A stretch of 61,479 nucleotides of DNA from a virus (taxonomy: Duplodnaviria; Caudoviricetes). This document shows, piece by piece, positions 1 to 61,479 of the stretch. The translations under genes and the position numbers were made by a program. Location: positions 1 through 61,479 of the IMG/VR virus record IMGVR_UViG_3300038962_000175. One strand, given 5' to 3'. Each line of letters starts with the position of its first letter. Positions within the stretch are counted from its first letter, which is position 1. The notes beneath the pieces were generated by a model. It was given only the letters and a program-made list of their open reading frames with translations, was not told the DNA's origin and searched no databases.

Positions 1-585
1 AGTGCCAGCACCCCCAATCATAGGCTGGGCTTTCTCCTTTGTGTACCCAAGATGAGGATGGTCTATCTCCAGACGGTTATCTACGATGTCATATCCCACC
101 TCACCCCGGCTATCCCAAGACTTCTCCCTAAGCTCTTTTCCTAGAGACTGTGTGCCCGGCACTGCCATGAAGGGGCCGTCGTCAACTGTTACGTCCGTTA
201 GATATAGAAAAAACTTGAATGTATGATATCTATCAAAATGAAGAAACCCGTTCCTAGCCAGCCCCTTATCGTTTCTAAACTCGTGTGTTACGAATGTGGT
301 GTGACATCTAAACCCTCCTCCGAGGTATCCTTGACACACCTCTCGCATCCAGTCGGATTTGAAAAAATTATATAGATGTGTGTCTTGTGGCATCCTATTT
401 AGAGGGCCAATATTTCTAGCACGACCGAATTCATAGGAAGAATCTTCGTCGGAAAGCATGCCGACACACTCTCGTTTTATTAGAGAAACATCTGATAGGT
501 AGTTTTCTATCTTGACTACGCCAGATGTTTTTATTTTTTCAACTATGTCTGATATTGGGTCGTCTTTAGACGCAAGGATATCCAT
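1..585 (-). CDS. PhyH-family 2OG-Fe(II) dioxygenase (runs off left edge; absent from ORF track)
   Basis: Manual translation from ATG at 585 (AGGTG RBS): MDILASKDD...GVVKIENYL...GFLHFDRYHTFKFFLYLTDVTVDDGPFMAVPGTQ...GGAGT. HxD motif plus YLTD..GP..vPGT, typical of PhyH. Confidence 0.8.
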   Translation of the reverse strand, partial: MDILASKDDPISDIVEKIKTSGVVKIENYLSDVSLIKRECVGMLSDEDSSYEFGRARNIGPLNRMPQDTHLYNFFKSDWMREVCQGYLGGGFRCHTTFVTHEFRNDKGLARNGFLHFDRYHTFKFFLYLTDVTVDDGPFMAVPGTQSLGKELREKSWDSRGEVGYDIVDNRLEIDHPHLGYTKEKAQPMIGGAGT

Positions 586-600
586 TATATCACCTATCTT

Positions 601-1503
601 TTATTCAGAAAAATATCTTTTATACTGTGGGAATCCTTCAAGACGGTTTTTAAATCGCTTATATTGACGACCATCATAAAAGCTGGGATGTCGTTTGTAT
701 CTTCCAATCTGATTGTCATGTATTCCGTTAAACTTTTCACCAACAAAATATCCATCGGATTTTATTGACCTATTTGACATCTCCGAACTCTGTGGTATAA
801 AATCCTTCCCGTTTGATCCTTTTATGTTTTCTAGATTAATACTTTCATTGTCTACGCCTATAAAGTCTAGAACTCCTCTCATCTCGTGCTCGGCTGCTTG
901 CACCAAGTCCTCGTAGTGTAGCAGATGAAATTGTTTGTTATCAATAATATCTTGCAGTTTTGTGGCGAACGAGATGGTATTTTCTAGGCTATCCTCCAGT
1001 GGCCATGAGTGTTTTTGTAAAGATGAACAAGCCCTGTCTAGTGGGTGTCTGATCATTGACAACCACAAATAATCAGATCCATTACTAATCCACTCATTGA
1101 AATAACACAGCGCCTGATTCCATCTGTAACAAAAAACTTGCACTTCTGGAAAAGTATCTTCTAGATTTTTTCTTACATCGGCTGGACTATTACTTTCGAA
1201 AATTATAGATCTCCACTCGTCTTCGTTTAACCCGTAGTACTGTGCAAAATCTACAATCGAAGCAAGGCTTTCATTCTGAAATTTATGAAAGTCTAAGTCG
1301 GGATCTTTGACGAAATCCTGCCTACAGATACCATGTGGCCATCCCCCCAGTTTTGTATCACGCTCGGCATGTTCATCCAACAGGGCCGTAGGCTCATTGA
1401 ATCCGGGGCAAAATGATATGATTCCTTTTTGACTTCTCAATAACGCGCTTAGCAAGGTTGTTCCAGAGCGAGCTATAGAATCCAGCACTACATGTTTAGC
1501 CAT
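601..1503 (-). CDS. Sulfotransferase family protein
   Basis: ARSGTTLL (5'-PSB loop), IRHPLDRACS (3'-PB), HYEDLV. Likely start MAKHVV at 1503. Confidence 0.8.
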   Translation of the reverse strand: MAKHVVLDSIARSGTTLLSALLRSQKGIISFCPGFNEPTALLDEHAERDTKLGGWPHGICRQDFVKDPDLDFHKFQNESLASIVDFAQYYGLNEDEWRSIIFESNSPADVRKNLEDTFPEVQVFCYRWNQALCYFNEWISNGSDYLWLSMIRHPLDRACSSLQKHSWPLEDSLENTISFATKLQDIIDNKQFHLLHYEDLVQAAEHEMRGVLDFIGVDNESINLENIKGSNGKDFIPQSSEMSNRSIKSDGYFVGEKFNGIHDNQIGRYKRHPSFYDGRQYKRFKNRLEGFPQYKRYFSE

Positions 1504-2482
1504 ACGGGAGTTCCTTAATAAAATCTTGATGTTTTGCTGGGCAGACAACACTGTAATCAACATTTTCGAAATCAAAAGAATATTTTGATATCACGTTTTG
1601 TATTTTTGAGTCATACTTATGAGACTCTGAAACCATTGTATCTATATAGTTTTGATCAATATTTTCAAGACTATTTGTTCGACAGATTTCGTTCATGAAA
1701 TGCTTGCAAAAAAAATCTCTTACATCTTTATCGTAAATATGTTCATGTAAGTTTCCGATAATAGAAACCATTTTTGGGCAGGAAGTTTCCCAATAGTCGG
1801 TATTTACCCAACCGCTAAACTTATGAATTTTTCCGGTCTGTACAACACTGTGCCCCGGAATAAAGTAGTAGTAAGATTCGTTATGTAGTCTTTTACACTT
1901 ACCAGAAATTGATGCGACATACGCCCATGCTTTCGCATATAACTGGAAGTCCTCGTTTTTTAATGCGTCCAATATTTCAAAAAAGCATTTCATAATAGGT
2001 GTTCTGAATATAGCATAGCTGAAGCTGTTAAAATTTTTTATACCGTCAGCCAGTCTTTCTTCCGCGTTTTCCTGCTCTATCGATCCATGTGTATATAGAG
2101 ACTCCTTAATCTTTGATCCTAGATGAAGGCGTCTAACGTCATTTCGATATGTGCTATATTCTTTATTACCAGATAAAAAAGAAATGCCATTTCTTATTCC
2201 ACGCAGATCAATAAGATCGTCATTGTCGAACGTCATGCATAGTGGTGTTTCAACTCTCTGCATGGCACAGTGCATTTTGTTCATAAACTGAGATATATTA
2301 TCGTCAAACCCATTATAGAAATACTCCACGTCTAGATTCTTGTAGTCACCAGAAAACGGAGATTCGCTTCCGTCTGCTATAATAATTTTAAATTCGCAAT
2401 TTTGTTTTTCAAGGTTTGCTAGAATTCTATCAGTAAGTTTGTGTCTGCCTAGAAGAGGTAGTATTAAAGTGAGAGGATTCAT
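1496..2482 (-). CDS. GT2-like glycosyltransferase (TIGR00180-like)
   Basis: LTLILP..GR, IIIADGS, FDNDD GT-A motifs. Confidence 0.75.
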   Translation of the reverse strand: MNPLTLILPLLGRHKLTDRILANLEKQNCEFKIIIADGSESPFSGDYKNLDVEYFYNGFDDNISQFMNKMHCAMQRVETPLCMTFDNDDLIDLRGIRNGISFLSGNKEYSTYRNDVRRLHLGSKIKESLYTHGSIEQENAEERLADGIKNFNSFSYAIFRTPIMKCFFEILDALKNEDFQLYAKAWAYVASISGKCKRLHNESYYYFIPGHSVVQTGKIHKFSGWVNTDYWETSCPKMVSIIGNLHEHIYDKDVRDFFCKHFMNEICRTNSLENIDQNYIDTMVSESHKYDSKIQNVISKYSFDFENVDYSVVCPAKHQDFIKELPYG

Positions 2483-3516
2483 GATCTATATATAGATCCA
2501 TTTGTGATAATTAAGATGGTGTTGAGTAGTTCTTTTAAACCTGCTTCGGATAAGAAACGAAAATAGTCAAGGCGGCCCTGTTGCGCACCCATCATAGTAA
2601 ATTTTCTCAGACAAGGGACGGTAGGAGATTGCGATATGGAATCGTATTCTACGCAATAATCATTTTCCTGCGCCATATTAGTGAGCAGTAGATGCTTACA
2701 AAAATCTAAACTATCTTGCTCATCATCACCAGTAATACTAGTTAAATACGCAGCAAGTGGATAGACATTACTGTCGGTTACCATATCCTCGCGTGGTGTG
2801 TTGTAGTGGTATTCTTCTTGTATATTGGGAAGATCAATAATACTATTGTCTCGTTTGTCTCTTAGTTGGTAATTAATTGGAAGAGTGTGACTTTCTCCAA
2901 ATAGTTTAATCAAAAAAGTAAATACTCTATCCACAAGTTTTATGTCTGCAATTCCCTTGTTATTATAAAAAAAACTGATTATCTCTTGATGAACTTCAGT
3001 TTTTACAATAGAGTGGTTTAACGGGAGATGTAACCCCTCTACAAAAGTCTTCTTTAGGATCTCTTTTATATTCTGGTTAGAAAATTTGTTGTCTTTAGTA
3101 AGTTCTATATTGGAGTAGGTTGTTTTTGGTCTTAGGGGTGAGATGATAAAGTAACTGTCGCCACGCTTATTGTTATCAGAAAGAGAATAAGTGATGCCCG
3201 AACAAGAGACACATCTTTCATTTTCTTCCATGTGTTGAATGCATTTTGGAATAGCAGAAAGTAATGTTAAATCATCGTCTGGATTATCAAGAACATATTT
3301 AGTATCAACCATGTTAAATATTATATGGCTCATTTCCATCCAAGGTGTTGGTCCAAGGTATATATACTCGAAGTCATCTGGAACCATCTCTGATGAAAAC
3401 TCCTCAAGAGAAGAGTCTACCACTATTTTTCTACACTCAAGATCCTTGTAGTACGAAAATATTTTACACAGATTTTTCTGCCTATCTCTTACTGGTACAA
3501 CTAGTGTAAGATCCAT
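2479..3516 (-). CDS. GT2-like glycosyltransferase (TIGR00180-like), paralog of its neighbour
   Basis: LTLVVPVRDR, IVVDSS, NPDDD. Confidence 0.75.
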   Translation of the reverse strand: MDLTLVVPVRDRQKNLCKIFSYYKDLECRKIVVDSSLEEFSSEMVPDDFEYIYLGPTPWMEMSHIIFNMVDTKYVLDNPDDDLTLLSAIPKCIQHMEENERCVSCSGITYSLSDNNKRGDSYFIISPLRPKTTYSNIELTKDNKFSNQNIKEILKKTFVEGLHLPLNHSIVKTEVHQEIISFFYNNKGIADIKLVDRVFTFLIKLFGESHTLPINYQLRDKRDNSIIDLPNIQEEYHYNTPREDMVTDSNVYPLAAYLTSITGDDEQDSLDFCKHLLLTNMAQENDYCVEYDSISQSPTVPCLRKFTMMGAQQGRLDYFRFLSEAGLKELLNTILIITNGSIYRS

Positions 3517-3517
3517 A

Positions 3518-4246
3518 TTAATCCCTAAAAATATAGCCGTCTGGATGGCAGGAAAATAAGAGTTTGTTTCTGATTTCTTCGTCTACGTGGAAATCAGCGT
3601 TTTCTTTTAGGAACTTTTTTAGCGCGGTTCTTGGGTTATTCCCCGGTCCCCACTCTCTCTTTCGGTGGGTCTGTTGCGGTAGATCCTCAACGATAGTGTC
3701 AGCGCATATAATATAGCATCCCTCACCAACAAGATCCTTATAGGCATCTAGTTCTTGTAGGACATGTTCTTCCGTATGATAGGAATCAAGTATAAGTAGG
3801 CATCTGTCTGAATAATTTACGGCCTCGTGAACGTCTTTAATTATAGATTCTTCTGTAGAGGGGCCTCTTATCAGGTGTATGTCAGACATTGTAGGCTTGT
3901 TAGATAATCTCTCGACCAAGTCGTCCGGTATATAGATATCAACCCCCACCACCTTACTTCCGCCTAGCATTCCTAACAGAGCAGAATAAAATAATGTGGC
4001 CCCACCCCAAGCCACCCCAATCTCAATAATATGGTCTGGTCTGGTTTTGAATACGATTTCTTGGATAGCGAACATGTCTTGAGGAAGCTGTAAAACAGGC
4101 TCCCCAAACCAATTAGTTTGATGAATCCAATGATTTTTATCTGCCTCAGTCAAAACGCTTAGAGCATCTTTCTGTAATTTCTTGTTTGCAAAAAGAGCTT
4201 CAGCCTTCTCTAGACGGAGTTCTTCAAATTCTTTTCTTGTCAGCAT
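3518..4246 (-). CDS. CmcI/cephalosporin hydroxylase-family SAM-dependent O-methyltransferase
   Basis: WFGEPVLQLPQDMFAIQE, PDHIIEIGVAWGG, ILDSYHTEEHVLQEL, WGPGNNP. Confidence 0.88.
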   Translation of the reverse strand: MLTRKEFEELRLEKAEALFANKKLQKDALSVLTEADKNHWIHQTNWFGEPVLQLPQDMFAIQEIVFKTRPDHIIEIGVAWGGATLFYSALLGMLGGSKVVGVDIYIPDDLVERLSNKPTMSDIHLIRGPSTEESIIKDVHEAVNYSDRCLLILDSYHTEEHVLQELDAYKDLVGEGCYIICADTIVEDLPQQTHRKREWGPGNNPRTALKKFLKENADFHVDEEIRNKLLFSCHPDGYIFRD

Positions 4247-4922
4247 TTGTCTCTTTCAAAATAATCTGGGCCGTCTTTAGGTCGATCCGATTGTCTATGT
4301 CTATTGATCTCTCTCTTGGCATGAAATACCCCTTCACCCTCCCCTTGTAAAAGTTCCTATTCTCAGTAAACGCGCCAGACCAAGATCCGTATATAGCCCC
4401 ATTCGGTCTATAGACAATTGGGTGATCTTGTGATCTGTGATTATTGTTTTGCCAAGGGTTGGAGTCATGCCAGTCAAAAATTATGTCTTCTCCGTCTTTC
4501 GTTAGACCTAGTGTTGGAGGAAACTCATAGTCAGTTATGCTAATTACGCTGTCAACATCTCCTGTCAGTAATTTTTGGGCATTGATAACATCTTTTTCCA
4601 TTCTAAGAGGGCATGTCGGAAGACATAACCAAACTTGGTCCACGTTACGCATTGTGTCATGGTAGTAATTAACGGTGTCTATTACTTTAGAAGTATTACT
4701 AGCAAGCTCTTCCGGTCTAGGTGAAGTTTCAACATTGACATATCTTTCAGAAACCATGCCAAGCATCACGTCGCAGTCGGATGTGAAAATTATTTGGTCA
4801 AATAGTCCGTCAATTATATCTAGGGTGTGGAATATTAGAGGTTTGTTATCCAGTAAGGATACGTTTTTATTGGGGAACCTAGTGGACCCTCCTCTTGCTG
4901 GAACTATACAGGTTCTATTCAT
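4224..4922 (-). CDS. CMP-ulosonate synthetase (NeuA-type acylneuraminate cytidylyltransferase family)
   Basis: IVPARGGSTRFPNKN, PTCPLR, RSQD, PNGAIY, SIDID. Confidence 0.9.
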   Translation of the reverse strand: MNRTCIVPARGGSTRFPNKNVSLLDNKPLIFHTLDIIDGLFDQIIFTSDCDVMLGMVSERYVNVETSPRPEELASNTSKVIDTVNYYHDTMRNVDQVWLCLPTCPLRMEKDVINAQKLLTGDVDSVISITDYEFPPTLGLTKDGEDIIFDWHDSNPWQNNNHRSQDHPIVYRPNGAIYGSWSGAFTENRNFYKGRVKGYFMPRERSIDIDNRIDLKTAQIILKETNADKKRI

Positions 4923-4933
4923 GGGTATTATCC

Positions 4934-5140
4934 CTAGCCTTTTTTTGCATGAATTATTTCCCAGTAAATCTTCTTAACTTTATCGCTGCCAGCTTCTACA
5001 AAAATAAATGGAATAAATGCGTGAACAAAACAAAGCACGCCTCCTAAGATCATATTTAACGACAGCCAAGTCGCTCTTTTAAAGTGAGATAAATACGATA
5101 TGTTATTTTTTTTAAGATGACTTAAGTCTACATATTTCAT
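4934..5140 (-). CDS. Small membrane protein (DUF6356-like)
   Basis: HL..nniSYlsHf..A..ls......lc.vHAfiPfiF pattern; one hydrophobic segment. Confidence 0.6.
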   Translation of the reverse strand: MKYVDLSHLKKNNISYLSHFKRATWLSLNMILGGVLCFVHAFIPFIFVEAGSDKVKKIYWEIIHAKKG

Positions 5141-5915
5141 TTTTCGCCCCTATCGACTCAGATTTTTCTATAAGATCTTGTAATCCGTTAAGCATTATTT
5201 GACAGTCTCCATCGGAGGCAGATTCTTTTGGTCTGGGGTGTGTCTCGGCAAAAACTCCGTCGTAGTTGAATATAGAAGCAGAAAGAAGGTATCTTTCGGC
5301 CAATTTTCTATCACCCTGAGTTCCGTATATCTTCCTGCTTCGCTGCGTCGAATGAGTACAGTCTAATATTACTCGGTCATAATGTTCTTTTAGCTCGTCC
5401 ACTATGGTGAGATCGACTATCAATTTATCATAACCAAACGACGAGCCTCTCTCGCAGATCCAAGCCTCCGTAGAAGGCGAGATGTCCTTTATTTTGTCAA
5501 CCGACTCGACAACATTATTTGGGCCAAGCCACTGTCCCTTCTTCACATTAACGATTTCAAAATTCTTGGCGCACTCTTTAATCAGATCTGTTTGTCTACA
5601 AAGAAACGCCGGTATTTGAATTGCGTCAATGTAGGGGGCGAGTTTTTCTACCTGCCAAGTTTCATGAACGTCGGTTGTTAGCTTTATGTTGGGGAATGAG
5701 GTTTTAATTTCCTCAAATATCTTCAACGATTCCTCTAGCCCAACCCCCCTATCTCCATAAAGAGACGTTCTGTTTGCTTTATCGAATGAGCCTTTATAAA
5801 ACCAATACCTATCTCCCATAAATTTATTAAGGTTCTCGGCCACCTCAAAGTAAAGATCTCTGCTATCAATGGCGCACGGACCTAGAATCCACACAGGCTT
5901 CATAGTCTTCCTCAT
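5112..5915 (-). CDS. kdsA: KDO-8-phosphate synthase (metal-dependent type)
   Basis: GPC, SFDKANRTS, TDVHE, QIPAFLCRQTDL, NVKKGQ, CERGSSFGY, DCTHS, ETHP..SDG. Confidence 0.93.
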   Translation of the reverse strand: MRKTMKPVWILGPCAIDSRDLYFEVAENLNKFMGDRYWFYKGSFDKANRTSLYGDRGVGLEESLKIFEEIKTSFPNIKLTTDVHETWQVEKLAPYIDAIQIPAFLCRQTDLIKECAKNFEIVNVKKGQWLGPNNVVESVDKIKDISPSTEAWICERGSSFGYDKLIVDLTIVDELKEHYDRVILDCTHSTQRSRKIYGTQGDRKLAERYLLSASIFNYDGVFAETHPRPKESASDGDCQIMLNGLQDLIEKSESIGAKNEICRLKSS

Positions 5916-6877
5916 ATTGAGTAGTTAAAATTTTTCTCTTTGAAAGATGCTAGCCTATTCTCTATGATCCTAAGCGTGTTAAAAATAGCATCACTTTCTT
6001 CCGAGGTTATGTCTGGGAATGGCGCTCTGTTGTAAAAGCAACAAATGTCTTTTTGATTTAACGCCTGTCTCATTGATTTATGCCATCCGATTTCCATAAA
6101 CGTATCGAATAATGGATTTTCAAAATGCTCTATTATGAAATGCTCCATTGTGTGCTCTAAGTTTACAGATCTGTTGAAATAATCTATTTCTATTTCAGGA
6201 AAAATGCTACCCACTCCAGACAGGAATGTTTGAACCCCTGTTGGTTTGAGTAGATTAAATCTTCTCATACTACCGCCAGCAACTATTACTGCAAAATCAT
6301 CCTTGTCTATATCTTTACAGACATTATAGGCAATATTAAAAGAAGAACCTTCCTCCTTCATTCCAAATATATTGGGATGGATCGCCACCTTATTTATGAG
6401 ACTGGAGGTAAAGTCGTACAAACCACCATTCCCACGGCGCATAAATCTTCCGTGAAAAAGTACGGGGAAATTGCTTTTGTCGGCTATGAAATGGAAATAA
6501 TTTATTATTGAAGAATCGTCATAATATCTTTCTGGGTAGACACCCATAAGATAAGTTTTTCCGTCATCCTCTATATTTTCATTCAGCCAATCTATTTCTT
6601 TCGCTAGTCTGGTGTTTGGAAACTCTGGAAGACCTAGTATCTTCACTCCAGAAAAAGCAGCAGAGCTAATCTCATTAAGCCTTCTTATCTCATATTCATC
6701 CAATAAATTGTACTGAGAGGTTCCCGCAGTTGTTACTATGGTATTAGCACCACCAGTTTCCAAGAAGTTTATGTAGTCCGTTGTTGAGCCTATGTCTAGC
6801 TCGCCAGTGTCTTTATATGAAGGGGGTATAGGAAAAACTGGACCATTGGTTATATCTTTTATCTTGGAGTTTATCAT
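5912..6877 (-). CDS. DapA/NanA-family class I aldolase (divergent)
   Basis: GELD, AGTSQY (cf. GTTGE), HPNIFGMKEE carrying the Schiff-base Lys. Confidence 0.75.
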   Translation of the reverse strand: MINSKIKDITNGPVFPIPPSYKDTGELDIGSTTDYINFLETGGANTIVTTAGTSQYNLLDEYEIRRLNEISSAAFSGVKILGLPEFPNTRLAKEIDWLNENIEDDGKTYLMGVYPERYYDDSSIINYFHFIADKSNFPVLFHGRFMRRGNGGLYDFTSSLINKVAIHPNIFGMKEEGSSFNIAYNVCKDIDKDDFAVIVAGGSMRRFNLLKPTGVQTFLSGVGSIFPEIEIDYFNRSVNLEHTMEHFIIEHFENPLFDTFMEIGWHKSMRQALNQKDICCFYNRAPFPDITSEESDAIFNTLRIIENRLASFKEKNFNYSI

Positions 6878-7281
6878 TATTTATTCTCTGTATCCCAGCA
6901 TTCGTTAAAGTCTCCAACCGACGCTCTGTGTTCGTCTTCTGGATTGTATTTCTCAGAAAGGTAATAAAGCATAATTGATCCGGGTTCTAAAGCTTTATAT
7001 CCATGGTATATTCCCGGCGGTATGTGAAGCAGTTTTGGAACTTTGTCAGAAAGATACTCAAATCTTACGTCATGTTTTTTCCCAGCTTCTTTCCCATTTG
7101 GCTCTGCTAGTCCAACCTTGAATGATCCTTTAACACAGAACCAAAAGTCGGATTGTATTTCATGTTTGTGCCAAGCAACAACATGGCTTGTAGAGTTTAC
7201 ATGTGAGATATTGATCTGACCGTCCAAGTGTGGAAAAACATCAATTATTCTTTGTGCCCTATCATCTTCGTGAAATTTCAC
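6877..7281 (-). CDS. RmlC-like cupin, NDP-sugar epimerase/isomerase
   Basis: AWHKHEIQSD, LHIPPGIYHGYKAL, YNPEDE. Confidence 0.8.
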   Translation of the reverse strand: MKFHEDDRAQRIIDVFPHLDGQINISHVNSTSHVVAWHKHEIQSDFWFCVKGSFKVGLAEPNGKEAGKKHDVRFEYLSDKVPKLLHIPPGIYHGYKALEPGSIMLYYLSEKYNPEDEHRASVGDFNECWDTENK

Positions 7282-8390
7282 AACCGTCTCCCTAAGAGCT
7301 TCTTGATCCCATCACAGATAAATTTCATATCTTTCTGTTTCAAATTTGCCGATCCGGGCAGATTGATTCCTCTACTGGATATATCATACGCTATTTCATT
7401 TGTACTACCTATAGTATTATAGGCCGGAAGTGACGATAGAGGGTAGAAAAAAGGTCTTGAAGGCACTCCTAATTTTTCAAGACCAGACATGGCCCGTTCT
7501 TTTGTGATTCCATGAGACTTTCCAAAAACCAAACCCGTTATCCAAGCGGAGTTGTAAACGTCTGAAGACTCTTGGTTGAATTCAAGATCTTCTATATTTG
7601 ACAGTTCGTTCTTGTAAAAATGCAACTGTTCTCTTTTCTTGTCAACAAGCTCATCTAGTCTCTGAAACTGTGCATACCCAAGAGCAGCCTGAAGATTAAA
7701 CGGCATGTACTTATAGGTAACCTCATCATTGTAATACATTTTATCTTTGGATCTTCCATGATCTCTGAGAAACATACACCTTTCGTATATGTCGTCATCA
7801 TCCAATAGCAGCATGCCCCCTTCACCAGTGGTCATTGTCTTGGTTCTGTGAAAACTAAAGACTGAACCAACACCAAAGCTGCCAGACCTCCTGTCTTGGT
7901 ACTTTGATCCGAGGGACTCCGCAGCATCCTCTATAAGGAAAATACCCTTCTCTAGGCAGATCTTCTCTAGGAGATCCATCCTAGCCATATTTCCAAAAAG
8001 ATTGACTACGATGATCGCCTTGGTTCTATCTGTTATTTTTTCAATAACACTATCTGGGGATAAACACCAGTTGTCTGGTTCTATATCACAAAAAACAGTC
8101 TTCGCTCTTAAGTATGTTATTCCTGCCGCGCTCGCTATCCATGTGCATTCTGGAACTATGACCTCATCATCATCACCCACCCCCAACGCTGTTAGTAAAA
8201 GATGAATAGATGTCGTGCAGTTGGGGGTCATTATTCCATATTTTCTTCCGTGATATTCAGCAAATTCTTTTTGTAACTGTTCGCAGTAGTAGTACTTATC
8301 TGGCCCATACCATCCGTTAGATACAGCATCAAGAACTGTGTCTATTTCGTGCTGTGTAATCCAAGGACCAGCCATTTCTATATCGTTCAT
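7278..8390 (-). CDS. DegT/DnrJ/StrS PLP-dependent sugar aminotransferase (perosamine synthase-like)
   Basis: IEDAAESLG, FSFHRTKTMTTGEGGM, GINLP. Confidence 0.93.
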   Translation of the reverse strand: MNDIEMAGPWITQHEIDTVLDAVSNGWYGPDKYYYCEQLQKEFAEYHGRKYGIMTPNCTTSIHLLLTALGVGDDDEVIVPECTWIASAAGITYLRAKTVFCDIEPDNWCLSPDSVIEKITDRTKAIIVVNLFGNMARMDLLEKICLEKGIFLIEDAAESLGSKYQDRRSGSFGVGSVFSFHRTKTMTTGEGGMLLLDDDDIYERCMFLRDHGRSKDKMYYNDEVTYKYMPFNLQAALGYAQFQRLDELVDKKREQLHFYKNELSNIEDLEFNQESSDVYNSAWITGLVFGKSHGITKERAMSGLEKLGVPSRPFFYPLSSLPAYNTIGSTNEIAYDISSRGINLPGSANLKQKDMKFICDGIKKLLGRRL

Positions 8391-9028
8391 TTTCTATTCA
8401 TTATTTTGGAAGGAACGCCAACTACAATCACATTAGGGGGGACATCTTCGACAACCAAGGCTCCAGCACCCACGATAGAATTTTCTCCTATCTGTAATCC
8501 GGGCAGAACAGTTGCCCCAGCACCAATCCAAGCACCATCATCAATGATAACGTTTCCACATAGGGTGGCGCCGGGGGATATCTCAACACCATTCCCCAGA
8601 ACGCACTCGTGATCTACGCTAGCATTAGTATTAACAATACATTGTATACCAAGCACTGCCTCTTCAAGCACTATTGCCCCCGCAGATATTTGACACCCGT
8701 TTCCAATGACTGCGCTATTAGATATAAATGCCGTTTTATGTACAACGTCAACAGGCGCCAACCCATCGATGGCCAATCTATTAGCAATCCGTACTCTAGC
8801 TAATCCATTCGGGTTGCCAATTGCAACACAAAATTTTAGGTCTTTTTTGTCTACTTGTGAAATCCATGAATCATAATCATTGCCAAAATATAGAGGTATA
8901 TCGTTAAATGGAGAGGTTAACCCCTCGGTATCATCAAATATGGCCAAGACCTCTAGACCATGGTTTTCTATAATTGGCCTGACTATTTTTGCCTGACCAG
9001 TCCCCCCCCAAATAATACAACCGCTCAT
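8387..9028 (-). CDS. NeuD/PglD-family sugar acetyltransferase (hexapeptide repeat)
   Basis: AIGNP..R, VNTNASVDHEC, VVGVP. Confidence 0.92.
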   Translation of the reverse strand: MSGCIIWGGTGQAKIVRPIIENHGLEVLAIFDDTEGLTSPFNDIPLYFGNDYDSWISQVDKKDLKFCVAIGNPNGLARVRIANRLAIDGLAPVDVVHKTAFISNSAVIGNGCQISAGAIVLEEAVLGIQCIVNTNASVDHECVLGNGVEISPGATLCGNVIIDDGAWIGAGATVLPGLQIGENSIVGAGALVVEDVPPNVIVVGVPSKIMNRK

Positions 9029-9939
9029 ATAATATTCCTAAATAAATCAAGCGTGTCCCCAATCCCCTCTTCTATACAGTCTCTTGGGATAAATCCGGTT
9101 TGTTTTATTTTTTCATCACTGACTTTATACGTATGTTGATTTAACATCGGACAGTCTACCATTTCTTTTGTGGTATGAATGTTGTCCTCTATAATATCGA
9201 TTATGGTTCTGGTTTTGATGTTGTCAGTTATAAGATTGTATACTTGGTTCCAACACTCTTCTTTTTTTATGAGATGGTTGATTGCAGAAAAACAGTCTTC
9301 CAGACCAAGGTATGGTCTATGTTTGTCGTAATTTTCTTTCCAAACGGTCAAAGGCTTTCCGGTAACTGCTTGATAGCAAAATTTATTTACGGCAGTATGG
9401 AATCGCATACCGGGACTTTTTCCAAATATAGTTCCTAGCCTAAGAGTGAGATAGTTCGTATCGCATCCTTCGCCCAGCGAGGAAGACACGACATCTTCTA
9501 TCGTAATTTTTGATTCGGCGTAGGGGCTTTGTGGGTTGATATAAGAACTATTATCTTCACAAACTTTATCGGTAGAGATTCCGTAAACACTGGTAGAGGA
9601 TGGGAAGATGAACAATTTAACCTTAGATGTTCTGCACTTGTCAATAAATTTAGTTGTGTAATCTATATTTACTAGCTCAACCTCTTTAGTATTAGTAAAG
9701 CTCTTGGATGCGTTCGTTATCGCCGCCAGATGGAGAACGATATCTATGCCTTCAAGATCAAAGGAGTCAATGTCTTTAATATTCTTTTCTCTAAAATCTA
9801 TCTTCCTGTTAAGGCTAAACAACGAACACCATCTTGAAGAAGATAAGTCGTCTATTACTCTTAAATTATCTTCTTTGGGGATTCTATTAAGGAAATAAGA
9901 TCCTATATGTCCCAGACCTCCTGTTATTAGAAAATTCAT
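9025..9939 (-). CDS. NAD-dependent epimerase/dehydratase (extended SDR)
   Basis: ITGGLGHIGS, HLAA, SSTSVYG, YAESK. Confidence 0.92.
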   Translation of the reverse strand: MNFLITGGLGHIGSYFLNRIPKEDNLRVIDDLSSSRWCSLFSLNRKIDFREKNIKDIDSFDLEGIDIVLHLAAITNASKSFTNTKEVELVNIDYTTKFIDKCRTSKVKLFIFPSSTSVYGISTDKVCEDNSSYINPQSPYAESKITIEDVVSSSLGEGCDTNYLTLRLGTIFGKSPGMRFHTAVNKFCYQAVTGKPLTVWKENYDKHRPYLGLEDCFSAINHLIKKEECWNQVYNLITDNIKTRTIIDIIEDNIHTTKEMVDCPMLNQHTYKVSDEKIKQTGFIPRDCIEEGIGDTLDLFRNII

Positions 9940-11114
9940 ATGAGAGACACTCTCGGAACGTGTGATATAAACTTACCGCCACGCTTTAGGAAGTTGAACT
10001 CTTTCTGCTTTATCTCGTCTAGATAATTCCAAGCACCCAAGAATGCGTAATCTACAGAGAGATTGAACCCTTCTTGCGGAGAGACAACAGGAATATGCAT
10101 TCCCGGCGACAACTTTCCTTGCTTGGAAAGTGTTGTGTCTGTTATATAGTCTATTATATCTGGACCTATGCCGCAATAATTAAATATTGATGTGGACTTA
10201 GAGGTAGCTCCATAACCAACTATCTTATTCTTACCCCTTTTTAACCTAGACAATAGATCTAGCAGATCTTTCTTTGATTTTTCGACACGCTCTGAGAACT
10301 CATAGTAGGTTGTTATACTATCTATCCCAGCATCAAATTCATCGGATATTATTTTATGAACCATGATGTTGTTATATTTTGGAGACTGTAGCTTCTGTGC
10401 AAATATACGATTTGATCCACCATGCACCTTTGTTTTTTCTACGTGAAATATTTCCAAGCCAGATCTCTCTAAGATGTTGTCTAGCGCAGTAACTGAAAAT
10501 ATGTGTGCATGCTCATCGTAAATTTGGTCGTATGAATTTCTCTCCAGCATCTCAAGCACGGAAGGGTCTTCGAAGATAAACACCCCGTCTTTATGGAGAA
10601 TATTTTCAACCGCTTTGAATGCTTCTTCTATATCAGGTATGTGACACATACAGTTTGCAGAATAGACAACTTTTACTTCACCTTCGACCTCTTTTATTAT
10701 GCGGGAAAGTTCCATATCCCAAAAGTCGTCGTAAGTAGTGTAGCCGAGTTCTCTTGTTATTTTTGCAAAGTTTCCACAAGGCTCAACCGAGAAGGCTTTC
10801 TTGGGATCGAAGTGCTGTAGAAAAACTCCGTCATTGCTGCCGATCTCCAGAATTCGTTCCCTAGGGAAATACAGATCTATTAGGCCAGCAACCTTAGAAA
10901 AATGATTCTTCATTGTTTGAGAACCGGAAGAATGATACGTATAAGTATCATTGAACATTAAGGGAGGATCTACAAAGTCCATATGGGAGACAAGCTTTGT
11001 CTCTGGATCAAAGCCCACCTCTAAATCGTAAAGAAATTCATTTTCACACTCCGTTGGTGTTAGAAATGCATTAGCTATTGGCTGTTTTCCAAGATCCAGA
11101 AATTTGGTTTTCAT
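9936..11114 (-). CDS. NDP-sugar C3-methyltransferase (TcaB9/NovU/EryBIII family)
   Basis: LDLGKQP, LEIGSNDG, NCMCHI, IYDEH, VHGGS, GYGATSK, PGMHIP, AWNY. Confidence 0.9.
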   Translation of the reverse strand: MKTKFLDLGKQPIANAFLTPTECENEFLYDLEVGFDPETKLVSHMDFVDPPLMFNDTYTYHSSGSQTMKNHFSKVAGLIDLYFPRERILEIGSNDGVFLQHFDPKKAFSVEPCGNFAKITRELGYTTYDDFWDMELSRIIKEVEGEVKVVYSANCMCHIPDIEEAFKAVENILHKDGVFIFEDPSVLEMLERNSYDQIYDEHAHIFSVTALDNILERSGLEIFHVEKTKVHGGSNRIFAQKLQSPKYNNIMVHKIISDEFDAGIDSITTYYEFSERVEKSKKDLLDLLSRLKRGKNKIVGYGATSKSTSIFNYCGIGPDIIDYITDTTLSKQGKLSPGMHIPVVSPQEGFNLSVDYAFLGAWNYLDEIKQKEFNFLKRGGKFISHVPRVSLI

Positions 11115-11776
11115 CTGTGAATAATAACCTTTTTGTTAGATTCCATCTCTCTTAGCATTTCTCTCTCTACGGAATACCTATGGCATGGACCGGCCTTGAC
11201 CTTATCCTTCTCCCAATAATGAGTGGCGTTTTCTGGAGGCTCATCCACGCCGAACCCAAAGAGATGGGGGGTTATGTCGCTTTCTATGCACATCCAGACA
11301 AAAGCTATTCCTATACTGGGGATGAAGTCGTTTCTTAGGGGATTGCTTCCAGTCCAGCTTTCCTTAGCATATCTCATTTGATGAACCACATCATTGAATG
11401 GAACAGTATACGCGGTTGAAGTTTCATCTATATGCATTCGAGCCTGTTCAATCGTTATATTAGAAGGATGAGGGCCAATTCTAACAATCTTAGAGTCTTT
11501 TTGATTCTTAATAAAATTAGTTGGCTGTCCTTCTGTAGCCCACCCCGTGTGAGGAATATTTGCAAACACATGGTTGTTGGCTATTCTCACGGTAGTCTTT
11601 GCACCAACATGTTCTTCAAACCCCTCTGTTGGCGCCCTGTTGAACCTAACCACATCATCAAACTCATCTATTTCTCTTCCACTTTTATTATCCAGTAGGT
11701 TCACGCTTGAAGCGACAATGCAGATGTTGTCGTCTATCTCAAGGGCTGGATCAGTGTAAACGATCTCTTTTTTCAT
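11111..11776 (-). CDS. GT29 sialyltransferase-like glycosyltransferase
   Basis: Sialylmotif L (CIVASS..L....GREIDEFDDVVRFNRAPTEGFEEHVGAKTT), S-like (PSIG...HLFGFG), motif III (HYWE), VS (HRYSVE). Confidence 0.88.
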   Translation of the reverse strand: MKKEIVYTDPALEIDDNICIVASSVNLLDNKSGREIDEFDDVVRFNRAPTEGFEEHVGAKTTVRIANNHVFANIPHTGWATEGQPTNFIKNQKDSKIVRIGPHPSNITIEQARMHIDETSTAYTVPFNDVVHQMRYAKESWTGSNPLRNDFIPSIGIAFVWMCIESDITPHLFGFGVDEPPENATHYWEKDKVKAGPCHRYSVEREMLREMESNKKVIIHR

Positions 11777-12384
11777 GACATTCTTTTCAGTAGGAAATTA
11801 AAGTTTAGCTCGTCCATTTTTGACACTTTGTACTCATAGCCATGCTTTTGTATAGAATCAATAACATCCTGTTCTTTATGATAAAAAGAGTATGTTGTTA
11901 TATTATATGCGTCAAGTGTTTTGTAGAAGCTTGGCCATCCAGTTATTTTCATCCTTTGGATTATCAGATTGTCGGCTTTTAATGACAATAGGTGATCAAA
12001 GCACTCCTGTCCGTTCGGAAGAACATCACACAGAGCGTTTGCCACGACAACATCACCTGTCTTGATGTCATTTTTTGACAAATCCTCATAGCCTCTAGGC
12101 TCAAAATTTCCATCCCAAGCATCTCTTGCGATAGAAACTGCGTTTTCAGAATAATCATATCCAACATAATCCTTGTCGGGAAAATGTCTTTGGGATAATC
12201 CATAATACGCCCCAGCCCCACATCCCACATCCACTATTCTGGTTACATTTTGTAGATCATTAATACAATCAATAAAATGATGCCAATGAGAGGGATATTT
12301 TTCTCCTGAAGATAGTTGTCTTTTATTTAGCGCCAGTTGATACTTAAAGACTTTCGAATTCTTCCAAGAATCTATATATTTCAT
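11773..12384 (-). CDS. Class I SAM-dependent methyltransferase
   Basis: VDVGCGAG, GYDYS. Confidence 0.85.
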   Translation of the reverse strand: MKYIDSWKNSKVFKYQLALNKRQLSSGEKYPSHWHHFIDCINDLQNVTRIVDVGCGAGAYYGLSQRHFPDKDYVGYDYSENAVSIARDAWDGNFEPRGYEDLSKNDIKTGDVVVANALCDVLPNGQECFDHLLSLKADNLIIQRMKITGWPSFYKTLDAYNITTYSFYHKEQDVIDSIQKHGYEYKVSKMDELNFNFLLKRMS

Positions 12385-13265
12385 TTGTGAACAAACTCCG
12401 ATAGCTGTTCCACAAATCTATTTTTGAGCTTCGGCATGTTCTCTTTTATTATTTTCGGGTGCTCGCCGTCAAAATCCTTTGTTCTGCACTCGCCGCGAGA
12501 TCTAGGCTTGAACTCATGAACACCTTCGTATTTATGTTCAACCAGAGACTTTTGAACCTCATCCCCCATAACCCAAGGAAGATAAACATCCTCGAAATAG
12601 TTATCGATGCAGTTGTCTTTACTCACAGCCGCTTTGTAATAGGCAACCTTTTGAGCAACTTGATATGGGAACACATAGGAGTAGTGGTACATTCTCACCC
12701 CGTGTTCTTTGTGTAGTTTGTTAAAATCAAGATGCTTCTCAGGCAGCCCCTCTGTCTCATGCTTCATTCTGGGCGGTCTGTGAGAGGCCCAAGTAGAGCC
12801 GGGGTAGACCTTGCACACCCTATTGAATTCTGCGTTCTCCTCAAATCCACCCAGAATTTTATCAAAACCTCCATAGAAGGAACAACTCTTAAACCCCACG
12901 GTTGTATATTGTTCTTCCTCTAGGAGGGAAATTACCTTCTCTATATCTTCGGGCTTGAAAACTTCGTCAGAATCTAGGTTCCATACATAGTCGGTGTCTG
13001 GAGAAAGGTTCTTTATGTATGCGTTACATTGTTCTTCTTTTTCAGAGTATAGCCCGTGGGTAATGGAGATCTTATTATCGGGATCGGGAAAGCTGTCGAT
13101 GATTTGATTGGTTCCATCGGAAGACGTTAAAAGTCCTGTCGATTGCCAAAACTGCACCGGACCTTCTGCAATTAAAATCTGGTGTGCGTAGGGATAGACA
13201 GAAGCTAGAACCTCCTCTAGGACGTAGTTTCCGTTAAACACTATCATACCAAAGGTTATCTTCAT
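12381..13265 (-). CDS. GT2-like glycosyltransferase
   Basis: GMIVFNG, SSDGT, NLDSDE, HYSY. Confidence 0.75.
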   Translation of the reverse strand: MKITFGMIVFNGNYVLEEVLASVYPYAHQILIAEGPVQFWQSTGLLTSSDGTNQIIDSFPDPDNKISITHGLYSEKEEQCNAYIKNLSPDTDYVWNLDSDEVFKPEDIEKVISLLEEEQYTTVGFKSCSFYGGFDKILGGFEENAEFNRVCKVYPGSTWASHRPPRMKHETEGLPEKHLDFNKLHKEHGVRMYHYSYVFPYQVAQKVAYYKAAVSKDNCIDNYFEDVYLPWVMGDEVQKSLVEHKYEGVHEFKPRSRGECRTKDFDGEHPKIIKENMPKLKNRFVEQLSEFVHK

Positions 13266-14203
13266 GATAAGTTGTATCTCTCTCTTGTCTCTTTAAGTTT
13301 TTCAAAATAGTCATCGTAAACTTCTTTGACGCCCGGATGCTGTCTAAGTCTCGGACCCCATTCACCCCCTCGGTCTACCGAATAGCTGTCTGAGTCGTAA
13401 TTGGGGGTAAAATGACTGAAGTGATTGAACACGATGTCCTGTTCAATAGAGTCCTCCTCAAGCACTAGATGCATGGGGTCTTTCCAAACCACGCGAGTCG
13501 GACTTATGAAATCAAAAAGAACAAAGCTCCAAGGAGCACCGTGGCCAATCTCTTTGTCGAGTACTTTTATTTCATCCTTATCAAAAAAGTCTTCAAATAA
13601 CTCAAGATATTTTTGATCCCCACAAGAACCAAAGACATCTGAAAACTGGTTATTTGGGTTGACGCAGCAATCCCTCCAGAACCGCAAACATTCCTTACCG
13701 ACTTTGTTGTTTCTAAAATATATAACCCCTACATTATAATAGCCCGGATTTTTTAAGTCCTTGTCAAGCTTTATATGCTTATGTGTAATAAGCCCTATGC
13801 TTTTCTTACCAATAGAATCAAATATTTTTTCTACTGAATCATAAAAAAGAAGGTCAGAATCTAGATACATCACATGGGGTATCTTGTACTGTTGGACTAA
13901 AAAGTTGGAGAAGAAAGAGGCGAGTGCCCAATGAAACGGGCTTTGTCCGTCGCTTGTATCTATCGGTCTGGAGGGGTTGTTGTGAATCAATAACTCTAGG
14001 TCTGTGTCTATAGAAAGGTCTATCAGGCTGTACACAAACATGTTTTCGAGATCAAGTTCTCGCAAGACCCTGTGTGTGTCTTCATCTAGAGCCAGATAGT
14101 GTAAATAGAAATCGCCGGAATGCTTCTTAAGCGAATCGTATAAACACAGTCCGTTCTCAAGATAATTCTTATCACTAAGTGTAACTAGGTTCTTTATGCT
14201 CAT
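13262..14203 (-). CDS. GT-A glycosyltransferase (GT8-like)
   Basis: DKNYL, YLDSDL, YNVGVI, GDQKYL, HFSH. Confidence 0.78.
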   Translation of the reverse strand: MSIKNLVTLSDKNYLENGLCLYDSLKKHSGDFYLHYLALDEDTHRVLRELDLENMFVYSLIDLSIDTDLELLIHNNPSRPIDTSDGQSPFHWALASFFSNFLVQQYKIPHVMYLDSDLLFYDSVEKIFDSIGKKSIGLITHKHIKLDKDLKNPGYYNVGVIYFRNNKVGKECLRFWRDCCVNPNNQFSDVFGSCGDQKYLELFEDFFDKDEIKVLDKEIGHGAPWSFVLFDFISPTRVVWKDPMHLVLEEDSIEQDIVFNHFSHFTPNYDSDSYSVDRGGEWGPRLRQHPGVKEVYDDYFEKLKETRERYNLS

Positions 14204-14877
14204 ATTGAATACGTATGTCCCATTTTCTTGTAGAATCCATCACCCCAAGTGTCCCCATCCCAAGAAGTTTCAACCCTCTCGAACCCATAGCCATCCAAAA
14301 ACTTGTCAATATCTTCGACTAAGGCGCAGCCTTCATACACCTCATCCCTGTTGACCTCAGTCATCACATAGTCTATTCCTTCTAGGGTTTTTTCAGCACT
14401 CCTTAAGACTTCTAGTTCATATCCCTGAACATCTATATTCATAAAGTTATAGTAGCTTTTGTCCAACTCTGTAAAATACCAGAAGTCATCCAGTCTAACC
14501 ATTTCCACATCCTGAGTTTCTGGAAAGGTGATATGAGGGTATTGTTCTAGATGTTTCTTGGGCTTTAACAGCGAACTGGAGGCTCCAGACCCATTGTTAA
14601 TGCCACCCGGAGTGTTGGATAAAAACATTTTCATGCTTTTGTTTTCGTTTCCAACCGCTTTGTTTACAAGGATTACATTCGTATCTTTTCCGCATACTAC
14701 CCCCATATTGTGTGAGAGTATATCAAATATATCATCTTGAGGCTCAAAAAATATAACATGATTAATATCATGCTTCATATATTCTATAATTTCCTGCCCG
14801 ATGTAAGCCCCTATATGCAAACACCCCTTTATGTTAAGGTTGTGTTTTTTTACCAACTGATCAAAGTTAAGAAGCAT
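14200..14877 (-). CDS. FkbM-family methyltransferase
   Basis: HIGAYIGQE, SSSLL, NIDVQGYELEVL, WGDGFY. Confidence 0.9.
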   Translation of the reverse strand: MLLNFDQLVKKHNLNIKGCLHIGAYIGQEIIEYMKHDINHVIFFEPQDDIFDILSHNMGVVCGKDTNVILVNKAVGNENKSMKMFLSNTPGGINNGSGASSSLLKPKKHLEQYPHITFPETQDVEMVRLDDFWYFTELDKSYYNFMNIDVQGYELEVLRSAEKTLEGIDYVMTEVNRDEVYEGCALVEDIDKFLDGYGFERVETSWDGDTWGDGFYKKMGHTYSI

Positions 14878-15703
14878 TTACCATCTCCATTTTTAATTCC
14901 TGATGACACCCAACGACCTCTGAAAAGTCAATGCTATCTAGGTCAATCACCTTGCCATCCAAATATCCCTTATTAAGATCTTCGAGAGTGATACCAAATC
15001 GCTCACCAGCCCGGTTTTTTGTTGAGGGACCGCATAGATTTATTGGAGTGTTTACGACGGAGCTTATATCAAAACATCCCATGAGAGGGGGGAGGCTGTG
15101 AGCGTGTAGAAAAGCCCTTCCCTCAAGCTGATTAGGATCGTTGTATTCGAACTTAGAAAAGAGGGTTTTTATGTCCGACTTCCTATAAACATGCCCGTCC
15201 ACGGAAAACGGATAAAAGAAGTTACTTATTCCTGCGCCCGCCCTTTTCCAATTCCAAAATAAAACTTCGTCAAACTTAACCACCTCCATTGGGGGTATAC
15301 ACTTTTCATCTGTGTATTGATCCTGTATGGAGATATTCTTACCTAAACGCATGGAGATACAACACATGTCATCAAACGCTGTAAATATATCGTTTATGCT
15401 ATGCTTTCTAAGCTCAGACTCTCTGTAGACAATGTCGTCATCGGTAAAGAAACAAATATAAGGGTTGGATCGATCAACCAAACTTTCCAGATCCCTTTTA
15501 AAATCTGTCTGATCTACCCAGTTATATCTTTCATGAGATGGATACTTATCTTGAATAAGAGAGTACCCTTTCTTGAACTCGTCGTTAGAGTAAGCGTAGA
15601 GAACCGACACTTCGAAAAAGTGAGGGCAGTTCTTCTCTATACTTCTAAGCAGCAAGTCTAATTGTGCCGCACGATCTTTACTAAATACTACTGCTGATAT
15701 CAT
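14867..15703 (-). CDS. GT-A glycosyltransferase-like protein
   Basis: VFSKDRAAQL, FFTDDD, YPFSVDGH. Confidence 0.7.
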   Translation of the reverse strand: MISAVVFSKDRAAQLDLLLRSIEKNCPHFFEVSVLYAYSNDEFKKGYSLIQDKYPSHERYNWVDQTDFKRDLESLVDRSNPYICFFTDDDIVYRESELRKHSINDIFTAFDDMCCISMRLGKNISIQDQYTDEKCIPPMEVVKFDEVLFWNWKRAGAGISNFFYPFSVDGHVYRKSDIKTLFSKFEYNDPNQLEGRAFLHAHSLPPLMGCFDISSVVNTPINLCGPSTKNRAGERFGITLEDLNKGYLDGKVIDLDSIDFSEVVGCHQELKMEMVNAS

Positions 15704-16339
15704 TTAATTTCTCAGGTCTAATATTCCCATAGTGTTCGCCACCTCTCTGATTTGCCAATCAAATCTATCCTTTACAAGAGCCGCCTTGATATGGAAATCG
15801 TCACACAGCACAACGCAGCTAGAATCTTTTATTATATCCATTTGTTCGGAACACTCTTCTGGGTCATTACCACCGTCTAAGTAATAAAGATCATATTCTG
15901 GCTTCATAACAGCTTCGGCTCTGGCTAGCATGGTGTTTACGTTGTAACCTAAAAGCGATGCCGAGGCTATTGAGTTTGCAAGATGGTCTAAGTTGATGTC
16001 GCACACTGTCAACTCTCCACCGTGTTTCTTTATGTGGTCTCCAAAAAATATGTCTGACCACCCGGAGCCAAATCTAAATTGAGGGTCAAAGGTTTCTATA
16101 GCTCCCACTTGGAGTATTTTTATAGGCTGTTCATTAAACATTTTTAGAACTTCATGAAAGACTTTATCCCGACTACCCCCACACTCTCCGACTGTCCAAA
16201 CCCCCTGTCCTTTGATATCCTTGTTCCTATAGAATATATCTATGGCCATAGTCGATGGGCCAAGTTTAAAGGTTCCAGTTTTCTTATCTATGGACAAGGA
16301 CTTGTGTGCCAGATGGTTACTTTTTTTTTCTACTTTCAT
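15704..16339 (-). CDS. Putative class I methyltransferase
   Basis: ILQVGA, CDIN, YDLYYLDGG, VLCDD (Methyltransf_24-like pattern). Confidence 0.55.
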   Translation of the reverse strand: MKVEKKSNHLAHKSLSIDKKTGTFKLGPSTMAIDIFYRNKDIKGQGVWTVGECGGSRDKVFHEVLKMFNEQPIKILQVGAIETFDPQFRFGSGWSDIFFGDHIKKHGGELTVCDINLDHLANSIASASLLGYNVNTMLARAEAVMKPEYDLYYLDGGNDPEECSEQMDIIKDSSCVVLCDDFHIKAALVKDRFDWQIREVANTMGILDLRN

Positions 16340-17285
16340 TTTGCATTCTATCTTTAAACCATTCTATAGTCTTATCCAAGCCTTCATCTAAAGAAACTTG
16401 AGGCTGAAATCCGATAGAACGTTCCGCCCTAGAAATATCCAATCTTCTTCTTGGTTGGCCGTCAGGTTTTGATGAGTCCCACACGATGTTTCCGTTATAT
16501 CCCATTCGATCAGCAATCAATTCTACTAGATCGGATATCTTTATTTCCGCCCCAGTCCCTATGTTGATGGGTTGTGGGTCATTGTGATGCTCTACGGAAA
16601 GGGCTATAGCCCTAGCACAGTCGTCTACATAAAGAAACTCTCTGCTAGCATTTCCAGTCCCCCAAACCTCTACATCTTTATGTTTAACACTCTTCATTGC
16701 TTCATAAAACTTGAGAATAAGGGCTGGTATAACATGACTGGAGTCGGGGTTGAAGTTATCGTATGGTCCATACATATTGACTGGTATTAAGTTAACACCA
16801 TTAAAATCATACTGTTGCTTGTATGATATTATCATCTGCATCAGAGTTTTTTTTGCTATTCCGTATGGAGCATTAGTTTCTTCCGGGTATCCATCCCAAA
16901 TACTCTCCTCTTTGAATGGAACCGGTGTGTATTTTGGATACGCGCAAACAGTGCCTATCATAACAAATTTTTCTACACCCGCCAATCGGGAAGCCTCTAT
17001 CAGATTGACTCCCATGGCAAGGTTTTCATAGATGAACAGGCCGGGATTCAATCTGTTTGCCCCAATACCCCCAACTCTTGCGGCTAGATGGACGACCACC
17101 TTCGGACGATATGCGTGTAGTATATGCTGAACGTTATCCTGCTTGGTTAGATCTAGCGATAAAGAGCCAGTAGATCCAGCAAGAGTCACTATCCGGGTGA
17201 ATCCCAGCTTTTTGAGATTTGTATAGACCGCTTTCCCAAGAAAGCCTCTACCTCCGGTGACAAGTATGGTGTCGTTTTTATTCAT
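16317..17285 (-). CDS. fcl: GDP-L-fucose synthase (GDP-4-keto-6-deoxymannose epimerase/reductase)
   Basis: HLAARVGGIGAN, GTVCAYPK, YGIAKK, SHVIPALI, WGTG..SREFLYVDD, KPDGQPRR. Confidence 0.95.
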   Translation of the reverse strand: MNKNDTILVTGGRGFLGKAVYTNLKKLGFTRIVTLAGSTGSLSLDLTKQDNVQHILHAYRPKVVVHLAARVGGIGANRLNPGLFIYENLAMGVNLIEASRLAGVEKFVMIGTVCAYPKYTPVPFKEESIWDGYPEETNAPYGIAKKTLMQMIISYKQQYDFNGVNLIPVNMYGPYDNFNPDSSHVIPALILKFYEAMKSVKHKDVEVWGTGNASREFLYVDDCARAIALSVEHHNDPQPINIGTGAEIKISDLVELIADRMGYNGNIVWDSSKPDGQPRRRLDISRAERSIGFQPQVSLDEGLDKTIEWFKDRMQNESRKKK

Positions 17286-18342
17286 TGGCCTGTATGCTGT
17301 TGGTAAGTTTTTCTAGCGCTAATAGGCAATTATCACGATGTTTTTCCATCTCCAAAAGATCAAATATCTTTGCGCACCTGTTAAAGTACGTATGATTTTT
17401 CATCACGTTTTTGTGCCCCTTTTCGATGTAGGGCTGTCTCTCGTCTGGATGTTCTATAAAATGGTCTAACGTATCTTTAAATTCTAACGGGGATGTAAAT
17501 ACCACCTCATCATCTGTAAATATTTTTCGCATTGCTTCGACATTGTCGGATATGCAAAAAGATTTGTTGGAAAGAATTTTGAATGTTCTCTCGTTAACAT
17601 CTATACCAAAGTCTTGTGCATGTGGTTCGCTTATGTTGGGGCATACTGTAGCAGATTTTAGAACATCTTTTACCATTTGATCAGAAATAAACCCCATGTA
17701 TTGAATACCAGATATTATATTCCAAGGTTGATTTCCGAAAATCTTTACGTTGTATTTTCCGGGCGGGTAAAATAGCTGGCTAATATACTTATTAAAACTT
17801 ACAGCCTTATATGGCCAGCAGCCGCCAACAAACGAAACATCGCTTCTTAAATAGTCAACCTCTTTTCCGTTAACATACTCAAAAATATCTGCGGCATTCA
17901 GAAGTCCGGTCGCTTTAACTCCTATGCTTTGCCATCCGTTATGGGTTCTTTCAACATCTTCATCTAGATAGTGAACGTATACAAAATCCGGCTTCCCTGT
18001 CATTTTTTTAAGAAGCTCTATATTTCTTTTTTCTTCGTCTGTTACAAAGAGTACATTATATTTATTTGGGTCTATTTCTTTCTGTATATCACCCCAATCT
18101 GGGGCTTTCATTATCACTTTTAGATTCGGTCTTTCGGCTATGCATTTAAAAACTGATTTAGTTAGATTGTAAGTTTGACCGATAAATATATCAGGTTCAA
18201 ATTCATCAAAAATATCAAACGCTGTTTGGCTTTTGATGTCCCACAGTATCACCTCATGACCAGAGTAGCTTAAGGCTTTAGCCAGCCCTGTTCTGACGTA
18301 AAAGTGGGCATGCATGCCATCACTAGATATCATTATCTTCAT
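17278..18342 (-). CDS. GT-B glycosyltransferase (CgeB/Glyco_trans_1_2-like)
   Basis: DVSFVG, NERTFKI, HTYFNR. Confidence 0.78.
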   Translation of the reverse strand: MKIMISSDGMHAHFYVRTGLAKALSYSGHEVILWDIKSQTAFDIFDEFEPDIFIGQTYNLTKSVFKCIAERPNLKVIMKAPDWGDIQKEIDPNKYNVLFVTDEEKRNIELLKKMTGKPDFVYVHYLDEDVERTHNGWQSIGVKATGLLNAADIFEYVNGKEVDYLRSDVSFVGGCWPYKAVSFNKYISQLFYPPGKYNVKIFGNQPWNIISGIQYMGFISDQMVKDVLKSATVCPNISEPHAQDFGIDVNERTFKILSNKSFCISDNVEAMRKIFTDDEVVFTSPLEFKDTLDHFIEHPDERQPYIEKGHKNVMKNHTYFNRCAKIFDLLEMEKHRDNCLLALEKLTNSIQANE

Positions 18343-19033
18343 ACAGATCCTTCGCTGTCTCTATTTTTTTTATCGAATGTTTTGCTTTTGGTTTGTGCTG
18401 TTTAATTATTCCGCCGTTGTTGATGACATAGTTGAGAATTTCAAACAGTAGGAGTTTATTTTTGTCTCTATTTCTACAAATTTTTTCTGCGAGACGAAGT
18501 TCAAAATCTCTTAAGAAGAATATATTATATGTCTTGGTTTTCAGTCCGAAAGATAGTTGGTTTACACAGCCATTACTGATTGTGACCCCTATATCTTGTT
18601 GGTTGCATTCTTCCTCTACACAGACAAGAAATGAACTTGCAAAGTCAAAATCAAGAAGTACGTCTTCTGGGAACATAAGGTTCCCGTCAATAAATAAAAT
18701 TCCAGATTCAGAAGAATTATTTATAAGTAGCCTCAAGTATTCAGCAGGGCCAGAAGTTTGGAAATTTTGATTCTCTACTATCCTCATGCATTTTGGAAGC
18801 AATCCCACAACTTTATCACACCCATATCCAGCAACGACATATATACAATTATTTGAGTATACTTTTTTTATGATACTAGATTGGTGCTCTATTAAACTTT
18901 GTCCATCAATAGTGCTCAATAAGTATTTTGGAACATAAGATTTCGACTTCTGGGAATTTTCGCAGGCTAATATGGCTACTCCCAAGTCGTCGGTCTTTGA
19001 CCTTTTTATTTCAGATACGTGTCTACGACTCAT
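18323..19033 (-). CDS. Degenerate sugar/choline-phosphate nucleotidyltransferase-fold protein
   Basis: VAILA...PKYLL, VVAGY, VENQNF; the canonical GxGxR motif is absent. Confidence 0.6.
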   Translation of the reverse strand: MSRRHVSEIKRSKTDDLGVAILACENSQKSKSYVPKYLLSTIDGQSLIEHQSSIIKKVYSNNCIYVVAGYGCDKVVGLLPKCMRIVENQNFQTSGPAEYLRLLINNSSESGILFIDGNLMFPEDVLLDFDFASSFLVCVEEECNQQDIGVTISNGCVNQLSFGLKTKTYNIFFLRDFELRLAEKICRNRDKNKLLLFEILNYVINNGGIIKQHKPKAKHSIKKIETAKDLYEDNDI

Positions 19034-19836
19034 CTTGCCTGTTGTCTGGACTTAATTTTGTCAGATATGATTTGTCTAGTTCTAGCTTCTGACTCTGGTG
19101 TGACATTGGAAGTCTGGTTTCTTCCAGTTTCTCTCGCAACTGCTAGGGGGGTGGGAATATGAACTATTATGAATTTTTCGGCTATTCTAAGCCATAGATC
19201 ATAGTCTTCAGAACAACCTATAAATTCCTCACTTCCGGGTCCATGCAGATTTGTATCGTAATATTCCCCATTTTCCCTAACGGATTCAAGAGCCTTCTTG
19301 CTTATTAATGCATTGCTATGCACTATGCAGTTCTGTCTAAGACGTAATCCACTATACGGCTCTTTAAACTCTCTCTTTTTAAAATTAGCATTAGTATACT
19401 CTATATCATAGTCAGCGTATACCACGCCTATATTTTCCATATCCACCAACATTTTTTCTACACAAAATCTCACCTTTGATGGATAATATTCATCGTCTGC
19501 GTCGAGTATTGCATACAAATCAGTAGTATCCCACACATGGTCTATCGCAAAGTTTCTTGCAGAACTGGCGCCAGAATTTTCTTTCTTAATGGCAATTAAA
19601 GACTTTCCATTTACCTGTTCTTGCATTATCACGACATCATCAACATAATTTTCAAAGACTTGATCTGAGAATTGATGTTTTATTATTTCCCATGATCCAT
19701 CTGTTGAACCATCATCAACTACGCATATAGTAGTGGCACCCTCGTAATCTTGATTAAGAGCGCTTTGGACACATCCCCCAATATATTCAGCGTAATTGTA
19801 GCTAGCTACTACTATTGTTACTCGTGGAAGATTCAT
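19030..19836 (-). CDS. GT2 glycosyltransferase
   Basis: YNYAEY, VDDGSTDGS, GASSARN, LDADD, EDYDLWLR. Confidence 0.93.
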   Translation of the reverse strand: MNLPRVTIVVASYNYAEYIGGCVQSALNQDYEGATTICVVDDGSTDGSWEIIKHQFSDQVFENYVDDVVIMQEQVNGKSLIAIKKENSGASSARNFAIDHVWDTTDLYAILDADDEYYPSKVRFCVEKMLVDMENIGVVYADYDIEYTNANFKKREFKEPYSGLRLRQNCIVHSNALISKKALESVRENGEYYDTNLHGPGSEEFIGCSEDYDLWLRIAEKFIIVHIPTPLAVARETGRNQTSNVTPESEARTRQIISDKIKSRQQAR

Positions 19837-20689
19837 ATATTTCTTTCACTGTGCTTAAATTTGCGGTCATGTGATAGAGGTCTTGTTCTTCGGAAAGTTC
19901 CGTCACTTTTTCGACAACAAACTTTCCATTGCTTCCGTACAGTAGCTTGTGTAGTGAGCATTGCATGAAGTATGATTCGTTATCGTCTGATCTTACAAGG
20001 ATAACCTGTTTCATTTCCTCGTTTATATAATGGTTTATAGAGGAGAGATAGTCCTTTGCAAATTCATAACCAGATTTTGCTGCGGCGTAATATCCATTTT
20101 TTCCCGTTACGTCAAAAGCGCAATCAATGGCTCTCCATATCTCTGGAACATGTGTTTGGTCTTTTGTGCTTAGCTCATCAATAGATACATTGGAGCAAGT
20201 ATAAATAATACCAGTTCCTTCAAGATGGAAGTTAAGAGTATGTAGGATATCCATGTTGTTGGCAGAAGAACAGTTTGCCACAGTAACGTACAGCGGTTTT
20301 ATTCCCTGTCTCAATATGCTGGCGAGGCTATCTGACAGTCCAGAAATATCACAGGTTTCATCATAACCCAAAAATATTCCACATCTAATCTGCACCTCTC
20401 TACGAACCCTTTCTTCTCGGGACTCAGATAGATCGGTTGAATAGTAAAATAAGATATCATCCCACTCACTATCTCTATAGGCAGAACAGAATCTTTCTAC
20501 AACGTAAAATTCTTTTTCATCGTTCTGAGCCTCTAAAACGACAGTCCCGTTTTTTCTGAACTTTTCTAGACGCCCCATAGAACAATCTGTCTGAGTGTCC
20601 CCTACGAATTCAGCAAAAACACATTCGCAACAGGAAGTGGTTACTATTTCTTGTCCTGTCGCCTTTTTATTAGACGGAGTAAAACTCAT
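19802..20689 (-). CDS. Hypothetical protein with Cys-rich N-terminus and a possible degenerate GT-A domain
   Basis: CCECVF...DC...FC, then SLASILRQGIKP..VTV resembling a GT2 N-terminus. Confidence 0.45.
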   Translation of the reverse strand: MSFTPSNKKATGQEIVTTSCCECVFAEFVGDTQTDCSMGRLEKFRKNGTVVLEAQNDEKEFYVVERFCSAYRDSEWDDILFYYSTDLSESREERVRREVQIRCGIFLGYDETCDISGLSDSLASILRQGIKPLYVTVANCSSANNMDILHTLNFHLEGTGIIYTCSNVSIDELSTKDQTHVPEIWRAIDCAFDVTGKNGYYAAAKSGYEFAKDYLSSINHYINEEMKQVILVRSDDNESYFMQCSLHKLLYGSNGKFVVEKVTELSEEQDLYHMTANLSTVKEIYESSTSNNSSS

Positions 20690-21108
20690 AGTCTTATTGC
20701 CTCTACTACCATATTAAAATTATCAGACCTTTTCCTAGTTATCTTGAGTCCATGCTTGATTAGAATTTTTTCTAGTTCTGGGCGAGATATTTGACTTGTT
20801 CTGCCCTCGTATATGGTCTCATTAAACTTATTTATGTCTATTGCCTTTGAAACAAGCGCCTTACAAACCTCATCAATTTCAACCCCACCTAAAACAAGGG
20901 TGCATCCATGACGCATTTTTTTGATCCAACCGGAGATGAGTTCTTCTAAAGAAGATAAGGACACAAAATTAATAACGTCTGAAGCTATGATTTCAGTAGC
21001 CTCAGAATCTTCGACACCAGACATTGCGACAATATCGCCGCCAGAAGAAGCGTCGATGGTATGATACCCGGTGATATTATCACCCTTTACGGTTAAATAA
21101 ACTTTCAT
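20686..21108 (-). CDS. Small methyltransferase-like protein
   Basis: EIIASDVINF, WIKKMRHGCTL resemble the C-terminal half of class I MTases. Confidence 0.45.
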   Translation of the reverse strand: MKVYLTVKGDNITGYHTIDASSGGDIVAMSGVEDSEATEIIASDVINFVSLSSLEELISGWIKKMRHGCTLVLGGVEIDEVCKALVSKAIDINKFNETIYEGRTSQISRPELEKILIKHGLKITRKRSDNFNMVVEAIRL

Positions 21109-22130
21109 TAATTTACCCCTGTGTAAACCATATTGGACGCCTTTTTAAAAACAGCGTTCCATTGATTAACAAATGCTTCCTGTGAAAATTTTGTCGTAAT
21201 CGTTTTGCGAGCGTTCTCACCCATTTTTCTGGCTAAAGACGTATCGGACAGTAGCATGTTGATCTTTTCTACTGCTTGTTCGGGATCGTCGAATAGAAAT
21301 CCATTTTCACCATCTTGTATAAGCTCTGGAATGGCACAATTATTAGTTGAAACAACAGCGCATCCACAGGACATAGCCTCCATAAGAGACATTGGTATTG
21401 GAGAAAGTGTTGAGGTGTTAAGAAACACTTGTGAAGATCTGTAGAACTCTACTAGTTCTTCAACAGATTTTGCTGCCTCAGAGAGGCCGGGAGTATCTCC
21501 AACAACTTTGACTGGTATCTTGTCAGCAATTTGTTTCCATATACTAAACCCGCAGCAGTAGTCCCTATTCACCCAATCATTCACAACAGAAAGGGCATGA
21601 GGAACCCGCTCCTTTCGGTCTGGTGGAGAAAATTGAATAGTGTCAAGCCCATGGTATATTACGCATGAATCGGACCCGCCTATTCCCCACTGCTCCAAAT
21701 TATACTCTGTAATATATACATTTATATCTCCACGCATGCCTCTCATCATATAAAGATTGTCCGAAGACCATTCTTCAACGGGAAGGGTGTGCTCTAAGCT
21801 GACCAGAGGCAGTTGCAATCTTGTGGCAATCTGTTTGGAAATTTGAAACTGACCAAATTTACTCTGTGATAAAATTAGATCTACATCCAGATGCAATGGA
21901 ACTCTTAAGGTTTCGTCTGGGGATTTTAATATGTGGTAGTTTTCTGGGATGTCTCCGTAGTTTGTGTTCCACTCTTTACACCCAGTTGATGACAGGGCAT
22001 AAAAATTATGACCCGTTTTACACAGGAAGTTCTCGTATCTTTCATGTGTAACAAAGGTTAGTATATTAAGAGGATCACCTTCCTTCTTTGTGGCTGCTCT
22101 TATTATGGTTGAAACCGCACTAGAGGGCAT
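21108..22130 (-). CDS. GT4 glycosyltransferase
   Basis: SLMEAMSCGCAVV, ELIQDGENGFL. Confidence 0.88.
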   Translation of the reverse strand: MPSSAVSTIIRAATKKEGDPLNILTFVTHERYENFLCKTGHNFYALSSTGCKEWNTNYGDIPENYHILKSPDETLRVPLHLDVDLILSQSKFGQFQISKQIATRLQLPLVSLEHTLPVEEWSSDNLYMMRGMRGDINVYITEYNLEQWGIGGSDSCVIYHGLDTIQFSPPDRKERVPHALSVVNDWVNRDYCCGFSIWKQIADKIPVKVVGDTPGLSEAAKSVEELVEFYRSSQVFLNTSTLSPIPMSLMEAMSCGCAVVSTNNCAIPELIQDGENGFLFDDPEQAVEKINMLLSDTSLARKMGENARKTITTKFSQEAFVNQWNAVFKKASNMVYTGVN

Positions 22131-23253
22131 CTTCTATCCCCCTCTTCATAAGCTCCCCAACTGTCTGATAGGAATAGTTATACACAGACTTACGGCCATG
22201 GTCTTTTATTTTCATATATTCACTGTCATCGTGTGAATATGAGTCGTATACGTATCTCATTTCTGATTGTAGGTATCTTATATCTATGCTGCACCAGTTT
22301 TCTCTTCCTGTATATATGTCATGGAAGGTTTCGGTCATTCCAAAAACTGGCTCTGAGTTTCCCTCAACAAGAAAGCCTCCACCACCCTTTAAGAACTCAC
22401 TCATTCCTCCCACATTTGTGCATATCGGTGTTTTGCCGAACCCCATAGCGTTAAAGGCTGGTATGCACCAAGCTTCGCCAAAGCTAGGCATTACGAAACA
22501 GTCGCACGAGGCGTGCAGCCCCATCATTTGTTCGTCGCTCAGCCTTTGGGTGATTATGATTTCCTTACTGTAGTCATCTATATTTTTATACAGCTTCAGA
22601 TTATTTTTAACTTGTGAACACATTTCTGAAATATGTTTATAACATTCCTCAGAGGACAGATTAGACTTGTTTGTTTTGATAACAAGCGAAACAAGCTCGT
22701 TAGGCGAAAACTCTAAATGGAATGCTTTTATAAGTGCTACAAGATTTTTTCTTCTTATTGCCTCACCAATAAAATAAAACGTAAACGTATTCTCTATTTC
22801 AGGGATGTCTAGTGGTGAATATGTACGCTCAAACCTAGAGATGTCTGATGGTATTGGTACGATTTTTAGTGGTATTTTGACACCGCTATATATTGAGGCA
22901 TCCAAGCTTTGTTGGCAAGAGACCCATCCTTCATCAAGCTGATTGATCCTGTTTGGCCAAGGGGAGTATTCAAAAGACGAAGTTTCTGTAAAATACAGAC
23001 CTATATTCTTTTTGAATGAAGAGTTGTACTCCATGTGGTGTGGTAATACGTGTTGTATACATACGTCACAGCCAGAAGAATCCTTAGATTCTAGCTCTAA
23101 AATTCTGTTTGGTAAATCTGGATTATTGTTGTTAAGTTTTACCGGTCTACATACAACATCAACTCCAACACTGTCCAAGGCTAAGATATAGTCTATAGCA
23201 GAATTTCCCCAGCCTGTTCCTTCTCTATAGCATCCTATGTATAATACTTTCAT
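22120..23253 (-). CDS. GT4 glycosyltransferase
   Basis: RRKNL..LIKAF, CDCFVMPSFGEAWCIP. Confidence 0.88.
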   Translation of the reverse strand: MKVLYIGCYREGTGWGNSAIDYILALDSVGVDVVCRPVKLNNNNPDLPNRILELESKDSSGCDVCIQHVLPHHMEYNSSFKKNIGLYFTETSSFEYSPWPNRINQLDEGWVSCQQSLDASIYSGVKIPLKIVPIPSDISRFERTYSPLDIPEIENTFTFYFIGEAIRRKNLVALIKAFHLEFSPNELVSLVIKTNKSNLSSEECYKHISEMCSQVKNNLKLYKNIDDYSKEIIITQRLSDEQMMGLHASCDCFVMPSFGEAWCIPAFNAMGFGKTPICTNVGGMSEFLKGGGGFLVEGNSEPVFGMTETFHDIYTGRENWCSIDIRYLQSEMRYVYDSYSHDDSEYMKIKDHGRKSVYNYSYQTVGELMKRGIEDAL

Positions 23254-24911
23254 CTACTCACCACCTTGTCAAAGCTCCAGTGAGGCTTAGATCGAATTTT
23301 TTCCCAATAGTTCTTTCTTTCCGCAAGAATTAACATCTCTTTATACGCATCCTCTTCCACAAATCTTTTATTTTTGGGACTGGTTGACAATAGTGATCCA
23401 TCATTGTAGTAAGTCCCCCCATGCCCCTCAGTCGAAACCCCATAATTAAGGTCTCTTACAAGCCTAGATGACATGTATGAGTTAAGTTTAGTGGTGTCTC
23501 CCAAAACATTTATGATTAACCAGTCTACGAAAGTTTTGGTATCTAAGCCATCGGGGTATTCACGTGATGGTTCATGTATGTTGGGAGGAGAGTCCCAAGT
23601 TTCTTTTTCGCTTCTCAACTCAGCAGCATCAAAAAGCTCTTCCCACTTCTTAGCACTAGTATCCCAGTTGTAATTTTTTTCAAAAGCTTTCCTTGCCTGA
23701 AATCCCATATTGCTTCTCACAGCCTTTGGTTGTGCGCAAAATTCGATCAGTTTGTCAACAAAGAAATCGTTGTCTGGAACCGCTCGCATGCATCCGGTTT
23801 CAAGTTCTCTGTATTTTGTGATAGGTCTCAAGGGGGTTCCATCAATTTTTCTTATTACACTGCTCATTGCGGAATAATCAATAGACATAACTGGCACACC
23901 GCATGCAGCCGCCTCCACCTGTGGTAAGCCAAACCCTTCACTATTTGCATATTGAACATACAGATCAAAAGAGTTCATTATTTGAGCAAGAACCTCTGTT
24001 GAAACGCCCTCTCTTGGATTGGTTAGTTTTGCATGATATCTATGGCAGTGCTTACACTCTGTCAAAGCGTCGTGCAAAAAGGAAGGAAATGCAGAACCAC
24101 AATTACTACATATGTACGTTAACAGGACACGAGTAGATAAACCATTTTTAAGGATTAGTTCCGGTATGTTCCAGCCAACATCTGGATAGGTCGTATGACA
24201 GTAAAGATACACGTTTGTTTTTTTAGACTTTTCTAAAAACTTTCCGAATGCACTAAATAAATCTGGAAAAAGTTTTCTTCTCTGATTTCTCATCACCGTG
24301 CCAATGATGATACTATCCTCTTTTAATCCAAGAGAAGATTTGTGGGCATCCTTGTTGGCTACTGGTGTATAAGCCGCTTGTGCTGCTGGTGGCGCTATGT
24401 CTAGGCAGTTGACTTTTCCGCCGCTCTCGTCGTTAAGAATGTTGCGACCCCAGTCCGAATATGAAAGAACCGCATCGGCACTAGAGAATGTTGATAGCCA
24501 CTGGGGATGTTGAGGGGCGGCGTCTACCGTAGGCATTATGAACCAGTGAAAAAATCTCCTGAAAGGAGATCTTTCTTCAAACTCCATCATCCAGAAGTCT
24601 CTTATGTCACATACTATGTCCGGTCTGAAATCTAAACAAACCTCTTCAAATCTCCACTCGCCAAACTGGTTTGTTACATTGCTGTTGTAGTCATTAACAG
24701 CGTCGTGGTCATTTATGTCTGGCATATTTGGGTAGATTTTCCAAGGAGAAAGAGCAATCTCTTTGTCGTCTGGCTTACCATAACCCCCGAGTTCCGCTAT
24801 TTCGTACTTGCCGGTTTTATACAGCCGGGTTATTATCTCATTCCAATACGTGGAATATCCAGTATTTAGGTATGTGGCTTCGCCACAAAACAGTATCCTT
24901 TTTTTTCTCAT
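23250..24911 (-). CDS. GT4 glycosyltransferase with zinc-ribbon insertion
   Basis: RNQRRK, SEGFGLPQVEAAACGVP; CSNC...CKHC insert. Confidence 0.88.
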   Translation of the reverse strand: MRKKRILFCGEATYLNTGYSTYWNEIITRLYKTGKYEIAELGGYGKPDDKEIALSPWKIYPNMPDINDHDAVNDYNSNVTNQFGEWRFEEVCLDFRPDIVCDIRDFWMMEFEERSPFRRFFHWFIMPTVDAAPQHPQWLSTFSSADAVLSYSDWGRNILNDESGGKVNCLDIAPPAAQAAYTPVANKDAHKSSLGLKEDSIIIGTVMRNQRRKLFPDLFSAFGKFLEKSKKTNVYLYCHTTYPDVGWNIPELILKNGLSTRVLLTYICSNCGSAFPSFLHDALTECKHCHRYHAKLTNPREGVSTEVLAQIMNSFDLYVQYANSEGFGLPQVEAAACGVPVMSIDYSAMSSVIRKIDGTPLRPITKYRELETGCMRAVPDNDFFVDKLIEFCAQPKAVRSNMGFQARKAFEKNYNWDTSAKKWEELFDAAELRSEKETWDSPPNIHEPSREYPDGLDTKTFVDWLIINVLGDTTKLNSYMSSRLVRDLNYGVSTEGHGGTYYNDGSLLSTSPKNKRFVEEDAYKEMLILAERKNYWEKIRSKPHWSFDKVVSR

Positions 24912-25378
24912 TTATTCGCTTCACAGATTTTATTAAAAACTCTCTTCGCAAGCTCTTTTGTATAGCTTTTAGAATAGTGTAATTCTTCTGCGATTTCCTT
25001 GTATGAGTAGTTGTCTCTTTTCATATAGAGAAGAGTTAATTCTTGCTCGCTAAGACTGCTTGGGGTATATTCCCAGAAAGAATCAACAGGATTATACTCG
25101 ACAATGTTTTCTAAAGAGGCGTTGGAGGCTCTCTTCTTTTTATTTTTATTAACATATTTAATGATTTCATTTCTTATGCAAACAGTTGCGTAAGTAGATA
25201 ATTTACTTAGCTCTGGATTATGCTTCCTGATTGCCTTAACCAACCCTATCAGTCCGACTTGAATATAGTCTTCTAGGTCTTGGTTATATGTTTTTGAGAA
25301 CGAAAGAGCTTGAGAAACAACAAGTCCGTAATTTTCTTTTACTCTTTCGTTTTCAGTTTCAGATGGATTATATCTCAT
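24908..25378 (-). CDS. Minimal sigma-70-family RNA polymerase sigma factor (regions 2 and 4)
   Basis: EDYIQVGLIGLVKA...LSTYATVCIRNEI; LSEQE...SYKEIAEEL. Confidence 0.9.
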   Translation of the reverse strand: MRYNPSETENERVKENYGLVVSQALSFSKTYNQDLEDYIQVGLIGLVKAIRKHNPELSKLSTYATVCIRNEIIKYVNKNKKKRASNASLENIVEYNPVDSFWEYTPSSLSEQELTLLYMKRDNYSYKEIAEELHYSKSYTKELAKRVFNKICEANK

Positions 25379-25752
25379 ATATCGTCTGTGGCTAGAACTT
25401 TTTGGTTCTTATCTTTTTCTAATTCGGAATAGTTGCCGTTGCTTAGCAGGTAGAATTTGTTAACTCTAAATTTGATTGCCGATCTTCTGTTTCCGGTTTT
25501 GTCTTCCCATTTTTCCTGACGTGCGGAACAGCTTAAGACAATTCTATCCCCCTTTTTGCAGTGCTTTGCAATTGTTGTTGCTCCTGTATCCCAAGCTACG
25601 AAATCTAGAAAATCCACACTCTTTGTCTTTGTTCCATCCTTAGATTTTCTATACTCGTTTATAGCCAATGTAAAATCAATTACATCTACTCCGTTAGCAT
25701 CCTTTAGTTCTGGGTCTTTGACAAATCTTCCCATGAAATTACAAGAGTTCAT
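25375..25752 (-). CDS. ssb: Single-stranded DNA-binding protein
   Basis: MN...GR..KDPEL, FTLA, AW...A, KGD, WEDKTG.RRS. Confidence 0.92.
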   Translation of the reverse strand: MNSCNFMGRFVKDPELKDANGVDVIDFTLAINEYRKSKDGTKTKSVDFLDFVAWDTGATTIAKHCKKGDRIVLSCSARQEKWEDKTGNRRSAIKFRVNKFYLLSNGNYSELEKDKNQKVLATDDI

Positions 25753-25764
25753 AACAAAATCTCC

Positions 25765-26316
25765 TTAAACAAACGAGTCTTTTAAAAGACGGTAACCGTG
25801 CTCCACTTTATTTTTTTCCGCTAGATCGGAATAGTCGGCGGAATCAGATAAATTCATGTAGTAAACTTCTGCTAGTTTTTCTTCAAGCAAAATATCCTCT
25901 TCTGTCTCTGGAGGAGTAAGTATATCTACAAACCCTCCTACGTCAGGAATCTCCTCTCCGTTACTGTCACAAAAAAGTATCAGTGATATCGGAAGCCCTA
26001 TGGCCAAGGTGCTTTTTAAAATATCATTAAAGATAATTATCCTTCTAGAGTAGGCCGGGCAATCTAAATGTAAACTTTTTTCTTCCACTAGATCGAGATC
26101 ACCTTTACTTGAAGGAAACCCAGATCTAAAATAGAGTATACCATCTCCTTCAATCGAATACAAGCATGTTTTTCCATCAATCCAAGGCTTTATAGCGGTT
26201 CTCTCTGGGAATTCTGCTATACAATTTTTTTTGTCGGGACTGGTGAAAACTCTGACATAATAATCGTTTTTTTTGAAAAAGTTTTTTATCTGCTCTTTGA
26301 AATTTTCTGACACCAT
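25765..26316 (-). CDS. Hypothetical protein
   Basis: 183-aa ORF in operon orientation; no motif recognised. Confidence 0.6.
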   Translation of the reverse strand: MVSENFKEQIKNFFKKNDYYVRVFTSPDKKNCIAEFPERTAIKPWIDGKTCLYSIEGDGILYFRSGFPSSKGDLDLVEEKSLHLDCPAYSRRIIIFNDILKSTLAIGLPISLILFCDSNGEEIPDVGGFVDILTPPETEEDILLEEKLAEVYYMNLSDSADYSDLAEKNKVEHGYRLLKDSFV

Positions 26317-26319
26317 TAT

Positions 26320-26348
26320 ATTATATACTGGTTATATAGATTTTACAA
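26320..26348 (-). promoter_or_regulatory. Candidate sigma-70-type promoter
   Basis: Minus strand TTGTAA-N17-TATAAT in one of the few intergenic gaps; the -10 ends 3 nt before the annotated ATG. Confidence 0.5.
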
Positions 26349-26351
26349 CAG

Positions 26352-28007
26352 TTAAATTTGTAAAACTTTTTCTACAACCAGTCCATCCCTCCCTTTTGAA
26401 GTTTCGCCACACAGTAAAACTGTATTGCCTTCTGTTAACAAGCTTTTGTATTTTTCCCAACCCTCTGGAAAAATAACGACGGAATCTGCCTCGGAGCTTC
26501 CGTCCTCCACGCTAAGAAAGGCCATTTTTTTACCTTTCATCTTACCCTTTGCTATCACCCACTCGCGACAAGACTTAACCTCAACGCCAAGGGTTAGTTT
26601 TCCCTTCTTGCCATCTACAAGTTCTTTGCAGGTCGTATTAACAGAAGTCGTGTCACAGGAATCTACCTTACAATAAGAGAGCGGCACTCCAAGGAGTCGC
26701 TCCTCTTCCATAACGATCTCGTTTGGATAGTCCTCTAGGGAGTAGGGGGGAGAGTCTAGTTGAAGAATCAGGTCTTCTACAATAGCTTTTCTATTCTTAT
26801 TGGAAGTCCCTCCCCCCTCCTTCTTTGTTGGAGATAGGATCCTCATCGCTGAAACGAGACGTTCTTCATCCTGACAGTTCAAAGATATCCACTCCTTCTC
26901 TTTTTTTGTAAGGACGCTCCATGTTTCGAACTCATAAACACATTCTTTCCTGCTGATTTTACTGTTAGTAAATTCGGAAAGAGCGCCCACATGTATAAGC
27001 GACTCCATAACTTTAGAGCTAATTTTGTCAGAGATATTTATAAGAAACTTATACCAAGTCATCTCGCCAGCAAAAAGGTTTTGGTTCTTATATTCTTTCA
27101 TAACCTTTATAAGCTTGTCTACGTGGTTCTTGCCTATGTATTTTATATCCCCTATACCAAAGCTGACAGATTCGTCATGTATCTTAAATGATTTATTCAA
27201 GTTACCTATGCTTGGAGACTGTACGGTCACACCACTAGACCGAGCGTCAGACACTAGATCTCTTATCTCTTGCTGCGGGTCTGGCTTACCACCCGAGTAA
27301 TACAGATAGCTACAGTAGAAATCCAAAGGGAAATGTGATTTGCAATAAGCAGACCAATAGCCACAAATAGCATAAGAAACAGCATGGGACTTATTAAAAG
27401 CGTAACGATTAGATTTTTCAATCCACCCGAATATCTCCTCCGCTGTTTCTCTAGACACAACACCTTTGTCATCCGCTCCTGTTAGGAAGGAATCTTTTAC
27501 CTCAGACATAAGGTCGGCCTTTTTCTTGCCGATTGCCTTTCTTAGATTGTCTGCTTCCCGAAGACTGAATCCTGCAATGACCTGAGCAATTTTCATAGAC
27601 TGCTCTTGGTACACAAGAACGCCCTGAGTGGATTTAAGTATAGGTTCCAGAGAATCATGAAGGTATGACACCTCCTCTTTTTTATGTTTACGATCTACAT
27701 AGTGTTGGGTCATTGACTTTCCATCTACTATAGCCTTAAGACATCCGGGTCTTAGAAGAGCAGACAGGGCAGCTAAGTCCTCAATGCTTCGAGGTTTTAA
27801 TCTCTTAGCCCAAGATCTTCCAAGCTGGCTTTCTAGCTGAAAAACCCCTTTAGTTTTTCCCTCACATATTAAATCCCAAGTTCTTTCACAATCGTAATTC
27901 ACATTCAGCATGTTTAAGTCAATGATGGGTAGACCGTCCTCTTTTTTCTGGGACGGGTCTCCATCTATGTCAAACTCACATCCACACTCAAACGTATAAA
28001 TTGCCAT
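26352..28007 (-). CDS. dnaE: DNA polymerase III alpha, C-terminal part (fingers, HhH, OB)
   Basis: GVFQLES, LRPG, VYQEQ, ADNLRKAIGKKK, YAFNKSHA, KMAF..ED OB fold. Start 28007 or 28025. Confidence 0.93.
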   Translation of the reverse strand: MAIYTFECGCEFDIDGDPSQKKEDGLPIIDLNMLNVNYDCERTWDLICEGKTKGVFQLESQLGRSWAKRLKPRSIEDLAALSALLRPGCLKAIVDGKSMTQHYVDRKHKKEEVSYLHDSLEPILKSTQGVLVYQEQSMKIAQVIAGFSLREADNLRKAIGKKKADLMSEVKDSFLTGADDKGVVSRETAEEIFGWIEKSNRYAFNKSHAVSYAICGYWSAYCKSHFPLDFYCSYLYYSGGKPDPQQEIRDLVSDARSSGVTVQSPSIGNLNKSFKIHDESVSFGIGDIKYIGKNHVDKLIKVMKEYKNQNLFAGEMTWYKFLINISDKISSKVMESLIHVGALSEFTNSKISRKECVYEFETWSVLTKKEKEWISLNCQDEERLVSAMRILSPTKKEGGGTSNKNRKAIVEDLILQLDSPPYSLEDYPNEIVMEEERLLGVPLSYCKVDSCDTTSVNTTCKELVDGKKGKLTLGVEVKSCREWVIAKGKMKGKKMAFLSVEDGSSEADSVVIFPEGWEKYKSLLTEGNTVLLCGETSKGRDGLVVEKVLQI

Positions 28008-28671
28008 CGGCAAAAGCCTTTTCAAATTTAGTTCTTGATGCCAGACTTCTCTGGAACTTCATAAACCTTATCATTATGTTTGCGGTATCTTTAACATCCT
28101 GAAGTGCATCGTGAGCATTTTCATCCGACAAACCCATGTAATCCCGCATATTATCCATACTAATAGATTTTATGTCGGGATTGTTTTCCGTCCATAGAAA
28201 CATCATGTCCATAACATCAATTTTGTTTACCTTACTAAACAATTTTTGATGTCCGGTCTTTTCGTTTAGAGGCCCATATTCTCTGCACAATCTATCAACA
28301 ATTATCATGTCAAAACCATTGATATTGTATCCAGCAGGTATCGGAGCATACCACTGGGTCTTTTTAAAATTATATTTGTCAACAAACTTTGTAAATTTTT
28401 TCCACACCTGTTTTGGATGAGGAGCTTTTGCTAGACCTTCTCTTGTCTTCTTTGTTAACTCTAAAGCTTCATCCTCTAGAGGGTCTAGTCCTTGTTTGAT
28501 AGCCTCTTCGTCATCTAATATAGGACGAATCTCGCTATTGAAAAACCCTCCGGGTTGAACTGTTAGCTTTCTTCCATGTATTGCAACTGCTGCTATTTGT
28601 GTGGGTTGTGTCTTTTCTGGGTTGACAGAACCGGTTTCAAAATCAAATACAATTATATCTCTATAGTTCAT
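27988..28671 (-). CDS. DEDDh 3'-5' exonuclease (DnaQ/epsilon-like)
   Basis: FDFETG (Exo I), GYNINGFD (Exo II), HDALQD (Exo III). Confidence 0.92.
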   Translation of the reverse strand: MNYRDIIVFDFETGSVNPEKTQPTQIAAVAIHGRKLTVQPGGFFNSEIRPILDDEEAIKQGLDPLEDEALELTKKTREGLAKAPHPKQVWKKFTKFVDKYNFKKTQWYAPIPAGYNINGFDMIIVDRLCREYGPLNEKTGHQKLFSKVNKIDVMDMMFLWTENNPDIKSISMDNMRDYMGLSDENAHDALQDVKDTANIMIRFMKFQRSLASRTKFEKAFADGNLYV

Positions 28672-28883
28672 GAAATCTTGCCTTTTATCTCCAAAAATTT
28701 GTCTATGGCATCAAAAGGACTCTTGTACATCATGCTAAATTTGGCTTTTCTATTATCAGAATGAACCTGATACAAATCAGTCTTGACAGTTCTTGTGTAA
28801 TGATTGTTTATCCTGCAAAGAGATAAATCGTTACACTCTATAGAACAGCCATCTAAAAGCACTTCACTGTAATGTTTCTTCAT
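28668..28883 (-). CDS. Hypothetical protein
   Basis: 71-aa ORF overlapping both neighbours. Confidence 0.6.
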   Translation of the reverse strand: MKKHYSEVLLDGCSIECNDLSLCRINNHYTRTVKTDLYQVHSDNRKAKFSMMYKSPFDAIDKFLEIKGKIS

Positions 28884-30804
28884 CTATAACTCCAGTTAAA
28901 AGTTGATCCCTTACTCCCATAATTTTATCCAATAGATTGATACCAAGAACATCAAATTTTACATGACCCATAGCCTCAAGATCTACCATTTCCAATCCGG
29001 CGATTTTATCGGTGCCGTTGGTTTCTTTGACCATTGGACACGACTTGTTTAAGTTTTTGGAAGATATAACAACCCCGGCGGCGTGCTTACCTTGAGACTT
29101 GTATGTCCCCTCTAACCTCATTGCTTGCTCGAACAACTTTGCGTAATCACCAGTCAGAATACCGTCATCTTTTAATTCGCAATAATCACTAAGAGCCTCT
29201 GGCTGGTAGGTCAAAGTCCATAATATCGACGATGAATTTGATATGGATTCTAGCTGGTCTGAAATTTTATCTTCTTGCGGTAGAGACTTTGTTATCCTGT
29301 TCATCTCATCAAATGAACATGCGTCATGAACTCTCAGCACTTCCTTTAAAGCACTTCTTCCTTGCAGTCTACCGAATGTTACCATTTGACAGACCCTGTC
29401 ATCGCCATACTTAGATCTTATATACTGTATAACCGAATCTCTTTTTGTTGCCGGGACATCTATATCAATATCGGGTAGGGAGATATGATCTTCCGTGTTC
29501 CTACCCATATTATAAAATCTCTCAAAGAGCAAGTCATATTCTATTGGATCGACTTCGGTTATACCAATCAGATATGAGATTAGACAACCTGCGGCAGAAC
29601 CTCTTCCGGGGCCAGCCAACCAATTCTGATTCTTAACATAATCTACAATGTCTCTAACTATCAAAAAATAACCGGACAGATTTGCCCGGCTGATGACATC
29701 AAGCTCTTCTTTTATTCTATCAACGTACTGTTTAGTTTTTTCTTCGGTGTTTACTTTCCCCTCTCTTTTTAACCTATTACGCCAACCGTCTCTACAGAGA
29801 TCCCTGAGATACTCTTCTTCTGTCATATCTTTAGGGCAAGAAAACTTAGGAAGCATGGGGTGGCCTAATATATCGTAATCCTCACAGCCGTCTGATATGA
29901 GCTTGGAGTTATAAAGCTCCTCTTCCGAATGAAGAGACTCCATTTCTTCTAGCGAAGGTATGTGGTAGTTGTTTGATTTAAAAAAAGAAGAGAGAACAAT
30001 ATTTTCGTTATTTTTCAGCCTATCATTAACCTTTTTTAAAGTAGTTTTCATCGCAGAGCATAGTATTATCCTTTGATCTGCGGCGTCTTCTTTTGTTGGA
30101 TAGTGTGAGTCGGCTGTTGCCACTGGGGGAATGTTTGTTTCCCTGCTAACCTCTCTAAGGCATTCTGCTATGAGTTCTGCTGCGGGAAAATTATCCTTGT
30201 CTATAAGTTGTATCTCTACGAAAAAATTTCCAGCACCAAAAATTTTGAGATATCGTGAGGCCATCACGATTGCATCTTCTTTCCAGTTTCTCTTCAAATG
30301 CTTTGCTGATTCTTCATAGGTTTTAGCAGAGTAACCAGCTTTCACATCTTTAAATAGCACATTTGCTAGGTCGCTGCCCGGATGACCACTAAAGGCTACT
30401 AGACTTCCCTTAGTGTCTCCAACTATCTCATCCAGCAAGTTAAGGTCTAGTCTTGGTTTAAAATAAAACACATCCTCTTCATTACTTCTAGATGTAGCTT
30501 CAATTAATTTGTTCCAACCTTCAGTGTTCTTAGCTAATACTACCAGATGAGATAGTGAACGATTCTGTTTATCTTTTAGTTTAGCATCATTTGATATATA
30601 AAATTCACAACCTAGTATTGGTTTGATATTTTTTTCTCTCATCGCCCTCACGAACGAAACGGCTCCAGAGATTGTACCGTGATCAGTTATTGCACATGAG
30701 GTATATCCAAGTTCAGAGCATCTGTCGGCAACTTGAGACGGCTTTGAGAGGCCGTCTAGGAGGCTGTAGTGTGTGTGTAAATGCAAAGGTGTCCAAACTG
30801 ACAT
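28864..30804 (-). CDS. dnaE: DNA polymerase III alpha, N-terminal part (PHP, palm, thumb)
   Basis: HLHTHYSLLDG, TDHG, GPGRGSAAG, LLFERF, PDIDID, HAAGVVI, KFDVLG. Confidence 0.95.
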   Translation of the reverse strand: MSVWTPLHLHTHYSLLDGLSKPSQVADRCSELGYTSCAITDHGTISGAVSFVRAMREKNIKPILGCEFYISNDAKLKDKQNRSLSHLVVLAKNTEGWNKLIEATSRSNEEDVFYFKPRLDLNLLDEIVGDTKGSLVAFSGHPGSDLANVLFKDVKAGYSAKTYEESAKHLKRNWKEDAIVMASRYLKIFGAGNFFVEIQLIDKDNFPAAELIAECLREVSRETNIPPVATADSHYPTKEDAADQRIILCSAMKTTLKKVNDRLKNNENIVLSSFFKSNNYHIPSLEEMESLHSEEELYNSKLISDGCEDYDILGHPMLPKFSCPKDMTEEEYLRDLCRDGWRNRLKREGKVNTEEKTKQYVDRIKEELDVISRANLSGYFLIVRDIVDYVKNQNWLAGPGRGSAAGCLISYLIGITEVDPIEYDLLFERFYNMGRNTEDHISLPDIDIDVPATKRDSVIQYIRSKYGDDRVCQMVTFGRLQGRSALKEVLRVHDACSFDEMNRITKSLPQEDKISDQLESISNSSSILWTLTYQPEALSDYCELKDDGILTGDYAKLFEQAMRLEGTYKSQGKHAAGVVISSKNLNKSCPMVKETNGTDKIAGLEMVDLEAMGHVKFDVLGINLLDKIMGVRDQLLTGVIDEETLQ

Positions 30805-30813
30805 CTTGTCGTC

Positions 30814-31335
30814 CTAAAATTCTACTGGGTCAAGATCCTTGTATTTCATATTGTGACAATCAGTAGAAACCTTCCATCCGTTAGAAGGATCTATGTCACC
30901 CTGCGAATAAAAATGCGCTTGCTCAAAGTATTCCTTTGCATCCTTCTGTCCACAAATCCAAGCTTTCAAAGGCTTGGTCCCTTTAAACTGAATGCTTGTG
31001 AATATATATATATCTGGCTTTTGATGAGCACTGGTTTCTGCGACAGAAGCATCGTAAGAATCTTGAGGGGGTACAGACCTTCTTTTCGATTTCACCTCTA
31101 TCTTTTTACCATCTCTTATTAAGTCATGGTTATACTTATCCCGACCCTCATTGTTACTGATTATCTCAGCTTGAATATAACCGGCAACGATTTCCTCACC
31201 TAGATAGCCAGCAAAGTTTCCAGCCCCCTTTAGAATAGAATTATTTATCCTACCTAGATTTTTAGCCTTGACTCTAGCTCGCTCAACCATCTCCTCTGTG
31301 AACTCAACTTCAACTATGTTTGATTGCTTTGTCAT
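30814..31335 (-). CDS. PD-(D/E)XK nuclease-fold protein
   Basis: GYLGEE...HDL...KIEVKSK. Confidence 0.6.
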   Translation of the reverse strand: MTKQSNIVEVEFTEEMVERARVKAKNLGRINNSILKGAGNFAGYLGEEIVAGYIQAEIISNNEGRDKYNHDLIRDGKKIEVKSKRRSVPPQDSYDASVAETSAHQKPDIYIFTSIQFKGTKPLKAWICGQKDAKEYFEQAHFYSQGDIDPSNGWKVSTDCHNMKYKDLDPVEF

Positions 31336-32248
31336 ATAAATATCTTCCCGTGGCTACATCCTCTATCGCTAGACCGGTTGCATCAAATAATGTCTTATTA
31401 AAAGATTCGGTATTTGTTTCCCCCTGAACTACCAGCGATAGTGGAGACCAAACCTGTCCAGAGATCTGCTTTTTAGAGTATTGAATCTCGCCCGAATGAG
31501 AGCACTGAACCCACTCATCATAGCACACAAGGTCCGAATTTTCTAGGACGCAGGAATGAAGCTCCCTTTTTCCTTCGGCGTCTGCCCCAATCGCATTAAT
31601 GTGAACGACAGGTTTGAGAGCATCATTTTTTATGAAGGGTTTTCTGGACGGTGTTAAAGTGGTAACTATGTCAGAATCCCATAGACAGTCTTCTAGATCT
31701 TTACAGACTACCACTAAGGATCTACAAGAGATGGATGGTTTCTTGAGAAGTTGTTCCTTGAGATTGTTAGCCCTATCTACATCTAGGTCAAATAGCTTGA
31801 TAGTTTTTATTTCTCTTACAGATGTCACAGCTTCAATTTGTCTGGCTGTCTGATTGCCACACCCCACAAACCCCGCAGTTCTAGCGTGTTTTGGGGCCAG
31901 ATATTTTGTGGCCACCCCAGTCACCGCTGCTGTGCGAATTGCTGTCAGAGTTTCCGCATCCATGATAGCCAGAAGATCGCCAGAGTCTACGTCGTTTATA
32001 AGAACCTTTGCAAAGATTTTAATCTTGCCCGGATCTTTTATGTTTAAACTGGCCCACTTAATCCCTGCGGTTTTATCAACAACCGCTGGCATAGCCCTGA
32101 AGTCCCCGTTAGGAACGTCCATGTAGACTTTTGGTGGCATCTGTGTGTTGTCTATGTTTTTGAAGAGTGTATCAATAACATCTATACACTCGGTAACGCT
32201 TACTAGTCCAGCAACATCCTCGTTATTAAAGTATTTAACCGGGAGCAT
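31310..32248 (-). CDS. Ornithine cyclodeaminase/mu-crystallin family protein (archaeal-type alanine dehydrogenase-like)
   Basis: QMPPKVY..GDFRAMPA..GIKW, TAIRTAA, GCGNQ, HINAIGADAEGKREL, FDATGLAIED. Confidence 0.9.
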   Translation of the reverse strand: MLPVKYFNNEDVAGLVSVTECIDVIDTLFKNIDNTQMPPKVYMDVPNGDFRAMPAVVDKTAGIKWASLNIKDPGKIKIFAKVLINDVDSGDLLAIMDAETLTAIRTAAVTGVATKYLAPKHARTAGFVGCGNQTARQIEAVTSVREIKTIKLFDLDVDRANNLKEQLLKKPSISCRSLVVVCKDLEDCLWDSDIVTTLTPSRKPFIKNDALKPVVHINAIGADAEGKRELHSCVLENSDLVCYDEWVQCSHSGEIQYSKKQISGQVWSPLSLVVQGETNTESFNKTLFDATGLAIEDVATGRYLYDKAIKHS

Positions 32249-33245
32249 CGTAGTACCCTATGTTGAACCCTTGTTTTGTACATTCTGCCGTAGTCCTTTC
32301 TAAACCCTTCTTTTGTAATTCCTCATGAACATATTTACAGATATTTTTATTAGTTCCCTCCCAGTTGTTTTTATAGTAAGTACAAAGTTTTTTACATTTC
32401 CAATGATTCTGTTCTTGTGAAAGAAGTCTTGGGGATTCGTTTTGTTGTATTTGTTTAAATCTTTTTTCTAACATCTTTAAGAAGGACTCTTTGTCAGACT
32501 CGTCGAAGCATAGAGAAAATGGACCTCCATCTCTTATATAAAAAATAGACATTATGGATTCGCTATACTGTGGGAATAGCTTTGATATAGCGTAGTGGTA
32601 TAATAGAAGTTGTGGGTCTTTAGATAGTTTATCGTAGTCCTTCTCTTGTCCTGTTGCCCAATCTATTCTTCTTCCAGTCTTCCAATCTATAACTTCTATG
32701 ACATTCTTGGAAGTTTCTGTAACGAGATCTATCGTTCCTTTTATTGCAAGGTTTCCCTTAAGCGTCGTGCCGTTAGGCAGTTGATAATCATATTCTGCCC
32801 ATGGCTCATCTATAGATATATCAAAATGAGGTTCGGCAGCGACTATTTTTCTAGTTCTGGGGTCAAATTGTCCCTTATTGTATTCGAGAGCCATCCAGAC
32901 CCATTTTTTACAGTTTTCTAGATCAGACTTTACAAAGGTGTGTGTACTCTTGCTGGTGTAGAAGTCTATGCTTTTATCTGTAAGTTTCTTTACAAAGTTG
33001 TCCGATAACATTATATCTTTTGTGAGACGAATTCTACCTAAAGATTCGTCCGTGAAGCTCTTTTTTTTATCTTGAACTGCTTTCTTGGAGCGTGCAAGAC
33101 ATTCCATAACTTTATGGACTATAGTCCCCATCTCCGCTTTCTTCCCAGAAAGAGAGGGGTAACCAAGCACATAGTTTATATAATACTGCTGCTGGCAGTA
33201 GTCATAATTATTATATGAGGAACTTCTTATGTAAGTTACGATCAT
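32235..33245 (-). CDS. RecB/AddB/Cas4-like PD-(D/E)XK exonuclease
   Basis: SS....C, GTIVH..ME, KGTIDL, VIDWKTG, QL.LY, C-terminal CKKLC...C. Confidence 0.85.
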   Translation of the reverse strand: MIVTYIRSSSYNNYDYCQQQYYINYVLGYPSLSGKKAEMGTIVHKVMECLARSKKAVQDKKKSFTDESLGRIRLTKDIMLSDNFVKKLTDKSIDFYTSKSTHTFVKSDLENCKKWVWMALEYNKGQFDPRTRKIVAAEPHFDISIDEPWAEYDYQLPNGTTLKGNLAIKGTIDLVTETSKNVIEVIDWKTGRRIDWATGQEKDYDKLSKDPQLLLYHYAISKLFPQYSESIMSIFYIRDGGPFSLCFDESDKESFLKMLEKRFKQIQQNESPRLLSQEQNHWKCKKLCTYYKNNWEGTNKNICKYVHEELQKKGLERTTAECTKQGFNIGYYDAPG

Positions 33246-33883
33246 TCAGACCACTCCAAGGCGTCAGCGATAACTGGTAAGTGTTGTGAGAATACGCCCT
33301 TGATTTCATCTGCAATTCCCCTGTGCTCTTTCTGTGTTGATTCATCTGTTCTTAGCTGTATGTAGTGAATCCAGCTTCTAATCGTTCCATTCATATACAT
33401 TCGCGTTTTAGTGCTTAGGGGTAGCAGAAATCTTGCACTTTCTTTAGCCACCCCTCTCTCCAAGGCTTCCTCATAAAAATTGTTAGTGGCTTCCTGAACC
33501 TTTTTATGTGTGTACTCGAACCAAGTTTTGTCTTTTTCTGGGAGATCGTTAAACGAATTCTGTCGGTTCTTTATATCCTGCCTTCTTGGTTCTACATATT
33601 CAAAACCTTGAGCTTTAGCATACCGTTGGCTAAATTCCTGAAAGGAAAAACTTCTATGTCTTAGAATTTGCGCGGCTATTCCTCTGGTTGTGTTAATTTC
33701 AATAACCATATTAGCCATTTCGAAAACAGACCAGTGTCCGTGTGTTATGCAAAATTTAAGAAGTTTAGATACGTCTGGATTGTTTTGATTTTTTGGATTG
33801 CTTACTCTAGCACAGTATCCTATTGTTTTTTCTGCGTCGGGAGTAATAGAGATTAACTTAATCTCTCCCATATTTATCCTCAA
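33242..33883 (-). CDS. thyX: FAD-dependent thymidylate synthase
   Basis: HWSVFE, QILRHRSFSFQEFSQRY, AKESARFLLP, TQKEHR. Confidence 0.96.
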   Translation of the reverse strand: MRINMGEIKLISITPDAEKTIGYCARVSNPKNQNNPDVSKLLKFCITHGHWSVFEMANMVIEINTTRGIAAQILRHRSFSFQEFSQRYAKAQGFEYVEPRRQDIKNRQNSFNDLPEKDKTWFEYTHKKVQEATNNFYEEALERGVAKESARFLLPLSTKTRMYMNGTIRSWIHYIQLRTDESTQKEHRGIADEIKGVFSQHLPVIADALEWSE

Positions 33884-34199
33884 TTCTAATTATATCTTTT
33901 TCTTCGCAAGTTCCAAATTGCATCTCATATATCGTCATGTCTGTATCGCCAGTATTTTTGATCTGGTGTGCGTCGTTTTTTCTGACATGAATATAAAAAC
34001 CCGGAGTAACTTTCCATTCTGTGCCGTTGTATTTAAAAATACCATTACCCTTTACTACATACCAGAACTCGCTCCTCTTGTGGTGCTGTTGATAAGATAT
34101 CTCTTCTCCAGAACCTACAGTTATCATTTTAAAAACGACTTCCTCTGATCTAAATATATCTTTATAAGATCCCCAAGGCTTAGAAACTGTATTGTCCAT
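33858..34199 (-). CDS. Cupin, type II mannose-6-phosphate isomerase C-terminal-like
   Basis: KPWGSY, SYQQHHKRSEFW, EMQFG..EKDIIRIEDKYGR. Confidence 0.88.
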   Translation of the reverse strand: MDNTVSKPWGSYKDIFRSEEVVFKMITVGSGEEISYQQHHKRSEFWYVVKGNGIFKYNGTEWKVTPGFYIHVRKNDAHQIKNTGDTDMTIYEMQFGTCEEKDIIRIEDKYGRD

Positions 34200-35008
34200 T
34201 ACCTAGCCTCACTCTTTACGGGTTTTGTAAAGCCAGCAGGCTCTACTGACTGAATCCATCCCCAGTCTATTAAAACATTTAAAAGCTCTTTATTACATTC
34301 TTCTATTGTCATGTCAGAATTGTCTATAACATGATCAAATTCACAGTATTTCTCTAAGTCGTTTTCGCTTGAATGACTATCCTTCTTGGGTTTCCGAAGC
34401 AGACGAATAATTTTTCCACCGGCTTCATGTATCGCGTCGGCCTCGTTTCTAAACCTGCAATCTCCTATTATGGCAAGCTCACTTTCATCATCGACGATGT
34501 TATCCAAGCAGATAGAGGTCCAGATATCTGGTTTGATTCGTCTACAAATATCAGTGCCAAAATATTGCAAGAATTCTCTGGCGCTCATTGGGCCGCTATC
34601 ATCCTTCGAACGCAAGGAGTCTGGCAAACTTTCCCACATGATGTTCGTAGGACTGTTTTTCTCATCCTCGGTCCCGTAGCACTGCTCATACTTAAGACCG
34701 AAAACACTAACACAAAGTCTTTTTAGCGGCGTGGCAAAATTATACGCCCTGACGAACGGCCATATCCTCTGTGAGGCATAGTTTGCGAATTCAAAATCAT
34801 TCCTTTCTATGTCTAATACCCCCATTCCCTCAGATATGTTTCCGTTCTCGTCTGCGGTTGTAGCATTTACAACCAACTTCCCGGCATTATTTATTTCAAA
34901 AACCTTTATGGCTTCGGTTCTTTTCATTTCGTAGCCATGAAGAAAATTCATTCTCGTAGTCTTGCCGCTCTGCTTAGACCCGGAGAAAGCTAATATTTTC
35001 TGACTCAT
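34199..35008 (-). CDS. Deoxynucleoside monophosphate kinase
   Basis: GSKQSGKTT, FATPLK, REFLQYFGTD, DCRF.NE, HSSE. Confidence 0.88.
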   Translation of the reverse strand: MSQKILAFSGSKQSGKTTRMNFLHGYEMKRTEAIKVFEINNAGKLVVNATTADENGNISEGMGVLDIERNDFEFANYASQRIWPFVRAYNFATPLKRLCVSVFGLKYEQCYGTEDEKNSPTNIMWESLPDSLRSKDDSGPMSAREFLQYFGTDICRRIKPDIWTSICLDNIVDDESELAIIGDCRFRNEADAIHEAGGKIIRLLRKPKKDSHSSENDLEKYCEFDHVIDNSDMTIEECNKELLNVLIDWGWIQSVEPAGFTKPVKSEAR

Positions 35009-36063
35009 ACCATACCCTCCAACTGCGGCTTTAATATTTTCTCTATGTCAGAAATGCTCATTTCGCCAACATCCTTGTGTGGATCTATACTGGGTGTGTA
35101 TATATTGAACAGTCGCTCGCACTGAGATCTTATTTTTAAACCAGCCTGTTTTCCTGCTTCGTCATTGTCTGTGAGTATTATCAAATTCAACGCCCCAGAC
35201 CTCTCTAGTATTATACGCTGATAGTCACTTAAATAGCAACCAAACATCCCAACAGAATTTCTGATACCAGCCTCATGAAGACGCCACACGTCACCCTGCC
35301 CTTCCACAACAACAACGCTGTTGGTTTCTTCTATTGCATCTTTTGCATTCCAATAGTTGTATAGGAAATCGCCCGTATTAAACCCCTTACTATTTACCCA
35401 TTTGTGTGTTGTGGGCCTTTCATCCAGAGACCTTCCTATACACCCCACCATATGCTCACGCTCGTCATCATAGACAGGAACAACTATTCTATTATACATA
35501 GGTTTTTTTGGATTGTCACAAATTCCCACATCAAAAAACGACAGGGTTGCTTGACTAAATCCCTGTCTGAGATAATAGTCTACAGGCTGACGTAAACTGC
35601 TAATAACTTGATCCCTAGTGACTGCTGCCGTGATAGCCTTTTTGTTTTTTAAAATACTGTTGGCACATCGTATAAAACTATTCTTCTCTCTTTGAGATGT
35701 GTCTACTCTAATATCGTCTGGAGAGAAGTTCATTATCTTAAATCCAAAAGAAACTGCCTCCTTAAAGCTAACCTCTTTTTCCTGAATGTGAGACAAAATT
35801 CCTCGTATTAATCCTATCGAAGAATTGATGTACTTTTTCTCGCAATGATGTGTCCAGCAGGACCATACTATTTGATTTGGAAATATGTCGGATTGCCTTA
35901 TACTAAATCCATCCTTCTTGTCCCCGCCATGCACAGGGCACGGACAATATATCCAATCATCCTGCTCAATATATTCGACACTGAAATGATCTAATATATC
36001 AATTATTCTTTCGGAAAGTTTTTCTGAAAGAACATTTATTTTTTCTTTTTCCAGTTTTTGCAT
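35005..36063 (-). CDS. dnaG: DNA primase (zinc finger and TOPRIM)
   Basis: CPVH...CWTHHC, VEGQGDV, DNDEAG. Confidence 0.9.
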   Translation of the reverse strand: MQKLEKEKINVLSEKLSERIIDILDHFSVEYIEQDDWIYCPCPVHGGDKKDGFSIRQSDIFPNQIVWSCWTHHCEKKYINSSIGLIRGILSHIQEKEVSFKEAVSFGFKIMNFSPDDIRVDTSQREKNSFIRCANSILKNKKAITAAVTRDQVISSLRQPVDYYLRQGFSQATLSFFDVGICDNPKKPMYNRIVVPVYDDEREHMVGCIGRSLDERPTTHKWVNSKGFNTGDFLYNYWNAKDAIEETNSVVVVEGQGDVWRLHEAGIRNSVGMFGCYLSDYQRIILERSGALNLIILTDNDEAGKQAGLKIRSQCERLFNIYTPSIDPHKDVGEMSISDIEKILKPQLEGMV

Positions 36064-36064
36064 T

Positions 36065-36808
36065 TCAATTTTTCAACTGAAACGTGAGATGGTACACTCC
36101 GAATTCAGATTGATCCAATTCATTGTGAGACCAATTCCCTCTTTGGAATTCTTCGTGAGACAATTCGTAGTTTAAATTGTCTAACTGGTTTATAATCTCG
36201 TCTTTGTTGCTCATCTTGTACGGGATTACACTTTTGCCCATATTTACTTGTCCGGTAATTAAAGACTCTCTTTGTTCAAGAAGTATTGTCGATGTTGTGA
36301 TTATCTTTTTTGGGCTGTGGCTTGCAGCTTTTAGAAGTATGTCTTCTGTGTTAAACATGTATTGCAAACTGCCGGAAAAATATACGACATCAAAAGGAGT
36401 GGCCCCTGTAGGAACCCTGTCGCAGTAAGAAAGACCGGGGATGTCGTTATATATCTTATTACATCTTATGCTTACTTTAGGTAGCTCCACCACCAAAACT
36501 TCTACTGGTTGATTAAGCCAATAATCTAGATAGAAGAAGCAAGGATTTATTCCCCCACCAATTTCTAGAATTTTAAGCGTTTGGGTGTTGTTAAATTCTG
36601 AAATCTGACTCTTGAAATAAAGATCTCTCGGAGAGGCTGAGTTGGCGGCAGCATAAAAAGGAGGTTCTTTATCTTTAGAGAGATAGGCATCTTTGTATTC
36701 AGAATGATAATTAGACATCAATTCGTAGAAGTCTTGTCGCCTATCTTTAAAGTACTGATTTAGCTCTTCCAAGTTATTAAATATACCGTGAAAGGTAGTC
36801 TCGAACAT
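36065..36808 (-). CDS. Putative SAM methyltransferase (TIGR04325-like)
   Basis: LEIGGG, VVELP, SGSLQY. Confidence 0.7.
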   Translation of the reverse strand: MFETTFHGIFNNLEELNQYFKDRRQDFYELMSNYHSEYKDAYLSKDKEPPFYAAANSASPRDLYFKSQISEFNNTQTLKILEIGGGINPCFFYLDYWLNQPVEVLVVELPKVSIRCNKIYNDIPGLSYCDRVPTGATPFDVVYFSGSLQYMFNTEDILLKAASHSPKKIITTSTILLEQRESLITGQVNMGKSVIPYKMSNKDEIINQLDNLNYELSHEEFQRGNWSHNELDQSEFGVYHLTFQLKN

Positions 36809-36817
36809 AATAATACC

Positions 36818-38278
36818 TCACATTTCAAATGGAATATCGTCTTTATTATTATCTTCTACAACAAAGCCGTCATCTTTTTGTTTAACAACTTTTCTTATTT
36901 CATTACGAGTAGATTTTTCCGATATTCTACCAGTCTCTCCTCGCATAGCCATGCTGATATAATCACTGTCGGAGAGTCCGGGGCCGTGTCTGGCAACGAT
37001 TGGAACCAGCTTTTTGTTTCCGTATTGATCCCCGTCTTCTGCTATCTCCTCATCACTCTTATTTTTAAAAATACTAAAACTTGTACATAGCCATATCAAT
37101 CGGTCAGAGCCACTAACGACATCGGTGGACTCTTTAGTTATACCGTCTCTGTTCAGTTGAACAAAACTAAGACAAGGGCAGTCGTACTCAACGCAGAAGT
37201 TGTGAAGCGATGTTATCTGAAAACCAAGCGCTTGAAACTCCTGAACATTATTATTGATAGTGTCCGATGTCATCAATTTAAGGTAGTCATATATCACCAA
37301 GCAGTTGTTGGTTCTTCCGTTTTCATCAAATCCAACGGTCTTGATAATCCATCTACGCATGAGAGATAGAATTTCGTCAAATCCCTTGCCCGATATATTA
37401 ATATAGTCGTATGGGATACTCTCTATCTTGTTGGCAGCTTTCTCAATCTTGGCTTTACCGGCCTTAGTTTTGAAACACTTACCCGTAGCTATATCATTGA
37501 TATCTATACCGCTAAGGCTGGCAAGTATCCTGTTTAGATGGTCCTCTTTTGACATCTCTGTGTCTAGCATTAAGACGGGTATTCGCAATTTACCCGCAAC
37601 ATGCATGGCGACGTTATCCCCAAACATGCTTTTCCCTACTTTTGGTCTTGCTGCAATTAGATCCACGCACTTTCTTCTAAAGCCCCCACCTATACTAGAA
37701 TCGAACCTTTGATACCCGCTGGGGATTCCAAGTATGTCGGAAGGGTTCTCTTCCAGATGCTGTATGTATTGTTCTATGTCCCGACCAAGAGGAAGTGGTG
37801 TGCTATCTTCCTCTCTGTTTAATGAGGAGGAAAAATCCAAGATGGGTTTTTCAGCGATATTTATTATCTCGCTGATTGTCTCGTCCCCATCTATTGTAGA
37901 AACATCGTTGTAGATCTCCTTTGAAATCTTCTGTAGATCTCTGGCAAGATGTAGCTTTCTCACCTTTACAGCATGAGGTCTGACATTCTCTAGCTTGATA
38001 GGAAAGTTGTATATAGCCCTGAGATGTTCAAGACCTGTTTTGGTGTTAAGATTCTCTTGCAGATTAAGGTCATTCGCAGCGGCGAGTATCGAAGATATGT
38101 CTATATGATCAGACTTTTCAAGAACCTTACAAAGGCACTTGTAGATTATCTGATTTTCCTCGATAACAAAGCTGTCAAATTCAACTACACCGTTAACATC
38201 CACAAAAGCGTCTGAACCATGTGAGCATATCCCTGACAGGATGGCTCTCTCAGCGGCTGGGTTATTTAGTAAGTTCAC
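36818..38278 (-). CDS. dnaB: Replicative DNA helicase
   Basis: AERAIL, ARPKVGKS, TEM, YDYLKL, QLNR, RHGP. Confidence 0.93.
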   Translation of the reverse strand: MNLLNNPAAERAILSGICSHGSDAFVDVNGVVEFDSFVIEENQIIYKCLCKVLEKSDHIDISSILAAANDLNLQENLNTKTGLEHLRAIYNFPIKLENVRPHAVKVRKLHLARDLQKISKEIYNDVSTIDGDETISEIINIAEKPILDFSSSLNREEDSTPLPLGRDIEQYIQHLEENPSDILGIPSGYQRFDSSIGGGFRRKCVDLIAARPKVGKSMFGDNVAMHVAGKLRIPVLMLDTEMSKEDHLNRILASLSGIDINDIATGKCFKTKAGKAKIEKAANKIESIPYDYINISGKGFDEILSLMRRWIIKTVGFDENGRTNNCLVIYDYLKLMTSDTINNNVQEFQALGFQITSLHNFCVEYDCPCLSFVQLNRDGITKESTDVVSGSDRLIWLCTSFSIFKNKSDEEIAEDGDQYGNKKLVPIVARHGPGLSDSDYISMAMRGETGRISEKSTRNEIRKVVKQKDDGFVVEDNNKDDIPFEM

Positions 38279-38280
38279 TT

Positions 38281-38733
38281 TTATCTTCTCATTATACAGC
38301 TATCGCATTTATAATTCTCTCTCACGAGAGACGGGCTGATTTTAAACTCCTTGTTACACGAAGAACATTGGATTGATGTCTTTTTGAATGGCTGTCTTGT
38401 TCTCTCTACCGGGGGCTTAACTGCTAAAATTTTATCCAGTTCACGATCTTCAGGTGCTTCGGTCCCATCATCAACAAAAGTATTTTCTCTATCTCTGATT
38501 TCCAGAGGTTCTGCTCTGGAATACTTTGAAGGTTTTCCAGAGGATCTTGTAGAGGTTATGAAATCTTCAGCATCAGAAGACGAATCTGACACCACCTGTT
38601 TCAGAAGAGGATCTTGGGTATCAACGACCTCTTCCCGAGAAACTATTTCCCCGGTGAGGTCATAAAAACCTTCTGACACCAAATCCATATCTTCTTTTTC
38701 TATACCGGCCTTTATTTTTTCTATCGGGGTCAT
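38281..38733 (-). CDS. Hypothetical protein with C-terminal zinc ribbon
   Basis: CSSC...CDSC. Confidence 0.65.
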   Translation of the reverse strand: MTPIEKIKAGIEKEDMDLVSEGFYDLTGEIVSREEVVDTQDPLLKQVVSDSSSDAEDFITSTRSSGKPSKYSRAEPLEIRDRENTFVDDGTEAPEDRELDKILAVKPPVERTRQPFKKTSIQCSSCNKEFKISPSLVRENYKCDSCIMRR

Positions 38734-39215
38734 GAATAAGCCTTTCTTTTTGCTAGCTCTAGCAGAGACTCCCCCATCCTTCGAACATCTCTGATTTTTT
38801 CAGACATTCTATCCACTCTAGCCTGAGCATGTTTCCTTATATTGTCAATTTTTACAGCAAATTCGTTGTTATTTATTACGTGCTGTTGTTTTATTTCATG
38901 TTTCATATACTTGTCAAACTGTCCCATCTCATTAGCGACAATTTGTCTTAGAGTGTCGTTGGCATAATTTAGCTTCACTAAGTTTTGGTTATACTCTTCC
39001 TGTAGGTAGTTCGCATAAGCAAATACGACATAAGATCCAGCGACACAATCTTCAGAAGATAGATCTTTAAGATCCCCTATTTTCATATTCAGCACACCAA
39101 CAGCCTCAACATTAAAACCTACAGCACAAAGGTGCTTGGCGTTAATGTAGTCTTCTACCGACTTCTCAAATCTAGCAAGTCTTTCAGACGCCGTTAATTT
39201 TTCGTGTCCAGACAT
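38730..39215 (-). CDS. Helical coiled-coil protein (possible UvsY-like mediator)
   Basis: Heptad-rich and located between recA and dnaB; function inferred from context only. Confidence 0.4.
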   Translation of the reverse strand: MSGHEKLTASERLARFEKSVEDYINAKHLCAVGFNVEAVGVLNMKIGDLKDLSSEDCVAGSYVVFAYANYLQEEYNQNLVKLNYANDTLRQIVANEMGQFDKYMKHEIKQQHVINNNEFAVKIDNIRKHAQARVDRMSEKIRDVRRMGESLLELAKRKAYS

Positions 39216-39606
39216 CGTCGCTTTCAGAATATTTCAGAACCACTATTCTCAGGGAATTCATTTCACACCAGTCTATCTTGTCCCTGTCCCTCTTTCTGGA
39301 ACGGTAATACTCACCCTTGGTTTTGTGGTAAAAAGGAACAAATTCATAATGTTGTTGTCCATGAACTTCTATTACCAGCTTGTGTGATGGAATAAAAAAG
39401 TCTGCGTAGAGGAGGGATTTTCTGCTCTGTGTATTGCTACCCGGAAGAGACACCTCCTCTAAGATCCTATCTCTAGGAAACAGTTTGCGGAGAATGGCTC
39501 TGGCTCTTAGATGGTTCTTGGATCGGTGCCTTTTGTCATCTTTATCTGGAACGTATTTTGTTAGGTTCCATTTTTTGCTATTGCCATCAAAGCCTACAAT
39601 CTTCAC
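39184..39606 (-). CDS. Vsr/DUF559-like endonuclease
   Basis: ADFFIP..LVIEVHGQQHY...RDRDKIDWC. Confidence 0.78.
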   Translation of the reverse strand: MKIVGFDGNSKKWNLTKYVPDKDDKRHRSKNHLRARAILRKLFPRDRILEEVSLPGSNTQSRKSLLYADFFIPSHKLVIEVHGQQHYEFVPFYHKTKGEYYRSRKRDRDKIDWCEMNSLRIVVLKYSESDDVWTRKINGV

Positions 39607-40646
39607 AAGATATCTTCTAACTCCTTATGCAGCAATTGCATAATGTCTTCATTTTCACTCATGAACTCATACAATTTGTCTTGGCCTTGAAATTTTTTTT
39701 CCACCATTTCTGAATATTTTTCTTTGTGGTTTTCAAGGAATTCACATCTATACCAAGCTCCAGCTTTTGAAATCAGACCAAATTCAATTCCCATCATTAT
39801 GAGTTCTTGAATTTTGTCAACACCCATTCCGTATCTTATCCAGCTTTGGGCAGTAGAGTTTGGAAACCCTCCAGCCGAGGAGCATAAGACTTTCCAGTTG
39901 ACCTGTTGTCCTATACATTTCCCCTTGGCTTCCCAAGGTTTTATGTATTCTATTATGAGGTTTGTGTCAGCTTGGTATTGTATCTTTTTTCCGCCGTCAG
40001 CTAGTTTGGTTTTTCTACCCATACCGCTGGTATTTGCAATGTAGTGAGTTATAAGAATTATAATTGCTCTTTGTTTGGTCACTACATTAGACAGTCGTCT
40101 GGTAAAAGATGCTAGAATTTTAGGGAGTCCCGCTCTGAATTGACCACTGACATCTTCTACCAATTCTCTTTCTGGAATTAATGCAGAAGCTGAATCAATA
40201 ATAACGACACACTCTGGTTCGCCACTCACATATTTTACAACAATATCCAGATATTCCTCCGCACTCATAGGTTCGGCTGTGGATTCAACCACGCGAACCT
40301 TGTTAACTTGCAACCCCTTTACACCGCCAAGATTCATAGCCTTCAGTCGGCCTTCCGCATTGATAAAAATAACGGGTCTCGATCCGTTTTCTTCTTTTTG
40401 ACAGTTTGCGGCAAATTGTAAGGCCGTTGTTGTCTTGCCGGTTTTAGGTTCTCCTGTAAAGATAACCCAGCTACCCTCTCTAATACCACCCCCCAGCGCA
40501 ACGTCTATAGCAGGGCTAACGGATATAACTTTTAGATTAGAACTCTCTTCAAAAACATCTAAGCCATCTCTTACTACATATCCGTACTTTTTTATAATCT
40601 CTTTTGTGGCGGCGTCATCAAAAACTGTCTTCTTGATTTTAGACAT
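39603..40646 (-). CDS. recA: RecA/UvsX-like recombinase (divergent)
   Basis: DVALGGG, GEPKTGKTT, NAE, IDSASAL, GG..IQY, KAGAWY, KFQG. Confidence 0.85.
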   Translation of the reverse strand: MSKIKKTVFDDAATKEIIKKYGYVVRDGLDVFEESSNLKVISVSPAIDVALGGGIREGSWVIFTGEPKTGKTTTALQFAANCQKEENGSRPVIFINAEGRLKAMNLGGVKGLQVNKVRVVESTAEPMSAEEYLDIVVKYVSGEPECVVIIDSASALIPERELVEDVSGQFRAGLPKILASFTRRLSNVVTKQRAIIILITHYIANTSGMGRKTKLADGGKKIQYQADTNLIIEYIKPWEAKGKCIGQQVNWKVLCSSAGGFPNSTAQSWIRYGMGVDKIQELIMMGIEFGLISKAGAWYRCEFLENHKEKYSEMVEKKFQGQDKLYEFMSENEDIMQLLHKELEDIL

Positions 40647-41082
40647 CTAGATCTCGCAGTTTGTTTATTTTACTTCTCTTACCAAATGGTTTTTGAGGAG
40701 TCTTTACATCGTTAGAATCTGGAAGTTGTATAACCTGTTCTTCGAAGGCGTCGAGCCTGTTTAAAATGTCCTCTTCCGATTTTATTAGATCTACTAACGA
40801 AGGAAATCTAAGAGAATATATCTTACAGCCACGACTGCTCTTTAAAGCTTTTATCACCGCTCTTTCATCGTAATCTTCGACAAGGCGGTTGGCCAGTATT
40901 ATTTGATGAGTATAAGTTTTTTTCCATTTGTCTGTGTTCCAGAATTTGTAAGCCAAAGAACCTTCGTTTGAGTTCTCGGCCATTCTTTGACACATCATCT
41001 CGGCTATATATTGAGCCGCTGTGCAGTAGTCTCCAGTAGAAGGTGATTTGTACCTGCTTCTGTCTGTTCTTTTACCAGTCAT
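40639..41082 (-). CDS. Hypothetical protein
   Basis: ORF overlapping its neighbours. Confidence 0.65.
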   Translation of the reverse strand: MTGKRTDRSRYKSPSTGDYCTAAQYIAEMMCQRMAENSNEGSLAYKFWNTDKWKKTYTHQIILANRLVEDYDERAVIKALKSSRGCKIYSLRFPSLVDLIKSEEDILNRLDAFEEQVIQLPDSNDVKTPQKPFGKRSKINKLRDLDV

Positions 41083-41506
41083 GTTTAGCTATTAAGCATT
41101 CTCCAGCCAGTCGTGGATCTCTAGGCTCAGATGCTTCTGGCTCCAATTCGGGTACTATCCAACTTTTTACGAGCAGAGAACCATTCTCTTTTAAAGCTCC
41201 CGCCATGTATAGATGGCGAGTATCGTCACCAAACATGGTTCCAGAAGCCCCCTTGCAAAAATAGTAGCCTATGTCCTCTTCTCCGATTTCTACTTCATGA
41301 GATCGAAAAACTAGCTTCATTGATTTAATATAAACACTATTATCATTACAGTAGTTTCTAAGTCTAATCCATGCGCTATTCTCTTTTAAGCCCGGTCTCC
41401 CATCGTCCTGATAGACACGCTGGCCATCAGAAAGATCTACCGTCCACATGGCGTTTTTATCTGCGAACTCTCCGACGTAACTATCAAATTCAGTACATAT
41501 TGTCAT
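41072..41506 (-). CDS. Hypothetical protein
   Basis: ORF in operon. Confidence 0.65.
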   Translation of the reverse strand: MTICTEFDSYVGEFADKNAMWTVDLSDGQRVYQDDGRPGLKENSAWIRLRNYCNDNSVYIKSMKLVFRSHEVEIGEEDIGYYFCKGASGTMFGDDTRHLYMAGALKENGSLLVKSWIVPELEPEASEPRDPRLAGECLIAKHDW

Positions 41507-41508
41507 GA

Positions 41509-41832
41509 CTATGTCTCTTTTATCCTGTGAATACTTCCTCTGAACGACCTCCCCGCAGTATTTTTATTCTTTATTCTCTCGGCTTTCTTTTCATCAGAGA
41601 GCATGGAGGCGTTTTCTGTCATGGTAGTAGCACCACGATCTGTTCTAGCCATAAGATCTGAGACCTTTGGACTGGGGTCATCGTCCTGATCAGGAAGAGT
41701 TTCTCTATATTTCTCAACGATTCCAGACGATCTGTTGAGGTCTTTCGACAGATCTTCAGTACTTAATTTCACATTGTTTTTTATATAAAATTTCTCAGCC
41801 TTACTAAGCGGCCCACCTTTTGTTTTAGACAT
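41509..41832 (-). CDS. Hypothetical protein, possible N-terminal HTH
   Basis: LSKAEKFYI...STEDLSKDLNRS...V pattern. Confidence 0.55.
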   Translation of the reverse strand: MSKTKGGPLSKAEKFYIKNNVKLSTEDLSKDLNRSSGIVEKYRETLPDQDDDPSPKVSDLMARTDRGATTMTENASMLSDEKKAERIKNKNTAGRSFRGSIHRIKET

Positions 41833-42172
41833 CTACCATACTCCTTTCAGCGAGTGATAAAAAGGATCTATTTTTTCCTTCTATGAATTTGTAGTAGTGT
41901 TCAAAAACGTTTTTTGAAACTTTTACAAGACTAAAGTCCCTAGACCTCTCTTTGCCCGCAAAGATCCCCCAAGGATCAAATAAAACTCCTCGTCCATACT
42001 TTACGTAATAAGTTTCTCTGTTGGTTTGTGAGTTTACAACTTTTTTGCAGTAGGCTTTTGGGTCACCTTCTGTGGTTTCTCTACCCTTGTGAGTGTAGTA
42101 GAAGTGTAAATAAGAATCTGGTTCTGGCAGATCTATATCAATGTTGTCATTTTCATGTCGAGCCATTTTCAC
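41825..42172 (-). CDS. Hypothetical protein
   Basis: ORF in operon. Confidence 0.6.
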   Translation of the reverse strand: MKMARHENDNIDIDLPEPDSYLHFYYTHKGRETTEGDPKAYCKKVVNSQTNRETYYVKYGRGVLFDPWGIFAGKERSRDFSLVKVSKNVFEHYYKFIEGKNRSFLSLAERSMVDV

Positions 42173-42383
42173 CTCTGAATTCCGAAATTTTCTTTTGTAT
42201 TTTACTCAGACAGTCCCATTGATCTTTTCCATCAATGTACAGCAAAAAGTCTTCACGCAGCCCGCACTTGTCCAAGATTTCTTTTTCGACACTTCTAGAG
42301 GAGCATTCCCCGGTGTTTAAGATTGTGTGAAGAGATAGATTTATCCTAAGCACTGCTCTATGCGGCTTGTTGGCTTCTTTCAT
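42153..42383 (-). CDS. Hypothetical protein
   Basis: ORF coupled by a TGATG overlap. Confidence 0.55.
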   Translation of the reverse strand: MKEANKPHRAVLRINLSLHTILNTGECSSRSVEKEILDKCGLREDFLLYIDGKDQWDCLSKIQKKISEFRGENGST

Positions 42384-42730
42384 CAGTCTCCCTTTTCTAT
42401 GAATCTTCGTCTCTGGGAATCTGACATCTTATTTATTTGTCGATTGGAATACTTGCTGTCTTTTTTCCACCAAGGGCCGCTGTCTGACTTGCCGCTCTCT
42501 TTTTCTCTTTTTTCACTAAGCTCATAAGAACCCATCTTTTTGGTATTCCTATCAGCCCAATGCTCTACAGTTTGAGGCTCGCCCTTGACGAATATATATC
42601 CAGAGCTAATTAGTCTTTCTAACTTGTGCTTTTTGCATGAGGGGCACTTTTTTTTCTTGGCACTCCCCATTTTTTGCTCTATCTCAAACCCTTCTTCACA
42701 TGAAGAGCATCTATATTCATAAACTGGCAT
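42383..42730 (-). CDS. FmdB-family zinc-ribbon protein
   Basis: MPVYEYRCSSC..FE......CPSC...LERLIS. Confidence 0.88.
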   Translation of the reverse strand: MPVYEYRCSSCEEGFEIEQKMGSAKKKKCPSCKKHKLERLISSGYIFVKGEPQTVEHWADRNTKKMGSYELSEKREKESGKSDSGPWWKKDSKYSNRQINKMSDSQRRRFIEKGD

Positions 42731-42941
42731 CTTCTTTACTTTTTAATGCATGTTCTAATCGTGATATATACACATCTAAATCTTTAGAATTTCCCTTTAC
42801 TTTTATTATATCCTCACACAACACTCTTAGTCTGAGAAGATCTTTGGCGAGAGTTTCTACTATCTCGTAACCAAATGCCGGAACCTGCTTTGTTAAATCA
42901 ATTATCTGATTCAAATTGTCTTCTGAAAGTTTAATAGTCAT
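42717..42941 (-). CDS. Hypothetical protein
   Basis: 74-aa coupled ORF. Confidence 0.55.
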   Translation of the reverse strand: MTIKLSEDNLNQIIDLTKQVPAFGYEIVETLAKDLLRLRVLCEDIIKVKGNSKDLDVYISRLEHALKSKEDASL

Positions 42942-43585
42942 TAATAAAGCCTGTCTATTATGGCCCCTATAATTGGATTTCTGACTATATCTTCAGCCGT
43001 CAATTCCATTATACCAACATTCTGAACCTTGTCAAGCCTTGTTATAATTTCGTTGAAGTCACAGCTAGGTTTGTTTGATAGGTCACTTTGACCAAGGTCT
43101 CCATTGATCACTGCTTTGGAGTCCCTGCCCACTCTAGTTATGAACATCTTTATCTGGTCAAAGGTTGCGTTTTGAGCTTCGTCTAAAATCATAAATGAGT
43201 TATGAAAGTTTCTACCACGCATGTACTCCAAGGGTACAATCTCAATAATATCATGGTCAAGAAATTTTTTTGATTGCTCTTTGGTAAGATAAAGATCCAT
43301 CTCTTCCAGAACTGGAATAAGGTATGGGTGTATTTTATCTTTAAAGGAACCGGGTAAAAATCCCAACCCTTGTCTTCCAGACTCTACGACGGGTCTGGTT
43401 ATTATAATCTTTCTTATTTTAGACTCACTTAGATATTCACAAGCAAGCCCAACTGATACACTAGTTTTGCCGGTCCCTGCTGGGCCATGGCATAGTGTAA
43501 CTATGTTGTCTGCCATTAAGCGTATGTAATCAGCTTGGTTCTCTGTTTTAGGATGAAGGCGTCTTTTTTTATATTTACGAGCCAC
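42941..43585 (-). CDS. phoH: PhoH-family ATPase
   Basis: GPAGTGKT, RPVVE, LGFLPG, YMRGR, LDEAQN, GD..QSDL, DIVR. Confidence 0.95.
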   Translation of the reverse strand: MARKYKKRRLHPKTENQADYIRLMADNIVTLCHGPAGTGKTSVSVGLACEYLSESKIRKIIITRPVVESGRQGLGFLPGSFKDKIHPYLIPVLEEMDLYLTKEQSKKFLDHDIIEIVPLEYMRGRNFHNSFMILDEAQNATFDQIKMFITRVGRDSKAVINGDLGQSDLSNKPSCDFNEIITRLDKVQNVGIMELTAEDIVRNPIIGAIIDRLY

Positions 43586-44099
43586 TACTCCCGAAGCCTT
43601 TCTCGCCTCTTTCTGTTTTATATAGTTCAGTTACCTCTTCAATTTTAACTGTAGGTATTGACTGTATCACCATCTGTGCTATCTTGTCCCCAATTTTTAC
43701 ATCATAACTAACTGGTGCATATGGCCAGAACTGCATTCCGTAACCTGAGTTATGGAGACAGATTTTTATCTCTCCAGTATAGCCACTATCTATAACTCCA
43801 GCAAATCTGTGTATTCCTTTACATCCCATTGATGATCTGTCCCATATCAAACCAACAAAACCTTCCGGTATGGAAACAGACACGCCTGTGTCTACTGTGA
43901 TGGTTTCTAGGTGTTTGATTGTGACAGTTTCGTCCGAATAAAAGTCTATCCCTGCGTCATGTTTGTTTGCCTTGGTGGGCAAGGTGGCTGTGTCGGAGAG
44001 GCGTTTTACCTTAAGTTCTATGTGTTTATCATCAACACATTCTAACTTTAGTCGGCCACCGCAAGTGTCGCTACATTTGGGTTTGGGATAAAAGACCAT
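43575..44099 (-). CDS. dut: Trimeric dUTPase
   Basis: AGID, DRSS, GVIDSGYTGE, KIAQ, RGEKGFGSS. Confidence 0.95.
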   Translation of the reverse strand: MVFYPKPKCSDTCGGRLKLECVDDKHIELKVKRLSDTATLPTKANKHDAGIDFYSDETVTIKHLETITVDTGVSVSIPEGFVGLIWDRSSMGCKGIHRFAGVIDSGYTGEIKICLHNSGYGMQFWPYAPVSYDVKIGDKIAQMVIQSIPTVKIEEVTELYKTERGEKGFGSSGS

Positions 44100-44102
44100 T
44101 TG

Positions 44103-44345
44103 TTAATCCTCTTTGGACTTGTCCTCGCTGTCTCTGGTAGACTCAGCATAATCTACAAAGTCTACATAATTTTCTTTTGATGTGATCAAGTCGTCGTATG
44201 GAAATTTGTGAGATATATTGAAGTGTTTGACTTCTGAAGACTCATCGTCTATGTAAGAGAGGTGCATTACAAAACCAATTTTATCACTTTCGGCTTCTTC
44301 TATAATGCTACCAACAAAGGTTTCAAATTTTTTTATATCGCTCAT
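44103..44345 (-). CDS. Hypothetical acidic protein
   Basis: 80-aa coupled ORF. Confidence 0.55.
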   Translation of the reverse strand: MSDIKKFETFVGSIIEEAESDKIGFVMHLSYIDDESSEVKHFNISHKFPYDDLITSKENYVDFVDYAESTRDSEDKSKED

Positions 44346-46528
44346 ATTATTTCACACGCCCCGCCTGAACAGGCTATCTCTTGTTCTAGTTTTGTGTTGT
44401 CTTGCTCTTCTATGCATGTTGTATAATCAACCGATTCATACTTTCTTTTTGTATCAAGCCATTCTTTCCAATTATATACATCCTTCATACAGTAGCTTAA
44501 CTTTTTTACATCACCATTCATATATTTGTCAGCGAACTTTTGACACCTGTTGACCCAAGTCTTTTTGCCGTTACCCTTTACTCTCTCTCCAAGACCCAAT
44601 AAGGAGTCACAAGCAGCCCAAAGATTGTCTTCCCATAAGTTCAGAGCAACCTCTATCAAACCGCTTACAAACATGGCCCCGTCACCGTAGTGGGAGACCA
44701 TTTCGCTGGGAAGATACACCGTTGTAAACGGTGCTTGCGGATAGTCTTTGTCTCCACTCACTGGGAGCAGAGAGACACCACAAAAATACCTTCGATTCTT
44801 ATAGATGAAATTTTCTACTTCATCCCATTCTTCAGGTTTCACGTTGATGGTGTTTGATACGTTATGCTGTAGGAAATCTTTTACACACAGTTTTTCATTA
44901 CGTCCGGTCATAACCCAGTTCTTTTGGGTGCTCTTTACGTATTCCAAAAGATCTATAGCGCCAACTTTATTTTTTAGCTTTGCGCCATCTGGAACTTCTA
45001 TACAGAAAGAAACAACATCGTCACTGTCATTCGCAGACCACACAGATTCCTGACAGGCGCGAGGATTTGTCTTTCTGAAATGCTGATATATGCTTTCCAT
45101 CTTGTTAGCCTGAACGCGACGAATGTATCGCTTGGCATGATGTGGATGTATGCCACTGCTAGTCCCTAGTATGCAGCTAGCAGTGCCTTCTGGTTTTACA
45201 CAGGTTGTTCTTGAAGCCTGATTGATCCCGATTTTTTCGGCAAACTCCTTGTTGGTTTTCTTGACAATTCTAGCCCCTTCTCTTTGGATTTCTGGGTCTA
45301 GACAAAGTTCATGCTGTTCCATTATCCCTGTCATGGAAACACCAAGAAGAGATTCTCTTTTCAAGATTCTTTCGCTAACTTCTCCGAGGTACTTCATCTC
45401 AGTAAAGCCAGCTTGTAGTGTTCCAACTATGGCCGCTGCTTTACAGGATTCCAGAAATTCCTCTTTGGTTTTTACTTTAGCGCAATTAACGGTGCTAAGA
45501 TTGCATGCTTGCCATCCGGTTTTGCCAGTTTCTTCGTCAACGGGATACAGTCCAATTTCCACGCAGGGGTTAACGATAAGCTCTGTCGAATCTGACCAGA
45601 CAAATCCCGGTTCTCCAAACTCCTTTACCGACTGCATCAAAGAAGAAAATTGTTCAGGAGTCGTTGAATCCCGTAGTAAAAGAGCAGAATTATTAGACCG
45701 GCCACGTTGAGGATTATCGTGAAACCAATTACCAGTCTTTGCCAATGCCATCTCTTCATCGTCTGGCGAAAAAAGACAAATCGTAGCACTTCTGCGTACC
45801 CCGCCAGAAATAACAGCGTCAGCAGCATGCATAACAACATCGTAGACATCTATGGGTCTCAGTTTTTTATCAGAACTAAACTCGCAGTTTCTTAACGCCT
45901 TGTCTAGCACCTTTTTAATATTGGTCAAAGCTTTTTTCAGAGGCTCTGGACCGGGGGCTTTTCCTGAGCTTGAACTTAGATAAGAACCGGCTGGCCGGAT
46001 TTGAGAATAGTCAAAAGTTACATTTTTACCAGAGTATTCTGGAAACAGTTCTTTTTGTTCGAAATAACTGGTCACCAAGACACCAACGGCATCAGACCAT
46101 CCCTCTATTGTATCTGGAATGGTGAATTTCTTTGTGCCAATTTTTTTATAGACCAGTTTCGGTAACTTATCTACATGATGTTTTTGAACGGAAAAGCCAA
46201 CCCCACAGCCACACAACAAAAGATACATACTCTCTTGAAAAAATCTTGGTCTATCAATATATGAGGCAATGCAGTTGTATATCCTAGCATTGTGTTTAAG
46301 GATTGGCTTGCCGCCAAATTGTAATGCTCTTTGAGATCCCAGAACTCTTTTCTTGTGCATCAAGTCATATGCCCAATCAACATCCCCATTAATTTCAGGA
46401 TATTTTTCGTGCATCATTTCACGAACTCTGTCAACACTCTCCTTCCAAGTCTCTCTACGTTTTTTTTCTGGTATCCATCTGGCGTATTTTGATACAAAAG
46501 TATAGTTTTCCAGTTCCTTTATGGACAT
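44342..46528 (-). CDS. nrdJ: Class II (B12-dependent, monomeric RTPR-type) ribonucleotide reductase
   Basis: YNC, GCGVGFS, GGVRRSA, NPCVEI, CNL, TCVKPEGT, C-terminal CSGGACE; no beta subunit nearby. Confidence 0.9.
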   Translation of the reverse strand: MSIKELENYTFVSKYARWIPEKKRRETWKESVDRVREMMHEKYPEINGDVDWAYDLMHKKRVLGSQRALQFGGKPILKHNARIYNCIASYIDRPRFFQESMYLLLCGCGVGFSVQKHHVDKLPKLVYKKIGTKKFTIPDTIEGWSDAVGVLVTSYFEQKELFPEYSGKNVTFDYSQIRPAGSYLSSSSGKAPGPEPLKKALTNIKKVLDKALRNCEFSSDKKLRPIDVYDVVMHAADAVISGGVRRSATICLFSPDDEEMALAKTGNWFHDNPQRGRSNNSALLLRDSTTPEQFSSLMQSVKEFGEPGFVWSDSTELIVNPCVEIGLYPVDEETGKTGWQACNLSTVNCAKVKTKEEFLESCKAAAIVGTLQAGFTEMKYLGEVSERILKRESLLGVSMTGIMEQHELCLDPEIQREGARIVKKTNKEFAEKIGINQASRTTCVKPEGTASCILGTSSGIHPHHAKRYIRRVQANKMESIYQHFRKTNPRACQESVWSANDSDDVVSFCIEVPDGAKLKNKVGAIDLLEYVKSTQKNWVMTGRNEKLCVKDFLQHNVSNTINVKPEEWDEVENFIYKNRRYFCGVSLLPVSGDKDYPQAPFTTVYLPSEMVSHYGDGAMFVSGLIEVALNLWEDNLWAACDSLLGLGERVKGNGKKTWVNRCQKFADKYMNGDVKKLSYCMKDVYNWKEWLDTKRKYESVDYTTCIEEQDNTKLEQEIACSGGACEII

Positions 46529-46534
46529 CTTGTC

Positions 46535-46702
46535 TTATTTCTCGCGCTTGGTTTTTTTGTTTTTACCCTTCGACTTCGATCTTGCTCTCTTTTTTTCATA
46601 CCAGTCAGACAGATCACTCCCCTTATCAAAGAATTTTTCTTGTCCGTTAGCCATTACTATGGAGAATCTCTTCTCTTGATTTTTTTTACCCTTGTCAAGC
46701 AT
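46535..46702 (-). CDS. Small basic protein, 55 aa (absent from ORF track)
   Basis: MLDKGKKNQEKRFSIVMANGQEKFFDKGSDLSDWYEKKRARSKSKGKNKKTKREK; TAATG overlap with the upstream gene; fills the gap. Confidence 0.65.
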   Translation of the reverse strand: MLDKGKKNQEKRFSIVMANGQEKFFDKGSDLSDWYEKKRARSKSKGKNKKTKREK

Positions 46703-47058
46703 TATCCACCTTTATTTTTTGATGCATGACCAGCCTCTATCATTAACGAAGACACATCCTCGTCCTCCAAAAAAATTCTTCCAACAACTCTACCAAAAGT
46801 AAAAACATCCTTCAACTCGCCTTCGTTGTCGGACGGAATAAACAAGGTAACTTCTTCACCATCTATTCTAGTCATTAAGAAAGATCTTGCAGCTATACCC
46901 TTTTGTTTTTCTACAATATCTCTAGTTCTAGTTTCTGGCGCCCAGCAATCCTGCAAACGAACTCTAAGTCGTCTTGTTATAGACACGTCTACAGTGTCTC
47001 CGTCTATTACTCTCACCACTGTAGCCTTGGTGGTGAATCCCTCTGGGGGTTTTTGCAT
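46702..47058 (-). CDS. Thermonuclease (SNase-like)
   Basis: RVIDGDTV, VRLQDCWAPE, FGR, LMIEAGHA. Start 47058 or 47118. Confidence 0.88.
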   Translation of the reverse strand: MQKPPEGFTTKATVVRVIDGDTVDVSITRRLRVRLQDCWAPETRTRDIVEKQKGIAARSFLMTRIDGEEVTLFIPSDNEGELKDVFTFGRVVGRIFLEDEDVSSLMIEAGHASKNKGG

Positions 47059-47104
47059 TTTGTTTTCTTTCTTCAGCCACGGAGGGGGTCCGTTGTGGAT
47101 AACC

Positions 47105-47584
47105 CTACTGCTCGACATGTTTGTATGCTTTTTCTAAATGGCTGAGATCCGGTGATATATAATTTATAATAAGACCGTTTTCTTTTAGGTGATTGTAAAC
47201 AATCTGATCTTCTTCTGAATAGCTGTGTGCTTTTTTGTTAGCTGGTAAGAACCACTCCCTGACCTCGTTTTGCCACATAAGTTTTGCACATCTGTGACAA
47301 GGGACATGAGTTATGTAAGCAACCTTTTTGAAGGAGGGCTTTATAATCATATTGCATATGGCGTTTTCTTCAGCATGAACAATGAAGGGGTACTTCATGG
47401 GTCTTACAGTAGGGAGGTTGGAAGTTTCAACATCCGAACAGAAGCCATTGTACCCTATGCTTATAATTCTATTATCCTCTCCCGTAATGACACAACCGAC
47501 CTGAGTTTGTGAGTCGCTGCTTCTGGTAGAGGCGTAGTAGGCTAGGCCGAGAAAGTAATCATGCCATGACGGACGATTTTTCAT
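47105..47584 (-). CDS. dCMP deaminase
   Basis: RPSW..YF, QVGC, GYNG, HAEEN, PCHRC. Confidence 0.92.
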   Translation of the reverse strand: MKNRPSWHDYFLGLAYYASTRSSDSQTQVGCVITGEDNRIISIGYNGFCSDVETSNLPTVRPMKYPFIVHAEENAICNMIIKPSFKKVAYITHVPCHRCAKLMWQNEVREWFLPANKKAHSYSEEDQIVYNHLKENGLIINYISPDLSHLEKAYKHVEQ

Positions 47585-47666
47585 GCCGTTTATTTTTTCT
47601 ACTTCTACGTTCTTTTTTAAGCTTCTTCTTGTCGCGCTTGCTTTTATTTCTGACAGTTTTACCCAT
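47559..47666 (-). CDS. Very basic 35-aa peptide (absent from ORF track)
   Basis: MGKTVRNKSKRDKKKLKKERRSRKNKRHEKSSVMA; overlaps both neighbours and fills the gap. Confidence 0.45.
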   Translation of the reverse strand: MGKTVRNKSKRDKKKLKKERRSRKNKRHEKSSVMA

Positions 47667-48042
47667 CTTTAAAAGCCCTTAAAAAATTATTACACATAAG
47701 ATTCTTTAGCTTTCTCTTGTTGGCATGTCTAGATAGTACACACAAATCATAACTCTCATCATATTTTTCCATGTCTGCGGACTCGGAGGCGAAAACGTAA
47801 TCGCCCCTGAATCCCAGACATCTCAAGGCGTCTCTCATGGGAGAGCCGTCTTGATCAACGTAGCAAACCTCGATGACACGATCAAGACCGGAATATGTCA
47901 TCCCGGTCTGGTCGTGATGATTTTTTAAAAGTTTGATAGAGTCAATAACCTCTGGTTGTTTTTCCAAAGGTATCATGTGATTAACTATCCGGGTAACTGG
48001 ACGATTCCAGTTACCTAATCTTTCTTCTTCTGTAGTGGGCAT
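47659..48042 (-). CDS. Hypothetical protein
   Basis: 127-aa ORF in operon. Confidence 0.6.
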   Translation of the reverse strand: MPTTEEERLGNWNRPVTRIVNHMIPLEKQPEVIDSIKLLKNHHDQTGMTYSGLDRVIEVCYVDQDGSPMRDALRCLGFRGDYVFASESADMEKYDESYDLCVLSRHANKRKLKNLMCNNFLRAFKDG

Positions 48043-48487
48043 CTATTCTTCCTAAGCCTGCTGCATAATTTGGAATTGACGAACTAGAAGTGACGCCATT
48101 GTTGCTTCTATCATATACTTTTATTGACCCATCTTCTAAAATATAAATACAGTCAGCGTCATGGATTGTGATCTGTTTTATATTTTCACGTTTTTGTATC
48201 AACTGGCGATACCCTTGCAGATGGCCATTAAAACTTAGATTGCCATAATGTACCGGCTGTGCCTGAATAGTCCACCCAATGGGAGTCCAAATCCAAACCA
48301 TTTGAACCGGTTTGTAAAATTGATTTATGTATAAATCAGAATGCTGACTATATCCATACGTATCAATTGTTTGTTCTAAATTTCTAACGAAAATCTGAAC
48401 ATCAGCAGCCTCAGATTTTTCTCCAGAAATAAACGGAACTGTGGCAATCGCAGCAACACCCGTTTTAAGAAAGTCTCTTCTATCCAT
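48011..48487 (-). CDS. Twin-arginine (Tat) signal protein
   Basis: Start MDRRDFLKTGVAAIATVPF...SEAA matches the RRxFLK consensus with h-region and AxA-like cleavage site. Confidence 0.75.
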   Translation of the reverse strand: MDRRDFLKTGVAAIATVPFISGEKSEAADVQIFVRNLEQTIDTYGYSQHSDLYINQFYKPVQMVWIWTPIGWTIQAQPVHYGNLSFNGHLQGYRQLIQKRENIKQITIHDADCIYILEDGSIKVYDRSNNGVTSSSSIPNYAAGLGRIDAHYRRRKIR

Positions 48488-48494
48488 TTTTATT

Positions 48495-48668
48495 CTAGCT
48501 CTTTCTAATACTGTCGCCAACAATCCAAGCACCGCCAACCAGCACTAGATTGTTAACCTGATCTTCTGTTAATCCAAGCCCGAGTCCGTCAAATAATACG
48601 AACACGACGCCTGAAACGGCAAGCCAAAATCTTCTTGATTGAGTTAGAGCTACTAGTTTGTCGATCAT
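48495..48668 (-). CDS. Holin-like two-TM peptide, 57 aa (absent from ORF track)
   Basis: MIDKLVALTQSRRFWLAVSGVVFVLFDGLGLGLTEDQVNNLVLVGGAWIVGDSIRKS; strong AAGGAG RBS; SR(R/K)FW motif seen in small holins. Confidence 0.65.
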   Translation of the reverse strand: MIDKLVALTQSRRFWLAVSGVVFVLFDGLGLGLTEDQVNNLVLVGGAWIVGDSIRKS

Positions 48669-48716
48669 GTTGTTCTCCTTTATTAATAGAATTAAGTATC
48701 GTTTATCGCTTTTCCG

Positions 48717-49040
48717 TTAGAGAGAGTCTTTGTTAGCGTAATTCTGTCTAGCAGTAGATCTCTCGCAATCAGGACACATTGGAATTCTTTGTCCATGCAT
48801 TTTCAAATGATGCTGTGTTCTCAAGATGTTCTTTAATATGACAGTATCTCTGTAAACATTTTGTCTGTTCATATTTTCAAGAGCAGCCGCAATTGCTCCA
48901 GCGACTTGAGGTGAACTAACGGGAGTCATCTTGACAGCCGATAGTTTTTTGTCTTTTGCGTCAAGTAAATATAAAGCAACACCTAAGTTGACGGAGACGC
49001 ATACTAAAAAGAGTATAACAAGATTAATTGCTGGCTTCAT
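48717..49040 (-). CDS. Membrane-anchored hypothetical protein
   Basis: N-terminal TM segment, helical middle, C-terminal CPDC. Confidence 0.65.
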   Translation of the reverse strand: MKPAINLVILFLVCVSVNLGVALYLLDAKDKKLSAVKMTPVSSPQVAGAIAAALENMNRQNVYRDTVILKNILRTQHHLKMHGQRIPMCPDCERSTARQNYANKDSL

Positions 49041-49974
49041 TGTCTTCTCTTGTTAGCGGTAGGACTGGAAACTTGATAGAATCTCTAGTCTTAGGATATG
49101 ATTTCAAAGACTTCGGCCCCGGAGGGTTAGACTCTTCTGTGGTCATGGCGGTGATTTTTTCTAGACTGGGGACTTTGACATCTGTATCAATGGCCCATAG
49201 AATACCTTCTTTTTTAGCATAAGATCTCATCCGCCTCACTGGCACGATAAGATTAAAGGTTTCTCCAGCGCCACGAACAAGCATGCCAACATATTGACCG
49301 GCCTTTTCCTTGGTCCTCTCACTAAGGAAAACGCCTCCACCACTTGAACCCGGAAATGCCGTTACCGTAGTTTGGTCGAAAACTACACCATCTCCAGTTC
49401 CCAAGTCTAGAACTCTGCCAACTTGAGAACAAATTCCTCGCGTCATCGAGTTACTCCCAACTTGGCCTAGTAAAGAGCCTACATGATATAACTCAGTGCC
49501 AATGGCGACTGGCTTGCCAGAGTCTTTATAGAAAGTGGTGGTCTTGTCAATAAAACCTTTCTTTCTAACCATCAAAAGAGCCAAGTCTTCTCCGTTTTCA
49601 GCATCGGAATATTTAATAACCTTGGCTTCCATTTTGAATTCACCAACACGTCGTCCGTCTTCAACTAATTCTTTTACAATCTGCGCGTCCTTAAACTCAA
49701 CAACCGTCTGAGGTTTTCCGTCTTTAATAACAACTCTTACAGATCTAAGACCATCAACAACATGCGCCGCCGTCCAAACAAAATTAACCTTCTGTTTGAC
49801 ATTTGGGGAGACTTCGACTTCTCGCGTAACGATTACGCCAGACCCCTCTCCGAAACCGGACTTAACCGTGACGGACACGTCCTGTAGATGCTGGTACAGC
49901 TTATTATCTTGCGCGCTCGCCATGGGCGTCATAGACAATATAGCTACTGTTAGAATGCAAAAAAGCCTTTTCAT
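49024..49974 (-). CDS. Secreted trypsin-like serine protease
   Basis: Signal peptide (ASA|Q), TAAHVV, DLALL, PGSSGGG catalytic triad. Confidence 0.9.
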   Translation of the reverse strand: MKRLFCILTVAILSMTPMASAQDNKLYQHLQDVSVTVKSGFGEGSGVIVTREVEVSPNVKQKVNFVWTAAHVVDGLRSVRVVIKDGKPQTVVEFKDAQIVKELVEDGRRVGEFKMEAKVIKYSDAENGEDLALLMVRKKGFIDKTTTFYKDSGKPVAIGTELYHVGSLLGQVGSNSMTRGICSQVGRVLDLGTGDGVVFDQTTVTAFPGSSGGGVFLSERTKEKAGQYVGMLVRGAGETFNLIVPVRRMRSYAKKEGILWAIDTDVKVPSLEKITAMTTEESNPPGPKSLKSYPKTRDSIKFPVLPLTREDNEASN

Positions 49975-50009
49975 TGTCTTCCTTCCTCGTAATCTTCAGA
50001 TTTAAAAAA

Positions 50010-50798
50010 CTAGTTAACTACTTCTCCACCCTGCATACCTCTTTCCAACTCACGCTGTGGCGTATTGGCTTCGTTCTCGGCAACACCGGGGGCGACAGGT
50101 ACGTTTGGCGTAGCAATAGGACGAAGCTCATCTTCTGTAAACTCACTACCGAGGGCAGGATGCTTGATCCACTCTATGGTTGGAATGTGGCTTACATCAT
50201 AAGTATCAAAGTGAGACTTTGTCAAGAAGAATGGAGAATCTCCATCAAAAATCTTTTCGCAGTCTACCAGAGGAACTTGGAATAGTTCAGCCGACATTAA
50301 GCGATAACCTTCTCTAAATAGTTTCTTCATCTCGACAGCAGTTGATTCTGACCAATCGTTTGCCCAAGTGTTTTCTGATAGCTGGGCAATATTACTGAGA
50401 GCCTGAAGTCCAAGCTCAATCCATCTTCTGCAATAGTCGTTCTTGACATCAAAATATCTAATGGGATAAATCTTGAAAGCTCTACGCTCATGAGTAATAT
50501 GCTGAGCTTCTAGTCTTTCAACATTATCTCTTTTAGTGTTGGTGTCAATTAGTCCGCATAGACGAACAAACATATTGTGATGCTGTTTGACAGCGCCTAG
50601 CGTCGGTGGACCGGGAACAAAGCAATCAGTGCGAACTGAAAAAGCCTGAAGATGCTCCCCAACTTTCTCAAAAACTCTAGCCATGGCTAGGTTATGAGTC
50701 TCTTTGTTGTCGCCAACATTAGGAATGGCCCACTTAACCCCGTTATACATGTAGGGAAGTATAGCGTCGTGAACTGGAATTACTAAATGATCTGACAT
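50010..50798 (-). CDS. Hypothetical protein (cytoplasmic, largely helical)
   Basis: 262-aa ORF with GGAG RBS; no signal peptide and no motif recognised. Confidence 0.7.
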   Translation of the reverse strand: MSDHLVIPVHDAILPYMYNGVKWAIPNVGDNKETHNLAMARVFEKVGEHLQAFSVRTDCFVPGPPTLGAVKQHHNMFVRLCGLIDTNTKRDNVERLEAQHITHERRAFKIYPIRYFDVKNDYCRRWIELGLQALSNIAQLSENTWANDWSESTAVEMKKLFREGYRLMSAELFQVPLVDCEKIFDGDSPFFLTKSHFDTYDVSHIPTIEWIKHPALGSEFTEDELRPIATPNVPVAPGVAENEANTPQRELERGMQGGEVVN

Positions 50799-50810
50799 TA
50801 TTAATGTCTC

Positions 50811-52916
50811 CTATTCTATGTTATGTTTTTCTTTAAGTCTTTGTCTAAGCAATATATCCATTTGCGTCATGGTCATGGTCTGATCATTCTGATACTCATT
50901 AATCAATTCTCCAAATATGGTCATGATCTGTTCCGCCGTAGCGGTTTTTCTAGTGCTAAATGGCACGTTGGGTAGCTGCGGAGGTAATCCGTGAGCCGCA
51001 ACTGGTTGAGGATAGTGGTACTGTTCGACCATCTGTGGCATTGGTAAACCGTATCCAGCAAATCCGGGGTTTAGCCTAAATCCGTTTTTTGCCAAGTCAT
51101 CTATCTCGTGAGTTGTCCTTGGATCTGGCAGTTCTTCTGGAGGCATGATAAAATCGTTTTCATGCTTGTGTTTGTGGGTGTGAATATGCTCATGCTCATG
51201 CACATGCTTTTTTACACCACCCTCATCGTCGTGATGACAACCTCCATCAGGCATTACGGGTATGCTTTCGGGCACATCCTCATCATCAATATCATACCCA
51301 TTATCTACAGATTCTTCCTCCTCTTTTTTCCTTTTTCTTTTTCTTCTTCTGTTGAGCAAAAAGGGAACGCCATATTTTAGAGCAAGCATTCCTATGCTGG
51401 CGCCACCAAGAGTAAAGCTAACATTCTCAACTGCGTTTCCATTACCTCCGGTAGCCTCATCAAGGTAGTGACCTCCACCGTCTTTGAGGTCATTAATAAG
51501 TTTGTCCTTATCGTTCACGAAGCCCAAAAGCTGTTCTATTCTAGAGCTTAGTGACTGTTTTTGTCCTTCAACTTTACCAAGAAGATCTCTTAATCCACGA
51601 ATCTCATCTTGTGAATTTAATAAGTTGCTATTTGTCCCAGAAAGCTCTGCTTTAAGACTCTCTGATAGAGCTTCTAAGTTTGAAAGCTTTTCCTGTAATT
51701 CGGCAATCTTATCCATGTATTGCTGTCGCTCTTCATCAAAATTGTCTGGGGAGTCGGGGTCTACGGGACCACCCGGATCTGGTCTACCGGGCCAAGGATT
51801 AAATCCACCACCACCATCACCCCCTCCTCCATTGGGTGGTTCTGGTCTTGGAGGTTTTGGTGGGGGAGGGCATGGGTTAAGCGGACACCAAGGAAACAGA
51901 CCGTTGCCTTCGTATAACTCTCCAACTCTAATCCCACGATAATACTTTGCTGTGTCTGCATAGCTACCATCTGGAAACTTAAGAATAGGGCAGAACATAA
52001 AGTGACCTTCTTCGGTCTTTCTAAGGCCACCCTCATCTGGAATAACCACATGGTCTTCAATCTTACGATCACAATGAGGGCATCTGCTCAATAATCTTTT
52101 TGGTTTTTTTTGATTATTCTCTGCTTTATCTTCATTGTGAGCGGCGTGTGTTTCTTCCTTTGAAGTAGCTTTAGGTTCGGTTTTTTCTGAAATTACTTCA
52201 TAAGAAGCCTCTATAGCATGACCCTCGCCATTCCCGTCAAGTATTTCGTAAATTTGTTTCAATGATAATCCAGCACCATAATCAGTAGGTCCGTCATCAC
52301 TGTAAGCACCGTCTCCAACTCGCCAAGCAAGAAGAATACCAATACGAGTCTGTATTTCTCCATCCTTGTCTTTAATTAGTATTAAGACTCCACTTCCAGA
52401 CTGACCGCCGATAGGTGCGGCATTAAAGCTGACGGTAGCCCCGTGATTTTGGATCACTCTACCTTTCCAAGCACAGGCCCATTGTGCAGAGGGGCAACCG
52501 CCAGCCATAACTTGATCATTTGACTTAATTACAGTCCCACGAGGGGCTAGAGGAATAACTCTAGGGGGGTATCGACCAAAATACTTTTTTTTAACCGAAA
52601 GGACGGCAAGATCTAATGCAGTACCATCTTTATATGCCGCATACTCTGTCTTGAAGGGTATCATGGCAGATTTATAGCCATCTTGAAAGAATTCCACATG
52701 CCCCCTAGAGGCACGTCCAACGACATGACCATTTGTGAGAATGTAGAAGTTGTTTTCATCTTCAGCAAAGACTATTCCGCTACCTCGGGCATCTCGGGCG
52801 TTTACTCTACACACCGCCTCTAGAGATTCATCCATTGTTAGGGCTTGTGCGATTGCTGTTTCGCTATTTAGCAAAAACCCCAAGAAGAGGGCTGTTAAAA
52901 AAAGGAATTTTTTCAT
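50811..52916 (-). CDS. Membrane-anchored multidomain trypsin-like serine protease
   Basis: Signal peptide, TNGHVV, DLAVL, GGQSGSG; then CPHC, Pro/Gly linker, coiled coil, TM followed by RRRKRKRKK, and an HxHxH tract. Confidence 0.85.
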   Translation of the reverse strand: MKKFLFLTALFLGFLLNSETAIAQALTMDESLEAVCRVNARDARGSGIVFAEDENNFYILTNGHVVGRASRGHVEFFQDGYKSAMIPFKTEYAAYKDGTALDLAVLSVKKKYFGRYPPRVIPLAPRGTVIKSNDQVMAGGCPSAQWACAWKGRVIQNHGATVSFNAAPIGGQSGSGVLILIKDKDGEIQTRIGILLAWRVGDGAYSDDGPTDYGAGLSLKQIYEILDGNGEGHAIEASYEVISEKTEPKATSKEETHAAHNEDKAENNQKKPKRLLSRCPHCDRKIEDHVVIPDEGGLRKTEEGHFMFCPILKFPDGSYADTAKYYRGIRVGELYEGNGLFPWCPLNPCPPPPKPPRPEPPNGGGGDGGGGFNPWPGRPDPGGPVDPDSPDNFDEERQQYMDKIAELQEKLSNLEALSESLKAELSGTNSNLLNSQDEIRGLRDLLGKVEGQKQSLSSRIEQLLGFVNDKDKLINDLKDGGGHYLDEATGGNGNAVENVSFTLGGASIGMLALKYGVPFLLNRRRKRKRKKEEEESVDNGYDIDDEDVPESIPVMPDGGCHHDDEGGVKKHVHEHEHIHTHKHKHENDFIMPPEELPDPRTTHEIDDLAKNGFRLNPGFAGYGLPMPQMVEQYHYPQPVAAHGLPPQLPNVPFSTRKTATAEQIMTIFGELINEYQNDQTMTMTQMDILLRQRLKEKHNIE

Positions 52917-52926
52917 TATAGAATCC

Positions 52927-53010
52927 TCAAGGGACTTTCGCCCTGATTATTGCGCCTAAAATTATAAGTGAAAGAGCAAATCCTATAACAAGGAGAAATA
53001 CATCTCCCAT
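52927..53010 (-). CDS. 27-aa single-TM peptide (absent from ORF track)
   Basis: MGDVFLLVIGFALSLIILGAIIRAKVP; TAATG overlap with the upstream stop. Confidence 0.5.
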   Translation of the reverse strand: MGDVFLLVIGFALSLIILGAIIRAKVP

Positions 53011-53600
53011 TACCAATCCTTTTCGATAGTAAATTTATATTGAAAGATAGATGATCTTGCAAGATCTGCTGGTGTGACAGCGGAGTCGGCTAGGTATGGA
53101 ACTGGGTCAACATACGCGACTCTATATGCATACGCTACAGCAGTACTACACACAAACACATTTGTGGGATCATCGTCTTTTATATTTTGTTCTGCTAATC
53201 TACAAAAGGGTAAATAATGCTTACCCAGCTTCCAAAAATTTTTCCATCCGTAAGGAAGACCTGTGATGTCTTTCATAGCGTCCGCTATTTTATTTGCAAC
53301 ATCATCAGTAAATATATAATCATTGTCTTCAAACTCAATATGTCTAGCCGCTCTAAATACGTCTACGTTGTTGGGATGCGTTTCGATAACTCTTTTAAGA
53401 GATACGGCTCTACCTCCCTTGAATTCTCTAAACTCTACACACTGAAGATCATCGTCGTCCCAGTGAGCCATCCCTACGTGGCTATGAACTCCACTGCTAT
53501 ACCTTTTTATCAACCAAGAAACTAGTCCCTCACCACGAAACAAAAGAACATCTGACTCTTTTATCTGATTTTCTGCTTCGTGGTAAGGAACAAAGTTCAT
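53010..53600 (-). CDS. Permuted NlpC/P60 papain-like amidase (YiiX/YaeF family)
   Basis: DVLLFRG, SHVGM (His first), PY, FVCS (Cys second), VTPADL. Confidence 0.85.
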   Translation of the reverse strand: MNFVPYHEAENQIKESDVLLFRGEGLVSWLIKRYSSGVHSHVGMAHWDDDDLQCVEFREFKGGRAVSLKRVIETHPNNVDVFRAARHIEFEDNDYIFTDDVANKIADAMKDITGLPYGWKNFWKLGKHYLPFCRLAEQNIKDDDPTNVFVCSTAVAYAYRVAYVDPVPYLADSAVTPADLARSSIFQYKFTIEKDW

Positions 53601-53602
53601 AA

Positions 53603-53923
53603 CTATTTCTCTTCTAATTTTTTCTCTATTCTATCCAAAATATCAGCGATCCTTCTTTGGTCGTTGACTATTTGGGTCATAATTTGCTGCATGTCCTTCT
53701 GAGTTTCCGCCCAGCTTCTAGGAACATATACCAAGGGGGTTCCATCAGAGTCCTGACGAGATACTACCTTGTAGGTATGTTGTATCCAGTCCCTTTCTTC
53801 GTCCACCAATAAAGATTTTTGGGGAACGGATTTTAAGATTAAAATCTCAATAACCTTGCCTAATCCCATCACGATAGCTACTATTGCTGCTAGTGTCGGA
53901 ATAGATAAAATGTCTGATTCCAT
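53603..53923 (-). CDS. N-terminal TM plus coiled-coil protein (BhlA/XhlA holin-like architecture)
   Basis: GGAG RBS before MESDIL; hydrophobic LAAIVAIVMGLG; C-terminal ILDRIEKKLEEK. Confidence 0.55.
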   Translation of the reverse strand: MESDILSIPTLAAIVAIVMGLGKVIEILILKSVPQKSLLVDEERDWIQHTYKVVSRQDSDGTPLVYVPRSWAETQKDMQQIMTQIVNDQRRIADILDRIEKKLEEK

Positions 53924-53950
53924 TTCAATGTTCTCCATGGGACAGAGATT

Positions 53951-53986
53951 AAAAGAGGGGGGATGACTATATGGCCCTCCCCCCTC
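53951..53986 (-). terminator. Rho-independent terminator
   Basis: Minus strand GAGGGGGGA...TCCCCCCTC followed by TTTT, just downstream of the 54008-54658 gene. Confidence 0.8.
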
Positions 53987-54007
53987 CATGAAATCAATTG
54001 CAGGTGA

Positions 54008-54658
54008 TTAGCCAGTCTTGGCGTTATAATCATCCTGTGTTGGCGTCTTGCCAGTTTCGAGGTAGACAAGTTCGCCCGGAACTGCCAGAGTTGGCAGGGC
54101 GTCGTCGTCTACTAGGTCACTTGCATTTCCATCGCCAATATCCCAGAAGTGGGTTGTCTTTAACGTAGCAGGAACTCCTGAAATCCAGTTATGTCTTTGG
54201 TTAGCAACGCCAACCCAAGAGAACTGATTAGCAGCCCATTTGGTCAAAGTCTTCGCTCCAAACTGAGTCTGAGCGGAATGAATAGACCTACGGTTAAAGT
54301 CACCCGCACCACTCTGTAGCACGGTGTTGCTGGCTCCGCTAAGGGTAACAGCAACTCTCATCATCACAAACTGTGGATCAGATGAAGTTCTGTCTTTTCC
54401 TGCGGGGGTAAAAGCAAAAGTGCCACCGCTAACCGCCTTTTGTGTGGTGTAAACACCAGCACTAAGCAGTTTTGGTAGGTTCATGCCTCTGTTTGCAACA
54501 ACAGGATCTGTTACGTCCATCACGGCTAGTGCTTTTGTGATGGGGTTTCCTTCTGTGGTGGTGGTAGCATCTGTGATGCCGACCATAGCTCCACCCTGCT
54601 TTTGCGCTGTAAAAGCGCCTCCAGTAGTGTTGAATAAAAATGCTGTGGGAACTGCCAT
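54008..54658 (-). CDS. Ala/Thr/Gly-rich probable virion structural protein
   Basis: Composition typical of virion proteins; flanked by its own upstream gap and downstream terminator. Confidence 0.55.
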   Translation of the reverse strand: MAVPTAFLFNTTGGAFTAQKQGGAMVGITDATTTTEGNPITKALAVMDVTDPVVANRGMNLPKLLSAGVYTTQKAVSGGTFAFTPAGKDRTSSDPQFVMMRVAVTLSGASNTVLQSGAGDFNRRSIHSAQTQFGAKTLTKWAANQFSWVGVANQRHNWISGVPATLKTTHFWDIGDGNASDLVDDDALPTLAVPGELVYLETGKTPTQDDYNAKTG

Positions 54659-54730
54659 TGTAACCGCCTTTCATATATGCGGTTCTTTGATGTCCTTTTA
54701 TTCCTATATAGAGAGATCCAGTCCTAAGAT

Positions 54731-54764
54731 ATTATACACCATTTTGTTGGTGTTCTCTTGTCAA
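54731..54764 (-). promoter_or_regulatory. Candidate promoter (GGTGTATAAT; TTGACA 22 nt upstream)
   Basis: Perfect TATAAT about 73 nt before the ATG; the -35 spacing is non-canonical. Confidence 0.35.
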
Positions 54765-55373
54765 AAGAAGACCACCAGAATATTCTTTAGCCTTTTTGAA
54801 AACCATAAGTTTGTCAAAATACTCGACATCATCGGAATTATTGGAGCTAATGTAGTCAATCTGGCCATTTGGAAATATATATATAGCCCATAATTTTTGT
54901 GAGGATATTTTAGATTTTATGTCGTCAACAGCCAATTTGGTATCAGCATCTAAAGAAAGTTCTTCACGATTTTCCGTATGTTTACCACAAATAGCCCTTT
55001 CTATTTCAATTCTCACATCTTTAAAGTCAAAAAGTTTAGCGACCCCAACAAAAAACCTGTATCGAGTAAGAATCTTAAGAGCCTCAACACCTTCAATTTC
55101 TTCTATTAAGCTTTTTATTTTAGGTGTTATATTGAAGTTCGTATGACCCAACCAGCAATCAAATTGGTTGCTCGGTTTATTTCTATCATACACTTCATAA
55201 ACGCCCATGGGGGTTGCAACTACTTTTGGCAATTCTTGAGATAAAGCCTGTTGTAGTTCTTCCATGGTATATCCCTCTTCTGGATCTAGAGGGTCGGATT
55301 TTGCAACGTCGTAACTCTTATCCTCCACCAAGTCATCTTCCCATTTCTCCCAAGCTAGTTCTCTGTTTGACAT
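54732..55373 (-). CDS. Hypothetical protein
   Basis: 213-aa ORF with GGAG RBS. Confidence 0.7.
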   Translation of the reverse strand: MSNRELAWEKWEDDLVEDKSYDVAKSDPLDPEEGYTMEELQQALSQELPKVVATPMGVYEVYDRNKPSNQFDCWLGHTNFNITPKIKSLIEEIEGVEALKILTRYRFFVGVAKLFDFKDVRIEIERAICGKHTENREELSLDADTKLAVDDIKSKISSQKLWAIYIFPNGQIDYISSNNSDDVEYFDKLMVFKKAKEYSGGLLLTREHQQNGV

Positions 55374-55397
55374 GTCTTTTCTCCAGAGATTTATAGG

Positions 55398-55901
55398 TCA
55401 AAATAGATCGCCACTATCACCCGGTCGCTCAATAACTTCTGTTGGCTTTATCAGTGGCGTTGAGTTTTCTTTCTGCTGCTCTTGCTTAGACACATCAATC
55501 TCCTGCGTTAAGTGTAACTGGTATAGTTCCGTTATTCTAGCGAGAAGATCGGTGTATTCGGCAATATTTTCCTCCTCCTTACATTGATCGTAAATTATCT
55601 CAAGAATATCAGAGGAAAAAGTACCGCAGTTGACGTTAATATATAATTCTGCAAACAGATTCTTTAAATTCGAATCTTCTTTCCAAGAGCAGGTAACGAA
55701 CGTGTTAGCATCTTTGTCAATAAAAAAAGATATCTCCCCAACTACATCTAACTCTTCTTCGGGTTCAGGTTCGGATTCATGTTTTTTTTTAGAAAACAAC
55801 ATCCCCAACCTGTGTAATAATCTCTTCATAATATTCATATTCGCCGTTCTCATTTTTGTACACGTCAACAAAAGTGCTCCACTCGCCCATTTTTGGATCA
55901 A
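55398..55901 (-). CDS. Hypothetical acidic protein (true start probably downstream)
   Basis: ORF in operon; the annotated N-terminus overlaps the upstream gene by more than 100 nt. Confidence 0.55.
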   Translation of the reverse strand: MIQKWASGALLLTCTKMRTANMNIMKRLLHRLGMLFSKKKHESEPEPEEELDVVGEISFFIDKDANTFVTCSWKEDSNLKNLFAELYINVNCGTFSSDILEIIYDQCKEEENIAEYTDLLARITELYQLHLTQEIDVSKQEQQKENSTPLIKPTEVIERPGDSGDLF

Positions 55902-56187
55902 AAACAGAGTTAGCTAGACAAATGTAGTTGAGGTGTAGCTGTGGAAGCTGATTGTCTTCTTTTACCGTTTTGGCACAAACAAATTTGAGATGTGTCCAAT
56001 CAATATCGTAATCAAAATATTCAGAAAATAATTTTTCTACACAGATCAACACATCTTTTGCTCCTGTTAAATAAATGTGCGGTGGCCTCCCTTGGTCTAC
56101 TAAAACTTTCTGTGTGTGAAAGTCACCAGAAGATCCGTATGTCGTCACTCCCAAATTTATTCTTACAGGATATTTAAAGAAGGTCAT
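55789..56187 (-). CDS. Hypothetical protein
   Basis: ORF in operon; likely start MTFFKYP. Confidence 0.6.
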   Translation of the reverse strand: MTFFKYPVRINLGVTTYGSSGDFHTQKVLVDQGRPPHIYLTGAKDVLICVEKLFSEYFDYDIDWTHLKFVCAKTVKEDNQLPQLHLNYICLANSVFDPKMGEWSTFVDVYKNENGEYEYYEEIITQVGDVVF

Positions 56188-56188
56188 C

Positions 56189-56443
56189 CTAGCTTCTTTC
56201 ATTCTGACCAAGAAGACCGTTTAGACGTTCTAAGACGCTCTCTGCGTGGTCATGATCCTCTAACGCCTTCACAGACTCTCCTACAACGTCAGGATGCTCT
56301 CCCACACCAACGGGTTTCGATGTATAGAGGGCAAATCTAGCAAGAGCTTCTGTGCTTTTAGCCACAAAATGCGCGCGAACAGCATCAATTATAAGGTTCG
56401 GTTGCGATTCTATTGATTGTGGGTTTTGTGGTTGTCCTTCCAT
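56189..56443 (-). CDS. Conserved small phage protein (VGxGEHP motif)
   Basis: PVGVGEHPD helical-hairpin pattern recalled from marine T4-like phages; AAGGAG RBS. Confidence 0.6.
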   Translation of the reverse strand: MEGQPQNPQSIESQPNLIIDAVRAHFVAKSTEALARFALYTSKPVGVGEHPDVVGESVKALEDHDHAESVLERLNGLLGQNERS

Positions 56444-56458
56444 TAATCTCTCCTTTTT

Positions 56459-56680
56459 TTAAATATCTCTATGATCCTTACAGCAGGGACAATTATCATC
56501 AAAACATTCTTCCGTACAGTCGCATGGCGTGCAACAAGTCTGGCATTTGCAAACCTTTTCACCATCACTCAACGCTGGGCAGGTGTGTCCTACGTGAAAA
56601 ATTGGACAAAGCTGAAGGCTCCACCCAATAACAACGCCGCTTAAAAGACAGCACCAGTGAGCTTTAAGTAAATTTAGCAT
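56459..56680 (-). CDS. Cys-rich metallothionein-like peptide with hydrophobic N-terminus
   Basis: 14 Cys in 73 aa; CKCQTCCTPCDCTEECFDDNCPCC; GAGGAG RBS. Confidence 0.6.
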   Translation of the reverse strand: MLNLLKAHWCCLLSGVVIGWSLQLCPIFHVGHTCPALSDGEKVCKCQTCCTPCDCTEECFDDNCPCCKDHRDI

Positions 56681-57296
56681 GTTGATTCTCCTCATTTGTT
56701 ACATATCTGGTAAGGTATTTTTCGTACAGAGTGGGAATTCCTTCCCGAATTAGACGATCTGATTCTATCCTCTCCTCGTGGGATAGTCTGAATTTGTGAT
56801 GGTCTTTTTTGTTGCCGCCGGTAATTGATGGTCCTAACGACGAAGAGTATAGACTGATGGATTTAGTTTTGTGGTCTTCGTAGTTTGACATAAACTTTTC
56901 AAACACAACTCTTTCGCACCCTATAAAATTCGCTAACTCTAGGATGATTTTCCTTGGTTCGGATATTAGATCTTCATAATAAATATGCATTTTTTTGTTC
57001 GGCCAAGAGTCATAAATCTCTATTCCTTCTGTATATTCTTTGTTAAGAGCTATGTCGGCAACTTTTTCTGGCGTTGCTTCTTCTTCAAATAGTTGATGTC
57101 TTAATATTGCCTCTTTATAGTCTCTGACCATAAAGATCATCCAATAATTTTCGTTCCAACTACTTATTCCACGATGACCCGGAAAACTAGCGCCTCCATG
57201 AGCCTTTATGTAATTAGAAACACCAAAACATCCACATATATATTCTACCCACGTGTTGCCAGATCTTGGATGTCCTAATCCGTAAATATTTATCAT
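56664..57296 (-). CDS. Sulfotransferase family protein
   Basis: HPRSGNTW, VRD, YYEDL. Confidence 0.8.
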   Translation of the reverse strand: MINIYGLGHPRSGNTWVEYICGCFGVSNYIKAHGGASFPGHRGISSWNENYWMIFMVRDYKEAILRHQLFEEEATPEKVADIALNKEYTEGIEIYDSWPNKKMHIYYEDLISEPRKIILELANFIGCERVVFEKFMSNYEDHKTKSISLYSSSLGPSITGGNKKDHHKFRLSHEERIESDRLIREGIPTLYEKYLTRYVTNEENQHAKFT

Positions 57297-57586
57297 TCCT
57301 CGTCTTGTTCCTTTGGAACGCACTTACCGTCCTTTTCTACATATCCTTCATTGCAATTTGGAGGATAGCCAGCCTTTTCGTCGGCATAAATCTTAGCAGC
57401 TTTATTTAAAATGTGCTCGTCTTTCATAATTTCACCTTTAGACTCTCTAATAAAAACTAAAGTTCTTCCACTCTTTTTATAAAGACCTTTTCTGGAGTAT
57501 TGGTAAAGTTCTCCAGTTCTAACATCCTTGTAGATAAATACCGCAGCAGAAGATTCGTTTGGTTTATTGGGATTTGGAGAGGGCAT
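57293..57586 (-). CDS. Hypothetical protein
   Basis: 97 aa; C-terminal PPNCNEGYVEKDGKCVP disulfide-loop-like motif. Confidence 0.6.
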   Translation of the reverse strand: MPSPNPNKPNESSAAVFIYKDVRTGELYQYSRKGLYKKSGRTLVFIRESKGEIMKDEHILNKAAKIYADEKAGYPPNCNEGYVEKDGKCVPKEQDEE

Positions 57587-58676
57587 TTATTATCTCCCGT
57601 GCAGAGTTATTCCAAGAATACTTTTTTGCGGTTTCCAATCCTGCATGGTTTACACCAAGAGTATTGTTTTGTTTTGATTCATGGATTAATTGCATATGTT
57701 TAGATATTGATTCGATTTCGGATTCTGATATTTTAGCCCAATTGCCCTGACCTTTAAACCATTTTCCATCAAAGGCTTCTTCTTTTTCTTTAGCCTCGAC
57801 AAGTAGACAATTTTGTTCGTTACAGAATTCCGTATGGGCAGAATAGTTGGTTGCTATTACATGCTTTCCACAAGCCATCATTTCCAGTAGCTCTAGATTC
57901 CAGCCCTCTGCTCTGGCGGGGAAGACTCCGCAATCAGTTTTCCTCATTATATTATACACATCTTTTTGTGACTGCTGGCGTGGAATGATGAAAACTTTCT
58001 CGCCCAAATCAGATGAGGTATATAAGTTCTGCCATTCTAAATTCTCGTTTTCAGAAAAAAATATGTTGGTACATAACATCCAAAGTTCTACGTTATCCTC
58101 CCTACTAAAAGCTTTATTGAATGCTTTCACTAAAATATCGTGACCCTTCCTAACCTCCCACTTTCCACAGTTAAAGAAAATAGTTTTCTTGTCATTGTCT
58201 GGTTTATCCTGAAATACCGATGCAAAAAGACCAGAATCAACACCTAGTGGTATAACATGTATATTTTCTTCTGACACAACCTCTTGTTCTATACAAACAT
58301 CTTTAGCCCAAGAAGAACAAACAAAAATTTTATCTAGATGTCGTAGGTGATGTCTCTCAATATCGTTGAATCTGTCTAGTTCAAATATGGGAAATCCTAT
58401 TTTTAAACCAGACCCCACAAATTGCGCCATATCATTCTGATGCCATATCCTAATGCATGGTGCTGTAAAGTCTGGAGTGTGCGAGTTTTTTATTGCCGTC
58501 TTTACTAAGTCGTGATGTGATGGATCGCACTCTGGAGCACCTATAGGCCAAAAGGACACTTCCGAAAACTCGGAAAGTGCCCTTAAAATATTTAAACCAA
58601 CTAGACCGTAGCCCAGTTGGTTTATTGGAGATATAAGGTTTACTTTGCTTTTCATACTAATTTCATTTCCCGCCAA
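57564..58676 (-). CDS. GT4 glycosyltransferase
   Basis: GYG, GKWEVRKG.D.L..AF, ARAEGWNL..LEMMACG. Confidence 0.9.
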   Translation of the reverse strand: MAGNEISMKSKVNLISPINQLGYGLVGLNILRALSEFSEVSFWPIGAPECDPSHHDLVKTAIKNSHTPDFTAPCIRIWHQNDMAQFVGSGLKIGFPIFELDRFNDIERHHLRHLDKIFVCSSWAKDVCIEQEVVSEENIHVIPLGVDSGLFASVFQDKPDNDKKTIFFNCGKWEVRKGHDILVKAFNKAFSREDNVELWMLCTNIFFSENENLEWQNLYTSSDLGEKVFIIPRQQSQKDVYNIMRKTDCGVFPARAEGWNLELLEMMACGKHVIATNYSAHTEFCNEQNCLLVEAKEKEEAFDGKWFKGQGNWAKISESEIESISKHMQLIHESKQNNTLGVNHAGLETAKKYSWNNSAREIINALSKSQ

Positions 58677-58843
58677 ACGAAACAGTTAATAGATATCCAT
58701 AGAAGTAATTCAGTCTCTAGGGAGGGATGGAAACTATTCATCGCTGCCGTGAAGACTGCTCCAAACATGAACCCGTAGGCGGCATATTTAGAATAGTCTC
58801 CCAGACCTAAATCAAGTCGAGACATTCTTAACCCCAGCTTCAA
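58652..58843 (-). CDS. Small membrane protein
   Basis: Two hydrophobic segments. Confidence 0.45.
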   Translation of the reverse strand: MKLGLRMSRLDLGLGDYSKYAAYGFMFGAVFTAAMNSFHPSLETELLLWISINCFVWREMKLV

Positions 58844-58917
58844 ATTTCATTTTATCCCTTGCCTATAAATAGGCATCCGCAAGAATCAAGCAGACAAGAA
58901 TGAGAAAAAGATATCCT

Positions 58918-59181
58918 TCAGGACACATTACTGCCGTCTTGTTTTCTGTACCAGATTAATCTGGAAGAATCGTAACGATTGGGATCTGCTAACCCGCTAT
59001 CTACACGAGATTTTTCAGTAGTGTAGTAGCCATGCTCATCATGCAGCACAACCTTATTTTCATCATCAAGTTTTTTTGTCTCTTCTTCATCAATCATCTC
59101 CGCATGACTTCCGTAGCGAGACCTGTACTTATAAGCCTCTGGCGGCTTGATGATTCTTTTCTGTCTAAGTTGTCTAACCAT
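58918..59181 (-). CDS. Hypothetical protein
   Basis: Likely start MVRQLRQK with GGAG RBS. Confidence 0.6.
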   Translation of the reverse strand: MVRQLRQKRIIKPPEAYKYRSRYGSHAEMIDEEETKKLDDENKVVLHDEHGYYTTEKSRVDSGLADPNRYDSSRLIWYRKQDGSNVS

Positions 59182-59734
59182 CGTTAACTCCATACACTTT
59201 GTTAAAGTCAAAAAATCTCCACCTGTTAAGGTGGGCTACATTAGATTCGCTGTAGTTCACTTCATCTAAGTACTCAAGCAGTTCTTCCCAGTTGCTAAAG
59301 ATTAGCTGGTGGGGAACTACACCAAACACCCAATTAGGGGCGTTGGCTTTACCCTGCTTGCATCTAATCAATACGGGCTTCTTCTGCGACAAGGCTAGGA
59401 ATGCCTCATGATACGATCCGCACAGGTGTACGTCAAGGTCTAAGTTCATGACAATAAAATGCGCTATATCAACCATGCGAAGATCTACGGCGCATATGGG
59501 TTTCATCATGTCCGAGATTTCATCATATTTCTCATTGATCTTAAGCGTGTTAATATTATCTCTAATCGCATTATCTTCTTTTGCGTAATCACTAGGCTTG
59601 TCACATGGGTTAAAAACTCCTACCCCCATGTTTTTAATTTTTTTAGAAATATAGTCCCTCCACTCGGTCCCACCATCTGGAACCCTATCCATCGGACCAC
59701 AAAGATAACATGTCATCCCCTTAAGTCTGTTCAT
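59174..59734 (-). CDS. Nucleoside 2-deoxyribosyltransferase-like protein
   Basis: YLCGPM...WR, FNP, DLRMVD, GS.HE, KPV. Confidence 0.8.
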   Translation of the reverse strand: MNRLKGMTCYLCGPMDRVPDGGTEWRDYISKKIKNMGVGVFNPCDKPSDYAKEDNAIRDNINTLKINEKYDEISDMMKPICAVDLRMVDIAHFIVMNLDLDVHLCGSYHEAFLALSQKKPVLIRCKQGKANAPNWVFGVVPHQLIFSNWEELLEYLDEVNYSESNVAHLNRWRFFDFNKVYGVNDG

Positions 59735-59750
59735 GACTAACGGTCTCCAA

Positions 59751-59791
59751 TAAAAATACCGCCCCCGCATCACTAAGGAGTGCGGGGACGG
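59751..59791 (-). terminator. Rho-independent terminator
   Basis: Minus strand CCGTCCCCGCA...TGCGGGGGCGG (one G-U pair) followed by TATTTTTA, downstream of the rIIB-like gene. Confidence 0.85.
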
Positions 59792-59815
59792 CTGGCGAGG
59801 AAGTCTCAGTAGATA

Positions 59816-60652
59816 TCAGTAAGTGTCTGAATCATCTTGCTCTTCGTATTCTTCACCGTTTGAGGAACCCATAAGGTTGGACATGAATTCAGTAAACTGC
59901 TCTTCGGTCCAAGGCTCGCCATCTTCTGACTTATGGACAAGACTCTTAAGCGGACCTTCATAGTCGGCAATAACCTGATATTCACAGGTTCGGACCTTCT
60001 GACATTCACAGTCAGTTGGGACCGACACAACATCCTTGGGGTTGACCTTAACGATGACCACACGGTCACCAGCATGTTCGGCCCGGTAACCTTCGACGTA
60101 TTCCAATGCTCCACAGTGAAGCCCATCAGAACAACCAACACTACAGTCATCGTTAACCTTACGGCGCTGCATACTAACAGTCTCGCCAACACTGTTATCA
60201 ATGGTCCGAGACCACTTATCCTTATAATCACTAGTCACGGCCTTGTAAGCAAGGAAGCAACCATCTTCTGTGATAGGAAGGTTCTTATGCTCAAGGAATG
60301 TATACAGTTCTTGAACAGCACGATTACTATGATTCTCCAAGACGTTAGCCAAGAACTTAACCATAGGCTCGAAGGGGAAACCATTACGCATCATTCCCAT
60401 AATGCGCTCAGTAAGACTGTTGTGGATTTCCTCACCATCATAGCGAAGAACACCATTAGTAACAGTAACCTTACCTTCTGCATAATCTTCGATAGCAGAG
60501 GGAATGTCAATCAGTTCAACAATGTTTTCTGCATCGTCATTAACGATACATTCTTTGATAGCCATGTAGTTAGGATGGTCGTAACCAACCGTAAAACTCT
60601 GGTTATCAATAACAATCGTAATCGTTCCGTTTCCGCTGACAATATAATTCAT
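59816..60652 (-). CDS. rIIB: T4 rIIB-like protein
   Basis: ELYTFL, ITEDG.FLAYK.V, DNSVG..V.M.R..V, CS.GLH, VKVNPKDVVSVP.D..K.R.C.Y. Confidence 0.88.
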   Translation of the reverse strand: MNYIVSGNGTITIVIDNQSFTVGYDHPNYMAIKECIVNDDAENIVELIDIPSAIEDYAEGKVTVTNGVLRYDGEEIHNSLTERIMGMMRNGFPFEPMVKFLANVLENHSNRAVQELYTFLEHKNLPITEDGCFLAYKAVTSDYKDKWSRTIDNSVGETVSMQRRKVNDDCSVGCSDGLHCGALEYVEGYRAEHAGDRVVIVKVNPKDVVSVPTDCECQKVRTCEYQVIADYEGPLKSLVHKSEDGEPWTEEQFTEFMSNLMGSSNGEEYEEQDDSDTY

Positions 60653-60682
60653 CTCAATTCCTCGCACTGGTTAAGGTAGTTC

Positions 60683-61147
60683 TTACAGGTCCAGTTGTGC
60701 ATCTTTTGAAGCCTGAGTCTTTTCAATCTCTAGCTCTAGTGTGTCTGTCGCGTTATCAAAATCAGGCTTCTTGATAACATCGGGCTTAACCGGAATGGGC
60801 TTATCGGTGGGAAATGATTCCCCCTTTTCCATTTTAGCCATCTCTTCTCTTTGGTCAAGACCTCGCTGGTAACCCTCATGCCAAACAGAATGATAATCTT
60901 TCGGGTTGGTAAGGTATTCAACAATACCTTCCATGCGGCCCTGACTACGAAGACCATCTTCGTTGTCCTGACTCAACTTGTTAAGCATAATGTGGGTGAT
61001 CTCATTTGCCCACTCTTGGTTAATCTCACTGCGAGCGTCTGATAGTTCGACCAGACGTTTCAGATGGGCATTTTTACCTTCAATGTAGATCCCATAATTA
61101 ACCATTGTAGCAATAGCAACACACAAGGTAGGTACTAGCATTTTCAT
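60683..61147 (-). CDS. Hypothetical protein with N-terminal TM/signal
   Basis: Hydrophobic N-terminus; WHEGYQRG motif. Confidence 0.65.
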   Translation of the reverse strand: MKMLVPTLCVAIATMVNYGIYIEGKNAHLKRLVELSDARSEINQEWANEITHIMLNKLSQDNEDGLRSQGRMEGIVEYLTNPKDYHSVWHEGYQRGLDQREEMAKMEKGESFPTDKPIPVKPDVIKKPDFDNATDTLELEIEKTQASKDAQLDL

Positions 61148-61173
61148 CTGTCATAATCCTTTTAGTCAGTTGT

Positions 61174-61437
61174 TTATTCTACTATCAGTTGTGGTTGTAG
61201 TAGAGCTTTCTTTACTTCTTTTCTGATCACTTGTTCAGTGAGCATTCCAATCATAACAACGTCTTCCGCACTCATCTTGTTAAGAGCCTTTCTTAATTTA
61301 CGCCTCCTGTTTTCTCCTTGAAGTATGTTAATAGTTTTCTCAATTACTTTCTTTTTGCTCATGTAATCCGATTCACTGGGATTAAAAATGCGCTCTTTGT
61401 TAGTTTTAAGGTCTTTTCCTGATACGTAGTGGGGCAT
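61174..61437 (-). CDS. Hypothetical basic protein
   Basis: 87-aa ORF with GAGG RBS. Confidence 0.55.
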   Translation of the reverse strand: MPHYVSGKDLKTNKERIFNPSESDYMSKKKVIEKTINILQGENRRRKLRKALNKMSAEDVVMIGMLTEQVIRKEVKKALLQPQLIVE

Positions 61438-61479
61438 AATTTTATCCTCTCAAAAAATCGTGCCTATTTGATATAAATC

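Follow-up and report, generated by a model that had tools for sequence, protein, structure and literature searches.

Gene content of the locus

The window analysed here is the whole 61,479-nucleotide stretch of the Caudoviricetes record IMGVR_UViG_3300038962_000175, and the region of interest lies within a glycan island of the phage that spans about 25 kb. A preliminary description of this DNA had reported a coupled run of ten genes at 3518..11776, and both the ORF coordinates and the domain matches bear this out (Table 1). The run lies on the minus strand, and neighbouring genes overlap by 1–4 nt all along the way from the GT29 to KdsA, as in a translationally coupled run. A small DUF6356 ORF between KdsA and the synthetase was missing from the preliminary gene list, and a methyltransferase and GT2 pair sits outside the right edge of the run. 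The Pfam scan of the window covered 76 ORFs (30 + 46) and found no NeuB, KdsB, SIS/KdsD or KdsC-type HAD domain, in agreement with the preliminary description; the synthetase of the run is the only CTP_transf_3 protein among them.

Table 1. Genes of the run and its flanks, with the profile matches on which the assignments are based
Feature	Coordinates	Strand	Basis
PhyH-family Fe(II)/2-oxoglutarate dioxygenase, truncated by window edge	1..585	-	PF05721, 23.9 bits
CmcI/rhamnosyl-type O-methyltransferase, accessory tailoring	3518..4246	-	PF04989, 221.8 bits
CMP-ulosonate synthetase, NeuA/PseF type	4224..4922	-	PF02348, 42 bits
DUF6356 small protein, 68 aa	4934..5140	-	PF19883, 62.8 bits
KdsA, metal-type Kdo-8-phosphate synthase	5112..5915	-	NF003543, 256.2 bits, cut-off 242
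DapA-like class I (Schiff-base) enzyme	5912..6877	-	PF00701, 19 bits, under cut-off 22.1
Small cupin, RmlC/FdtA/WbuC-like, weak	6877..7281	-	PF00908, 29 bits; PF05523, 26.5 bits
DegT/LegC/PseC-like sugar aminotransferase	7278..8390	-	PF01041, 320 bits
NeuD/PglB/VioB-family N-acetyltransferase	8387..9028	-	TIGR03570, 192.5 bits, cut-off 160.8
Extended SDR, epimerase/reductase type	9025..9939	-	PF01370, 104 bits
NDP-sugar C-methyltransferase, TylC3/NovU-like architecture	9936..11114	-	PF08421 + PF13489 + PF08484 (157.9 bits)
GT29 sialyltransferase-like, soluble, mini, 221 aa	11111..11776	-	PF00777, 89.3 bits, cut-off 23
Class I methyltransferase, coupled, upstream of GT29	11773..12384	-	Pfam scan
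GT2, coupled, upstream of GT29	12381..13265	-	Pfam scan

Core enzymes

KdsA aligned with the KDO8P synthase of PDB entry 1fwn at 188 bits, with the GPCAI, FDKANRTS, IPAFLCRQTD, THS, ETH and SD residues all matched, and these residues are invariant in 14 KdsA proteins linked to a DapA-like gene. In a larger tree, 28 DapA-linked KdsA are divided by one split (support 97/92) from 24 lone KdsA and are one clade.

The CMP synthetase matches the PseF model TIGR03584 over its full length (91.4 bits), whereas KdsB models reach 20–28 bits within the N-terminal 50–85 aa only. It aligns with the CMP-Neu5Ac synthetase 1eyr (E 1.1e-17) through PTxPLR, RPNGAIY and SIDID..DL, while its best KdsB match in PDB has an E value of 0.012. 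The motif ARGGSTRFPNKN, earlier described as the hybrid motif of a NeuA-type activator, is present, and the PseF/NeuA-type scores uphold that assignment. PseF is the best-scoring model for eight of nine DapA-linked synthetases, the one in the window among them, and KdsB for all five tested beside a lone KdsA. Because the module is one clade, the linkage of the DapA-like gene with a PseF-type synthetase may be a single ancestral event.

The best PDB matches of the GT29 are ST3Gal/ST6Gal enzymes, over the N-terminal motif-L region (E 1.6e-10). Across an alignment of 15 sequences R44/N46, G156, G174-F175, H186-Y187 and H199..E204 are invariant, which we take to correspond to sialylmotifs L, S, III and VS. 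No N-terminal hydrophobic stretch was found in the GT29 sequence. The preliminary description contrasted the GT29 with the non-GT29 transferases that bacteria use for Kdo and saw the mixed route as unlike described pathways, but the Arabidopsis GT29 MGP2/RCKT1 provides a putative precedent, being described as a putative CMP-Kdo transferase (PMC11288761). This plant enzyme, together with a phage locus (L023) in which KdsA and a KdsB-type synthetase are paired with a GT29, supports a Kdo-type transferase role.

The DapA-like protein is the signature gene of the module and the one core enzyme without a known role in such pathways. Its predicted structure (AF2 pLDDT 93) has the DHDPS/NAL TIM-barrel fold, and aldolase, synthase and dehydratase relatives are tied at Z 30.6–32.4 over about 290 residues, with 10–16% identity to solved members and no separation by fold or profile searches; the NCBIfam lean toward KdgD amounts to 30 bits only. 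With the wider superfamily (DHDPS, N-acetylneuraminate lyase, KDG aldolase, KdgD and L-KDA dehydratases) the protein shares the Schiff-base Lys (K174) and an Arg (R147) at the DHDPS R138 position, but it has His (H142) for the catalytic Tyr, AGTSQ for GTTGE and an additional conserved GWH motif. The family comprises 146 representative clusters at E<=1e-30, and in 24 diverse members of it K174 and H266 do not vary, while conservation of H142 is at least 90%.

Conservation across phage loci

The 36 loci compared were collected through the DapA-like protein alone, and many are near-duplicates or belong to related phages, so that synteny counts overstate their independence. The DapA-like protein and KdsA occur together in 36/36 and adjoin in 34, with a CMP synthetase in 32, a PhyH homologue, a frequent module member, in 27, a GT29 or diverged GT29 in 26 and a HAD phosphatase of ~100 aa in 21. 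Homologues of the flanking class I methyltransferase were found in 15 loci, of the flanking GT2 in 12, of DUF6356 in 12 and of the CmcI-type O-methyltransferase in five. The diverged GT29 is a family without a Pfam match that occupies the GT29 slot (hhalign probability 98.4%, E 9e-15), and some loci carry two or three GT29 copies. Gene fusions were also observed, namely HAD::DapA-like (once, in L064), methyltransferase::HAD (L068) and GT2::DapA-like (P0149 and P0235), the last with a GT2 of the same family as that flanking the run.

Because the core genes recur jointly in 36/36 of these DapA-like-derived loci, their clustering is not due to chance. The unit proposed in the preliminary description, KdsA with a NeuA-type (not KdsB-type) synthetase, a DapA-like protein and a GT29, is thus conserved over loci, and co-occurrence in relatives is wide. 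The possibility raised there of a neuB homologue elsewhere in the genome gains no support from the records of five related phages, of which three reach a completeness of 95% or more: NeuB, KpsF/KdsD and KdsC were each found in none of the five. Among the loci, NeuB was seen in L073 only, as an addition to the module.

The lack of KdsC that had been remarked on is correct for the window, where tblastn found no HAD phosphatase, but the step itself is probably filled, with the ~100-aa HAD standing in for KdsC. In three relatives this gene lies just past PhyH, and the equivalent spot here is beyond the left edge of the window, just outside which the mini-HAD of this phage is probably located.

Relation to known systems

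Our literature search found no paper describing this phage module, although its parts resemble several known systems. With the canonical CMP-Kdo pathway (KdsD, KdsA, KdsC, KdsB, then GT30 WaaA or KpsC/KpsS/GT99) it shares a genuine KdsA, dephosphorylation by a HAD enzyme (in relatives), the use of a CTP_transf_3 enzyme for CMP activation and transfer from the CMP-sugar; it differs in having no KdsD, a ~100-aa HAD for KdsC, a PseF/NeuA-type synthetase, a GT29 transferase and an extra, obligatory DapA-like protein. Phage KdsA and KdsB modules, as in cyanophage S-SCSM2R (PMC12801897) and the lone-KdsA IMG/VR loci L005, L010, L019, L023 and L033, likewise place KdsA beside a CMP synthetase in glycan islands, and L023 has a GT29 as well. 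Their synthetases, however, are of KdsB type in all five tested, their KdsA lie across the tree split, and no DapA-like protein was found by Pfam in the ten lone-KdsA loci scanned.

Plant and green-algal GT29 (MGP2/RCKT1, PMC11288761; prasinophyte scale GT29, PMC13213038) share the fold and sialylmotifs and are used, or proposed to act, with CMP-Kdo. Those of plants reside in the Golgi membrane and are supplied by a KdsB-type synthetase, whereas the phage GT29 is soluble and accompanied by a PseF/NeuA-type one. Putative bacterial GT29 (Petit et al. 2018, PMC5811610) have neither a transmembrane segment nor the conserved Cys pair, like the putative phage GT29. Nonulosonic acid pathways (NeuB/PseI/LegI with NeuA/PseF/LegF) share the synthetase type, nearby DegT and NeuD-like genes and a sialyltransferase-like transferase, but the condensing enzyme here is KdsA (DAHP_synth_1) instead of NeuB.

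Proposed pathway and alternatives

Reading the proteins from their sequences, we think with moderate confidence that the locus encodes two adjacent sugar pathways, an NDP-hexose branch and one in which the DapA-like enzyme would remodel Kdo8P, which would then lose its phosphate, be activated with CMP and be transferred by the GT29. The intact catalytic and substrate residues suggest that KdsA would condense PEP with arabinose-5-phosphate, assumed to come from the host, into Kdo-8-phosphate. Family chemistry and gene linkage are the evidence for the next step, in which the DapA-like enzyme would form a Schiff base with this 2-keto-3-deoxy acid at Lys174 and then alter the sugar, the chemically available options being C4 epimerisation via retro-aldol cleavage and re-addition, or C4 dehydration as in KdgD/L-KDA dehydratase; no reductase, which a dehydration product might need, is found in the core. 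The mini-HAD phosphatase seen in relatives would then strip the 8-phosphate, the NeuA/PseF-type synthetase would form the CMP-sugar and the soluble GT29 would transfer it to an acceptor, while the methyltransferases and the PhyH dioxygenase may decorate the ulosonate.

An unlikely alternative is that the product is plain CMP-Kdo, with Kdo activated by the NeuA-type synthetase and the DapA-like enzyme supplying or recycling substrate as a pyruvate/arabinose-5-phosphate aldolase or a KdsD stand-in. KdsA is fully canonical, KdsD was found in none of the five relatives, and R147 lines up with the Arg by which DHDPS holds an anionic acceptor; in lone-KdsA phages, moreover, KdsA and KdsB are accompanied by a small cupin, possibly an isomerase of their own, so that phages may need a substrate supply. 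However, we know of no DHDPS/NAL-family reaction that gives arabinose-5-phosphate except Kdo8P cleavage, and the consistent switch from a KdsB-type to a PseF-type synthetase would be left unexplained.

The two-pathway reading also bears on the preliminary proposal of a single mixed route, in which all ten genes would serve to make one CMP-Kdo-like sugar with amino, acetyl and C-methyl modifications. In such a route a DapA-like dehydratase would introduce the keto group on which the cupin, C-methyltransferase, SDR, DegT and NeuD enzymes act. Translational coupling of the run favours this route, as does the Pfam scan, which found neither an NDP-hexose 4,6-dehydratase nor a clear nucleotidyltransferase in the window; KdgD-like dehydration of Kdo could give a 5-keto handle, and a NeuA-type synthetase and GT29 would suit a 5-acetamido acid. 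The accessory genes, however, are patchy: the cupin and C-methyltransferase are found in an identical set of 20 loci and are missing together from 16/36 core loci, DegT is found in 12 and NeuD in two. In the relative G003, which is 100% complete, the locus contains the core but neither a cupin nor a C-methyltransferase of the window's type, and the whole record has no GMD or RmlA-type gene. Other relatives encode GMD, and G001 also an RmlA-like gene, a possible source of precursors for an ordinary NDP-hexose branch. The best NCBIfam match of DegT is the LegC family (257 bits, under the cut-off of 420), and every NCBIfam equivalog of the SDR is far under cut-off; its sequence contains GGLGHIG and YAESK but not the dehydratase motif TDE. 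The combination of cupin, C-methyltransferase and SDR parallels that of NovW, NovU and NovS in the synthesis of dTDP-noviose. This patchiness and the G003 core make amino, acetyl or C-methyl changes to the Kdo-like sugar unlikely, and one route for all ten genes appears quite improbable. The run is probably two pathways, and the five accessory genes look like a separable NDP-deoxyhexose branch that would tailor a separate NDP-4-keto-6-deoxyhexose.

Dha is present in plant RG-II and prasinophyte scales. We give little credence to a DapA-like enzyme that acts as an independent pyruvate aldolase-type synthase of a second, Dha-like heptulosaric or Kdn-like acid beside Kdo, with one permissive synthetase and the GT29 enzymes serving both: NAL-family aldolases do reversibly form 2-keto-3-deoxy acids, the R138 equivalent suits an acidic aldehyde acceptor, some loci have multiple GT29 copies, and Kdo goes together with an expanded GT29 family in plant RG-II and prasinophyte scales (PMC13213038), but in the 36 loci the DapA-like gene was never seen without KdsA, to which it is translationally coupled, the catalytic Tyr required by known aldolases is His, and no gene is present that would supply the acceptor aldehyde.

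Under the preferred two-pathway reading, the product of the module is most likely an eight-carbon acidic sugar derived from Kdo, and the gene set that would make it is common to many other uncultured phages.

A conserved core and a probable separate branch

The region was initially described as one coupled run of ten genes, from GT29 to an O-methyltransferase, and ORF calling with Pfam and NCBIfam searches recovered every gene so named in its place. Consecutive genes overlap by 1–4 nt from GT29 through KdsA, a 68-aa DUF6356 ORF absent from that gene list lies between KdsA and the CMP synthetase, and the ARGGSTRFPNKN motif reported for the synthetase is present in the sequence. NeuB, KdsB, KdsC and KdsD had been noted as missing, and Pfam found no NeuB, SIS/KdsD, KdsC-type HAD or second cytidylyltransferase among the 76 window ORFs. 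Neither these ORFs nor five related phage records (95, 60, 100, 41 and 100% complete) encode the NeuB/PseI/LegI-type synthase of a NeuB-dependent pathway. Models for NeuB, KpsF/KdsD and KdsC each matched 0/5 of these records, so a NeuB gene elsewhere in the genome, named in the preliminary description as what would speak against a NeuB-free route, is not borne out in the relatives.

A search of IMG/VR and GTDB that used only DapA-like patterns yielded 34 viral loci and one locus from a metagenome-assembled genome (MAG); adding the window and the phage locus L001, and removing L045, which lies on the same contig as L001, gave 36 loci, which an iterative HMM survey covered to about 10 kb in each direction. 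Several are near-copies (28 distinct KdsA sequences), so the following counts are not independent: the DapA-like gene and KdsA occur in 36/36 loci and abut in 34, the CMP synthetase in 32, PhyH in 27, GT29 or a diverged GT29 in 26, a mini-HAD in 21, the C-methyltransferase and the cupin in an identical set of 20, DegT in 12 and NeuD in 2. The mini-HAD, a protein of about 100 aa with a DxDxT motif and weak matches to the capsule phosphatase TIGR01689 and phrog_1238, is the immediate upstream neighbour of the DapA-like gene in 10 loci; L064 encodes it as a fusion with the DapA-like protein and L068 as a fusion with a methyltransferase. No HAD is found in the window; in L001, L041 and L044 it comes after PhyH, the gene that is cut by the left edge of the window. 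In one related phage, L073, the KdsA/DapA-like core is accompanied by a NeuB gene, another short cytidylyltransferase and three more GT29 genes, which indicates that the two synthase types can coexist.

The treatment of all ten genes as a single route probably does not hold, as the cupin and C-methyltransferase are missing from the core in 16 of the 36 loci. The complete relative G003 has a locus without a window-type cupin or C-methyltransferase and, in its whole record, no GMD or RmlA-type gene, whereas G001, the closest relative, carries an RmlA-like gene beside the island, and GMD is encoded elsewhere in 4/5 relatives. The cupin, C-methyltransferase and SDR also resemble what we take to be the epimerase/C-methyltransferase/reductase triad of dTDP-noviose synthesis. 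On these grounds, and with moderate confidence, we assign the segment from the cupin to the C-methyltransferase to a separate NDP-deoxyhexose branch. A 236-aa ORF without a clear family, weakly matching MobA-like nucleotidyltransferases (PF12804, E 0.005), is a possible candidate for the sugar nucleotidyltransferase of this branch.

Features of the window and of related phage loci discussed in the text
Feature	Record	Position
Glycan island	window	1 to ~24,900
Sulfotransferase-family gene	window	601–1575
KdsA	window	5112–5915
NDP-deoxyhexose branch (assigned)	window	6877–11114
GT29	window	11111–11776
GT2	window	12381–13265
236-aa ORF	window	18323–19033
DNA polymerase III alpha, both ORFs	window	26352–30804
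Part with finger, HHH and OB domains	window	26352–28025
RNase T-like exonuclease gene	window	27988–28671
Part with PHP and NTPase domains	window	28864–30804
Ornithine cyclodeaminase/mu-crystallin family gene	window	31310–32248
113-aa cupin	window	33858–34199
Sulfotransferase-family gene	window	56664–57323
NeuB, second cytidylyltransferase and extra GT29 genes	L073	12934–16148
Cupin_2 protein	L005	9059–9403
Cupin_2 protein	L012	7443–7796
Cupin_2 protein	L019	11417–11761
Cupin_2 protein	L024	9577–9930

KdsA and two classes of activating enzyme

KdsA passes one curated equivalog cut-off (NF003543, 256.2 bits versus 242), stays under that of a second model (TIGR01362, 243 versus 314 bits) and can be aligned over its whole length with KDO8P synthases of known structure (PDB 1fwn, 188 bits). 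The KANR(T/S)S and FLCRQTD segments and the Cys/His/Glu/Asp positions are kept relative to 1fwn and are invariant in 14 DapA-linked homologues; we take the KANRS loop to be that for arabinose-5-phosphate and PEP, the Arg of FLCRQTD to belong to the substrate segment, and the Cys/His/Glu/Asp set to be metal ligands. Given the equivalog score and the retained catalytic and substrate residues, the product formed from PEP and arabinose-5-phosphate is likely Kdo8P.

The CMP synthetase aligns to the CMP-Neu5Ac synthetase 1eyr over residues 5–223 (E 1.1e-17), with the PTSPLR, RPNGAIY and IDID..DL segments conserved, and matches the PseF model over positions 2–220 of 222. Its PseF score of 91.4 bits, like the 107–136 bits of its relatives, lies under the cut-off of 205.7, and it reaches no NCBIfam equivalog cut-off. 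Resemblance to KdsB is limited to the N-terminal nucleotide loop and does not extend over the full length: KdsB models score 20–28 bits over the first 50–85 residues only (cut-offs 155–255), and the best KdsB match in the PDB has an E value of 0.012. Judged by full-length similarity, the enzyme is of the NeuA/PseF/LegF type, at scores below the cut-off for any specific substrate class.

A scan seeded with KdsA gave 39 loci, only one of which (L001) encodes a DapA-like protein. A single split (support 97/92) in a tree of KdsA separates 28 DapA-linked sequences from 24 lone ones, meaning phage KdsA without a neighbouring DapA-like gene. Loci with a lone KdsA typically carry a full-length cytidylyltransferase and a small cupin, and L023 also a GT29. 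Their synthetases match KdsB best in 5/5 cases, whereas the DapA-linked synthetases match PseF best in 8/9, the exception being an extra 175-aa copy beside NeuB in L073. The presence of the DapA-like enzyme is thus accompanied by a change in the class of activating enzyme, and this switch is our main reason for favouring a sugar other than plain Kdo; one ancestral event may explain it.

In loci without a DapA-like protein, a Cupin_2 protein of 114–117 aa (58–70% mutual identity) recurs beside KdsA and the KdsB-type synthetase and is a candidate to replace the missing arabinose-5-phosphate isomerase; nothing in the window clearly corresponds to this small cupin. The accessible portions of genome papers list phage KdsA with 'KdsB' or 'NeuA' and contain no analysis of it (PMC12801897, PMC5332604).

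The DapA-like protein

The AF2 model of the DapA-like protein (pLDDT 93) has a (beta/alpha)8 barrel and a C-terminal helical domain, and superposes on DHDPS/NAL structures with an rmsd of 2.1–2.5 over 284–298 residues. DHDPS, sialic acid lyases and KdgD were tied as matches at Z 30.6–32.4, and neither Foldseek nor VIA-align separated aldolase from dehydratase relatives. NCBIfam leans slightly to KdgD (30 bits) and the best PDB matches by profile are 3d0c and 3e96, both being weak signals.

K174 stands at the position of the Schiff-base Lys of strand 6 (the Lys of GxKE/D) and is invariant in both 20 and 24 sequences, while the catalytic Tyr position (DHDPS Y133, NAL Y137) is occupied by His142 instead of Tyr, a residue that does not vary among 20 close members and is retained at 90% or more among 24 diverse ones. 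Arg147 aligns with DHDPS Arg138, the GTTGE motif reads AGTSQ, and a GWH motif is conserved in the family, with H266 invariant across the 24 diverse members. Against PF00701 (gathering cut-off 22.1 bits), the window protein scores 19 bits, 10/11 relatives scanned score 24.6–45.5 bits, the short ORF of L040 gives no match, and the family protein P0149 reaches 65.6 bits.

An HMM search of 1.84 billion proteins placed 146 representative clusters in the family at E<=1e-30, and its ESM Atlas members are mostly viral. The GTDB scan with DapA-like patterns gave one locus, in a Haliscomenobacter MAG, a pattern-dependent result that is weak evidence of rarity in cells. Long DapA-like fusions were not found by word index, and the full HMM search later gave a GT2::DapA-like form: P0149 (583 aa; a cluster of two members from two sources) and P0235 (361 aa) each join a DapA-like domain to a GT2 of the same family as that of the window. 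Complex prediction for KdsA with the DapA-like protein scored 0.00, which carries no verdict in either direction. A role for the DapA-like protein in supplying arabinose-5-phosphate from ribulose-5-phosphate via a Schiff base was rejected, as no plausible chemistry was found.

A GT29 without a membrane segment

GT29 matches PF00777 at 89.3 bits (gathering cut-off 23), and R44/N46, G156, G174-F175, H186-Y187 and H199/E204 are invariant in 15 phage sequences; these are residues of sialylmotifs L, S, III and VS, the VS His among them. Our motif definitions agree with those in the available part of Petit et al. (PMC5811610), and the phage GT29 lacks an N-terminal membrane segment, as do the marine bacterial GT29 proteins covered there. 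The phage enzyme is a putative user of a CMP-ulosonate donor. The family without a Pfam match in the GT29 slot of L001-type loci is a diverged GT29 (hhalign 98.4%, E 9e-15). In the accessible text of two papers, GT29 proteins are proposed as Kdo transferases, namely MGP2/RCKT1 of Arabidopsis (PMC11288761) and in prasinophyte scales (PMC13213038).

Genome setting

The 61-kb window derives from an uncultured phage. All its long ORFs lie on the minus strand, and encode a split DNA polymerase III alpha, DnaB, primase, RecA, SSB, a sigma factor, class II RNR, ThyX and PhoH. The two polymerase ORFs have an RNase T-like exonuclease gene between them. Amid the replication genes is an ornithine cyclodeaminase/mu-crystallin family gene (PF02423, 233 bits; best NCBIfam match an archaeal-type alanine dehydrogenase, 215 bits, under the cut-off), possibly an auxiliary metabolic gene, and a cupin of the mannose-6-phosphate isomerase C-terminal type (PF01050, E 5e-22) sits between the ThyX and dNMP kinase genes, outside the glycan island.

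By Pfam, the island holds glycosyltransferases, methyltransferases, sulfotransferases and sugar-nucleotide enzymes. The two sulfotransferase-family genes of the window suggest a sulfated glycan; similar genes border the core in L001, L049, L058, L064 and L071 as well. Since Pfam matched transporter, flippase or polymerase families in 0/76 window ORFs, glycosylation may be aimed at a phage product or at some structure of the host.

The window has no close relative among 50,697 GenBank phage records, where megablast of the region gave no match. With tblastn against the same records, KdsA matched 10, S-SCSM2R among them, GT29 matched one, an uncultured huge phage, and the DapA-like protein none, leaving no isolate as a model. 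PHROGs has no family for KdsA, the DapA-like protein, the CMP synthetase or GT29.

Proposed pathway and significance

From the identified genes and their observed linkage, we infer a route in which KdsA would convert host arabinose-5-phosphate to Kdo8P, a 2-keto-3-deoxy acid with which the DapA-like enzyme could form a Schiff base; a HAD would remove the phosphate, the PseF/NeuA-type enzyme would form the CMP-sugar, and GT29 would transfer it. Two outcomes of the DapA-like step would stay within the chemistry of the family. Retro-aldol cleavage and re-addition would make it a C4 epimerase, and AraD epimerizes C4 in this way; alternatively, it may catalyse dehydration at C4, as in KdgD and L-KDA dehydratase. 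A more novel reading, to which we give somewhat less than an even chance, is that the DapA-like protein founds a previously uncharacterized His-for-Tyr branch of the DHDPS/NAL superfamily and would turn Kdo-8-phosphate into an eight-carbon ulosonic acid of a new type, either epimerized at C4 or a 4-deoxy-5-keto sugar. There would then be a third type of CMP-ulosonate pathway, next to those of the Kdo and NeuB types, widespread among uncultured phages and ending in transfer by a soluble GT29.

A literature search, with most subscription journals outside its reach, found no account of a phage module combining DapA-like, KdsA, PseF-type and GT29 proteins. New here are the division of the synthetases into a KdsB type and a PseF type, the clade of DapA-linked KdsA, the fusions that involve HAD and GT2, the His-for-Tyr signature of the DapA-like family at large and the separation of the NDP-hexose branch. 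If the DapA-like step alters the sugar, phages would make an undescribed acidic sugar through a new reaction type in a well-studied superfamily. In that case a defined operon would also specify, for the first time, the donor of soluble and tractable GT29 enzymes. Such an operon-defined donor bears on what bacterial and plant GT29 enzymes transfer and on how Kdo-type sugars beyond Kdo arise, and the module also bears on what large phages glycosylate.

Follow-up and report, generated by a model that had tools for sequence, protein, structure and literature searches.

Nine consecutive genes on the minus strand of an uncultured phage form a module whose gene set is real, conserved, phage-borne and directed at the envelope. 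It most likely acts on the envelope of the host cell, either when the cell is burst or during an earlier takeover. Between these two, we favor disruption at egress over early remodeling or exclusion, and we regard the module as a conserved envelope-attack operon serving egress with a probability of roughly 0.4. The window, meaning the whole stretch of 61,479 nucleotides that was analyzed (IMG/VR record IMGVR_UViG_3300038962_000175), comes from a phage of about 150 kb and holds its rIIB, nucleotide, replication, and glycan regions. The module belongs to a widespread lineage of large (~150 kb), uncultured, mainly marine phages. Its features, from the upstream end, are as follows.

53951..53986, minus strand: intrinsic terminator, a GC-rich hairpin plus T-run directly past the stop of the upstream 216-aa gene
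53603..53923, minus strand: 106-aa single-pass membrane protein, with a hydrophobic segment and a fully conserved C-terminal coiled-coil-like domain
53010..53600, minus strand: 196-aa YaeF/YiiX-type permuted NlpC/P60 cysteine enzyme, cytoplasmic, no signal, His41 before Cys151
52927..53010, minus strand: 27-aa hydrophobic peptide ORF, hydropathy 3.03, its ATG overlapping the stop of the preceding gene
50811..52916, minus strand: 701-aa bitopic membrane serine protease, with Sec signal, Trypsin_2 domain, coiled coil, and probable TM segment
50010..50798, minus strand: 262-aa cytoplasmic protein of an undescribed family, modeled as a helical bundle with a small N-terminal beta element
49024..49974, minus strand: 316-aa Sec-exported soluble trypsin-like serine protease, with Trypsin_2 domain and signal peptide MKRLF...MASA/QD
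48717..49040, minus strand: 107-aa N-terminally anchored membrane protein, hydropathy 2.6, with a C-terminal His/Cys motif
48495..48668, minus strand: 57-aa small membrane protein with conserved SRRFW and WIVGDSIRK motifs
48011..48487, minus strand: 158-aa Tat-signal protein, starting MDRRDFLK

An earlier note on this DNA had described nine consecutive genes after a terminator, seven of them with TM or export signals. This description was confirmed: all nine minus-strand ORFs were located back to back at 48011-53923, and seven carried TM, Sec, or Tat signals. In a Kyte-Doolittle scan, a hydrophobic segment was found in 6 of the 9 module ORFs and in 3 of the 70 other ORFs (Fisher p 2e-5), and four of the module products were small TM proteins by hydropathy. 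The signal-bearing proteases with their triads, the Tat motif, and this enrichment in hydrophobic ORFs indicate that all enzymatic parts of the module point at the envelope. Conservation of the cluster, proposed earlier as a check, held for five of the genes. The TM/coiled-coil protein, the permuted enzyme, the 701-aa protease, the 262-aa protein, and the 316-aa secreted protease formed a colinear core in 19 of 29 informative related viral loci, whereas the 27-aa, 107-aa, 57-aa, and Tat genes were accessories, variable in presence or place. Within all 19 core loci the order, the spacing, and the overlapping stops and starts were fixed. The median identity of the core genes was 62-82%, compared with 84% for RNR; the three genes upstream lay at 31-43% and the three downstream at 31-60%. 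Conservation of the core at about the level of RNR, which the flanks did not share, suits an essential step. In a search of 50,697 GenBank phage records with the four larger core proteins, no match was found.

Two core genes code for trypsin-like serine proteases. Trypsin_2 matched residues 45-178 of the 701-aa protein (E 7e-10, 40.3 bits) and also the 316-aa protein (E 5.5e-11, 43.8 bits), in both cases above the cut-off of 27.6 bits, and exactly two Trypsin_2 genes exceeded the cut-off in each of three related records. The triad motifs TNGHV, DLAVL, and GGQSGSG of the 701-aa protein were conserved in 31 sequences, with invariant H64, D102, and S173, and TAAHV, DLALL, and GSSGGG of the 316-aa protein in 54 sequences, with invariant H71, D130, and S211. 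Lysobacter alpha-lytic protease is an example of a bacteriolytic S1 protease. The phage proteases share with it and with HtrA/DegP the chymotrypsin/trypsin fold, the His/Asp/Ser triad, and secretion, but the similarity is remote, a PDZ domain is lacking, and the 701-aa enzyme is fused to a spacer, coiled coil, anchor, and tail. Membership of the HtrA/DegP family was considered and rejected, with PDZ found by Pfam in neither protease and degP_htrA_DO scores of 19.4 and 27.7 bits against a cut-off of 416.

From its N-terminus, the 701-aa protein comprises the Sec signal, a trypsin-like domain (residues ~28-240), a Cys-rich region (279-345), and a Pro/Gly-rich spacer (346-392; 47 residues, 60% Pro+Gly). 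These are followed by a coiled coil of 88 residues (393-480; coiled-coil families match 390-480), a probable TM segment (503-521), a poly-basic stretch, a His-rich segment, and a conserved tail. This second TM segment has a moderate hydropathy of 1.41 and is followed by RRRKRKRKK, and the C-terminal tail is probably cytoplasmic. The spacer and coiled coil appear long enough to cross the periplasm, so that the protein would resemble an i-spanin as a coiled-coil protein anchored in the inner membrane. A coiled coil and an anchor are indeed present, but the anchor is C-terminal and a protease is carried. No lipobox ORF that could be an o-spanin candidate was seen when the window ORF list was read by eye. 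In tblastn searches of the 50,697 phage records the 701-aa protein had no match, and its architecture was found only in this lineage.

The 196-aa product had been called a permuted NlpC/P60 amidase. The first part of this name was supported by profile searches, which point to a divergent member of the YaeF/YiiX class; the second was not, as published work describes this class as directed at lipids or lipoproteins rather than at peptidoglycan. Its profile matched PDB 3KW0 with E 3.2e-6, and a broader profile reached 2.7e-10 with the Cys motif also aligned, so that both motifs of the enzyme align to this structure. As expected for a circular permutation, the catalytic His lies N-terminal to the Cys; H41 and C151 were invariant in sets of 23 and 47 sequences, and Y117 and S152 were likewise invariant in the 47. 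The phage enzyme resembles E. coli YiiX (PDB 2IF6) and Bacillus cereus BcPPNE (PDB 3KW0) in size (~200 aa), in the order of His and Cys, and in the aligned sH.G, G.PY, and CS motifs. Y117, in G.PYGW, pairs with the PY of YiiX both in a weak stretch of the HMMER alignment and in hhalign output. Against the single E. coli YiiX sequence, hhalign gave a non-significant probability of 1.1%. The invariant Tyr would fit the Cys/His/Tyr catalytic set given for these enzymes in PMC3142127. PF05708 (Peptidase_C92) weakly matched 10 of 47 relatives (best E 4.6e-4), the window enzyme itself had no Pfam match, and NCBIfam YiiX scored 14 bits (E 0.025) against a cut-off of 216. Besides falling below these cut-offs, the enzyme differs from the YaeF/YiiX enzymes in having its own insert of 20-40 residues, in being phage-encoded without signal or lipobox, and in always being paired with a small TM protein.

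According to PMC3142127, the S1 pocket of the solved YaeF/YiiX-type enzymes is narrow and hydrophobic and was judged unfit for wall peptide, and two further papers tie the class to lipids (PMC12994826, PMC7387801). The permuted enzyme is therefore not simply a missing endolysin, and no part of the module is a proven muralytic enzyme. It directly follows the small TM/coiled-coil gene in all 19 core loci, and in the 7 second-group loci examined it again follows a TM gene, the product of which is unrelated in sequence. Holin-endolysin pairs show the same pattern, in which the enzyme is conserved and the small membrane protein next to it can be exchanged. In L079, a distant relative, a 227-aa trypsin-like protease with a signal comes right after the permuted enzyme, so the link between this enzyme and an exported protease recurs. 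In public metagenomes, the permuted-enzyme family counts 647 protein clusters at 90% identity, and the contigs that carry them reach ~145 kb.

The 106-aa gene, present in all 19 core loci with a median identity of 79%, ends where the start of the permuted-enzyme gene begins, and its product belongs to no Pfam, PHROG, NCBIfam, or PADLOC family. Its start, ATGGAATC, is common to the relatives. A 128-aa reading to 53989 was discarded, as it would run into the terminator and the ATG of the relatives gives 106 aa. The 262-aa gene is the most conserved of the module (median identity 82%, 19 of 19 core loci). A profile search gave 101 cluster representatives of its family, and none of 61 members had a Pfam match. 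Its AlphaFold model (pLDDT 87) had no Foldseek match at E <= 0.001 in PDB or BFVD, and the best VIA Z of 5.5 was within the range of generic helical bundles. The family is new and, as modeled, has no recognizable fold relative.

The earlier remark that no lysozyme or classical endolysin was recognized in the window agrees with our Pfam scan, in which no peptidoglycan hydrolase was found among 77 of the 79 ORFs (all but ORF 1-585 and the 27-aa peptide); part of it rests on 25 of 37 families listed. This absence says little, since the window covers only some regions of the ~150-kb phage. A canonical endolysin was also sought in three partial relatives (119, 85, and 77 kb), and none was found. 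Nine peptidoglycan-hydrolase families were searched there; PF00959, PF01510, PF01464, PF01520, PF13539, PF00877, and PF01551 gave no match, and neither did two further families, whose control was silent. PF05708 gave nothing in these three records even at E <= 1, which indicates that such genome-wide family searches are insensitive to divergent members. The best relative is 79% complete (CheckV), with the head, terminase, and most tail genes unseen, and the rest of the genome may hold a standard lysis cassette. Within the module, there were no members of known holin, endolysin, or spanin families, and the small proteins had no holin match in Pfam, PHROG, or NCBIfam.

For disruption at egress, we infer substrates, timing, small-protein topology, and physical contact between parts from the observed domains, catalytic residues, export signals, synteny, and conservation. 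The module starts ~28 nt past the terminator, which leaves too little space for its own promoter, and it is probably reached by read-through; the upstream gene that this terminator closes would be strongly expressed. The terminator folds with -21.8 kcal/mol in a custom scan and was not listed by the consensus scan. Each of 18 related loci (18 of 18) was found to have a hairpin at this position, the stem sequence differing between them. The small bitopic membrane protein would be translationally coupled to the signal-less permuted enzyme. The 701-aa protease would be exported by Sec and held at the inner membrane by its Pro/Gly spacer, coiled coil, and C-terminal anchor, and the 316-aa protease would be free in the periplasm. 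Both proteases, placed in the periplasm beforehand, might cleave protein or peptide linkages in the wall as well as tethers of the outer membrane, and the permuted enzyme at the membrane might attack lipoprotein or lipid acyl chains. The small membrane proteins could gate or time the process, and together the parts would do some or all of the work of a textbook endolysin and spanin. With their own Sec signals the proteases would be periplasmic once made, so a lytic role would need some restraint.

Canonical holin-endolysin-spanin lysis cassettes include those with Sec- or SAR-exported endolysins and pinholins. The module resembles such cassettes in its small membrane proteins beside a signal-less hydrolase of the NlpC/P60 superfamily, in its packed, overlapping genes, and in that its enzymes are exported ahead of time. 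Unlike in canonical cassettes, the exported enzymes are trypsin-like proteases, no lipoprotein partner was seen, the cysteine enzyme is of a lipid-directed permuted class, and the site lies among early-type and replication genes. Mycobacteriophage LysB, a serine esterase, acts on lipids during lysis and detaches the outer layer from the wall. Encoded beside other lysis genes, it would offer a precedent for an enzyme directed at lipids in the last step of lysis, but its fold is unrelated to the papain-like cysteine enzyme described here, and no mycolic-acid host is implied. A bolder and rather doubtful version is that this abundant marine lineage exits with neither a classical endolysin nor a spanin, and that lysis comes from cleavage of the protein and lipid anchors of the envelope instead of the glycan or stem peptide of the wall. 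The tethered protease would then be a catalytic spanin, and the free and tethered, periplasm-spanning proteases would be coupled to a membrane-recruited YiiX-type de-acylase and the 262-aa protein.

A possible, less probable reading is an early or middle takeover of the envelope, in which the surface of the infected cell is remodeled by the exported proteases together with the lipid enzyme at the membrane. They could destroy receptors or periplasmic proteins, which would keep out superinfecting phages and spare progeny from being lost on debris, or they could recycle periplasmic protein. A very large glycan-synthesis program of the phage would run in parallel. Dozens of sugar-, sulfo-, and sialyl-transferase genes in the same genome suggest surface remodeling. 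The module shares its strand with a rIIB-like gene on one side (phrog_609, E 1.2e-75; 2667 phage records match) and with nucleotide-metabolism and replication genes on the other; the neighboring genes code for a nuclease, dCMP deaminase, RNR, dUTPase, PhoH, RecA, DnaB, primase, and polymerase. Its genes are tightly joined, and no strong terminator was found 3' of it in the terminator scan. With the position among rIIB and replication genes, this is no less compatible with early or middle expression than with late. In second-group relatives, replication genes surround the secreted protease, which is ~7 kb away from the permuted enzyme; in L019 its neighbors are RecA-like and DnaB-like genes. 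A 2.58-Mb Pirellulales contig has a prophage-like region with the secreted protease in the same setting. With their own Sec signals, the proteases also need no holin.

Gene position is a weak clock in large phages, the T7 amidase gene being among replication genes and the T4 lysis genes scattered. In addition, known phage exclusion genes are usually small, fast-evolving, and dispensable, whereas the five-gene core was kept at about RNR level in all 19 core loci. Early envelope or exclusion proteins include Imm, Sp, and rII of T4 and Llp of T5. The module is similar to them in sending its products to the membrane or periplasm and in having a rIIB-like gene near, but those proteins are small and block or mask by binding, while the conserved core here has catalytic proteases and a cysteine hydrolase. 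A protease-based exclusion system was not found in the literature among the matches listed. PADLOC showed no defense or exclusion system beyond generic domains of Lamassu parts: one LmuA model was similar to the protease domain (E 3e-10, 8e-5) and LmuB models to the coiled coil, and the other 8 proteins scanned had no match.

It is unlikely that the module is not one system at all and consists of independent envelope genes that operon economy has kept together in one sub-lineage. The pieces would be the pair of TM protein and permuted enzyme, the pair of 701-aa and 262-aa proteins, the lone secreted protease, and several small morons. The core was not colinear in 10 of the 29 informative loci, all 21 of the genome-collection loci had the secreted protease but lacked the other four core genes, neither the 701-aa nor the 262-aa gene was found in second-group loci (tblastn, E 1e-4), and the Tat, 57-aa, and 107-aa genes relocate or drop out. 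Nevertheless, the fixed arrangement of the 19 core loci, the high conservation that ends at the flanks, and the renewed adjacency of permuted enzyme and exported protease in distant L079 argue for a linked set. Envelope quality control, in which HtrA/DegP-like auxiliary proteases relieve periplasmic stress from overloaded export and glycan pathways, is improbable. It is consistent with the large glycan program and with a weak NCBIfam similarity to DegP/HtrA (316-aa protein, E 1.2e-6; 701-aa protein, E 4.2e-4), but these scores were 19-28 bits against cut-offs of at least 416, no PDZ was found in either protease, and the permuted enzyme, the 262-aa protein, and the periplasm-spanning tether would be left unexplained. 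Phages commonly encode serine proteases for head maturation, but a prohead or tail protease role is highly improbable here, since, as the earlier note had argued from export, the window proteases and 17 of 17 distant relatives (read by eye) carry N-terminal signal peptides, no portal, capsid, or terminase gene is nearby, and the PHROG matches were to a family of unknown function and a generic protease family rather than to prohead proteases.

The 647 clusters of the permuted enzyme, together with the lack of matches of the four larger core proteins in 50,697 phage records, indicate that common ocean phages use envelope parts absent from studied phages. If the module is egress machinery, the few lysis strategies known so far would be joined by one based on proteases and lipids, and a viral YiiX-type enzyme would have its first function. 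If the module acts early, it would represent a catalytic form of surface remodeling or exclusion. The tethered periplasm-spanning protease, the 262-aa family, and the conserved pair of TM protein and permuted enzyme are objects for testing.

The accessory genes varied among the relatives. An ORF comparable to the 27-aa peptide was present in only 3 of 12 distinct relatives, the others having a gap of 2-51 nt, and it is possibly not a real gene. Among the 15 core loci with enough downstream sequence, the 107-aa gene was found in 7 (median identity 46%) and the 57-aa gene in 14, adjacent in 10 and elsewhere upstream of the module. The 57-aa product, described earlier as a two-TM holin-like peptide, is a small membrane protein in which one hydrophobic segment is clear and a second is weak; only its shape is holin-like, and it had no family match in Pfam, PHROG, NCBIfam, or PADLOC. 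The Tat gene was found in 7 of the 15, adjacent in 5, and lies 5 kb away in the 119-kb relative. Its product was correctly recognized as a Tat protein: with S/T-R-R-x-F-L-K ahead of a hydrophobic stretch as consensus, it has MDRRDFLK before an h-region of hydropathy 1.85, R3, R4, F6, and K8 were invariant in 12 of 12 relatives, and Pfam TAT_signal scored 21.4 bits (E 2.3e-4), just below its cut-off of 22.7. No PDB or Atlas lead was obtained for this protein. Relatives of the protease were also found on Planctomycetota and SAR202 MAG contigs, which hints weakly at a host with a protein-rich envelope.

Our results show that the module is an envelope-directed, strongly constrained core of five genes with replaceable small membrane partners. 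The core codes for a 106-aa TM/coiled-coil protein, a 196-aa permuted enzyme, a 701-aa membrane protease, a 262-aa protein, and a 316-aa secreted protease. Every long ORF in the 61.5-kb window is on the minus strand, and the ORF listing bore out the existence and contiguity of the nine ORFs proposed in the earlier note.

ORFs of the module and the rIIB-like gene
53923-53603, minus strand, 106-aa gene (core)
53600-53010, minus strand, 196-aa gene (core)
53010-52927, minus strand, 27-aa ORF (accessory)
52916-50811, minus strand, 701-aa gene (core)
50798-50010, minus strand, 262-aa gene (core)
49974-49024, minus strand, 316-aa gene (core)
49040-48717, minus strand, 107-aa gene (accessory)
48668-48495, minus strand, 57-aa gene (accessory)
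48487-48011, minus strand, 158-aa Tat gene (accessory)
59816-60667, minus strand, rIIB-like gene (phrog_609, E 1.2e-75; 90% identical to the copy of a 119-kb partial relative)

The module end first placed at 53923 proved to be the true start of the 106-aa gene. The relatives start at the same ATGGAATC, which lies in them about 20-30 nt past a hairpin and T-run. A 128-aa reading of this gene by the ORF tool would extend into the terminator and was rejected. The terminator consists of a hairpin (G-rich arm, loop, C-rich arm) followed by TTTT, directly 3' of the stop of the 216-aa gene (54008). It was overlooked by a consensus terminator scan and detected by a custom minus-strand scan for a hairpin plus T-run, which gave eight candidates with a free energy of -12 kcal/mol or lower. 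Those at 59756 (-24.6 kcal/mol), 53954 (-21.8 kcal/mol), and 6204 (-20.0 kcal/mol) were the strongest. The first two stand at gene ends, the strongest behind the rIIB-like gene and the second behind the 216-aa gene. The third, on the minus strand and followed by TTTTT, lies within ORF 5912-6877 of the sugar-gene block and may be an internal attenuator or have arisen by chance. A strong hairpin with a T-run was found behind the 216-like gene in 18 of 18 related loci, with differing stem sequences; the structure of the terminator is kept, its sequence is not. Because the terminator leaves no room for a promoter ahead of the first gene, the module is probably reached by read-through. The T4-type late motif TATAAATA was not enriched (6 found vs 4.7 expected). 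The motif TATWTATAGG, seen upstream of two genes, was found 22 times with one mismatch allowed (10.8 expected) and was dropped, as it was not positioned at gene starts.

The 216-aa protein (54008-54658, minus strand), coded just upstream of the module, is rich in Thr, Gly, and Ala and shares 29-94% identity among relatives. Its C-terminal PGELVYL...DY.AKTG motif is conserved despite the variable remainder, and the protein gave no PDB lead and no family match. The strong terminator always present behind its gene suggests a very highly expressed product.

Confirmed viral relatives numbered 89 for the secreted protease and 21 for the permuted enzyme. There were 49 distinct protease loci, and the 29 with at least 4.6 kb upstream formed the informative set. 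The genes for the TM protein, the permuted enzyme, and the 701-, 262-, and 316-aa proteins were colinear within 5 kb in 19 of these 29 loci; among the 10 loci that were not colinear, the permuted enzyme lay at another place of the locus in five, and the remaining five showed none of the other four genes. Median identities to the window in the 19 core loci were 79% (106-aa), 68% (196-aa), 62% (701-aa), 82% (262-aa), and 76% (316-aa), while the flanks gave 31-43% for the three upstream genes and 31-60% for the three downstream genes, and RNR gave 84%. Among the accessory genes, the 57-aa gene was present in 14 of 15 loci (adjacent in 10), the Tat gene in 7 of 15 (adjacent in 5), and the 107-aa gene in 7 of 15; the 27-aa ORF had a counterpart in 3 of 12.

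A second group of relatives, such as locus L019, is without the colinear core, and the 701- and 262-aa genes were not detected in its loci. In this group a 110-115-aa protein with one TM segment and a coiled coil precedes the permuted enzyme, with overlapping stop and start; its sequence is unrelated to that of the window's TM protein. An 82-85-aa Cys-rich protein is coded 3' of the enzyme. The secreted protease of L019 is located about 7 kb from the permuted enzyme, between RecA-like and DnaB-like genes, and in the distant locus L079 a 227-aa signal-bearing trypsin-like protease follows the permuted enzyme directly. In seven second-group and hybrid loci (L020, L061, L067, L074, L075, L077, and L093), a basic protein of 69-85 aa with a zinc-ribbon-like CxxC...CxC pattern is coded directly behind the permuted enzyme, a place taken in the window by the 27-aa peptide and the 701-aa protease. 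In addition, L019 carries a ClpP-like 234-aa gene (1138-1842, plus strand) between the homologs of the window's 213-aa and 216-aa genes. This gene of the second-group relatives is absent from that place in the window.

Both the 701-aa and the 316-aa proteins matched Pfam Trypsin_2 above the cut-off, and their His, Asp, and Ser motifs were conserved in 31 and 54 family sequences, respectively. A typical Sec signal was read at both N-termini, and a signal peptide was recognized by eye in 17 of 17 distant relatives of the secreted protease. Past its protease domain, the 701-aa protein has a Cys-rich segment, a 47-residue stretch of 60% Pro+Gly, and an 88-residue coiled coil. Residues 503-521 are moderately hydrophobic; behind them come RRRKRKRKK, a stretch rich in His, and a C-terminal tail that is conserved. 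The protein would thus have a type I membrane topology, with its protease head standing far out in the periplasm. The complex prediction for its cytoplasmic tail (residues 522-701) with the 262-aa protein scored 0.00, a 'no answer' that weighs neither way.

The secreted protease also occurred on 21 contigs of the genome collection, none of which (0 of 21) carried the other core genes. These relatives point to Planctomycetota and SAR202 as weak host leads. One of them, a 2.58-Mb Pirellulales MAG contig (L115), has a 48% identical copy at 6001-6840 in prophage-like surroundings (methylase, SNF2-type helicase, protease, and family A polymerase). The ORF tool gave only a 186-aa ORF from 6340 for this copy, which may be an interrupted gene or have another start.

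Neither a signal nor a Pfam match was found for the 196-aa protein. PDB 3KW0 was matched by a profile built from 23 relatives (E 3.2e-6) and, at 2.7e-10 and with the His and Cys motifs both aligned, by a broader one from 47 relatives; the sole other match was YiiX (2IF6). His41, Tyr117, Cys151, and Ser152 are invariant in the family. PF05708 was weakly matched by 10 of the 47 relatives. The NCBIfam YiiX score was only 14 bits, which counts against the assignment, and an hhalign comparison of the family with the single E. coli YiiX sequence was not significant. No PF05708 match was obtained in three related records (partial relatives of 119, 85, and 77 kb) that do contain homologs of the permuted enzyme, so such a genome family search misses divergent members. 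3KW0 and 2IF6 are named YaeF/YiiX-like permuted NlpC/P60 enzymes (PMC7387801), and a hydrophobic S1 pocket, a fatty-acid ligand in YiiX, and a role probably associated with the membrane have been described (PMC3142127). The same paper argues that the pocket is unsuited to peptide and proposes cleavage of fatty-acid-to-peptide amides, as in lipoproteins (PMC3142127), and the YiiX and LRAT clades are placed with lipid metabolism in PMC12994826. The earlier note had called the protein an amidase. Its superfamily, permuted NlpC/P60, was supported by the profile match to 3KW0, while a peptidoglycan amidase disagrees with the lipid-directed class described for such enzymes (PMC3142127, PMC12994826).

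The 262-aa protein is a member of an undescribed family. It has 31 close relatives, none of them named, and a profile search gave 101 cluster representatives. Relatives of the 262-aa and 196-aa proteins are carried on contigs of 145-178 kb, among them contigs of 160-175 kb with relatives of the 262-aa protein. No Pfam match was found among 61 family members, a PDB sequence search gave nothing beyond chance, and the Atlas gave no lead. Modelling from a shallow alignment gave low confidence (pLDDT 49), and a second model was confident (pLDDT 87); searches with the latter by Foldseek (PDB, BFVD) and the VIA wide search returned generic helical bundles only. The wider family had no invariant catalytic-looking residues. 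The proposed Tat signal is real, its motif being invariant in 12 of 12 relatives. The Tat protein gave no lead in PDB or the Atlas, and no family was matched by the small module proteins.

The domains of the module are known, and what is new is their combination. It brings together a tethered S1 protease that would span the periplasm, a second, free S1 protease, a viral enzyme probably of the YiiX type with its TM partner, and the new family of the 262-aa protein. The nucleotide sequence of the module had no blastn match among phages, and the 262-, 316-, 196-, and 701-aa proteins had no tblastn match in 50,697 GenBank phage records. The phage matches of the window polymerase and rIIB were all below 60% identity. 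Search listings of the literature showed nothing comparable on protease-based exclusion or on trypsin-like proteases in lysis, which is no proof of absence in print.

The earlier note had also recognized no lysozyme or classical endolysin in the window. In agreement with this, no peptidoglycan-hydrolase family was found among 77/79 ORFs by Pfam (in one survey, among the first 25 of 37 families). The remaining families of the Pfam surveys (25 of 46 and 25 of 37 listed) could include a weak match to a hydrolase. Seven peptidoglycan-hydrolase families had no match in the three partial related records. Nine were tried in all, and PF05838 and PF00182 were uninformative, their control being silent everywhere; as a positive control, Trypsin_2 detected two genes in each of the three. 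These nulls are compatible with a classical cassette in the roughly one fifth of the genome that was not seen, or with a divergent enzyme.

We favor a role in egress, with a probability of roughly 0.4. The replaceable TM protein and the conserved signal-less hydrolase resemble a holin-endolysin pairing, the tethered protease would have a spanin-like reach, the core is highly conserved, and no other wall-degrading enzyme was found in these searches. However, the lipid-type pocket of the enzyme class would argue against a simple endolysin role. Lipoprotein or lipid anchors would fit such a pocket as targets, and attacking them is compatible with egress and also with early remodelling of the envelope or exclusion. 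The latter function is possible and on the whole somewhat unlikely. In its favor, the module shares its strand with rIIB on one side and the nucleotide and replication genes on the other, protease export needs no holin, and the protease is found in the replication module of other phages. However, gene position carries little weight in large phages, as the T7 amidase and the T4 lysis genes illustrate. It is doubtful that the nine are simply independent genes, envelope quality control of the HtrA housekeeping type is improbable, and virion-maturation proteases are a very improbable explanation.

The window is part of a phage, not a whole one. The 119-kb relative (CheckV 79% complete) is colinear with the window over this block and has an additional 3885-aa ORF on the opposite strand and many metabolic genes. 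No head, portal, or terminase genes were seen in it among the families listed (25 of 46), and its end genes used as queries returned only the same contig. Searches of the window for tRNA and Rfam families found nothing. In the 119-kb relative, a 714-aa ORF upstream of the rIIB-like gene may be a candidate rIIA. The window contains nucleotide genes (dCMP deaminase, class II RNR, dUTPase, ThyX, and dNMP kinase), replication-type genes (PhoH, RecA, DnaB, primase, exonuclease, and a split Pol III alpha), a putative nuclease-like ORF, and deoxyribosyltransferase-like, sulfotransferase, and glycosyltransferase genes. The two DnaE-type Pol III alpha ORFs (28864-30804 and 26352-28025, minus strand) code for the PHP domain and polymerase core and for the finger, HhH, and OB domains, and are separated by a 227-aa RNase T-type exonuclease gene. 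An ornithine cyclodeaminase/mu-crystallin family gene (31310-32248, minus strand; E 7e-69) lies amid the replication genes.

About 25 kb of the window is occupied by sugar-nucleotide, methyl-, sulfo-, sialyl-, and glycosyltransferase genes. For a phage, this glycan programme (600-24911 and 56664-58676, minus strand) is very large. Numerous glycosyltransferases (GT1, GT2, and GT4) are accompanied by a GT29 sialyltransferase and by sulfotransferases, epimerases, and dehydratases, and there are also a DegT aminotransferase, a KDO-8-P/DAHP-synthase-type enzyme, cytidylyltransferases, and several methyltransferases. NeuB and UDP-glucose dehydrogenase are additional in the 119-kb relative, whose further genes include those for aldehyde dehydrogenase, class I aldolase, proline dehydrogenase, and an aminotransferase.
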